Assembly (NCBI GenBank): GCA_019973935.1
Contig: BMAU01016994.1
Span: 880,762 to 944,761, forward strand
From: Trichonephila clavipes
Taxonomy: Eukaryota
Direction: 5' to 3'
Length of the DNA stretch: 64,000 nucleotides
Part shown: piece after piece, positions 1 through 64,000 of the stretch
Layout of the letters: each line of letters begins with the position of its first letter
Position numbering within the stretch: the stretch's first letter is position 1
Made by a program: the position numbers and the translations under genes
Notes under the pieces: model-generated
What the model saw: only the letters and a program-made list of their open reading frames with translations
Told to the model about the DNA's origin: nothing
Databases searched by the model: none

Positions 1-51
1 TTTATTTATTATTTTTGTGATTAAATTTTAATTGTATCTCATTCTTTACAG

Positions 52-177
52 AATGGGAAACTTTTATGGAGAAAGATAGTTGCACATGGCAGTATTTTCT
101 CTTCCCCAACGTTATTCGAAAAGCTAGATGCTGTTTCAGTTGCAACACTAGATGGTACTGTTGCTATATTGAAAATG
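52..177 (+). CDS. Internal coding exon of a PQQ/beta-propeller repeat protein (3' part of a multi-exon gene; possibly the AASDH/ACSF4-like C-terminal propeller)
   Basis: Acceptor tttacag|aat at 50-51 and donor aaaatg|gttaat at 178-179. Phase-0 126-nt exon translating to NGKLLWRKIVAHGSIFSSPTLFEKLDAVSVATLDGTVAILKM, which carries the PQQ-blade pattern (G.LLW... IFSSP ... DGTV). Reading through the donor hits a stop after a low-complexity stretch. Confidence 0.45.
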
Positions 178-2624
178 GTTAATATATTTCATTTGAACTT
201 TTATAGAACATATCATAAATTTTTATACATCTTTAAAAACACTTATTTTCATATTTGTTTAAAAGTTATATCTGACATGCATAAAGTGTTATATATAATC
301 TTATAATAGTGAGAGGGATTTCAAACAAACCAAATCTGTATTTTTACTGATCCACCTATGTTTTTTGTAGAATTCTGCATCTTAGCAGCTTTTTCATGGG
401 GAAGTTTTTCCTGTTGATAGTTAAAAAATTGTCTTTCTTGGTCTAAAATAGATTTTTCAAATGTTGAATTATGTATTTGTGAAAAAATGAAACTCTCTCT
501 CAAAAGGGAGAGTTGTGAATATAGTTGTGACACTTCAATTCTAAACAAAGTGGATCGTTTCATCTTGTAATATTAGACATGAAATATTAGAAACTAATAT
601 AAGAATTAAAACATTTCTCAAACATATTTTACAGTTTTTGAAAGATAACACAAGACTAAAACCTTATCCATTAAAACTTCACTTCGAATTTTTAACTGAA
701 ATATCACTTCACCTTTCAAAAATTATAAATAAGATAAATAAAATAAAGCATACAGAGGCACTTTATCAAATTAAAACCCTAATGAAATACAAGCTGTGAG
801 CAAATACCAATTGATCAAGGGCTGACTTACTTTATTTGCCTCAAATGCATTATGGATTTGAAATTGCAAATTTTATGAATAAGGTTATAGTGTTTTATAA
901 TATATAATATAAAATTAATTTGTTTTTTTTATTAATGTGAAGATAAGTATATTTATAACTAGAAACTTATTAATATTTTCATTTTACTTGCTACTTATAA
1001 TTTATTAATATTGACAAATAAAAAATACCAGCATAATGTTTTTATTATTTCTTTTATCAGCTGCTTACTATTTATTGTTAGAACATTCAAAAATATTTAA
1101 TATAAAAAATTAAGTAAATAAAAGCCATTTTGAGATTTATATGTTTAAAAGTGCAATAAGTTACAAATTTAATCGAATGAGTTAAGTTTTACATACTTTA
1201 TATTGTTGCCTGCAAATGAGTAAATAACTAACGATTTTATATTTTTTAATTTTTTCTTTTACTTATTCAAATATTTGAATAACATTTATAAGAGATTTTT
1301 TTAATAGATAAGTGTCAAATTAAAAAAATTTTTTGGAGTTTTGCTATATTTTAATTTCTGTCTATATTGAGCCATTAGAGGAGTGACAGACCACTAAATC
1401 TAAGTATAACTTTATGTCAATATTATTTACCTGAGGGATAGTAATGTAGCAATCCTCATTCTGTTCCCTCAAATAATAGGTAGTTAATTTTAAGCTTTGA
1501 GCGTATGTGAATCTTTCTTATTGAACATTTTTGATAAAATTACGGTAACAAAAGCATGAATTTTTGAGATTTATAATCTAAAATATTGTCTTCCATATTG
1601 CTTTGTTATGTATTAAATTACTCTAAATTATTTTAGTTTGAAATGTTCTCTGGGATGTCATCAAAATCTAAGAATGGCTCTTTAATACTTATTTTAGTTT
1701 CAAAATTGTTTATATCTTGATTATTTATAATTTGATATCTAATTATTCTTTGATATCTTCAGTCTAATTTTTCAAAAAAAAATTAAACTGAAACATTTAT
1801 TTTAAAGTTTAACTAAGTATTTAAAAGCATCATTGTTTTATTTGTAAAAAGGTTTTTTTTGAAAAAAAGAAATATCTACATTTGTGGTTTTAATAACTAG
1901 TACTCTGTGTGAATATTAATCATTTCCTTTCAATTGGTTCCTTTAGCAAATAACATTATTAATTTTTCCAAGACTGGTACATTAAGTACAAATAATGTTT
2001 CTCTGTAGCTTCATATATAAATCTTAGATTCATTGTTTTAATAATACTATTCCTTTTTTTTCATTTCGAATCTTATCTGTAATAAAATATGTGTTCACTT
2101 ATGTATGTCTAATTAATCAAGTCATAGTTTTCTGAGATAGATTTCAGTACACACTCTTATACGAGTATATAATAACTGGATTTCTTTTTCTTTGTGAAAA
2201 CACAAAGTGGCTTATTATTATTATTTTAAAGTTTGGCTCAGAATAACAATATTAACAACATTTTTTCTTTTCTTTCTTTTTCTTTTGGGAGCTTTCCCCC
2301 ACCCCCTTTTTAACCTTTTAATTTAAAGCATTGCTTTAGGCATGTGATAACTTTGTCAGGCTTTGTTGATAAGTGAATTTTTTTTTAAATCAAGCACATT
2401 CTTTACTTTTAAAACCAAACAATTATTTCATATGTATATGATGTTTTCTAAAATTGTACAAGCAGAATAAAACATAAAGAGTTAAATAAATTTGTCTTTT
2501 AATAATTTTTAATCACAATTAAAAGAGCTCTTTAATTTTAACATTTCAAGATTAAAATCTTTAATAACTTTATTTTTTTATTGGTGTCCCTAAATATATT
2601 TTTTGTTGTTTCTCTCTCTTACAG

Positions 2625-2756
2625 GATTCTGGTGACTTCATTTGGACCTTTCATTATAAGAAACCAATATTCTCATCTCCATTATTTACATCTTCCGGAA
2701 TTTTTATTGGTGCTACAAATAATTGTTTTTTGCATTTTAATATATCAGGTTCACTG
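2625..2756 (+). CDS. Internal coding exon of the same beta-propeller gene
   Basis: Polypyrimidine tract plus acceptor (tctctctcttacag|gat) and donor (cactg|gtaaat). 132 nt, phase 0, translating to DSGDFIWTFHYKKPIFSSPLFTSSGIFIGATNNCFLHFNISGSL, the same W..F....PIFSSP blade motif as the flanking exons. Confidence 0.5.
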
Positions 2757-3849
2757 GTAAATATATTTTAAAATTTATATTTTGTTTTTCTTTGACATAA
2801 ATTTTGTCATACTTTGCAATATTCCTAGAAATTTTTCATATAAAAATTCTACCCTTGTTTTTTTTATCTATATTGAAAATAGTTTGCTTATTTTATTTAT
2901 TTAACCCCCCAAGCTGAATATAAATAAAATGAAAGAACCTTCATATATAAATGTTTGTAAATGTGTTAATCTTATAAGCAAAACTTTACTACTTGAAATT
3001 AATTACTTAAAAATTTGTTGTATATATGTAGAATTAGGGACTTGGTTTAAGGCATTTTGGTTGTTACAGTCATTGAAAGGATGAGAAGGTTTGAAATTTT
3101 TAGATCCACATTTTATTTTACAGGCACACAATGGACAGTGATAAAACACAACACAAATACAGGTAGATGACCACACACTTTATCTAAGACATTCACAAAA
3201 ACATTCATTGTTCTTTCCTGAGATCTCATCTATTTATAGTTTTTGTTGACCACAGGAGCTGTTAGAATCATATGATTTCCAGTAAAGGCTTTTCTGGTTG
3301 ATCCAAATATTGCATCATCATTATTTAAAATGCGAACCTTTCCATTTTTTAGGGAGATAAAATTATTATATCCCATTAGGTGGGTAAAGGGTTAGGGTTT
3401 CAGACCCTGGATAGAATTCTAATTTGCTGGTCCAAGGCAATTTAAAAGAAATATATTTTTATATATTATGTATCCATCTACTTTATATAAATATTTTTTT
3501 TCTTCCTTTTTTTTCAAAGGACTGATGATCTTTTTACTTTTTTGATTTTTGTTCTACAAAATATAAATCAAAGGAAATAGCAAGCACAGACAACTTTCAA
3601 TCAATAAAGTTTTAAAAGGAGAAGTTTTTTGTTAGTTATAGCTCTAGATTGATACCAGCAAGCATTATCTCTTTCTCACTGAGCAAACATATGGTAATCC
3701 AATATAGATGAATTAGACTTCACATGTGGCAGACTGTGCATGTTAAGCTCCAGCCAGCGGCTTTTTTTTTGGCACGAGTTCTAATATTATTAATTGTAGA
3801 CATATAGCATCATTGGGAGTTGTGATGAAATTATTAAAAGTATAGCATA

Positions 3850-5990
3850 GCTAGTGCTGTTTTGGGCTATTCCTAAAATATTTCAACCCCAAAAGGGCTA
3901 CTAAAAAACACAAAGTTGATTCAGAGTGCTGTGCTTTTAATGATGAAGGAACTTAGAAATATTTTTTTACATTTGTAAAAGATAAAGCAATGTGTCTCAA
4001 CTGCAATGAAGCTGTGGTAGTCTTAAAAAAATTTAACATTTCCTGTCATTTCACATCTAAGCATAAGAATTCCTATCCCAAAGCAATGTCTGAATATAAA
4101 AAAAAATGCAGAAAGTCTTTGTAAAAAATTATCAGGCCAACAAAATTTTTTCAAGAAGGTAAACATTATTCAAGAAGTAGCTACATATGCAAGTTACATT
4201 GTAGCATACTATATTGCTAAAACTAATTAAGCTCTCAGTGATGGGGATTTGTTAAACAATGCATGCTCCGAGTTTGTAATATTTTATGTCCAGACAAGAA
4301 ACATAATTTTCAGACTGTAAGCTTTTCTTGACAAATGGTGACTTCTAGAATTGAAGCCACTGATAAAAATTTGGCATCACAATTAGAGTTAAAGATTGGC
4401 CAGGTTAAATTTTGCTCCATAGCTCTGGAGGGAAGCACTGAAATAATTGATACTGCTTAGTTAAAATTATTTATAAGAGGTTTTGGTGAGACCTTTGAAA
4501 TTATACCAAGCAAATGGTATGCATGCATTCTTTAAAGAGAACTATAACAGGATGTGATATTTTTCATGAATTTCAAGAAGGTCTTTTTACTTTGAAAGTG
4601 CCTATAACAAATATATGTAATATTATGACCGATGGTGCACCAAGTATGACAGGAAAAAAATCTGGTTTTCTTGGACTCTTTAATCAAAACTATCCTGGGA
4701 ACAATGTTGTTTTTCTACATTGTGTTATACATCAGAATGCCCTGTGTAAATCTGAATTGAATATGAAACCTTTGCTTGATGAAATTGGGAAGCTTCTAAA
4801 TACTATTCGATCTTGTTAGCTTACTCACAGGCAATTTTGAGATTTTCTTCAGTCCATGCAATTTAAATACTCTGATGTACTGTAGCACACAAAAGTAAGA
4901 TGGCTTAGTGTAGGATATGTTTTTGAGCAAGTTTGGTTGAAAGACAACATTGTATCGTTCTTCCCTGAGAAACAGTGTTCTGTGGAGTGCAAAATGTTAG
5001 AAGATACAGAATGACTTTTGAACTTTGCATTTTTCACAGATCTTCTTTGTCATATGAGCAACTTGAATGTCAAAATGCAATGGAAAAACCAATTTATCAA
5101 CGATATCTGGACCCATCTCAAAGCTTTTAAACTAATGCTTAATCTGTTTGCTGAGCAGGTAGCTAAGAACAACTTGTCTCATTTCCCGAGGTTAAATTCG
5201 ATATCCTCAGTAAATGAAGAAAATCTTAAGAATTATGAAGATGGCTTGAAAAAACTGTATTTTGAGTTTGAGTGCAGATTTCAAGATTTTAGTGCCATTC
5301 AAACAGAATTGGATATTTTACCATGCCTTTCAACGTAAATTGTTGTTGTTTTCTAATGCCACCTGTCTGACGTAGTCAGATCGAGGCCCACGAGATTCAT
5401 CGTGGCATGGGCAAGAGGTACGCCTGTCGTTGGCCTTGAGCACCATACAGGTGACAGTACGATTTTAGCTCGGCGAAATTCCCCGAAGGGACGATAGATG
5501 GCGACACAACCTCTATCTCCACCTCCACAATTTCTGCAAGTAAACTGAAGGGGAGGGAAATATTCTCCAGTCCCTGCGCTCGTGATTAAGCCCACAAGAC
5601 TACGGACCCACTGATTTAACGAGCATGTACTCTGTGTGCACTTGGAGGGTGTTTGGTGGCATCGAACAACGTAAATTATAAAGCAGTGAGGTCAGATTTG
5701 CAACTTGAATTAATTGAGTTGCAATCTGACATTCAACTTAAGCAGTTGTTTTTAAATATGCCAAAGTTAGTTTTACAAATTCATTATCGAAAGTAAGTTT
5801 TCCAAATCTAATATCTCATGCCCAGAAAATCAGTGCTATGCTTGCTTCATCTTATACATGTGAACCAGTGTTTTCAACTATGAACCTTAGAAAGAATTAT
5901 TTCAGAAGTAGACTTATAGATGAGCATTTAGCCACATTCCTTAGAATCAGTATGTCTCAATCCAAACTTCAATATGATTAACTTTTAAAA
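3850..5990 (+). mobile_element. hAT-superfamily (Charlie/ZBED5/FAM200-like) transposase remnant, frameshifted and interrupted, inside the intron of the propeller gene
   Basis: Translated segments FVKDKAMCLNCNEAVVVLKKFNISCHFTSKHK (BED-like zinc finger), LELKIGQVKFCSIALEGSTEIIDTAQL, MTDGAPSMTGKKSGFLGL...HCVIHQNALC, FFTDLLCHMSNLNVKMQWKNQFINDIWTHLKAFKLMLNLF...RFQDF and, after the nested insert, SSYTCEPVFSTMNLRKNYFRSRLIDEHLATFLRI (hAT C-terminal dimerisation region). Multiple stops and frameshifts. Confidence 0.75.
5340..5666 (-). mobile_element. SINE-like nonautonomous retroposon nested in the hAT remnant
   Basis: A GC-rich 327-bp block interrupts the hAT coding sequence. It is flanked by the direct duplication caacgtaaatt (5329-5339 and 5667-5677) and begins on + with gttgttgtt, which is an (AAC)n 3' tail for a minus-orientation element. 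The 80-aa ORF 5353-5595 is spurious. Confidence 0.6.
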
Positions 5991-6598
5991 ATAAAATCAC
6001 AATTCCATTCATCTCTTTAGTGTATTAAATTGTAATACTTATATATTTTTTTTTTAAATTTTAAGAAAATTTATCTTGGCCCACCAAATTTTTTTTTTCT
6101 TTTGATTTTTGGCCCGCTACCAAAAAAGTTTGTCCATCCCTGTTCTTAGGTATTTAAAAAATATGCATTCTGTATTTTAATGGTTTAAAAAACAAATTTA
6201 AATTTTGAAATCTGTTTTAGTTTTTTAATTAAGTTTATTCTTTTGTATGGAGTTTCCTTTGAGTATTCCTATGAAAATTATGAATTTTCTTCATATTTTG
6301 TTGAGGAATCTTTTTTTTTTTAAATCTATCTTTAAATACTTCTGCACTTTGAAAAACAATTGCATAAAGTAAATATTTTTATGTGTCATTTTATTTGTTA
6401 TTCATTCAAATGTTAATTATACGAATATTATTTTTAATTATTTGTTTATGTTTTTTTATATTTTCCTCAATGATTCTGAGGAATGACCTATTGTACTTTT
6501 TATTTAAACTATTAAAATATGTAGCAATACTTATTCAATTTTAATTTAAATACTTTTTGCTGGTATTGTGCTTTTTCATGATGTTATATTTTCTTTAG

Positions 6599-6973
6599 AT
6601 ATTTGAATATGAAACAAAAGGATCTATCTTTTCATCTGCTTGTGTCATCTTAAATAATGACCACATTGTATTTGGTTGTCACGATTCTTCTGTGCATTGC
6701 ATAAAAAGTAATGGAGAGAATGTATGGAAATTTTGTGGTGATTCTCCAATATATTCAACACCATTTGCATTCCAGTGGAAGCAAAGTAAATATATTGCAG
6801 TAGCATCTGTATCAGGTGTTTTATATATATTAGATCAAACTCATGGTGAAGTCAAACATTCATGGAAATGTCCTGGAGAAATATTTTCTTCTCCTACAGT
6901 TCTAAATAATTTCTTAGTCATAGGTTGTCGAGATAATAATGTTTATTGTTTTAGTTTATCGAATGTTAGCTGA
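6599..6973 (+). CDS. Terminal coding exon of the beta-propeller gene, ending at TGA 6971-6973
   Basis: Acceptor tttctttag|ata at 6597-6598. Reading frame open from 6599 to the stop, translating to IFEYETKGSIFSSACVILNNDHIVFGCHDSSVHCIKSNGENVWKF...EIFSSPTVLNNFLVIGCRDNNVYCFSLSNVS*. Repeated IFSSP/G..DG.V blade motifs; ORF track 6692-6973. Confidence 0.55.
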   Translation: MFEYETKGSIFSSACVILNNDHIVFGCHDSSVHCIKSNGENVWKFCGDSPIYSTPFAFQWKQSKYIAVASVSGVLYILDQTHGEVKHSWKCPGEIFSSPTVLNNFLVIGCRDNNVYCFSLSNVS

Positions 6974-8053
6974 TTATTTATTTTTAATATTAGCTTTTAA
7001 AGCTATTCTTATAAATTTATTTTATGTGCATATTTTATTACTGCTATACATACTGTATATATGTCTATACATATTGTTCTCTTTTATCTCTATTGAAACA
7101 GTTCTTATCTTTTTGTAATATTCAATCTATTTTTGTTTTAAAAAAAAGGATAAATTTATTTTAAAGATTTCTATCTATTATTTATTTCACCTCTCCACTT
7201 AAACATTATCAAGACTTAAAAGTTATCATAATGTGTTAACTATCAAAACTTTTATGCTATCAGTAAGTTATCAAAATTAATTTACATCCTATTTTTCTTT
7301 TAAAAATCCATAAAAAATAAAGTTCAAATTAATTTTATATTTGCATTTGCTTTGAATATTATTTTCATTCTACAAGTTATTAAAAGAATACACACATTTG
7401 ACATTTGTTTTTCAAATATAACATTTTTATTAACTTTTTTTGTTACATATCTATTTCTCTTAAATAAAGCATTTGCAGTCTAGTAAAAAGTGATACTTTA
7501 AATAGAAAGTTTCCATTTCAATATTTTGGGAAAACAAAGTTGAAGTTCAAACTTTTTAACTAACAAAAAGATAGAATTTTCCCTCTATTGTGCGTAAAAG
7601 GATAAACTAAATTTCCTGCTGAATAAAACATAAAATATCCGTACAATAAGTGTATGAAGAAAAAAAGGCTATGGTTAACATTAGAACTTTTATGTATTTT
7701 TGTATCTTTTAACAAGAATTCAAACAATTATTGGGCTTTTTAAAAATATCTAGTTCTAGAAAAAAAAAATTCCAGCTTTTTTGAAAGTAAGACATTTGAA
7801 AATTTTAATTAGAAGCTTTAGGCCTGATACCCAATAATTTTGCATATTGAATATATAAAGTAATTTAAGAATACATTCAATTTTTTGTGTCATTGTTTTT
7901 CTTGTCTTCTTATATGTGCAGAACCATATTCTGTTCTAACAAGTTGGATTTATATTTAACATAATATATTTATTTAAATTCACATAATAAAAGTTATGCA
8001 TAAAATTCATTATTCATATGTATATATAATTTTATGTACACACATAAGGTAAG

Positions 8054-8892
8054 CAGGGGCGGCTCTAGGGCCAGACAAACCAGACCCCTGTCTGGTGTGG
8101 CATTTGGATGAAATTTGGAAAATATTTTTTTATCTTACAAAAAAATTTATATATTTTCTGAAATATTATTAGATGTGAATTTGGTATTTCATTTAAACTA
8201 CCTTATTTTCCTAATTTTATACTTTGCATAAGTTTAATGTCAGTTTTCTTTTATATTAAAACTTAATGGCTCGAGGAGCGAGTATAGGTTAAATTATGAA
8301 ATTTCATATATTTACTCATCTTCCACTAGTAACTTTCTCCCCATCTAGGAGTGGGGTCACAAGAGACATTCCTTTTCCCCCATACGATGTCCAGTGCTAG
8401 CTTTTCTAAAGAGGACAAGGTTAATAAGAGTTTTTTGTAGATAGAGAGGCACAGGAAATGTTTTATTTTAATCTTGAGTGTAGTTACTATAAATTAAAAT
8501 AAATGCTTGTGATCCCCATCATCAATAGATTTTTTTCAAAGAAATTGGCGTGCCGAAATGGGCTAGTTCTTCTCTTAAATGTAACTCATTTAAAATCATG
8601 TAGCCTAAAATAAATAGCCTATCACCGTATCGATGATACAGGGACCCCAAAATGTGTAAGCAAAACATTATAAAATGTAAAGCCCGCCCTCACAAAAAAG
8701 GCGCCAAAGAATTGGATACAGGGCCCACTTAGGACTAGCTAGACCAGTAAATCATAACGGGTGATCATGTTCTTAATTTCGAATTATTTTGTATTCTTAG
8801 AACAATATATATATTATAATTTTTTGCTTTGGAGAGAGGGGCGGCATTTTCCATTTTTGTCCGTGGTGGCAAAACTGCTAGAGCCGGCCCTG
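8054..8892. mobile_element. hAT-type nonautonomous element (MITE-like), about 840 bp
   Basis: Terminal inverted repeats CAGGGGCGGCTCTAG (5') and CTAGAGCCGGCCCTG (3'), flanked by an 8-bp target-site duplication AAGGTAAG/GAGGTAAG. No coding capacity. An internal segment (about 8630-8760) is related to sequences at 33225-33345 and 61036-61165. Confidence 0.55.
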
Positions 8893-9992
8893 AGGTAAGA
8901 TATGTTTTCTACTGTGCACATTGCATTAGTTGTAGGAATTTTTTTACCCTACTAATGTAATACTCTCATTTACTTTTTTTTTTTTTTGGGGGGTTGTAAG
9001 TCAACAAAAGGTGCAATAATTTTTGAAAATTAATATCTAAGAAACTTACAATATATTTTTGTATATTTAAAATTTCTTATTCTTACAACTTTCAAATTCA
9101 TTTATAAACAGATTAATAATGAACATGGGAGAAGGATACTAGTGTTATAAAATTTTTAAATAGTACTACCAAATTCATTAAAATTGTCAATTGTACCAAA
9201 ATAATTTTTTTTTCATTCACAAAGAAATGCTTATGTTCTAGTAATTTTTTGTAATAAGACAAAAATAAGAAAATGACAATTTTGTATTTTGACCCAATAT
9301 ATTTTATTGAATATCATAGATAAAGTGAGTGCACATTTATAATAAAAGAGAAAATGGCAAGAAACTTATTAAAATATTGATAATTTATCTCTTGCAAATA
9401 AGTATTGATATCAAATTGAAAAATGTTTCATAAATTACATAGAGCTATGCATTGTATTGACTTTTTTATAAGCACATTCTAAAATGTTTGCAATTCAAAA
9501 ACATTTAATACAAATTTAAAAACACAAGACATTTATAAATTAAAAATTTTCAAAGTTTATCTTATGGGAAACTAAAAATAAGGCAACACAATAATTAGAT
9601 TTTATTACATTTAATATATATATTACATGTTTATTATGAAGCATTAAGTACATTTTGCTTGTCTTCATAACTTCTTTACTTGGAAATAAAAATGTATCAT
9701 ATACAAAAGAAATAGTTGGTAGTTTTAAAGCGCTTCTTAGTGATAAAATTTAGTATGGATTTGAATTGGACTTTTAAGTTTTTAAAAATCAATTCATCTT
9801 TTTAAAAATAGTGCAGGTATAACTAAAAATAATTGATAACTCAATGTCTTTTTTTTTTTTCTTCTTCTTCCCATGTAGCCTTTTTAAAATGCATGAAACT
9901 TCAACAGCAGATCACATTTATTACTTATGTTTTTCATATATCTTAAAAATTGTTACACTTTTTCTTGTAATTTATTTATTTCTTTACTCTTA

Positions 9993-10262
9993 ACTTAACT
10001 CAGTGGCACAACCACCCATAAGGGCCAAGGCCTACTGTGCCCAACTCAGTATACACAACCTTGGGCCCTGAGGTGCTTGAGCAGATGTTCCGGTCAGGTG
10101 GTCAGTCTGACACGAAACCCCCAGTTCCCAAACAAGCTTGGTACTCATTTATCGACCCACTGAAGGGATGAAAGGCTGAGTCAACCTTGCCCAGCCCGGG
10201 GTTTGAACCTCGAACCTGTGGTGTGGAAACGCGATACATTAAACATTCAAACACTGGGCTTC
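9993..10262 (-). mobile_element. tRNA-derived SINE (family B)
   Basis: Reverse complement starts with a tRNA-like head (GCCCAGTG... box A; GGTTCGAGGTTCAAACCCCGG box B). Short (TTAAG)-like tail at the + side (acttaact). 10-bp target-site duplication tttactctta at 9983-9992 and 10264-10273. Confidence 0.65.
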
Positions 10263-12068
10263 TTTTTACTCTTAGAAATAAAAAATATTAAGTATTTACA
10301 AAGTAGTAAATATTATTGGTTATCATTTGGTAAAAAATAATATTCAACCACATTAAAATTTCAATAATTATTTTTTGTTAAATTTTAAAGCTAATAAAGT
10401 CAAATTGAAAAGCATATCTTAGAATCATATTTCATCCCTCTATCTAGAATAATACACCTTGATCGTTATTGAAAATTATTACCTTAGAGCTATACAATCA
10501 GCTAGCTATTGGTGGAAAGACCTTGAAATTTTCATTTAAATTAGGTAATGCAGATAAAAACCAAGCTGATACTTCAGTGTTTTAATTTTATATCATTAAT
10601 ATCAGCCTAATTGAGTTAATAGGCAGAAGCCTTATTTCATTCACTCTCAGTATTTAATTTAAGTTAGATTAATATTATTCTAGGTCACTGTTTGTGCATG
10701 AATATTTCATTTATTATTTTTTGCTTATAGTATAAAGTGTGTAATATTAGTATTAAATGTGCTGAATGAATGAAATATCTGCTTCAATATGTTTTTATTC
10801 TGTTAGAGTTCAAATAAGTTCGTTTACCGCTATGTATATAACTCCTCAAAAAATCTATTTTATATTTTTGTTTTGAATTGTGTACTTTTGAAAACAAAAG
10901 TACAATTTCAGTTTTATATTTAATTTTTAAATGTTGCATTGATATCAAGATTAATTTTAAATTGAAAAAAGAACAATGAACAAACGTCAAAAAATATTTA
11001 GTTTTGTACAAGATCACATTTTTTTTTTCAAATATAAATAAAACATTAATTTTTTTTACTTAATGAAAATTTATGCTTGCAGACTAAGAAAAACATTCAC
11101 AGCATTGTAATTCTATAAAAAGTATACAGTTAACTGAAATCTTAGTGACATATTGCTCCATAAAATACTTCTAGAATGCATGTTAGTATCAATTTATGAA
11201 CTAACATCAGCATTTGAGACAAACCTTATTAACAACTGTGTTTATTGAAAATTATGCTTAACAATAGAACCTAATACATAATGAATTCTTTTTTTGTGTG
11301 TCATAAAGATGGAAGTATTTTTTCAAGAATAACTTTTCACATTAGTCTGTACATTTACTGGATAAGTAGAAACGACTTTTTATATTAAAGTTTGCTTCCT
11401 GTGACTTTCAATACAGGAACTTAATTTTATTTAAATAATTTAGTAATAAGTTAATAATATAAGTTTAATTTCTAACTCTCAAACCCATATAACATCTAAT
11501 GACATTAAATACTTAAGTTTGTATCACTTTCATTCATAGAATTATATATATATACATCATATAACAAAAATATCATCAAACCAAAGATAATGTAACATCT
11601 CAGATTACCTTAAGTTTGGTGCTGTTATGCAGATTAGAAATTTTGTACTAAAATTACATAAAACAATTTCCATCTTCTGTAAGAATAACAATATGTTTAA
11701 TGACATAATATTGTGCATATTTCTTAACAAGAAATGCTGTTATAACCAGTAATTAATATTCTTCTCTCATGAACAACCTAACTTAATGCATTTACTTGAA
11801 TAACAATGCTATGATGATCCATTTCTAATGAAATAACAATAACATAAATTCATATCTTTATTTAACATTTTATTATTTCTGTGAAAAAAAATTGAGCAAA
11901 TACATAGTGAAAAATTATTCAGCAAGAAATAAATTTTCCAAGTCACAAATTCTCTCCCAACACTGTAACAATTCTATTTAGGCACTTAGTATTTAAAAGT
12001 AAAAAAAAAAACTTTAAAGTATATATAACAAACAACACCAAAGTGTTTTACATTTGATCAGTTTATAA

Positions 12069-12346
12069 CAAGGGTATCAAACTCAAAGGCTAACTTGGGC
12101 CAAACAAATAAGTTTTTAACATTTGGTGGTCCACAAAAAAAAATCAATATTCATTGAAGCGGTTTATTTCAAATAAAACATATATAAAAGAACAAGACAA
12201 GATTAATGTTTACATCCTAATACATTTGACATCAATTCTCTGCAACAATCTTTTCTATTACATAAGAAATTTTTACATATTGCGTGCTGATACATTGGCC
12301 AGGTTCTAAAAAATATTCGTTGTGGTCTGCGAGTTTGACACCCCTG
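12069..12346. mobile_element. hAT-type MITE, about 278 bp
   Basis: Terminal inverted repeats CAAGGGTATCAAACTCAAAGG and CGAGTTTGACACCCCTG (reverse complement CAGGGGTGTCAAACTCG). 8-bp target-site duplication GTTTATAA/GTTTACAA at 12061-12068 and 12347-12354. Confidence 0.6.
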
Positions 12347-14094
12347 GTTTACAACAATGATCAAATTCAAGTTGCTAAAAACTATATTCTTATAAAAGTT
12401 TTTTTTAAATAAATACTTGTACATCCAATCGAGTAAACATTTGCATTTGTGCAGTAGATTTTATTTATCAGAGTAAAATTCATATAAATTATATTCAAAG
12501 TCAGGAGCAAAATAAAATATCTATTACTGAAATAAGTTGATTGAAAATGAAGGTACTAGTATATTTGATGGTCAAACATTTTTGTTGTGAATAATGACAG
12601 AATGTTCTAAAGTAAGTTCAAAAAGAATAATGTTATAAGTTGTAATATATTTCTTGAGAAAAATTATTAAAATTTTGAACCTACCCCCTAAAGAGAAAAT
12701 ATTCCAAAATCATGCAGAATCATTTCATAAAAAAAAGTGTTAACATGCACAATATTAGCTGCACCTGAATAATGTTGGTAAGATATTTCATTTATTTAAA
12801 ACTGCTAAAATAATGGAATTTAAGTTATGAAAGACAATTTAAATTTATGTAAAAACTTTGGTGCAAAATCTTCATTAATCAATGGGTACAAGTACCTAAA
12901 ATAATTATTTACAAACACAGTATAAAAAGAATGTACATAATATTGAGATTCAAATCATTCTCTTTTTTGCAATTTCAGAACAAATGAAAATTGTATATAC
13001 CTAAATGCGAAAACTAGACCGCATTAAAAATTTACCAAAAACAAAGAATTCATGCAAACCAATTTTCTAGTTATTAAAAAAAGGAAGAAATATTAAAACA
13101 TTCTATAATCTGCATTTTGAAGTGTGTTATAATAAATTAATGTAACTCATACACAATCCTCAGATTAAACTATAAATGAATATTTGTATTAATTGATTTA
13201 ATGCATTTAAAAAATTTAACCTACTCTCATAAAAACAAATTATTTACATAAATCATTGATATATGTGTGTAAAGAATTTACAATTTAAAAGAATTTTTTT
13301 AATGAACATACACTTATATAGGATGCTATATAATTATAATTAGTTTATTCACAATAATAAAATAATTTCTGAAAACAATCTTTTGATTATTTTTCCCAAT
13401 AATAATTAAAACTAGATAAATATTTTTAAAAATATGGTTTTAGATCTTTTTAAATTTTTACTCAATTACAGTTTTTATGAAGTGTACGAATATGGGATAA
13501 ATTCTTAAAAGAAATTTAGTATAAATCATTGTACAAGTTTTAAATATAACAATTTTTTTTCATTGATTGCCAATAGAATTTTTAAAATTTGAATATAAAC
13601 AATATTGACCAATTAAAACAAAAAAAATGCACTATCACAGCTCAATAAAATTCTGTACTAATATCTTAAGAAAATGTAATCATAAATATTCTTATAACAA
13701 TAATATCTCTTTTATTACAGTCTGATAAGGAATATATTACAAAGTGAAACAAACATTCTCTTTTGTTCGAACTAAACTTCTTGAATACATATAAATATGT
13801 ATACATATGTTTGTGTGTAATATTATACATACATGTATATAATTCTCACATTAACAATACTGTGTATTAACTCTCCTAATAACAAGACACACATAGGAGA
13901 GGAAAAAAATGACACGTAATACAACCAAAAATAGAAATGTGAAATTTTACAAAAATCCTATCCTAAAATGCAATTTCAATTTATCCAATATTTCATACAT
14001 TTACAAAATAAATAATGTAAAAATGAATACTATTAGTGTACTATGATAATTATTTTTTAATATATATTACAATTTTTGCTATAATTTTCTAAAT

Positions 14095-16827
14095 TTATTT
14101 CCATGCTGCTCTAAGTGTCTTTCGAGCAGCTAACCTTTTAGTGGTATAAGATAATGCTACTAGCCCTAAAAGCACTACAGTAATTAAATAATGATCAAAA
14201 TCATCTTTCAAGATGTCAAATGTTTTTGAAGGAGTAACTCGAGTATAAAATAAATCAAGTCCATGAACAAACACCAAACATGTTGATTCTAGACCAGAAG
14301 GTGCTGTAACTATGTCCCTAACACGTAGAACACTTTGATTATAATTTATAATACCTTCAGACATAATAGGCAGTTCTGGAATGTAAGGAATTAAACCCTC
14401 TTCCCTATGTTCTGGAAGAGGAGTAATAGGACGTCTTGGATCCAAGAAAGTTTTGGGTAATTCTAAAATTCCACCAGAAGGCAATGCTATTAGTAGATGT
14501 TTATTGGTCATTCCCCTTTCAGTAACAGTATCAGCCATGGTCACAACTGTAGACGGGAATATAAATGTTTGATGCTCTATAAGAGGTAATGGAGGAGGTG
14601 CAAATGATGAAAAAGCTGTGGTATTGCTTTGGTACTTCCCTTCAAACAATTCAATAGATGATACTTCAATTCTTCTAGACTTATCATTGTAATAACTGTA
14701 AATAACCCAATTTTCTGAATGAACAACATGCATTGGACTCTTACATCTTTTATGTGATGCTGAATAAACTATCAAACCAGTAACTATATCAATCAAATAA
14801 ACATTGCAAAAAGTCTTTTGAATAGCGTCATTTCCTTCTGTAAATACAGCAGCTAAGTTAGGATTCAGGTATTTATAAAGAACACTTCTGTCGCCCATGA
14901 CTCTACCTTGAGAATGTACATGTTCTGTAGGTCGTTTTGTAGCTACATTAATAATTGGTTGAGGTAACTTAACATTCCATACTTCAACAGCTTTTAGATG
15001 ATTATTTTGGTTAGCAGTAAGAGAATAGCCAGTTAAATCACCAGATGATGGTTCAGCAGTAAACATAAAATGTGACTGTTTATGTCTTGATATATCATGT
15101 GTCTCTGGATATACGTGAACATTCAAATCTGAATCTAACAATAGAATTTCCCGCAAATAATAGCTAAGAGTACCAACTGGCATTACTTGTATAACATTGT
15201 ATGATAATTTTTTAGATTCTATAGTAGTGCCAGTAATAGGATCAAAGGAATAAATGTGACCTTGGTCAGTGTTCGCATGTTTTCCAACAGCAGTACATAC
15301 AGGAGGATATGGAAAATGTGCTGTTGTTCTTTGGACAAATAAAGGATAATGAGGCATTTCTCTTAGAAAAAATGGAGATAAATCCCTTTCAAAATGACTC
15401 CAGATAATTAAACCAGACAGATTATCAATTCCAAATGCTTTCCCTGGTTTAGTGATTACAACAATTATCTTATGTAAACCAAATGTATCTCGAGTCAAGC
15501 TTTTCTTGTCAAGACCGATATTGTTACTATCTCCTTTGAAACCAACAAGAACATGTAAAAGATATGATTGTAACAAATAGACTTGAGATTTTAATCTTGT
15601 CAAAAACATTGTGATAGGATTGGCATCAGTCTGTCCAAATTCTCTTTCAATATTAGCATCAGTATCAGATAATGGCAAATCCATGATCTCAGATGATACA
15701 ATATTGGATAAAGCTTCTTCTCGAGTCCAAACCAATCTACCTTGCTGATGAATTACCAGAACTGAATGGTCCTGAAACAGCAGTAACATTTTATAACTTA
15801 CACCATGATCTTTTTTAATATATGGGAGGATGAAAAATAATTCCAAATCTCCATGTTCTTCAGACAAAGAAAATGTTCCATCTAAATAGTCCAAATCGGT
15901 TTTTGAGTTAACATCAGAAGCTTTTATTTTGAAAGTATTGGCAGTACGTGTCAATGTAAATATAACTAATTTATCATCAACAAGGGTTGAAGTAATTTTA
16001 TTTATATTAGGCAAGATTTTTATTAATTTTATTCCTGGAGGATGAATTTGTAAAAGCAATCCACCATCTTCAAGTTGCAGAGCTAAAAATGGTTTATCTG
16101 ATGACCCCTGATATGGCAAAGCTACAGCTTTGACTTCTTTTATATTTTCTTGCACTTCAACACCAAGACTTTTTAATGATACAGGAATAAAAGAACCACT
16201 GTCTTTCACTGAGAGAAGTTGCAAAACTTTTTTATTGCTTTCAATGCATGTAAAGTAATCTGAAATAAAACTACAGTTTAAAGTGTTATCATACCAAGGT
16301 GAAGGAATTATATTCGATGTCTTCAATGATGCTCGTGTGAAACTATATACAGAAATTTTTGTATGTTTTTTAGGCACTGTTTCTACTCTAATTATCTCTT
16401 TTGCTGATGGACTAATGTGAAAGTAAAGAGAAGCATCACTACTTGGCAAGTTAGGAAATGAAGTTTCCCACAGCAAAACCCCAGTATTGGGATCCCAACT
16501 ACGAATGAACTGTCCACCACCACTAATTGTAAGTAAATCACCATCTTCTGACATAGCATCAATTATACCAGCATCTCCATTTTCCAGAACTTGTCGCCAT
16601 ATAATACTACCAGTGCGAGTGCTTAAACATGCTATAACATTTTCTTCAGTAGCAACTATAAGTTTTTGAGAGCCACCAATGGCTGGATCAATGTACGCAA
16701 ATTTTACCTTTCCTATGTATTGTTGTCTCCAATCAAATTTACCAACTTGATCTTCATACAGAGAATTAACAACTGCAATTAAAATAAGAAGGATAATCAA
16801 ATAAAAATTTAATTTATGATGAATCAT
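14095..16827 (-). CDS. EMC1: ER membrane protein complex subunit 1 (EMC1), complete 910-aa single-exon ORF
   Basis: N-terminal signal peptide then YEDQVGKFDWRQQYIGKVKF. Internal blocks TAHFPYPP, EHVHSQGRVMGDRSVLYKYLNPNLAAV, HVVHSENWVIYSYYN, and C-terminal TRVTPSKTFDILKDDFDHYLI...TKRLAARKTLRAAWK with a transmembrane helix. Co-linear with vertebrate EMC1 over the full length. The AATAAA signal overlaps the stop on the minus strand. Confidence 0.95.
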   Translation of the reverse strand: MIHHKLNFYLIILLILIAVVNSLYEDQVGKFDWRQQYIGKVKFAYIDPAIGGSQKLIVATEENVIACLSTRTGSIIWRQVLENGDAGIIDAMSEDGDLLTISGGGQFIRSWDPNTGVLLWETSFPNLPSSDASLYFHISPSAKEIIRVETVPKKHTKISVYSFTRASLKTSNIIPSPWYDNTLNCSFISDYFTCIESNKKVLQLLSVKDSGSFIPVSLKSLGVEVQENIKEVKAVALPYQGSSDKPFLALQLEDGGLLLQIHPPGIKLIKILPNINKITSTLVDDKLVIFTLTRTANTFKIKASDVNSKTDLDYLDGTFSLSEEHGDLELFFILPYIKKDHGVSYKMLLLFQDHSVLVIHQQGRLVWTREEALSNIVSSEIMDLPLSDTDANIEREFGQTDANPITMFLTRLKSQVYLLQSYLLHVLVGFKGDSNNIGLDKKSLTRDTFGLHKIIVVITKPGKAFGIDNLSGLIIWSHFERDLSPFFLREMPHYPLFVQRTTAHFPYPPVCTAVGKHANTDQGHIYSFDPITGTTIESKKLSYNVIQVMPVGTLSYYLREILLLDSDLNVHVYPETHDISRHKQSHFMFTAEPSSGDLTGYSLTANQNNHLKAVEVWNVKLPQPIINVATKRPTEHVHSQGRVMGDRSVLYKYLNPNLAAVFTEGNDAIQKTFCNVYLIDIVTGLIVYSASHKRCKSPMHVVHSENWVIYSYYNDKSRRIEVSSIELFEGKYQSNTTAFSSFAPPPLPLIEHQTFIFPSTVVTMADTVTERGMTNKHLLIALPSGGILELPKTFLDPRRPITPLPEHREEGLIPYIPELPIMSEGIINYNQSVLRVRDIVTAPSGLESTCLVFVHGLDLFYTRVTPSKTFDILKDDFDHYLITVVLLGLVALSYTTKRLAARKTLRAAWK

Positions 16828-17367
16828 CGTAGCAATTTTGTTATTTATAGCGATGAATAGATATCAATTAAACAATGATAAAATTTCATTCAATCAACTG
16901 AAAATTTTAGTTTTGCAATACCAAATTCAAAAGATCATGCAATAATTCTCGTTCTTTTAGTCTACAAATACTACAGTTCCACCGATGTCCGATTTCTATA
17001 AGCAGTCACAGTTACTAGAAATTTGTTGATTTAATAAACTTTTAAGAAACTGCTGATGATATTTAATTTATAAGATTAGTTTTATTATTCTAATTAGTAA
17101 GATTAAATTATTTTGATTTATAGAAAATCTAGTTATCTATGAAACCAATTTTTCTCCTTCCTGATTACTTTTGCATACACCTGTTATAATTTCAATGTTC
17201 AATACATTTTCTTGAAATTTTTCTAGGAAAAATATTGATAAATATTCTTCAGTATTTTAAAATTTAAATATTTATTGAAGAATATATATTGAGATATATA
17301 TTCGTATCATCAACAAATATTCTTAATCCAGTAACCCGTATGACCGCAGACATTTCCTGAGATACCC

Positions 17368-17373
17368 TATAAT
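17368..17373 (+). promoter_or_regulatory. Candidate TATA element (tataat) about 110 bp upstream of the NACA ATG, followed by a pyrimidine-rich stretch (ttttcctgtttgtctcc)
   Basis: Sequence motif only; no transcript data. Confidence 0.25.
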
Positions 17374-17468
17374 CGAATGGCAACACTTGAGTTTTTCCTG
17401 TTTGTCTCCATTTCGAGAATTGCACGTTTTTCAGAGCTGACTTTAGGAGTTAGAAAAAGATTCTTTGA

Positions 17469-18140
<672 letters not shown>

Positions 18141-18281
18141 TATCGTCGATTTCTCGATGCAAGTTAAAATGGGGAAAAAAGAAATCTGTTTCATTTTTAA
18201 ATTTTGGACGTTAATTACGAGCAATGAAATGAAATGTTGTATTCAGATGTTCTAGTTATGCTATTCTTGTCCTCACAATAT

Positions 18282-18287
18282 AATAAA
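18282..18287 (+). other. Candidate NACA poly(A) signal AATAAA about 140 nt after the stop
   Basis: aataaa hexamer in the AT-rich 3' flank. Confidence 0.35.
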
Positions 18288-19809
18288 AATGTCCTACTTA
18301 ATTTTGTAATCATTCTTGTTTTAAATTTCAGTTAAATCAATTTAGCGCCTTTGTAAAAAATTTTCTTATATACCTGTAATTAAGTAATATTTCATCAGTC
18401 ATTTAGACTTGCTTGAAAGAAAATTTCTGTAATGTATATCAAGTGATTATTAGAAGTATGTAGTGTTTTTATTTTATATTTCTAGTTTAAAACAGCTTCA
18501 GACATAATCTTGTGATGTGTGCTGTAGTTATCTTCAGAAAATTAAATTTTATTGCTGTGGAATTAGTTCAGTTATATAAAGGTAACTGAATCATCCTCAA
18601 CAAGGATAAAAAAAAAATGTATAATCCCAAGTTATAGTCCTCACTAGCTTAAATTAAAAATAATAGAAATGGTATTTTAACCAGTGAGATATTTTAGTAA
18701 CTTATGTAAAAAAAAAAATTCAAATTTCTAAGGATAAATATTTTTACGAAAATCCAATTATTGTGTTATCATTAAGTCATACCTAATTTTAAATATACCT
18801 TGCATATGTAACTAACATTTTGCAGCTGAGTATTTAACATAATCTAAAGACTAAATATGATTAAATTTTAAAAATTGATTTTTGAGATTAAATTTTCCTT
18901 TATTTGTAGAATATACATAAAATTCTGAATGTTTATTGGAGAAAAAAGATATTAACTGGTATTGAAAGTGAGCTTTTGTATCATGTACAAAATATTAGTG
19001 CTGTGATTAAAGTAGATTTTCAGGAAAGGGTATGAGGATCCTTAAAAGAACATTAGGATTTAAAATGTAATCTAACATTTTTAATTGGATTATTTAGCAT
19101 TAATTTGGATATTTTTGATTTATCAGGCTTCTTTTGTACTGTTCATGCTTCATAAAATCATGCATTATCAAAAATTCTATTTTTTATTACTTTTACTTCA
19201 CTTTTAGGACCATCCTCAATATTTCAACATTCTTTAAATTCATTTTAACACTAGAACCGTGGCAGTTTTGGTATACCTATAACCGCGGGCTGGGTCAAAT
19301 TGATCCCAATTTATAAAAAGCAGTGTTATGCTAAAAGTACACTAATTATTTGGCAATGACATTTGTGCATTTTTAACATTTAATTGTTATAATAAGTGAT
19401 AAAAAATAATAAGATTACAATATGGAATATTTTATACAGTTAATAAAATGTACAGACAACTTTAGTAGAAATATTATATGTTTTGTACCCTTTCTACTTA
19501 TCAGCATTTTACAGTCAGAACAAGTACCTACAGTTTTGTTCCTACACTTGAAAGCTTGGCAATAAACCCTTTTTCATAGATTCTTCAGTAGTATCCACTT
19601 TTGTCTATGTATCTGACTTGTACTTTCTTGTGTGAATATACATGTTACACAACACTTCAATGAGTTGTTGAAGATATTCTCTCCTCATAAGTTTTTTTTT
19701 CCAGTATCTTTGTTTAAAATCCATGAATTAATCCCTACAAGATCAAGAATATTGTAGAATACATGAACTGGCCACCTCCTTGATCCTGCCTTCACAGAAT
19801 ATTTCTGAG

Positions 19810-21283
19810 CCATTTGGGGTTGAGTCCTGGGAGGACCCACTTTTGGTCGCCAAATTTTGAGCGATAAAGGTTACAATATGGTAACCCTTCCATTTCATCA
19901 AAAATTTGGATTTTCAAATCACCGAAAAAAACGGCAACCCTAAAAAAAGTGCAACGTTTTTCGCCTTTTCCGAAAAAACGTCATTTTGACTTCGCTGGAG
20001 AAGGTTTGCTCTCCACCGGTGGTTGTTAAGAATGGCGTGTGAAAGGAAATTACTTGAAAGTGAGGCTACGACAGGTTTCTTTGTGCTCCTGGGCACAAAG
20101 GGGAAGAAAGAGTCGTTAGAATGGTGTATGAAAGCTAATTTAATTGCTTCTCGTTATGAATGTCCGAAGTGTAAAAAAATATGCGTTTGCAAGAGCGAAA
20201 GGGAACAGTTGATGGCTACGAATGGCGTTGCCGCAACCAGTCGAAAGATAATCGCCACGATGTCATTCGGAGTGTGAGAAAGGGCACTTGGTTTAGCGAA
20301 AGCAAACTTGCTATAACTATTATCTTGCGTTTGACAAGATATTGGTTTGGCAAGAGCATGAATGCGTTCGTGGTGAATGACTTGAAAGTTAATAAGAATA
20401 CCGTCGTGGACTGGTATATGTTTTGTCGTGAGGTTTGTATGCTTGCATGTGTGAAAGAGAGTGCGAAACTGGGTGGTGTAGGTGAAATTGTTGAAATTCA
20501 TGAAAGTTTGTTTGGAAAGATGAAATATGCAAAAGGTAGAAGAGTAAATGGGTGTTTGGGGAGTGCAGAGAGAAAGCAAGAAATGTTTTTTCCGTGTGGT
20601 TGAGTCTAGAACTTAAAGAGGAATTACTTAAGGTAATTCATGAATGGATCCTTCCGGGAACCACTATTATTTTGGACTGTTGGAAGTCTTATGACTGCCT
20701 CTCAGACGAGGGGTATGTTCATTTAAGAGTCGACCACAGTCTGACTTTTGTGGATCCCGAGACCGGTGCGCATACCAACTCCATTGAAGGCACCTGGTCT
20801 GCAATTAAAAAGGGCCTTCATAAAGCGCACATCAAGGGTCAATTTGATTCTTACCTTGTGGAATACATGTGGCGGCGATCTAACGGTCACAAGTTGGTGG
20901 ATGAGAATTTTCATAAATTCCTTGCATCCATCGCAAGCGTAAGGTAAGTGCTTTTTAAAATGATTGATTTCATGTATTTCTTCGATTTTATCTTTGCGAA
21001 ACGCCCCTTTCGTCCTTTTTAAAAATGTAAATCATGTTGTACACACTGGTTTTAGAATGCTTTTTTAAAATGAATTTCATTGCTTTCTCCGTTTTTTTCT
21101 TTATTATAATGATTAATTTAATGTATTTATTCGATTTCATCTTTGCGAAACGCCCATTTCATTGCGCCCCCCGCTGACACATGCGCTTCCCAAGAGTTTT
21201 TCGTCATTGACGCTTTTTTGAAAACCTTCCATTTTGGCGCCAAAAACAGCAGTGGGTCCTCCTAGGATTTTACCCCATTTGGT
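19810..21283 (+). mobile_element. Merlin-superfamily (IS1016/IS1595-like) DNA transposon, about 1.47 kb, with terminal inverted repeats
   Basis: 5' end CCATTTGGGGTTGAGTCCTGGGAGGACCCACTTTTGGTCGCCAAA. The reverse complement of the 3' end is CCAAATGGGGTAAAATCCTAGGAGGACCCACTGCTGTTTTTGGCGCCAAA. Internal ORFs carry an ISXO2-like DDE domain. Confidence 0.7.
20023..20947 (+). pseudogene. Merlin transposase coding region, split over three frames by frameshifts
   Basis: ORFs 20023-20277, 20181-20603 and 20552-20947. N-terminal C2C2 zinc finger (CPKCKK). IHESLFGKMKYAKGRRVNGCLG... and WILPGTTIILDCWKSYDCLSDEGYVHLRVDHSLTFVDPETGAHTNSIEGTWSAIKKGLHK match the Merlin/ISXO2 DDE transposase pattern. Confidence 0.65.
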
Positions 21284-21547
21284 TGGCAACGTCAACACCA
21301 AATTTTGTTTATATATAGTTATAAAATGTTTCTGGAAGCTTTTTTGGGTGATTATTGTCGATATCAACTGTGGAATGGAGGGAGCTCAATAAGACATTTT
21401 TGCTGGTTTTTCCCTGATAAACTGTCAAAGTTATATCATGCTCCAATAACAATGTATTGTATAATGGCATCTTTACTTTTTTCACAAATTCAGGTATTTC
21501 TTTCTGATTTTGCTTTATTGTTCCAGTTAAACTAATGTTCTTTGTTT

Positions 21548-22600
21548 TTAACATTTGGACAAATTTAGTGTACTGAAAAAATTATCTGTAATATTTCTTC
21601 CTTTAATTTCGAAAGGTTCTATCAAATGCAAAATGACGTATTCAGAGAGATAGCTTTTCAGTACATTCCTCATCTTTACCCAAATATAGAAAACCATTGA
21701 GAACGCATATACTATCAATATCAGCGGTAAGCCAGAACTTGATAAATTTATCTGGTTTAGTTGGCATATATTGCATGAAATGACATCTGCTTTAGACGGA
21801 ATCAGCTGTTCATGAATAGCTATATATGGTCCTGGTTTATAGCAAATAATCAAATTTTCAATTATAAATTTCTTCAGAAATGAAACAGAATTTATCTGTT
21901 TGAAGGCGTTAAGATTATGAAATTTCTGCAATTCAATAAAAAAAAAAAAACCACAAGTTTTCTGAATCTATCTATCGCTGTAGAATTGCAGAAAAAAGGT
22001 GGACCCCAAACAACAGACTATCAAGAACTAGATTGCTTGCACCGTATATACCTCAAGCATGCAAAATTGATGTAAAAGCATCTAATTTGTCTAAAGTTGA
22101 CATTTTTTTCCCAGTTGCTGGTGAGCTTCTTCCTCTGTACAATTTTTGATATGACTAAGCATAGGCTCATTTTTAAGCAGTCTCCTTGAACTAATTGCAT
22201 AGTCATTTTCAATATTTTGCTTTGCATAACTGATTGGATCACTCTTTTCTTTGAAAACATTATGTTCAGCAATTCTTCCATGCATACAACTTCCAGAGGT
22301 GATACTTTCCCAACACATTCCATCATTTATAACAAAAGTTCCAGAGTTCATTTCATCTGAATTTGAATCTGATAACTGTTTACGTTTATTTACATATTGT
22401 TTTTTCTTCCCATAAGGGTTTTTTTTGCCAGTACATTGTACAGGAATATTAAATTTGGTATCTTCATCTCTAGAGGCACATATTAATCATCGCTGAAAAC
22501 AATTTTCATCATTATTGTTTTCGGATTCAATTTCTGATAATTGTCGAATATATTCGAAGGCATCACTGACTGTTAATTCACGCATGTTTCTTCCAGCCAT
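21548..22600 (-). pseudogene. piggyBac-like transposase remnant with stops
   Basis: ORF 21548-21931 gives ICYKPGPYIAIHEQLIPSKADV (compare piggyBac F.PG...S.DE.M.PFKGR) and GRNITDNFFSTLNL (compare GHHLYMDNFYTS); further N-terminal fragments up to about 22595 (MAGRNMREL...). Interrupted by stop codons. Confidence 0.6.
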
Positions 22601-24589
22601 TTTCACCTGAGATCAATTTTATCTCTGCTTGTGAATAAGGTGGCAAAAATCAAACAGACTGGTACACTCAATCTCCCAAGACAATGCAAACAACTATTTG
22701 TGCAGTCATAAAGAACCAGATGTGTTCCCATTAGACAACCGCTTTGGCTATGATAGTCTTGTACCACATTCCATTCAATAGGCCAAAACAAAAAAGTTGG
22801 AGAGAAAAATTCCTTTAATACGCTAACCAGAGGCATTTTTCCCATACGGAATGATAACGGGAGGGGGGGATCTGTAACACTGGCTATATATATATACTAT
22901 ACTACTGCAACAAAATTCTTAGCTGCTCTTCTGCTATCGGTAACAATCTACTAACCTTGAAGTATTGTGCTTACATCTCTCTGGGAAAGGGAAATGAGGA
23001 CTGAAAAAGCTTTTCCTATTCCAGGAAATGTTGAATTGCAAATTTAGTACTTGTGATTATAATGGTGTCAAAATGACCCATTCCACAGTTTTAGGTATAA
23101 GTATTTAAAACAAAAAAAAATGATAGTTATTTAACGTACCATATTTTCACAGATTATTGGTACAAAAATAGGAAAAATCAAGAAATTTTGTTCAATTCCG
23201 TTCGTAACTTTTTGAGAAAATCGGAAACAAAATTGCGCTTTTGGGTCTAGTGTTAATTATATATGAACATGTGCAACTACAATGTCCTCGATAAAGGGAA
23301 TGATTTCATTTTTTGCCATGGTTTTTCAAATTGTAAACGCAGAAATTAATTTTTTACATTGATATGTGAATGGGGGGTTATATCATTTTGAAAATGTAAG
23401 TCTTAAACATAAATGTTAACAATTCATAGTTGTGATTAATGAATTATCAACTTATATATACAAACAGCACATATTTTTAAAAAAATTTTTAATGATTGTG
23501 AAATTTTGTATACATTAAATATTGTAATTTTAAATTTTTAGCACATAAGGAGAAAAATTATATTTCTCCTAATGGAAATATTTGTATTTTACAAAGGATG
23601 TTTGTGTTCATGCAAGACAGAGTAAAGGTAATGCGTCTAGAATCCTTGTTGCACTATGTGTTGGTTAAATCAAGTTTTTATTTTTTCTGAATTCTCAGAA
23701 TCATTATTTTGTTTTTCAATTTTATTTTAACTTCCGTAAAAGCTTTTTAAATTGATTTGATCTGCTTCATAAACTTTTTTTTCTATGAGAAATTGACTAT
23801 GTTTCTTTTTTGCTACTTTTAAGTCTTCACTATTGGTAATTAAATCAGATGGTACTTTTCCGTTTTACCAGCACAAGCATTAAAGTTGCCAAGAAAAACC
23901 CCAACGAAATGTTCCTGCTGTTTGCCTTTTACCATGACATTTTTAAAACAGGTTGTGGTCTTTCTTTATCAGTAACATCTTTTTTATAAATAGATGAAAA
24001 CTATGCATATTTTGTTGACATTAAAGCTTGCTTGGCAAGATTTGTACCTGCGAAATGAGATAAGTACCATAGAAGTTACCTTCACTGTGTGTATTTTCAT
24101 ACAATTACTAATATTGTTTATTTCCATTACTGTTTTATCATGAGCTGATTAAGTTTAAAATTGCATTTTTTCTAAAAGCATTTATACCAAAAATAATTTT
24201 AAAAAATACTATTTAATCGTATACAATCAGTGAAAAATATAAAAATGTGTTATGTTTATAAATGATCAAAATACAAACTAGAATAATTAAACATAACACT
24301 TAATGACTGAATGTAAACACAATTGTTTGAAAGGTACATTTAAAACTTGAAATCATGGATGGAAACGTTTTAAAATTTAGGAACAAAAGAGTGAATGTGT
24401 TTCAATCTAATCATTTTAAAGTCTTTGATACTTTTAATTTGAGGGGATCCAATGAAAGCAGAGCTTTCTTTCGAGAAATAAACCTTGGACACAAAGCATT
24501 TAAGCCAAGAACCCTCTCTTGTCGTAATAGGGAAGGAATTATTTTGAGTGATAAAACTGAAGTGTGTAGGAGATGAAATGAACATTTCG

Positions 24590-26110
24590 ACAACTTACTT
24601 AACTGTGATAATGCTGACTACGAAGCATGGAAACTCAGAGCCAAGGTGTAGTTGAACTACCATCATTGAAGCCATAAATAAACTAAAAGACAACAAGGCA
24701 CCCGGCCCTGACGCTATTCCATCGGAGCTACTGAAAAATGGAGGAAAAGAAACTTAAAAAAGTTCACAACTTAATTCAACAATTTGGGAGCAGGAAGTAA
24801 TCCCTAAGGAATGGAAAATGAGTATAACTTGTGTGATACATAAAAAAAGGAGATATACTTGAGTGTTCAAATTATGGAGGAATCAGTGCTCTATCCAAGT
24901 TATAATCTATTCTCAAATATATTCTATTTAACAGACTTTCTCCTAGTGGAAAATACAGTTGGAGACTACCGAAATGTATTTCGGTAAGGAAGATCCACTA
25001 CAGAGCAGATATTCAACATATGTCAGGTTTTGAAGAAAACAAGGGAATTTGGAATTGACATGCATCACCTTTTTATTGATTTTAAAACCACTTATGATGG
25101 TATCAACAGAAAGACTCATATTGCAGCCATGAAAGAGGTTAAAATCCCTGACAAGTTATTAAGGCTGATAAGCCTGAGTGAGACAAAGATCGTAGTCAAG
25201 ATGCAGAATGATCTTTTTGACCCATTGGAAATAAAAAATGGCATTTGACAGGGAGATGCATTGGTGTGTCTTCTATTTAATATAGCATTGGAAAAAGTGG
25301 TGAGAGTTTCCAATGTGTGTGTGTCAATACCAGAGGAAATATTTTTAATAAATCGATGCAGTTTTTGGCCTTTGCTGATGACATTGATAACATCGCTCGA
25401 ACACCCACCGCACTAAGACTTCTTATCTTTAGAGAAAGAAGCCCTCAGGATGGGACTGAAAATCAAAGAGAATAAGATGAAGTGCATGCCTTGCACTAAA
25501 TCATGTTTTTAACAATTCCCATTTTTAAATTGAAGAGTATAGTTTTGAAGTTGTTGACAGCTTCACACACTTATTTAAGTTCAGAAATTAACAATAGAAA
25601 CGATTGTACTACTGAAATCCAAAAGAGAATTACAATGGCTAATAAATGTCTTAATGGAATAAGAAAATATATGTAATCACACACACACACAAAAGTAAAA
25701 CAAAGGCTCTATTTTATAAAAGTCTTTTAAGATCAGTATTAACTTATGCATGTGAAACTTGGTCCATGTCTCGAACAGATGAGAACATAAGTATCTACGA
25801 AAGGAAGATTTTAAGATCTATTTTTGGAGAAATTCGGGAAAAGGGAACATGGTGAAGAAGATCAGATTTAGAGCTCTGTCGATCATATAAGGAATGAGAC
25901 ATTGTTAACTTCATCAAAATACAACGAATTAAATGGGCAGGTCACGTTATCAGAATGAACAAAGACCGCTCCACTAAAAAGTCTTCAATGCTCAACCAAT
26001 TGGCTCATGAAGAAAGGGCAAGCCAAATCACAGATGGCTTGATGGCCTAGAAAAACATCTCCTAGTTTTAAGAACTAGAAATTGGAGAACACTGGCAGGA
26101 AAAAGGCTGG
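24590..26110 (+). mobile_element. Non-LTR retrotransposon (LINE) 3' fragment, reverse transcriptase through C-terminus, heavily degraded
   Basis: Translations FIDFKTTYDGINRK...IPDKLLRLI, WQGDALVCLLFNIALEKVV, LAFADDIDNIARTP, and C-terminal MGRSRYQNEQRPLH...GKPNHRWLDGLEKHL, which is the typical Jockey/CR1-like RT tail (WAGHV.R...GRP..RW.D). Many stops. Confidence 0.6.
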
Positions 26111-29100
26111 CCTTTGGCTGTCATGCCACTGAGAAAGGAAGGATACTTTTAATATAGTTGAATTCTAAAATATATTTGTAAATTTCTAATTTATATGATG
26201 CAAACTTTACTCTTTCTCAATTCCTTTGATGATTATATATTTTGTTTTATATTTAAATTAACTGTACTTAAATACTATCTCCTGTTAACCATGATGATTG
26301 TTGCTTATCGAACAAAATCCAACCATTATGTTGGTCAGCAAGAATAGATTAAATTATAGAATTCATATAATACTAAAGAATCCCAAGTGCTCAATACATT
26401 TATTTGAATGAAAATAAAATTTAGAATAACAATGCTGATATTTTAAGAAATCCTAAATTTTATCGAAGAGAATGTGTAGGTTTTTATGATGTAAAATTAA
26501 AATAATGCCTATTTGGTTGAGATATAACATTCTTTTTGCTGCTGTAATACTTAAGATCTAATTAGATGCATATATTTCCTCTTAATTTTAAAAATGTTCA
26601 CATGTTTGAAGTGAATGTTGAACTCTTAATTAATGGATATGGTAAATAAGTATTTCCACAGAGAGATGTTAATAAATTTCAGCATACAGATTTTCTGTGT
26701 AAGAGGCTTGTTTTATATATGTATATAAAATTATTAATTGTTTTAATCTGTATATATTTTATGGATGTTCTTTCCAAAAATACTGTTGGAACTCTATGTA
26801 ACGAAGTTGCTAAATCCCCCAAAAAAGTTCGTTATATAGAGGTTCATCTTTCAATTTTCCTTGTAAACCACATAAAACAAATTTTAAATTCATAAACACT
26901 GCATATTAAAAAAAGTAATTATTCACACCTTTTTGTAAATTAGTATCTATTTAATATATCTGGCCTATCAAAAAAAGAAAAACTGCAAGGAAAGTTTCAG
27001 GACACTTATCCGCTTCCTGAGGAATTGAATTTTTTTTCTTTGACGCTCAAGCACTTACTTTTTGACATTTTTGAGCTACAAGAAGCGAAGATACCAGTAC
27101 AACTGATTACATTCAAATGAACAGACTAGTTCAAGGACACAATACTCCATTGAGGGTAAAAGGGGATATTGAAAATGTTTCCAGTGAACTGAACAATGGG
27201 GGTTAAAGGTTGCACTTGGATTAAATGCCCAGAATTCTATTGCTCTCGGTGAGTTAGGCACCTAATAAAACCAGTTCAATTTATGACTACCATAAAATGT
27301 GTTTAAAGAGAGAATAACTTGAAATGTCCAGAAATAAAATTTAAAAATAGAGAGAAAAAGTTCATTATATAGAATGCTCACTTCACTATTGGGAGGTTAT
27401 TTCACAAAGAAAATCGTGAAATGTTCTTGGTTCCAGGAAAAAGTTCGCTATATAGAAAAATTTGCAATATGGAGATTTGACTGTATTTAGATCATTTTTC
27501 AATAACATATGGTCCTAAATATGTCATTTGGAATACTTTGATTGTTTTGGAAGTGTAGTTAATTCTGATGGGGTCCATTTTGGTAATTATTTACATGATA
27601 AAAGAAAAACTTTTCTGCTTGCTTCTTTAATTACATGTGAAAACTTTTTGGGATAATTCCTTATTAAGGGGATAAGAATATATTTTCATTATAACTAATT
27701 TGGTATATTTCTTACTGTTAAGCTTAATAATGCTTATTCAAGTATGCCAAATCAATTTGTTGTCTAAGGCTAGGTTATATTTGTCATGTATTTTAAAAAT
27801 TAGCACATTTCAGTATTGATAAAAATAAACATTTAATTATTCATCCTAGACACAAGAAAAAGATAGGGTGCAAATTCTAAAAAACATGGGGAGTCAATAC
27901 AATTTTACATCTTTTAAAAAAAATAATGGGACAAAATTAAATGTATGTTTCTTATTTGAAAATATGTATATTTCTTATTTTACATTTAAAACAATTTTTC
28001 AATGTTGGAACTACATTTGCATTAAAAAATTATCAAAACTTTAAAATTTTTATGAAAGTTGTCATGTCAAGAATTAACTTTTAATAATTTAATTCTATCC
28101 TGATGTACTTTAACCTCTCACCAAATTACAAGCAATAGCCTTTAATGCTTATAATTATTTATTTCATTCACTTAAACCTTATATTATACAGATTTCATTT
28201 TCGGATAAATTTGTATAAATTAATAATATTTAATTTTGCATTATATTTTATTTTTGACTGAGTAAATTATAAAAAAAAAAACTTGTAAGGTTAATGGTAT
28301 GTGATGCTGAATTTTATAAGGCAAGTAAAAAATTCAAAAGGTTTGCAGGGTTCTACACCATGTCAAATGTACTTAAGGATAATTTTGAAATTTTTATAAA
28401 GAATTTAAACTAAAAATTTACACAGAATATGTAAACTGCTATTTCTTTTGATTTGCTGTTATAGTTTTGAAAAGATTCATAAAACACAGTAGTCATTTAG
28501 TAAGGGCTATCGACCAAATCTACTATGTATTAAGGGAGGGGGAGAAATGTTGCCATACTAAGTGAACATTAAAACTCTTGAAAAATAACCTTTTTGAATA
28601 TCAGAATGTAGTAATTAGGTGTTTCAAATCTCATTTACAATTATATGAAAATGAACATTTTTAGTACAAATAATTTTATTTTAGGAAAGTAAAAAAGATA
28701 TTTGTCAGTGAGAGAGAGAGTGGACCTAGTATTAAAAGTCCATGAAAGGAGGGGTGGGGGTACCTTTTTTTGCAAAAGAAAAAAATTAATTTGAGAGTCA
28801 ATATAAGTTTATATAGACTATATATTAAAAAGCTATTACTTAAGAATTAGCCTAGTTTAACAGGTTTCTCGATTATTATTATTATTTATTTTTTTTTTTT
28901 TTGCTGACAAACGCTCTTACAGAGCATCCATAGCAGAAGAGGATTTAAGTTTTTCCAAGTTCTGTTTCTATTGACAGTACAGCTGAGTTTGATAGCCGAT
29001 TTTATCTTAACTGAAGCTCATAGATAATTTAGCTTGAAAAACTTCTTTCAGTTGTTGAGACCGGAAAGGTAAAAAATAGCAAGCATGCTGTTATAACATC

Positions 29101-30333
29101 CGGAAAATTGCAGACGGCAGCTATTGAAATTAACAATAATTCTGTGAGCTCCTTGATAAAATGGATTTCCTCAATTTCAGATTTTAAACAACTTTTTGAA
29201 ACAATTGTTTTTCGATATTGTATGCTAAGTCCTTACCATATTCAGTCGCTAGTTTTGTAACTTTCATTTATTCCTTTGTTTGAAAAAGATAAAGAGTTTA
29301 ACTGGTAAGATTTCGAAAGTATTGAGATCCAGGAGACTCTAAAATATTTTTCGGGTTTGAAATATTAACACATTTATACAGCAATAATACACCAAGACTT
29401 GGAAAAACTGTTGAAATCTTGAAATCCTCATTTTCTGATAACTCGTCAAAAAAGAATTTTTTGTTCTCATTTTTGGAAGCAGGTGTTACACATCCCCATT
29501 TCTTTGCTAGATCCCGGACTCATTTAGCAAACAGCTGAATGAATTCTAATTTGTTGCTGCCAGCTTACTCAGAAGATTATTCACCAGAATAACTCCGTGA
29601 CGGCTTTAGAAATAAAGACAAAGGATGTTCAAGAACAAAGAAAGAAAAGTCAGAAACACACTATAAAATCATAAATAATATAGTAATTTTGTTTTTGCAT
29701 TTTTAAATTAAGCTTTAATTACTATTGAATAATTTTTACGAATAATTCGTCCTTTCCTGAAGACCATCTAATAGGGCATACTTTTTTAAGTATATCATTA
29801 TATTTCTTGAAAGAATTATTACTCAACATTGCTTGCTTAGCCTTTGCGCTATAACCAAAAAAAGTATATATTTTTTTAAAATAATTAAAAATTTGTGATT
29901 CGTTGGGAATGTGTTTCACAGCATCAAAAATTAAATTTAATGAGTGTGCTGCACCAAGAACATAATCGCCATTTAGCGCATACTCTTTTATGAGGGTTTG
30001 TTACCCTCCATACAGTGCCGATTTCAGCTCACTTCAGACCCTGGGTGCAGAAGATTTACAAGCTCCCTTGGCATTGGCGGATCTAAATTTATTACCAGAA
30101 AATCTGATTAACTACAGCTTATCTGGATAAATTGGCACTGCCTCTATATACTCCCAACTTAACACTTGCTCCATCATAACCTTGTCCCCTACATTTGCAC
30201 AAATCCATACCATATTTTTCAATTCCTACTATTAGCTTACACTCTCTATATATTTATCTTGGTGGAATTTTCAATTGTTAATAAAATACATTTTAAAGCG
30301 CTCAATTGAGCTGAAATTTTATACACATGATTA

Positions 30334-32210
30334 TAAAGTTAAGACTAACAAAGCAGCAGGTATTGACCGCATGCTAAAGCACCTACCGCTAATCCCTATC
30401 TTTGAACTAACAAATATAATTCATAATATAATTAATATTGGATATTTCCCGATTGCATGGAAAACCGCAACAGTCATCCCCTTACTGAAACTCGGAAAGT
30501 TTTCGCCCGATCGCGCTCCTCTCCATTCTCGGCAAAGTAGCCGAGAAAATTATATTGAATAGATTGCACCACCATGTGGACACAAACAATCTCCTCATAC
30601 CGGAACAACACGGATTCCGACCTGACCTATCAACCACCCACCAACTCTTAAGAGTGGTGGAAACGATAAAGTCAGGGTTCAAAAATCGACTGGTGCGGTT
30701 TTCCTAGATATTCAAAAAGCCTTCGACCGTGTTTGGCGAGGCCTCCTCTTTAAATTAATTAAATATAATTTCCCACCCCCATTGATCAAACTTATATCTT
30801 CCTATCTAGCTGACAGAAATTTTTCTGTTAGAGAATTAATGATGCCTACTCCAGCCACGGAAGCGGGCGTGGCGCAGGCAACTTTAATTTCCCCCTCTTA
30901 TTTAATATTTACGTGAACGACATTCCGACTCACGACAACACAATTTTATGCATGTTCGCAGTCGACACAGCAATTTTGGCATCCCACACTGAACCCAAAC
31001 TCGCTGCCAGAGCGATCAACAGACACCTCCTAGATGTAGAAGACTGGTTCTCCAAATGAAAAAAATGCCCTTAATGTGGCAAAAACGGAAGCAGTCTTCT
31101 TCACTAGAAAAACACGCTTAACATATCCAGATATTTTCCTACACAACGAAAAAATTCCTTGGTCTCAGAACACCAAATACCTTGGTGTTACGTTAGATAA
31201 CAAACTCACTTTTAAACAACACGTTACACGCATACGTGGGGACTTCATCAAGAAAGCTCACACGTTATCCCACCTAATTAACAAAAGATCTAAATTAAGT
31301 AGATCAAATAAATTGCTTATTTATACTCTACTTCTAAGACCAATCCTAACTTACGTCTCTCCAGTGTGGAGTTTCGCAACTAAAACAAACATACAAAAAC
31401 TCGAAATAATCCAGAACAAAACACTGAGACGCATTCTATGTGCCAAATGGTACATGAGAAACTCTGCTCTCAGAAAAGCTATTAAATTTAAAACCATTAG
31501 AGAATTCATGAAAAAACTAGCAAAAAATGTCTTTACAAAAACAAATAACTCAGGCAATATCTCGATCCAAAAGATCGAGAAGTACACTCCAACGAGGCTC
31601 ATGCACAGACCCAGAAACATTCTAATTGATTAACAATCTTTTATTTAAAAAACAGCACTTTTCAAAAATTTTTCACTCCAATTTCATTCATTGCACATAA
31701 TTCATGAACAAAAATCAGTCAAACTTCACGAAACCCATCCACCAATCGGAGAGCGCCTTTGACCAGTACGGACTCTGGCAGCCTCCGATCCCGCACACGG
31801 CGATGGAACCACTCCCGGGACCGAAGTCATTTCATTAACACAACGACCAATCAGGAAGCACCCCCTCGCAACGCGGGAGAGAGCAGACGAACTCATTTTT
31901 CTACACACAACACAAACATGAAAAGCTGCCTCCCCATTGGACAGGCGACCAGCCATCCCGAGGCCCCCATTGGCAGAGGGAAATACAAGCTAAAGTAAAA
32001 AATCTCTAACTCAGTAAATGTAATTTTAACTATTTTTTCAATATTTTAAACATATAAATTAAGAATTCTTTTATCTTTCTCTAAATTATTAATTTCTTAA
32101 AACCTCTAAAATAAAATGGGCAAAATAATTAAGTTATTATGTTTTTAAATTCACCAGACAAGAGATAAAAGCCCTAGCGGGCTAAGTGTCTAGGAACTCA
32201 ACCCAGCTAA
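30334..32210 (+). mobile_element. 5'-truncated LINE (Jockey/R1-like RT and 3' UTR) inserted into a satellite array
   Basis: RT translation KVKTNKAAGIDRMLKHLP...FPIAWKTATVIPLLKLGK...AVFLDIQKAFDRVWRGLLFKL...YLADRNFSV...; ORF 31076-31633 is the RT C-terminus; a GC-rich 3' UTR follows. Flanked by a 9-bp target-site duplication acatgatta (30325-30333 and 32211-32219). No poly(A) tail. Confidence 0.7.
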
Positions 32211-32620
32211 ACATGATTATTTTGGATAGTAATGCAGTAATTTAATTATAATTAATAAAAATTAATTGATTAAAACTAATTATTCAAAGAATTACAAATA
32301 CAGCCACGTTGGCATCATTTTCGGCGACTTGTGTCAAAACTTGAAAAGGTTTTTTTCTCACATTTTAAAGCGCTCATTTGAGCTGAAATTTCCTATTCAC
32401 CATTGTTTTGAGTAAAAATAGGATAATTTAATTAAAATTAATTTTAACTGAATATAATTATTTAAATAATTACAAATACACAGCCACGTTGGTTTCATTT
32501 TTAGCCACTTGGGTCAAAATTTCAGAAGATATTTTTTCTCACGTTTTAAAGCATTCAGTTGAACTGAAATTTTATGTACACGATTGTTTTGGATGGCAAT
32601 ACGATACTTTAATGATAATT
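32211..32620. repeat. Satellite-like tandem repeat, about 185-bp monomer, 2+ units; a further partial monomer at about 30285-30333 to the left of the LINE insertion
   Basis: Monomers at 32240-32420 and 32430-32610 are about 85% identical. The motif ttttaaagcgctcaattgagctgaaatttt recurs at 30290, 32360 and 32540. The monomer sequence is continuous across the LINE insertion site (...cacatgatta | ttttggatag...). Confidence 0.55.
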
Positions 32621-33224
32621 AATAAAAATTAACTACCATTTAATGTTGTGATTCTGTCATATCTATATACATATTTATATTAATTGTAACTATTTAATAA
32701 AAAGTAGCAAAATAAAGTTTTTCTTTGTTGATGTAGGAATTGACTTAATTTTTTTATATTACTTGTTGTATTGCTTTTAAAATTCTAGTTTTAAGCCCTT
32801 GGGCACTGCAATCAGCTATTGACGTAAATCCCACAAAAAGGACTTCGCAGATTCTAATTTCTTTAGATGCATAATTTTCTTTCATCATGATGTGTCGAAA
32901 AACTACAAGTAAATGTACACAATTAACATGAATTTTTATCATTTGGAATCATGGCCAATATTTCACCAAAAAGTAACTTTCTAATTAAATATCTCTTGCA
33001 TTTCGCATATCCATTGCAACCCAGTTATTAAAAAATAGAGCCGAGAACTAATATGCTGCCGTGGTTTTTCATGGTTAGTAATATTTTATGTAAAACTGTT
33101 TGTAACAGGAGCACCATTAATCCATGTGGATGAACAAGATTTGCTTTGACGATCTGTAACAACCAACAGAAATGGCTATATGGTTTGCTTAAAATAACTG
33201 AATAACATAACTATGGACTTAATC

Positions 33225-33345
33225 ACTGGCGTAGCAAGTTGTGAGTGGGCCCCGTATCAAAACTCCTTCGGAGCCCTTTTTTAGAAAAGAAAGCCCTGTT
33301 AGTGGTACTGTAGTTACACAGGTTGGGGCCCCGTATCATTAATAC
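33225..33345 (-). repeat. Fragment of a dispersed repeat family shared with the interior of the 8054-8892 hAT element and 61036-61165
   Basis: ggcgtagcaagttgtgagtgggccccgtatcaaaactcc is the reverse complement of 61100-61160 (ggagttttgataccaggcctacttcagactagctacgcc) and related to 8700-8760. Confidence 0.4.
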
Positions 33346-33559
33346 GCCCCTGGTTTTAAAACCTTTATACCAGCCTTGTTCAAATGTGAATAATGAAAAC
33401 TTGAAAAGTATCGCTTTGATACTGGATCCTTTGGAAATGGTCTTTGAGGCTTAAATGGGCCCAATTTGAAAATTATTTTTCGTTTGGATTTTGTAATAAT
33501 ATATATAAAGCTGTTTCTATATAAAGAGTGTTTTTTTTTCAGGTATAGAAGTTTAAGTT

Positions 33560-34265
33560 GGCATTACTTTCCAAGATGGCGACCGATTTAACAGCTGTCA
33601 AGTGATTTATTCTCAGTTTGGTTTGGCAATTCATCAAAACGATCATCAAGCAAGGCGTAGATTCGTCGAATGGGCCCAAAACGAGATTGCCGTTGTTCCC
33701 GATCTTCATAAGCGAATTTTGTTTAGCGATGAAGCGCACTTCTGGTTGAATGGCTACGTCAACAAACAAAACCGCCGCATTTGGAGTGAAGCTAATCCAC
33801 AAGTGTATGTCGAAACACCGTTACATCCAGAAAAACTGACTGTTTGGTGCGCTTTATGGGCTGGTGGAATCATTGGTCCATACTTCTTCAAAAACGATGA
33901 AGTCCACAACGTTACAGTCTGATGTCCAGGAGCTGTGGTTCCAACAAGACGGCGGCGCAACATGTCACACAGCTCGTGCCACAATCGATTTATTGAAAGA
34001 CACGTTTGGTGACCGCCTAATTTCACGTTTTGGACCTGTGAATTGGCCTCCAAGATCTTGTGATTTAACACCGCTAGACTATTTTCTGTGGGGCTATGTA
34101 AAGTCATTGGTCTATGCGGATAAGCCACAAACGCTTGACCATTTGGAAGACAACATTCGCCGTGTTATTGCCGATATACGGCCACAAATATTGGAAAAAG
34201 TCATCGAAAATTGGACGTCCAGATTGGACTACACCCGAGCCAGCCGTGGCAGTCATATGTCATAA
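33560..34265 (+). pseudogene. Tc1/mariner-superfamily transposase fragment (maT-like, DD37D), 5'-truncated with a frameshift near 33925
   Basis: ILFSDEAHFWLNGYVNKQNRRIW (first D), LWFQQDGGATCHTA (second D), and WPPRSCDLTPLDYFLWGYVKS (third D, 37 residues after the second), ending ...DYTRASRGSHMS*. The N-terminal roughly 150 aa are absent. Confidence 0.75.
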
Positions 34266-36575
34266 ATCATATTTAAAATGTAATGCCACAAGATTATCTT
34301 TCGAATAAAAAAATATTCATGTCAATCGAATAATACATCGTTGTTTTATTGCAATTTAAAGTTCTATACCTCTAAAAAAACATATATTCAAAATTACCTC
34401 TATTTGAAGAAGGTGTATTGTATTCTACATTTATCGTATTCTTTAGAATCTTCGTTAAATATTTCTATTTCTAGAGACTGGTCGATCATTTTCTTTTGAA
34501 AATACAAAATTAAATTACCGTATTTACTCGAATCTAAGCCGCACCTCCAATTCTCTACACATTTTTGAGAAAAAAAAATTAAAAATTGTGTAAAAAGTTC
34601 ATTAATAACCGATACGTAAGAATTTTTTTAAAAAAAATTTAATGAGAAATAATAAGTTGTTTATTTTATCAGCATTAAAAACTTTCAAATACGTACATGA
34701 ATATATAATTACTCTAACCGTTAGTATCATGTTTTGAAAATGATCCGCCTCTTCCAATGTCACATCTGACTCCTAAATTTGTGCCAGCATCGCCATTTAC
34801 CCACATGATGTCGTCTTCCGTACCATCCAATGCATTTATTATGCAACATTTTTTATGGAATGTATTATAGAAGAATGTATAAGAATTTTTAAACACTGTT
34901 GATCATTTGTAAGCAAAAACCATATCATTTTGTTTACGCCATCGACGTATATTTGTTTCATCTGTGTCAAATGGACTATCTATACGACAGGCAAGCACCA
35001 AGTAAGTAATCACGTGATTCCGGCTGCAATATCCACACGTGTTTATTCATAACGGGGACTTTCCTATAACTAATTAAAAATGTATGATATCATTGTATTT
35101 TTTGCATTATTCTAGTATATGTATTTGTGTTAGGAAATATATTTTTAACAAATCTTTTATATAATTTTTGCTTTATTCTAATTTATTTATCTAATAAGGT
35201 ATTCGCCTGCTTCGTTAGTATTATCTGGTTAGTGTTAGCTGGGATATTTATTTATAGTTCTTGATACACTTAGATATAGCTTAGTTATTTTAGTTATTAA
35301 TTAAATTTGACTTAACCTTTTTTTTTTATCATCCCTCGTAATTATGGATATTTTTTAGTGATTTTATAGATGCATCTGTTTCACAATGGAAAGCTTTTTG
35401 AAGTAATTTGGCACATAAAATATTTTAGTTGATATGGAAGTATTTGATTCATCTGACGAAAATTAAATTTTTACAACTTCATGATTGCTTATTTTATAAC
35501 AGTATGACTGACCAGTGTCATATATTTAAAATGATCCAGTAATTTTGGGGTTTGATTTGTCAATCAAGTTTTTAAATTTTTTTCTTTGTACTTGTATACT
35601 ACTAGTTGGTGTACCCGTTCTCCACACAGGTGTGAATTTATATATATCGAAAATGTGCTATGCATGACTTTTCTCATTTTTTTCCTATACTTCAGTATAT
35701 ATTTAGAGATGAAAAGTAACAATTTTCTATAAAATATATTATATTTACATCAAGTTTGCCTACCTGCACTTAAAGTTCAAATGAATATTTTATTTAATTG
35801 TCGATCAGTTATTTGATGAAAAAGAATTTTATTTTTACAATATATGTTGCATATAAATACTTTACAATATTATGAAGCATTTGAAGATGTTTGAAATTAT
35901 TCTAATAAAATAACATTCTCCATCTCTGACTGTGATTTATTTACTAATTATCCTTTAAAAGTGTTTTGAAATTTTTTTAGAAATGACTTAAAATAATAAA
36001 AGAAAATACTATTTAACTATTAAGTTAAAGAAATGAATCATGTTAATATATAATTTTTAAGAAATATTCAATGTAATATGATTATCCATTATTATGAGTT
36101 ATTGAACTGCATATAAAGTGCATAATCAGGGCTAATAATTAACTAAATAATTATAATGAGTTATTTCTACATGTATTAACTATTTTTATATTTTTCTCTA
36201 AGTTTCAGTTAATATAGCAAGTGCTGAGAGCCGTTTCAGCATATTAAAATTAATAAAAAGTTACATTCAATCATGCATGTGTACAGAAAGCTTAAATGCA
36301 CTTGCTATGTTAAGCATCGAAAAAAATGCAAAAAAGTTAATTTTTCTGAAAATAACACGCAATAAATAAGCATGGGTATGCGACACTTGGATTACAAATT
36401 AAAATTAATGCGAGTATGAACTATATTAAAAATATTATTTTTTTTTCTTCATATAAAGTGCCTATAACATGTTGATATAATTTTTTTAAATTATACAATA
36501 TTAAGGGAATGTATCATCAGAAAAGGTGCAGTAAATTTCAGAAAAGCAATTTAATTATCCTCAGTTTTAAATATA

Positions 36576-37305
36576 TTGCTGCGTTTTCGGGGGTTCGAAA
36601 TGATTGAAGCCGAAGAGCGGGATCCAAAACAATTTTATTCTTTGCCAAAACAGTCCTCCACAAATTGTAGAACAGGTCGAGAAAGTCACGTACAATCGAT
36701 GAAAATACTGATAACACAGATGCAATACACTAACAAAAACAATAGTAAACACTCAGCACAAAAATAATAACTCAATAAAAGCAATAACACACGCACTATG
36801 CAATCGTCTCTCTCAAGCAGAGAGGTATCACTTGCATGAAAGCTGAGATCTGACTAACTGACTAGCCGGCCCGGGCCCTTTTATACCTTTCGGTCAGAAA
36901 CCTCTTGCACTTGCCAGAATAATCTAGAAATAGAAAGGTCTAGAAAAATCCGGAGCGTACGAGAAAAGCTCAATACATAGTGTTACAATACCGCGATAGG
37001 GTTGCCAGACAGGGTTATTAGGAGCAGGGTTGCCATGGTCGCCAAGCTTATCGCCCACATTTGGCGACATATCGCCAAATTTGGCGCTAAAAATTAAGTC
37101 GCCAAATCCGTCGCCAACTTGGCGCTAGCTGCAATATTTGGCGAGTTTACCATTTAAACCAATGTTAAAGCATGGGGGCCGTGCAATGCAGTGGAAATGA
37201 TATTACAGGTAAACAGGGTTAAAATCACATTAGATACGACAAATTAAACTGTAAAAATGAACACAAATGAGTAGAAACAATTAGAATAAGACTAAATTCG
37301 TAACA
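36576..37305 (-). repeat. 3' LTR of the gypsy element
   Basis: See 5' LTR. Differences: tgctgc/tgttgc at the first bases, one CT unit in (CT)n near 36815, and gcta/gcca at 37088. Confidence 0.9.
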
Positions 37306-37319
37306 TTGCCCCCTCTCAA
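37306..37319 (-). other. Polypurine tract (GAGAGGGGGCAA) immediately upstream of the 3' LTR
   Basis: The reverse complement of 37306-37319 is cttgagagggggcaa, abutting the LTR TG. Confidence 0.5.
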
Positions 37320-37588
37320 GAACTGCACGTCCCGGGCAGTACAACCCTTCATCAGACGTTAACATAATAATAAAGCAATTGATTAAAAACAATTAAATGA
37401 ATATGCAATAATAAACATGTAATACATAGTACAAAATAAACACCTAATGCATAGTACAAAATAAACACGTAATGCATAGTAGAAAATAAACACTTACAAA
37501 ACAATATACAAAATTATTTACAAGATTATTTACACACTAACTTATTTATACAAGACCATGGTCAAAATAAATTACACGATAATTGACA

Positions 37589-38827
37589 CTAAGAATTATG
37601 GCCATAATATGGAGCAAGCCTGTCGTAATGAACGACTCTAGGCTTCGAATTCGTTGACTTACGGATCCGGATTACGACGTCGTTTATTATCTTTAAAATT
37701 GTATAAGGACCGTCCCAATGCGATTGTAGCTTAGGAGAAAGTCCTTTGCGTCGAGTCGGGTTGTAGAACCACACCTTGTCACCTTCCTTGAATTGATGTC
37801 CTGTGGCTTTTGTGTCATACCGAGTCTTCATCTTCTCCGTCCTCAGGTTGATCCGTTCTCGAGCCAAATGGTGTACATCTTCAAAACGTGCCTGGAGATT
37901 CTGCACGTACTCCTCAGGCGATGAAGGTGTATCCGGAGGGCGACCAAACAGCAGGTCACAAGGGAGACGAAGATCTCGGCCAAAAAGCATCTGGGATGGT
38001 ACATATCCGGTAGTCTCGTGAACGGCGCTGCGGTACGCTAGCAGAAAGAGAGGAACTTTCTGGTCCCAGTCTTGTTGGTTCTTGGAGACCATCAGTGAGA
38101 GGTTATTCAGGATGGTACGATTAAACCTCTCCACCATGCCATCTGACTGTGGGTGCAAAGGTGTGGTCTTGGTCTTGTCAATTCCGAGTAGTTCACAGAC
38201 CCCCTTCAATACCGCAGAGACGAAATTTCTTCCCTGATCGGAATGAAGTTGAAGAGGTACCCCATATCTCGATATCCAGTGCTGCACTACAGCCTCCGCT
38301 ACGGTGGGGGCTTCCTGATCCGGAATGGGGTACACTTCGGGCCATTTCGTGAAGTAGTCCATGACAACAAGTAGGTACTTATTACCAGACGCAGTCCTTG
38401 GCAGAGGTCCCTGGATATCGAAAGCGATACGTTCGAAGGGTGCTCCAACATTGTAGCGATGCAGCTTCCCTCGGCTACGTATCTTTGGCCCCTTCCGAGC
38501 TGAACAGGCATCACAGGACTTGCACCACTGTTCCACGTCAGCTCTCACTTTACCCCAGAAGAATCGCTCTCGAACTCGGTGCAAAGTTTTCATGACACCG
38601 AAATGACCTCCTGTTGGGCTGCCATGCAATTCTTTGAGTACCTCTGGGATACGATATCGAGGAAGTACTAATTGCCACCTGAATGTCTTTCCATCCTCTG
38701 ATTCGAATTTTCGGTATAGAACACCCTTCCTGAGATGTAGAGAATTCCAGAGGGCCCAATACTGCTTAGTTGTAGGACTATAAGCCGAGATGTCCTGCCA
38801 ACTTGGTTTATTGCTGGAAGACTCCAT
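37589..38827 (-). CDS. pol segment: integrase (DDE core plus chromodomain-like C-terminus)
   Basis: HGSPTGGHFGVMKTLHRVRERFFWGKVRADVEQWCKSCDACSARKG...IAFDIQGPLPRTASGNKYLLVVMDYFTKWPEVYPIPDQEA...LHSDQGRNFVSAV...TPLHPQSDGMVERFNRTI... (D,D35E). Confidence 0.85.
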   Translation of the reverse strand: MESSSNKPSWQDISAYSPTTKQYWALWNSLHLRKGVLYRKFESEDGKTFRWQLVLPRYRIPEVLKELHGSPTGGHFGVMKTLHRVRERFFWGKVRADVEQWCKSCDACSARKGPKIRSRGKLHRYNVGAPFERIAFDIQGPLPRTASGNKYLLVVMDYFTKWPEVYPIPDQEAPTVAEAVVQHWISRYGVPLQLHSDQGRNFVSAVLKGVCELLGIDKTKTTPLHPQSDGMVERFNRTILNNLSLMVSKNQQDWDQKVPLFLLAYRSAVHETTGYVPSQMLFGRDLRLPCDLLFGRPPDTPSSPEEYVQNLQARFEDVHHLARERINLRTEKMKTRYDTKATGHQFKEGDKVWFYNPTRRKGLSPKLQSHWDGPYTILKIINDVVIRIRKSTNSKPRVVHYDRLAPYYGHNS

Positions 38828-38832
38828 AAACT

Positions 38833-39264
38833 CTATAAGGGTTTAATATCAGGATCCGCCATCTGGTCTTCTCGAACTTTCTCGTCACTCCAGGGATCGG
38901 GTGGCGTCGCTGTTGAAGTTGTTATCTGGCGTATAGCATAGTCATATTTGGTCTCTACTCTGGAACAATGACGACAATTTTCTGGGCATGGTCTTCTTGA
39001 AAGGGCATCAGCATTTCCATGCGAGGAGCCTTTACGATGTCTGATGTCAAAGTAATACTCGTTGAGCCGTTGTATCCATCTGGCTACCTGGCCTTCAGTA
39101 TTTCTAAAATTCATTAGCCAGGTTAAAGAGGCATGATCGGTACGTAGAAGAAATTTTTGGCCATAGAGATAGTGATGGAAATGCTCGATGGCTTTCACAA
39201 TAGCCAGTAGCTCTTTTCGAGTGACACAATAATTTCTTTCCGGTTTCGATAAACACTTACTCAA
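38833..39264 (-). CDS. pol segment: RNase H C-terminal part and integrase zinc-finger (HHCC) region
   Basis: SKPERNYCVTRKELLAIVKAIEHFHHYLYGQKFLLRTDHASLTWLMNF... Confidence 0.75.
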   Translation of the reverse strand: MSKCLSKPERNYCVTRKELLAIVKAIEHFHHYLYGQKFLLRTDHASLTWLMNFRNTEGQVARWIQRLNEYYFDIRHRKGSSHGNADALSRRPCPENCRHCSRVETKYDYAIRQITTSTATPPDPWSDEKVREDQMADPDIKPL

Positions 39265-49289: not shown

Positions 49290-52200
49290 CCTATGCGTTC
49301 CCTTTGGCCCACGCTTCACTGTAGACGGGTGACGGGAGTGAGCCCGCTCCTGCCAATCGGCTTGTGGTACCTCTCTTCAGTGTCCCCGAAGAGACACTGC
49401 TGTAGGGTTAGTGCTGCAGATAAGGGGTGTCAGGTTTACCCGTTGGGCCCCGTTTACATGGACGAAAAATGCCGGCAAAATACCGGGACGAATCCGCTTT
49501 GTACCCGTTTACACGGCGACCCGGCAAAATCCCGGGTCGAAATGCATCTTTCTTGGGACATTTTTCATACCCTCTTTCGACTAGGAACTTTGGGGTAAAA
49601 AGGAGAGTGTTTTCTAATTCTCCCATGATGCATTGCGCCAGAGATTCGTTTATTCAAGATGGCTGCTGTTTTGGATTGCTCGCGTTAGACAACAGAATAA
49701 ATAATAACCCTCATAAACATCTGGGGAGACCAAAACGAATTGGATACAACTGTCCGGGATTCGGAAGTTTACACAAGTGCCCATTTTCAATAAAAATTAT
49801 ATTCCATTCAGGTACAGGGAAGGATGTACATAAATTTATATTTAGTATGTTCTGAATGTATGTTTCAATATTTTAATAAGATGATACATATATTTTAATA
49901 CAGTTTTTGAGATTGATTTAAAAATATTACAATATAATTCTTTTGAATGTACACAAAAATTGCATTTTTTTGTTATTTTTCTTGATTTATCTAATTGAGT
50001 ATTTCCATATAAGAAGTAAAAAATTAGTAATATCTTGTAACTAAATAACTCCATAAAGGTGTATTGAATTTTTTTACTGTGAAAGTTGATATAACCAATA
50101 GAATGTGTGTGATCAGTTTTATATTAACATCCCCTTAAATTCATGTGGATAAGAACTTAAAAAGAAAATCTTCAGTTATGATCCACTTTCACTTAACCAT
50201 TTAATTTTTGTTATTAAAGCAAACCATGATTTACTCTACCAAAAGAGATTTCTTTATACACATATACATACAAAATTATTTTATAAAAGTAGGCTAAGTA
50301 CTACTTTTTTCTCCTCGAAGGATTAAATAATCCCACAATTATAAAACATACTATGAACAAGTTCTTATGAAAACATTGCACATCGAAGAAAATACACACT
50401 TTTTACAAACAAAAATAGTAATTTAGCTTTTTAATTAAAGTTGGTTAATATGAAAGTTTTTGTTTAACAACTAGGAATTCTGAGATGGAAATAAAATTGC
50501 TTTTAACATCATTGAAATGTTTTGGGTATCTGAAATAATCTTATAAAAAAACTAACATTTGATATGCTTTATACAGACTTCCTTCGTAATTATTACCCTT
50601 CAGAAGGTTTGAATTTTTTTTTTAAAAATGTCTGTCTCAACATTCTGAAATAAATTAATTGGATGTTTTTGAATAAATTAAGAAACATGTTTAAAGAAAT
50701 AGGCTTTTAATAAAATTATAAAGTAGAACAAATTAAATTGTTTTCGTGAAAATTTCTCATATACAGTTTTATTTAATAATCATACTCATTTTAATATACA
50801 TCATTTATCGACACTTAATTTTAACATTACATGAATGCACTATAAGTAAATAAAGCATTCCATGATCTGCTATATAAATCAGACTCTGGAAGAGTAACAT
50901 TAAACTATAAGGACAAATCGAGGATCTATCTGCCAATATTCAACATGCATAATATCTTTTACTATTATTATATCTCAATTTTTATCTTATTGATGATAAC
51001 ATCTAATAAAATTCTCTGAAAATCTTATGAATGGCTTTTTGCAATTTATTTACAACAAAAGTATTAATTTTTAAAAATATTTAGAAAAGAGTATTAAATG
51101 TCATTAACCCAAACAAATAAAATGAAACAAAAAAATTAAAGAACATTATCTCCTAAATCAAAGATTTCATAGATAAAAAAGGTCAAATTATGTAGAATTT
51201 CTAAAATGTTCACTTTAGGTTTATGACATAAAAACTTAAATTTTTAAACACATAGTGATTAGGCAATTAATAGTAAACAAAAAATTATAAAAACATTTTT
51301 TTCTTCAAAGTTTCTGCAAATTTTATTTACTCTAATTTCAATACTATCAAAACTATTTTAATCAAATTAATTTTTTTTTTCATTTTTGGATACAATAAAT
51401 TTACAAAAGTAAGATTTGAAATAGTCTTCCCTTGTTTTCAAAGAAATTAATGGCAAAAACTAGTCTTTTAGTCAGCCAACTGTGTGAAATATACCAGAAA
51501 CTAGAAAGCAAAAACCTATAACATTTGTATATAGGTAAGCTACACATAGTATTTTTGAGAAATTGTATACGGTATGGGTCTAGATTAAATGAAATATCAC
51601 AAGAATTTTGAAATTTCAGATCTTACAAACTGGCAGAATTATAAAATCCACTTCTATACAGTCAACTTTCAGAATTTACATAGAACAAATTAGAATACTG
51701 AAATCATGCAACTTATAGAAAGAAGTTGAATAAAAGAAACAAATACATGACATGTTATTTCGTTATCACTGATATGCAACTGAAGTATCATTTTATATAT
51801 TACATTAATACTTTAAAAAATGGAAGATGAAACGACATCAGAAAAAAAAAAAAATTCTGAATTCTCAATCTGAAATTTAATGTTTGAAAATTAATAACAA
51901 TCATTATTAATTCGATAAGTTACCAAAGTTTATCATTAATAAATTAATCACAATGTGTACTAATTGTAAGCAAGATTCTTTTACCAGGGCATTCCTAAAT
52001 TTGATGAAACTTCTCAGTTACCCAAATTACATATGAGCAAAATATTAAATTACTTCAAAGTTTCTCTAAGAAATGCTAAATCAGTACTAGTACCATTCCA
52101 CAAATTTTGGAACATGCATTAAACAGCCGACTAATTTCGCCAAGCAAAAAGACATAACAAATTTTAAAAAAAAACAATTACATCACTATTATTGTTACTG

Positions 52201-54060
52201 TGTGCAAACGTGATCAGGGACAGTTTCTACTATTGGCTGTATATCGCAGCATTTGGCGGTTTTTTATTTTAAGAAATTTGTCGATATTATATATATACAA
52301 TACAAACACCCCAAATTTGTCCCGTAAGCATATGTTACACAAAAATATCAGTGATTTTGGATGATGAAACACTTATTTTTGAAAACATTTCTTTGAAATT
52401 ACCTTTTTTTACTGAATTCTTCATGAATATAAATTATTGTAAACAACAATGTCAAGTTATTCATTTAAGGTAAATAGAGAGTTGAAAAAGGTTGTATTAA
52501 AATTCTGAATATTTCCATTGCTTTCAGAAAGTAAACATCCTACAGAAAATGTCTATATGTAAAGTCGTATTTGGTTTCATGATCCTAATTTCCCATAAAT
52601 ATCATAGAACTGATTTAAGTACACTTCTTGGGTCAATATTTGTAACTAACTCAATGCGACAAATTTATTTAGGTCTTAAATTTATTAGCAGGATAATATC
52701 AATATATATTAGCATTTAGACTTTAATACTTATGTAAAAAAATCCAGAGTATTCTTATGCTTAATACATTTCAGCTGGGGTTGCAGATTTTTTTAACACA
52801 CAATGTTGATATTTCAATAACAAGTGTAAAAGTCTTTATATGAAATTTATCAAAATTATTGAATTTTACATTTTAATTGTGCAAGTACCAATAAATGCAT
52901 ATTTGTTATCCATAGTAAAAAAAAAAGGTACATCTGTGTGAGAAAAATTTGTATCAGTCAAATTCTGGAAAACAAATATGTTAAGAAATCCTCACATAAT
53001 AAATAGATACCACACAAATATTTAATAATAATTTTTTTTTAACTAAAAGAATTATGGATTTAACAATGACTTTTATTTTGATCATGTACAAGAGAGAACA
53101 GGAATTTAATATTCAATGTATGCACACAATTTTATATTCGATAATACACACATTTTAATGCCTTAATTTTTACCACACTCAGAATGTAATTCTCGATAAA
53201 TTATATCTTTTACTAAAATAGTACTGCGAATACAGACTTTCAAAATGTTACATGATTTTTTTATATATAATTTTACAAATGGTAATTTTCATTTCTAATG
53301 TTTGAAAGTGGTATAAATTATATATATATATATATACTTGTTTTAATATGACAGGTATGATAACATATCAGATTTTTGTGTTCTTACTTTAAATAATTAA
53401 ATACAGAAATATCTCTTTTAACTACTCTAAAGATGTGTAAAACAAATAAAAAAAATTTAAGCTAACCTAATATATTTTATCTTTTTATGTATGTTCTCTA
53501 TATAATTTAATTTAAAATAAATTGGTGGCGACGGTTTCTAAATGGTTGGTATTGAAAACAAATGTCGTTCTTATCCATTTTTACTAAACACTCGAATTTT
53601 TACCGGGATATTAAAGAGATTTTTTCCGACAGTCTCGACTTCTTTTACTATAATTGAGCAACCACGTATAGTCAAATACGAAATTTTAGTGGATATAGTT
53701 TAAATGTGCAAGAGCATAGAAATGTTTGGCGGTAAAAAACGAAAACATAATCACATGTCCTCTTCATGATTATCGCGCTAAAAATTCTAGTTGTTTCCAT
53801 GGTTACATTTTACAATCACGTGAATCTATCAACCAATCACCAGATTCTTATGAAAACGCACCCGATTCTCATGTAAACGGGTCGAAAAAATACCGGTATA
53901 ATCCCGGCTTTCATCCGCATTTCGGAATTGCCGGTATTATGCCGGGTTCCGTAAACGGGGCCTAAACGGGTCGAAAAAATACCGGTATAATCCCGGCTTT
54001 CATCCGCATTTCGGAATTGCCGGTATTATGCCGGGTTTTAAACAAGGGGCCTCTAATGCG
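49290..54060. mobile_element. Candidate 4.7-kb nonautonomous element or foldback bounded by inverted GC-rich subterminal repeats
   Basis: 49430-49560 (…cccgttgggccccgtttacatggacg…ccggcaaaataccggg…) is an inverted partial match to 53870-54050 (…ccggtattatgccggg…gtaaacggggcctaaacggg…). The interior 49860-53700 is very AT-rich with no ORFs. Confidence 0.3.
53874..54050. repeat. 89-bp tandem duplication (2.1 units) within the right subterminal region
   Basis: aaacgggtcgaaaaaataccggtataatcccggctttcatccgcatttcggaattgccggtattatgccgggtt repeated at 53874 and 53963. Confidence 0.6.
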
Positions 54061-55324
54061 TTTCAGAAAAAGGAGCTAATTTTTATTAACATGGACTGCT
54101 TAAACTTTGTTTTAAACTAGAATTTTTCATTAGTCTTTTTTTTAATGCTTTTATTCTTAGATCTTGTCTGACTTGTTTGCTTTTATTACTTGAAAACGAG
54201 CTTTGTACGTGAGTTGAAATTTTAACTTTTTAAAAACTGTTGTCAATATTTACATTTCAATATCACATTTTATCAAATGTTTTAATATTTGAACAAATGT
54301 TTGGCGCAGTATAACGAGATTTGTCTCTTGTGCCATAAAACCTCACATTCACTCACTCACTCAGCTTCGATTGATTAATTTTCAAACGCATGTGTTGAGT
54401 CAGTAAGGAAACATTAATTTTAATAATTATTTTTTAAATGTGAATTTTTTTTCGATATTTATAATTTACAAACTCTTTAATTGTAGCATTTTCTCTATGT
54501 CGATAACAATTTTTGCTTTTAGTGTTAAAAGTGATAAATTTCATTAAAAAAAAAATTACAACTTTTAAATTAGTGAAAGATTTTTCCTCTGTGTATATGA
54601 TGAAGTTGAAAATAAAAAATCAAGGCGTAACAGTATCTGCAAAATAAAGATAATGTGACAAATTTATTTATTATAAACTAAGTAAATTCTTTTATATTCG
54701 AATTTGCAGTAATTTCTTTCTTCAGAATAATCATTTATTCCTTCGAAATACTTTCTGCAGATTTCGTTACTAACTACATTTGTAATTTATTTATCAAAAC
54801 AACTGGATAACTTCATTAGAGTACAAAGGCAGATTTTAAAATTTCAGTCTGCCTCACCAAACTATACTAATTTTGAAGGGAGCATGGATGAAAATATATG
54901 GGATACACTATTTACTCTTTTAAACCTTTTCCGTTTTATTATTAGTTAATAAACATACATTTAAAATTTTGAATACAATACAAACACTTAAAAATCTAAA
55001 AGTTTACGAGTCGAAAGTTGAAGGGGAAAACTGTACTTTCCTCATTTTATATAGTTATTGAAATTATTTAAAAAATTTTTGTTTTAAAATTTTGATGTAT
55101 TCCTGGGAATGGAAAAAACCGGAAAATCAGAAACCCTAGTTCAGACCCTTTCCATAGACCAACAAATTATTAATTTTTAGCACAGATATTATGTCTCGGG
55201 GTTTTCATGTCAACTTTTAAAAAAATATTTAATCCCCCTCTTTCAAAGAAGTATTCTGTAAATGCCACTGATTACATGTATTAGAGAACCAAGACTAATC
55301 GTGAATTTTCTCGAAGTTAAATAT

Positions 55325-55440
55325 CGTTGAACCGTCCCGAAAGGGGGAGTACAAACTCGCGTGTCATCCTCGTCACCTGACCATGGTTCCAAATTACGAG
55401 GTCCGTTGCTAACAACCCCGTCAATGTTGCTTAATAATGG
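55325..55440 (+). mobile_element. Divergent SINE fragment sharing the family A central domain
   Basis: gtgtcatcctcgtcacctgaccatggttccaaattacgaggtccgttgctaacaacccc versus family A gtgtcatccacgtcacttgaccatggttcaaaattacgtggtccgtcgccaaaagccc. Tail (ACTC)-like actcactcatg. Confidence 0.5.
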
Positions 55441-57249
55441 TACGTCAACAAATACTCACTCATGCGGCTTGAACAGGAATATAAATTGGGGCTATAATGA
55501 TGATTATAGTCGCTTCTACATCGTTATGAATTAGGGTCTGTATGCGGTAGTAAGAAATTTATTTTTTGCCAAGATTTGCAGTGTCGCTATCGCGTATGAC
55601 AGTAATATTTGTCCGATGGGGTGTTTGTCTATTGTGACGGCGTGACAGGGTAGTGATTACAGTCACACAGCTAATCATTAAAAATCGTTTTATTTCTCGT
55701 ATAAGTAAATATCTAAATTTAAGTTATAACATTACAATCAAGGTCTCAATCATTCCATTTCTTGCAGGGAAGAAGACAATAAAGTCCCATGTCAAAGTAT
55801 TGTCAGGGCTACCAAGTCGTTTTGTGCTTTCTCCTCTTCTCCCCATTCAGTTTTTGGGCATCGCAATCCAGAATTGGATTACATCGTATATTTGTACTAC
55901 GGGCGCTCGCCTCGCATTTTTTTTGTCTACCAAGATCAGGAAACGATAACAGCCTAATCAGTTTTCTTTTTCCTTTCTTCCTAATCGACCCTTTTAAACT
56001 TCAGGGGTTGGCCAACTACACGCCTCTCACAAATTTTACATGCAGCTCCCGCACTTCATTTGCACACCACTGGTGCGAACCGGACAATGGCCCGGTTCCT
56101 CCTGATCTCTCTAGCGACTAAGGCTTCTCCAATATCTGGGGCCTTAATTCGTCTCAGCAGTACTTTTCCGCCGAGGGATACTTCTGCGCCACTCCTTGGC
56201 AGCAGAACTTTCTATTCAAATTGGCTCCGTCAAGGGGGCACACAAAAAGCCTGTGTCTCGTCTGTTTATGGAAGAACAGGAGGCGGTAAATCATGAAGCA
56301 AATAAAAGAGTAATGACTACAAAGCCATTCTCCCAAACAGTTTGCATGTGTTATGCCTCCTGCATAAAAGGCGAACCACCAGTTCCTTTCATAGAGACAC
56401 AATATACCGGGCAGGCAGATAAGCTATCTCTCCCCCAATCTACTTTTCCTGATTCGGGCTGTTTAAATTTAGCATTCAGTTTTCTTCTAGATCAGTTTCT
56501 TTGTTGATAGATCGCTTGAATGCTCCCTTTCATGTCCCATTTCGCTTTTCTCGTTAGTCAGTCGGATCATCACAATTCTTCCTTGTTTCCCAAGAAAGGT
56601 AAGTCTCGCAAATACACTTCAGGGAGGGAATAACCAAATCTTCCATCTTTTCGCCAGAATCCGAATTTTGATGAGAGACCATTACTCCTAGATCACTTAG
56701 TTTAATATCTGACTGCATTATATATCTTGAGAGTTAGTAAAAGGATTAAATCATTATATGGTAAAAAAAAAATTATTATTTTAACAAAAGTGAGTCAAAA
56801 CTTTAGACATTGGATAAATTTGCGAGTTTATATATTTAAATGCTTGCATATTGCTATAATATATATGTATCAACATATAAGAATATATATATGGGTAAAG
56901 AAATACTGAAAAAAATTCTAAACACAAATTTCATATTCGAGAAAATAAGAATATATATATATGCGGTCTGTTTTGAATTTCTTTCACTACGTTTTTTTAA
57001 GTAAATGAATGATTAATGCATATAATTTTACATTTAAGTACACTCATGTCCATAAATTAAGGATAATTTAGAATCACGCGGAAATCGAACTCTAAAATAT
57101 ATCACCTTTAAAATGACTACTCACATCATCAAGAATCATATACAAATTGCAAGAAGCCACCAGACGACACCGATAGTACGTCACAATGACGAGAGTGTAA
57201 GAGGGGTACATATAAGTAATACAGGCAAAGAAGTAAAATTGTTTGTGCA

Positions 57250-58560
57250 AGTACTTTATAAGCCTTTCAGTGCTATAACCGTATAGTTATGACACACATT
57301 TAGATGATTTTTTACGTGGTAGAATTATCGGCCGTCCGGAATGTGAGCGTACCCAGCTGGAAGTATCTGAGGAATTTGGAATCGCCCAGAGTGTCATCTC
57401 CAGGCTTTTGCAACGATTCCAAGGGCATGGTAATGGGAGTAGACGTTACAGCACAGATCGCATCCGAGTTACAATGCCGAATGAGGACCGGTATATTTGG
57501 CAGTTACTACCAAAAGAAACAGACGAGAACAGCATCAGGCCTGTCTCGTCAGCTCTCTTCAGATGCTGGTGTGACAATTTCAAGACAGACCGTTGATTGA
57601 TTGATTGATTGAATATTAACGTCGCACTGTTCAGCTACACGAGGGCTTTTGGCGACGGACCACGTAATTTTGAACCATGGTCAAGTGACGTGGACGACAC
57701 CTGAGCTGGCACCCCCCTCTCCTAACTACCACACCACACCAACGGGAGGACGTTTCAGCTCTCGACAGATTTAACGTGCATCTCTGCCCTACACGGCGGG
57801 TCTTTAGTGGTACTGGGCTCAAGACAGACCGTGAACAGATGCTTAAGGCAGATTGGTCTATATGCTCACAGATCTGTCAGATGTGTTCCACTTACTGCAA
57901 CTCACTTTCGCCTACGGTTAGCCTAGAGTAGAGTACATGCATTTTGTGGACACCACAGCAGTGGGCTTATATGTTTTTCGACGAGTCCAGGTTTAGCTGG
58001 CAGTCTGGTTATCGCCGGACTTTCATATGGATAGCACCAGGTACCCGTTACCACCAAGAGAACATCATTGATAGACTCGTCCCGGTCATGCAGTATTGCT
58101 CATTTGGGGGAGGGGTGACTATTTTGAGTTTTAGAACTGACCTGCATGTTCAGAGTGTAACGATGACAGGCCAAATCTATCGGTACGTCATTCTGGAACA
58201 ACATGTACGGCTGTTTCGGGGTGCCATGGGTGCAAAATTTGTGTTTAGGCAACGCCCACCCACCCCGTGTAGAAATCGTTAATGAATGCCTTCAATCGGA
58301 GGATATCACCCGTATGGAATGGCCAGCATTCTCACCGGACGTGAATCCAGTAGAGTACGTGTGGGATATATTTGGCCGACGAGCTGCGACCACCACTTAC
58401 ATGCCTACCAGAGCTTCAGAGAGTATTGTTTGATGAATGGTGTAATATATATTCCCCAAGATCTGATCCATAATTTGATACTCGGCCTGCCTAGGTGTTG
58501 TACGAATTGTATTGCATTGTCTGGCAAACATGCTATGTATTAATCATCATACCAAGCATG
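57250..58560 (+). mobile_element. Tc1-like DNA transposon remnant (transposase pseudogene) carrying a nested SINE
   Basis: LRGRIIGRPECERTQLEVSEEFGIAQSVISRLLQRFQGHGNG...GVTISRQTV|NRCLRQIGLYAHRSVRCVPLTATHFRLRL, then WAYMFFDESRFSWQSGYRRTFIW, GGGVTILSF, TGQIYRYVILEQHV, and LQSEDITRMEWPAFSPDVNPVEYVWDIFGRR (DD34E pattern). Stops and frameshifts present. The 5' end begins cagtgctataaccg. Confidence 0.75.
57594..57819 (-). mobile_element. 5'-truncated family A SINE inserted into the Tc1 transposase ORF
   Basis: Body plus a (TTGA)n tail (gattgattgattgattgaatattaacgtcgcactg...) lacking the tRNA head. Perfect 13-bp target-site duplication caagacagaccgt at 57581-57593 and 57820-57832. The Tc1 reading frame resumes exactly across the duplication. 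Confidence 0.8.
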
Positions 58561-61500
58561 TAATATTGGTTTTTGTAAATAGGGTTTTTTGTAATTTGCA
58601 CCAGAGAGCAAAAATCGCAATTTTTATTAATGATATCAAACATATAGCATCTTATCTGCTCTTTACCTTTTGTTTAATAAAAAGGCTTTACAAATTAGTC
58701 ACATTTGTTTTGCTTCTGACTTATTCTTTGCCTGAATGTGCATTATTCTTAATTTATGGACCTGGTTCGTGTAATCTTTCAAACAAATAAAGACATTTTT
58801 CTTTTCATTAAATAAAATAAGAGCTTAAAATTTGTTCTTGTCATTTGCCAATAATTAAGATTAAATCTGCACACACACACAAAAAAAAAATTACAAAATT
58901 TAGAATAAATTTATCAATGTACATGTTTATCGAATCCCAAATATAACAAAACAAAGCTAATCATCAAGTTGCGTGCGGTGTGACAATTGATTACACTGTT
59001 GCCGGTTTCTTGATGCAATCGCTTGGTAAGTTGTTAGTACTGATAGATTGTAATTTCTTTAGATAAAAAAGCCCGATTCACACCTACTTTTATCCTGGAG
59101 TTGGACGACATCAATTGGCCACAACTCCTTACATCTTTTGGTAAAAAGAAAATTGCATATGGTTGCATTTTTTGCGCATTTAACTTTTTTCTTTCTTTCT
59201 AATCCGACTATCATTTGAATAGTTTTTTTTCTTCTTCTTATTTTCTTTGTGCAAATGACAAATATATATTTTTAAAAAACATATTGACTAAAAATATAGG
59301 TACATAATTTGAAGCATTTACAACAGAAATATTTATATTTCTCTTCATTAAATAGGTAGGTAAGTAATAGTGAAGTGTTCAGTTGTGTGTGTGAAAATGA
59401 GTTGAATGGGAACAATCTCAGTTTATTTTTTTCGATTTTAAATTTATTCCATTATAGTTAAGTTGTGTTGATGTCTTACATGCAGTATTTTTAAATGATA
59501 TTGAACTCAAAATGTGCTGTACCATAAATTTTGAATATTTCAGAGTAGAACTTTAATCATACAACTAGCCTGTATTATCCCATTTTTGCTCTTTGTTCTT
59601 TCATGGAGATCAGCAGCTATTAAATTGGTGCAGTGTATCTGATAACAGCATGTCTTATATTGCAAACCCATTGACACCTTTTTCTTTAAATTTTGCAATC
59701 CACTCATTGATATTCTGTAAATATTTCATGTAACTATGTAAAAATTTAATATGATAGAATTAAGTATTTGTATCCCATTCTCAAAAGTGTTCCTGTACTA
59801 AGTATCTAATGCTGGTCTTTCTTTTGAATTTGTGAATTATGTCAGAACTGAAACAATAAAAAGCTTTTCTTATTGTTTTAGCTTATAAACTAAAAGAAAT
59901 ATACTAAAGAATATAATCATTTATGAATCTTATGAAACTTTAATAGTGTATTTGAATTATGATATATAACTTGTGGAACTATATTTTAGTGGTCTGTAAA
60001 TTATGATTATACTTTATTATTCATAAATCTGTTCAGTAAGTCATATATGATGTAGAAAATATCAATTTGTATGAATTAAAATTATATATCTCTAAAAGGA
60101 ATTATATGGTTACATTCTTATAAGTGTCAATTATGAATTTCTCATTCTAGAAAATTTCTGAAGTAAAAAAAATAAAACTTCTGTTTTGTCGATATTTCAT
60201 ACACCACAATGTTGTGTTTTATGAAAAAAAATTAACATAAACTTTTTGATTTTTTCCCGTTTTGCTAGTGCAGACAATGAAATTGTCAAAAATGGTACAA
60301 CCGACTCCAAATGGAATATTCCTACCGATAACATTTTATCTCCACATTTCAAGTGAAAAACCCATATGAAAAAATGTTACATGATATTAAAATGTTTATG
60401 CCTCCTAATGTGAAAAATTCTTAAACTAACATTTAACATTCTTTCATGTATATGCTGCATGTTCTCACCAATAAAGTCTGCTTCAAGAAATTCGGGCTGT
60501 TAAAATGGAAAGGTACCAACTTTTTTTTGTTTTTTTACATTCATGATGTAAAGAAAAAAAATTGATTCGGAGTAAGTTATTCACAGGCACTGTAATTTTT
60601 TTTCTGAAAATAGTATTTTGTATTCTTTTACATAAAACGTTGTGCATTAATGTCAGATCTAGAATAATCATAAATTGATCGTACTTATTATCTTGATTGA
60701 TAAACAATTTTCTTCCTTCTATTGTGGTTTTATCAAAGGTGGATAATTCTTGGAACTGATAATTACTGTCTTTATTATAAAGATCTAATTTTTTTGAAGT
60801 TCATTTTTATCCCATCATCTACTTGTCAAATACCTTTTTTCTCTTTATTTAAGGGTATAAAGGGTATATTTTTTTTCTTTTGAGAATTAAGAAAAAATTA
60901 TTTTTTATGATTTGGTGTAAATGTTAACTGAGACTATTTTGGTGATAACACACAAAATATATACAAATAAGTTATTTATTTTGAATAGTTTCAAATTTTG
61001 CTGAAAAAGTACTGTAATAGAACATTGAGAAATGATTGCAGGGGCTCCCAAGCTTCAGAGGCCCCAACATGTGTAAGCAAAATATATTAAGCTATTAAAG
61101 GGGCTTCAAAAAAGGGCCCCCAAGAAATTTTGATACCAGGCCTACTTCAGACTAGCTACGCCATTGCATTCCATACAAAACAGTATTGGTACGATTTTTG
61201 AAGAATGTTCCACTGGAGACTGTACGGGAAGTCTACATCTGCACTTTTGAGATAAAAGATTGCCTAGCATTCATTATATATCAAGGAAATTGAATTGTCA
61301 CATTGGTCATATTTTCCTTTTATTTATCTAAAACAATTAAATTTAAAGGTTATCAATACAGTTGAGTTAACCTTGTAATTCTACATATTTGCTGAAAATA
61401 TCCCTCATCCTATAATGCTTGCAAAGAAACCAATTTTTTTTTCTTGTGATACAAATATTACAAAACTAAAGGAAATGATAAATTTTTGTAGTATTTAGAT

Positions 61501-62292
61501 TCTACTAAGGCTAATAGATTTTATTTCTTTATGTAAAATGTAACTATTGATTCATTAGAATGTCAAAAAAAAAAAAGAGCAATTTGATCTTAATTATACA
61601 TATTTTTATTTTACTTACTTTTAATTTCATGCTTTTGGCTTTGTTACAAATAGTATTTCACTTTATAAGTAAATCTCCAATAAATGAATTTTGAAAGAAA
61701 AGAAAATTAAGAATAGTTTCAATGTTGTTAATATTTACTTTCCTTTTTGAAAGTAGAAAGATATCAATATTTGTCAAATTAATAATTTCTGCTGAATTTT
61801 TATCCAGTTTTTCATGCATGTTTTTTAATGGAAAACATATGTCTTACATGCATGCAGATTTAAAGAATTCATTCATCAAATAAGTTTTAAGATAAATTTT
61901 TTATCACAGTAAGTGATATAAATTCTTAACACAATGAAGATATATTCTGTAGTTTGAATAGAAATGTTTAATTTACCCTTTTAAGGCTTGAATGAAAGAT
62001 AAATTATCATGACATATCTCCTAAGCATATCATCTATTGTTCTGTATTATAATAAAGAAGTGAGATAAATCATAAAAGTTCTTTTTAACAGTCACTTTAT
62101 ATGAGCATGCTAGAAATTAGGTATAATTTTTATTTTTGTTAGGCTCTACTTCAAAAGTTCATCATACTCATTTATTGCTATTACATTGGCTATTTTTAAA
62201 TAAAGTGTGTATACAAGGTTTGAATTTTGTAGTATAATCTTTTGTTTTTTTATAAAGTGCGCTTTTTATTGATCTAGAATTCTTTATTAGGC

Positions 62293-62453
62293 ATGGCACC
62301 TCCAAAGGATTCAAATGCATCTTTCAAAGGGCACTCTGAGGAAAGCATCTTTCGAATTCCACCTTATAAATATATGCATGTTCTGGATCAAACAACAAAT
62401 ATAACTAGAGTTGAAATTGGACCAAAGACTTATATTCGTCAAGAAAATGAACG
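62293..62453 (+). CDS. MVP: First coding exon of major vault protein (MVP)
   Basis: [54 protein letters not shown] matches the conserved MVP N-terminus ([36 protein letters not shown]). GT donor (cg|gtatgg) at 62454; the intron continues beyond the window end. Confidence 0.85.

Positions 62454-64000: not shown

Follow-up and report, generated by a model that had tools for sequence, protein, structure and literature searches.

Two inverted GC-rich islands lie inside a ~5.2-kb block that interrupts a SINE-like repeat in the spider Trichonephila clavipes

The DNA described here belongs to a 64-kb stretch of the T. clavipes genome ("the window" below) and is intergenic, lying upstream of the major vault protein gene (MVP). 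The T. clavipes window has 44 kb between NACA and MVP, where N. pilipes has 24 kb and Caerostris about 6 kb, so this interval is lineage-specific repeat fill. The EMC1 open reading frame of the window is 100% identical to GFV75472.1. The features of the region, which centre on a SINE-like repeat called P, are as follows, in order along the window:

48548–48559 (+): left copy of the 12-bp target duplication of P, TCAGCTTCGATT, abutting the 5′ start of P
48560–49057 (+): 5′ and middle part of P, 80–82% identical to N. pilipes P copies in a multiple alignment
48648–48919 (+): nested SINE-like retroposon of 272 bp that interrupts P, with an (ACTC)n tail
49047–49057 (+): left copy of the junction direct repeat, AAATATTTTAA
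49058–54274 (unstranded): inserted block of ~5.2 kb that splits P and holds both islands and the interior; borders ±15 nt
49212–49437 (+): outer part of the left island, GC-rich, without counterpart in the right island, with a degenerate module at 49219–49241
49432–49545 (−): left array, two diverged modules of ~49–61 nt (49493–49541 and 49432–49492)
49546–49810 (+): inner part of the left island, CpG-containing, no counterpart in the right island
49811–53519 (unstranded): AT-rich, non-coding interior; GC 0.24, CpG observed/expected 0.53
53520–53872 (+): inner part of the right island, CpG-rich, not shared with the left, with a degenerate module at ~53593–53613
53874–54051 (+): right array, two 89-bp units (53874–53962 and 53963–54051)
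54243–54270 (+): 13-nt tandem repeat (TRF), 2.1 copies of TCAATATTCACATT, stopping four bases short of the block's right border
54275–54285: right copy of the junction direct repeat, AAATGTTTTAA
54275–54360 (+): 3′ part of P, TGTTTGGCGCAG...CACATTCACTCACTCAC and a (TCAC)n tail, 82.6% identical to N. pilipes P
54361–54372 (+): right copy of TCAGCTTCGATT, abutting the 3′ tail of P

The P repeat (48560–54360) has a perfect 12-bp target duplication and is split by ~5.2 kb of DNA; the window has just two copies of the 12-mer TCAGCTTCGATT, starting at 48548 and 54361. Its 5′ and middle part is made up of two ~68-nt units (48566–48634 and 48923–48990) and a T-rich stretch, and then reads ...GTCCAGACTACAG. 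The 272-bp SINE sits between the two copies of a perfect 16-bp duplication, TCCTTTTCCCAAGGGG (48632–48647 and 48920–48935), a 16-mer that is likewise found only twice in the window, and an N. pilipes P copy is continuous where this SINE interrupts the window's P. Because the 12-bp duplication of P and the 16-bp duplication of the SINE are both perfect, both events must be recent. Motifs resembling the pol III A box (48654–48664) and B box (48696–48707) were spotted by eye in the nested SINE; neither ARAGORN nor Rfam gave a tRNA match for it, and Rfam returned only a chance snoRNA match from 48400–49100. Further copies of the SINE lie at 46580–46864, 55339–55462 and 57593–57820.

The borders of the larger interruption were placed where homology to uninterrupted P copies breaks off: three N. 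pilipes copies run unbroken through ...ACAGTTTAATCTT-GTTTGGCGCAG..., and the window's P has ~5.2 kb exactly there. These reference copies are paralogs from another species, and the orthologous N. pilipes spacer, which is unalignable around the block, supplies no empty site. The direct repeat at the junctions matches at 10 of 11 positions; it is AT-rich and of uncertain length, has p ~0.05 as estimated from repeat counts, and comes from a pair of ~200-nt junction regions that share six repeats of 11 nt or longer, each with no more than one mismatch. The initial annotation had proposed a composite segment bounded by the two islands, and one half of that proposal stands: a single discrete 5.2-kb block does hold both islands and the interior, with its modules subterminal and inverted. 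The islands are not its borders, since the block extends ~160–230 nt outside them.

The islands themselves are as GC-rich as had been claimed, with GC contents of 0.526 for the left (49290–49620) and 0.432 for the right (53730–54060), against 0.24–0.252 in the interior and 0.23–0.26 in the flanks; the surroundings are AT-rich, at about 75% AT as measured and not the 80% first given. The CpG observed/expected ratio is 1.5–1.7 in the arrays and 1.6–2.0 in the inner part of the right island, compared to 0.73 for the whole window. The head-to-tail duplication reported in the right island is real: its two 89-bp units agree at 83 of 89 positions, the first 75 nt being identical and the six differences all falling at unit positions 76–83, and TRF reports 100% matches across 53874–54037. 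Each unit is composed of 45–49-bp sub-units and holds two CCGG-N7-CCGG boxes and one (G)TAAACGGG(GCC) box; duplications of this kind are ordinary for minisatellite-like arrays and tandem duplications inside transposable elements. CCAAT and CACGTG boxes are present in the right island. This island also shares a 12-mer, AAATGTTTGGCG (53720 and 54295), and an 18-mer with P, neither of which is significant against shuffles.

The motif set described as common to both islands is confined to them within the 64 kb and occurs far more often than chance predicts. There are four occurrences of GTAAACGGG in the window versus 0.19 expected (two on the minus strand of the left island, two on the plus strand of the right), six CCGG-N-A-N5-CCGG sites versus 0.02 expected, and six occurrences of CCGGTATTATGCCGGGTT with at most three mismatches versus 0.00 expected, and all (G)TAAACGGG sites of the window lie in the islands, two on the minus strand of the left one and three on the plus strand of the right one. 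The best oriented block, CCGGTATT(T/A)TGCCGG, a spacer and GTAAACGGGGCC(C/T)AA(A)CGGGT, is inverted between the islands, in agreement with the orientation originally assigned to them, while an exact 10-mer, CGGGTCGAAA, has the same orientation in both. Similarity between the islands is limited to about 110 nt (49438–49545 versus 53870–54051; 67–75% identity, gapped), and the remaining ~400 nt of each is unrelated to the other.

The shared sequence consists of short arrays of a CpG-rich, partly palindromic module of 45–49 bp, in which short motifs are kept exactly from copy to copy and the spacers differ. Each module of the left array, read on the minus strand, has CCGG-N7-CCGG followed by GTAAACGGG, at a module spacing of 49. 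Since the units are quasi-palindromic, nhmmer matches the left array to the right one in both orientations (E ~2e-3) and aligns the right array with the reverse complement of itself at E = 3e-6, which leaves the relative orientation of the islands partly ambiguous. The idea that the arrays form hairpins or cruciforms was rejected, as their DNA folds are no more stable than those of shuffled sequence (z from 0 to −1.75). The module did not turn up in the N. pilipes (44 kb) or Caerostris (23 kb) sequence searched.

The block yielded no TIRs, LTRs or ORFs and no match to Pfam or Rfam, and Rfam gave nothing at gathering thresholds for the whole window. Comparing the block ends (~49058 and 54274) in inverted orientation gave no more than 12 matches in 16, in AT-rich sequence, and no significant alignment; there is no terminal direct repeat, and the inverted repeats of at least 18 nt inside the block are low complexity only. 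Scans for TIRs combined with duplications gave results within random expectation for the composite, for each island alone and for the block ends. The absence of a transposase ORF between the islands, noted at the outset, holds (the longest interior ORF is no more than 56 aa, and no Pfam domain appears in six frames), and the only repeat match of the interior is that of 50447–50519 to 43323–43399. About 150–230 nt separate each island from the block end, the left island beginning 154 nt and the right one stopping 218 nt from it. Neither a poly(A) nor a (TCAC)n tail like those of neighbouring retroposons is present in the block, and because poly(A), (TCAC)n tail, TIR and LTR are all missing, no class can be assigned to it.

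Elsewhere, in the N. pilipes sequence and the protein database searched, the block was found as fragments only, one in N. pilipes and one in T. clavipes. The N. pilipes piece is a non-syntenic homolog of left-island positions 49282–49362 (blastn 74% over 73 nt, nhmmer E = 2.1e-5, collinear alignment); only ~80–160 nt of the block has a homolog there, and about 110 nt ahead of it lie a stretch weakly resembling P and a copy of a SINE. This adjacency hints at a more complicated history, for example a long P variant or a site preference. In T. clavipes, left-island sequence 49458–49810 recurs in the first ~110 residues of the protein GFS97487.1, encoded on another contig, which continues into BEL/Pao pol (protease and reverse transcriptase; Peptidase_A17, 3e-49); this gene model starts in left-island sequence and has its GT donor at 49811. 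Its N-terminal segments are each identical to one of the three plus frames of the left island, from which we infer, on the protein, that the underlying copy differs only by six indels (18, 8, 1, 1, 1 and 1 nt), and it may be a haplotig of the same locus, not a second copy. A six-frame search of both islands against 5.8 billion proteins returned only GFS97487.1 for the left island and nothing for the right. Pattern scans gave no matches in metagenomes or viral contigs and four single matches in 596 Gb of bacterial and archaeal genomes, where ~4 are calculated to occur by chance, and a microbial or viral origin was accordingly rejected. A literature search for the motif strings yielded primers and unrelated matches only.

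The explanation that we favour, at a probability of roughly 45%, is that the islands are two subterminal regions of one ~5.2-kb non-coding interspersed repeat nested in a young P copy, so that islands and interior make up a single non-autonomous insertion of unclassified type, or else a block that P brought along. P landed with its 12-bp target duplication; afterwards the 272-bp SINE, with a 16-bp duplication, and the 5.2-kb block broke into it, unless the block was already inside the P copy that was retroposed here. Under either order of arrival the islands and the interior moved together at least once. The ~11-bp junction repeat suggests that the block integrated at a staggered cut, as it is comparable in size to the duplications flanking its neighbours (12 and 16 bp), and a block without terminal inverted repeats fits retroposition better than cut-and-paste transposition. 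It resembles LINE-dependent retroposons (SINEs and composites) in having no TIRs or LTRs, a duplication of ~11 bp of the variable kind, a non-coding sequence and a short tandem repeat at one end, but differs from them in its size of 5.2 kb and in having no poly(A) or (TCAC)n tail and no recognisable pol III head. The 45–49-bp CpG-rich modules could be multimerised recognition or regulatory sites of the element, and their number probably changes by slippage or unequal exchange, given the 89-bp duplication and the 18-nt difference in left-array length in the second T. clavipes copy.

A less probable but serious alternative is a nest of insertions, a first into P and then independent ones, in which the islands would be separate, related short repeats that face opposite ways by chance. 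That the islands are alike only over the ~110-nt module array and unrelated otherwise, and that the N. pilipes homolog spans only a piece of the left island, speaks for such a nest. GC-rich repeat relics in an AT-rich background are common here, and an unrelated SINE pair (46587–46864 and 48644–48920), inverted, 89% identical and 1.8 kb apart, did arise by independent insertion; in T. antipodiana, transposable elements make up 57% of the genome and unclassified repeats 22% (PMC7976613). However, neither island alone is bounded by a target duplication or a terminal structure above chance, and the modules occur at just two places in the 64 kb and nowhere in the N. pilipes and Caerostris sequence. 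It would be a coincidence for two chance neighbours to lie 4.3 kb apart within a single interrupted SINE of 300 bp that has kept its duplication perfect, and one insertion is more parsimonious than several independent large ones into so recent a 300-bp target.

We think it improbable that the block is not mobile at all and represents a duplicative insertion of DNA into P (a copy of another locus made by repair or replication) or a set of host regulatory modules, resembling CpG islands, upstream of MVP, such as a pair of promoters or insulators. The high CpG ratio of the arrays, the exact motifs among varying spacers, the CCAAT and CACGTG boxes, the gene model that begins in the left island and the near-identical copy on another contig are all compatible with such an origin. 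Against it, the modules are missing from the 6-kb spacer of Caerostris and from all but ~2 kb of the N. pilipes NACA–MVP spacer and so are not conserved regulators, and the block is located within a young retroposon, with part of its left island repeated at a non-syntenic N. pilipes site. We put about as little weight on a bolder proposal, that the block is a recently active and so far undescribed kind of non-autonomous element without TIRs, LTRs or poly(A). Such an element would make an ~11-bp duplication on integration, would be recognised through the inverted module arrays near both of its ends, and might prefer to land in, or travel with, the P SINE, a preference suggested by the similar adjacency in N. 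pilipes, which hints at an association with P.

The foldback or large non-autonomous TIR (class II) element suggested by the initial annotation, ending at the islands (~49219/49290 to 54051/54060), is very unlikely. The block does recall foldback (FB) elements in having inverted, tandemly sub-repeated GC-rich sequence near both ends of a non-coding segment, and the outermost degenerate modules (49219–49241 and 54026–54048) match when inverted (~18 of 26) and both adjoin TAA, but TAA at these places is at chance level. Neither the island edges nor the block ends have terminal inverted repeats: the best candidate at the island edges measures 14 nt and has two mismatches, versus a random mean best of 13.3, and candidates chosen first by duplication reach 7 of 12 TIR matches versus a random mean of 7.1. 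The supposed long inverted arms are arrays of ~110–180 nt that are ~70% similar, unlike the long homogeneous arms of foldback elements, and have the hairpin stability of shuffled sequence; they are subterminal, with 150–220 nt of unrelated AT-rich DNA outside them that homology to P assigns to the insertion on both sides, and no duplication above chance lies at the arms or the island edges. Class II elements leave duplications of fixed length or sequence (8 bp for hAT, 9 bp for Mutator and FB, TWA for PIF/Harbinger and TA for Tc1/mariner); the 10/11 junction repeat (AAATATTTTAA and AAATGTTTTAA) is of uncertain length in AT-rich sequence.

As in Ac/Ds-type hAT elements, clusters of a motif containing AAACGG, the hexamer repeated in Ac/Ds subterminal regions, lie in opposite orientation a few hundred bases from both ends, and the rest is unalike (PMC3260210). 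Multiple copies of a short motif are thus present subterminally at both ends, where they would be putative transposase-binding sites, but the block has no 11-bp TIR or 8-bp duplication at any candidate end. A PIF/Harbinger-like reading, with GGCCCCGTTTAC as a TIR beside a TAA duplication, was rejected: the sequence adjoining the box belongs to the conserved module, and the TAA flanks do not exceed chance. Helitrons begin with 5′-TC, end in 3′-CTRR after a GC hairpin and insert between A and T without duplication; by eye, A|TC is possible at 49063/49064, but the right junction lacks CTRR-T, and a CTAA-T at 54053–54057 is not at the block end. A SINE or tRNA-derived identity of the islands, which would call for a tRNA-, 5S- or 7SL-related head, a simple-repeat or A-rich tail and a flanking duplication, was rejected (ARAGORN found no genes, and Rfam gave no match at E up to 1 in 49000–54400). 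Finally, BEL/Pao solo LTRs or pieces of such LTRs, with the 89-bp duplication as an enhancer-type U3 repeat, are a most doubtful identity for the islands. GFS97487.1 does join left-island sequence to BEL/Pao protease and reverse transcriptase, and 53723–54065 is bounded by TG...CA and a 4-bp GAAA duplication; LTR elements have TG...CA termini with a 4–6-bp duplication, and direct repeats when complete. But such a combination arises in 68% of random placements and has no left-island counterpart, the islands face opposite ways and differ outside the module, the window contains no BEL/Pao sequence, and the indel-only differences suggest a chimeric gene model built on an assembly copy of this very sequence.

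The observed pattern is best read as unclassified transposon debris and not as a foldback transposon. The single nested repeat that we favour matters mainly for annotation: the striking inverted GC-rich islands are a nested repeat structure in an AT-rich spider genome, whose true borders become visible only through comparison of the SINE around it with further copies of that SINE. A role in gene function is not evident, and the DNA between NACA and MVP is lineage-specific fill. If the block proves to be multi-copy, the ~22% of unclassified Trichonephila repeats would gain a large non-autonomous element, and the chimeric T. clavipes gene model GFS97487.1 would also be explained.

The two GC-rich islands, left (49290-49620) and right (53730-54060), have GC contents of 0.526 and 0.432, respectively, against 0.23–0.26 around and between them, and the initial annotation was correct in describing them as GC-rich, as sharing a motif set, as carrying a head-to-tail 89-bp duplication on the right and as having no transposase ORF between them. 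The duplicated units have exact boundaries (53874-53962 and 53963-54051) and are identical at 83 of 89 positions, with every difference within the final 14 bases. Scanning of the window found GTAAACGGG four times (0.19 expected) and CCGG-N-A-N5-CCGG at six sites (0.02 expected), none of them outside the two islands. Between the islands there is no ORF longer than 56 amino acids and, in a search of six frames, no Pfam domain. Other GC-richer patches of the window hold local tandem or near-tandem duplications at 32238-32623 and 20952-21160 (~200 nt at 78% and 60 nt at 88% identity, respectively).

The likeness between the islands is far narrower than "inverted 330-bp islands" would imply: it is confined to 49438-49545 and 53870-54051, which align at 67–75% identity with gaps. 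These portions are arrays of a CpG-rich module of 45–49 bp in which a CCGG-N7-CCGG box is followed by a variable spacer and then by GTAAACGGG; the left array has two diverged modules, the right array has the two 89-bp units, both of which consist of two sub-units, and the CpG observed/expected ratio of the arrays is 1.5–1.7. Because the units are quasi-palindromic, nhmmer aligns the left and right arrays in both orientations and also reports a match between the right array and its reverse complement. The description of the islands as mutually inverted copies holds for the best oriented shared block, which is inverted (CCGG box, 14/15; GTAAACGGGGCC(C/T)AA(A)CGGGT, ~21/23), but not for the 10-mer CGGGTCGAAA, which has the same, direct orientation in both islands. 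Single-strand folds of the arrays are no more stable than those of shuffles. No carrier of the module was found in microbial or viral sequence, and the module sequence was not found printed in the literature searched.

The genes and SINE-like repeats of this region are as follows:
14095-16827, minus strand: EMC1, intronless
17469-18140: NAC-alpha (NACA)
48560-54360: P, a SINE-like repeat with a (TCAC)n tail at its end
48648-48919: nested SINE-like element of 272 bp, inside P, with the perfect 16-bp duplication TCCTTTTCCCAAGGGG on both sides
62293-62478: first exon of MVP, the major vault protein gene

The EMC1 ORF is 100% identical to T. clavipes GFV75472.1 over 910 residues, and its Nephila pilipes ortholog is 92% identical to it; the EMC1, NACA and MVP identities thus place the islands, and the inserted block that holds them (below), in the NACA–MVP intergenic spacer of a golden orb-weaver. 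EMC1 is one unbroken ORF of 910–914 codons in T. clavipes, N. pilipes (locus L006, 10001-12733) and Caerostris (locus L007, 10001-12745), in contrast to the general wealth of long introns in these three genomes, and its CpG observed/expected ratio of 0.29 (window, 0.73) is a depletion that resembles gene-body methylation. The spacer lengthens from ~6 kb (Caerostris extrusa) through ~24 kb (N. pilipes) to ~44 kb (T. clavipes, 18140-62279) and is mostly lineage-specific fill; between the window and the N. pilipes (L006/L001) and Caerostris (L007) loci the gene order is conserved and hardly any spacer sequence can be aligned. A Ty3/gypsy element and the remnant of a Tc1/mariner element are also present in the window. 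The former, an apparently young LTR retrotransposon (36575-43206, minus strand), has LTRs (36575-37305 and 42474-43206) that are 99.3% identical over 733 bp, and its gag, protease, RT, RNase H and integrase ORFs are fragmented into several pieces; the latter is a degenerate transposase remnant (57300-58500; DDE_3, E=4e-5 for ORF 58203-58433) with a ~270-bp SINE-like copy (57593-57820) inside or beside it.

The window was aligned with 44 kb of N. pilipes DNA (loci L001 and L006), and what aligns around the islands is repeat copies, not orthologous sequence. P is flanked by the 12-mer TCAGCTTCGATT at 48548 and 54361, which is present nowhere else in the window, and from their perfect 12- and 16-bp duplications P and the 272-bp SINE are therefore recent arrivals. 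Three N. pilipes copies of P are short and continuous (record positions 58200-58560, 61302-61433 and 84547-84774), and N. pilipes P is unbroken at the site of the window's 272-bp SINE. Members of the P family combine two tandem units of ~68 nt with a (TCAC)n tail; 3–5 copies or fragments lie within the 44 kb of N. pilipes, so nephilid genomes probably carry the family in great abundance. The ~270-bp SINE-like family has four window copies (46580-46864, 48648-48919, 55339-55462 and 57593-57820), pol III A-/B-box-like motifs and an (ACTC)n tail; neither Rfam nor ARAGORN recognised a tRNA in it, and its reverse strand carries the ORF "ATDHVILNHGQVTW...", a frequent contaminant of spider protein sets.

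In window P, ~5.2 kb separates ...GTCCAGACTACAG (to 49044) from TGTTTGGCGCAG... (from 54298); at the same point the three N. pilipes copies all run on without a break as ACAGTTTAATCTT-GTTTGGCGCAG. A direct repeat lies at the two break points, AAATATTTTAA (49047-49057) and AAATGTTTTAA (54275-54285); it is AT-rich, and its chance probability is estimated as ~0.05 given its constrained position. The block (~49058-54274) encloses both islands and the entire interior, with 154 nt between its left end and the start of the left island and 218 nt between the end of the right island and its right end. Its ends have no terminal inverted or direct repeats, and inside it there are no inverted repeats except low complexity, no ORFs, no domains and no Rfam match; its interior has background composition, and a 13-nt unit, repeated twice, lies 4 bases from its right end. 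The foldback or TIR element first proposed is thus partly borne out: one inserted block holds islands and interior, but the type is not supported, and the borders differ from those proposed.

Parts of the block are demonstrably repeated DNA. Positions 49282-49362 have a homolog (74% identity) in N. pilipes at a place that is not syntenic, ~110 nt past a weakly P-like stretch and a 272-bp SINE copy, and 49458-49810 corresponds to the N-terminal ~110 residues of the T. clavipes gene model GFS97487.1, which is on a contig whose length differs from that of the EMC1 contig and runs on into a BEL/Pao pol that the window lacks. Each segment of this N-terminus matches one of the three window frames exactly; judged from the protein, the two appear to differ by nothing but indels, one of them of 18 nt within the left array, as would be expected of a second copy of very recent origin or of a haplotig in which long reads left indel errors. 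The model, annotated "integrase catalytic domain-containing protein", is chimeric, its first ~110 residues being a frame-hopping translation of the non-coding left island spliced to BEL/Pao pol.

The block may have entered P after P and the 272-bp SINE arrived, or may have come along with P; in both cases the islands and interior moved as one piece at least once. We tentatively favour, at a probability of about 0.45, one unclassified non-autonomous insertion with arrays of the same module subterminal at both ends in opposite orientation. A nest of separate insertions with independent islands would account for their differences outside the module and would parallel the unrelated SINE that forms an inverted pair nearby, and we consider it possible but rather unlikely. 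A non-mobile origin or host regulatory role is improbable, as the modules are absent from nearly the whole N. pilipes spacer and from Caerostris. A foldback or TIR element terminating at the islands is very hard to sustain, since the best TIR between their outer edges is 14 nt with 2 mismatches (random mean best 13.3, random maximum 19), shared 7-/8-mers taken as candidate duplications give a best terminal match of 7/12 (random mean best 7.1), and TIRs or duplications of either island by itself do not exceed chance; by the refuting condition set out with the initial annotation, an element of this kind ending at the islands fails. An origin of the islands as solo BEL/Pao LTRs is just as implausible: around 53723-54065 there is a TG...CA pair flanked by a 4-bp duplication, but 68% of random placements show this pattern, and BEL/Pao pol is absent from the window.

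The favoured single insertion is similar in layout to Ac/Ds, with its subterminal AAACGG clusters (PMC3260210), and its arrays resemble foldback arms, but searches of the block and islands gave neither the TIRs nor a clear case of the duplications that define both. In size the junction repeat is comparable to the duplications of the retroposons next to it, and its size and the absence of TIRs therefore fit staggered-cut or target-primed integration, by either of which the block may have entered, better than cut-and-paste. Among known kinds, a long LINE-dependent non-autonomous retroposon offers the nearest working analogy, but the tail that defines such elements is missing from the block, and with no recognisable 3' tail we leave the block unclassified. 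The arrays combine short motifs kept exactly with spacing that varies, a high CpG ratio and differences in copy number; they resemble recognition or regulatory sites, and may be such sites multimerised, expanding and contracting by slippage. Published Trichonephila genomes are ~57% transposable elements, with unclassified repeats making up ~22% of the genome (PMC7976613), and the block, as unclassified repeat DNA in a nested arrangement, is an ordinary kind of object for a spider genome rich in repeats.
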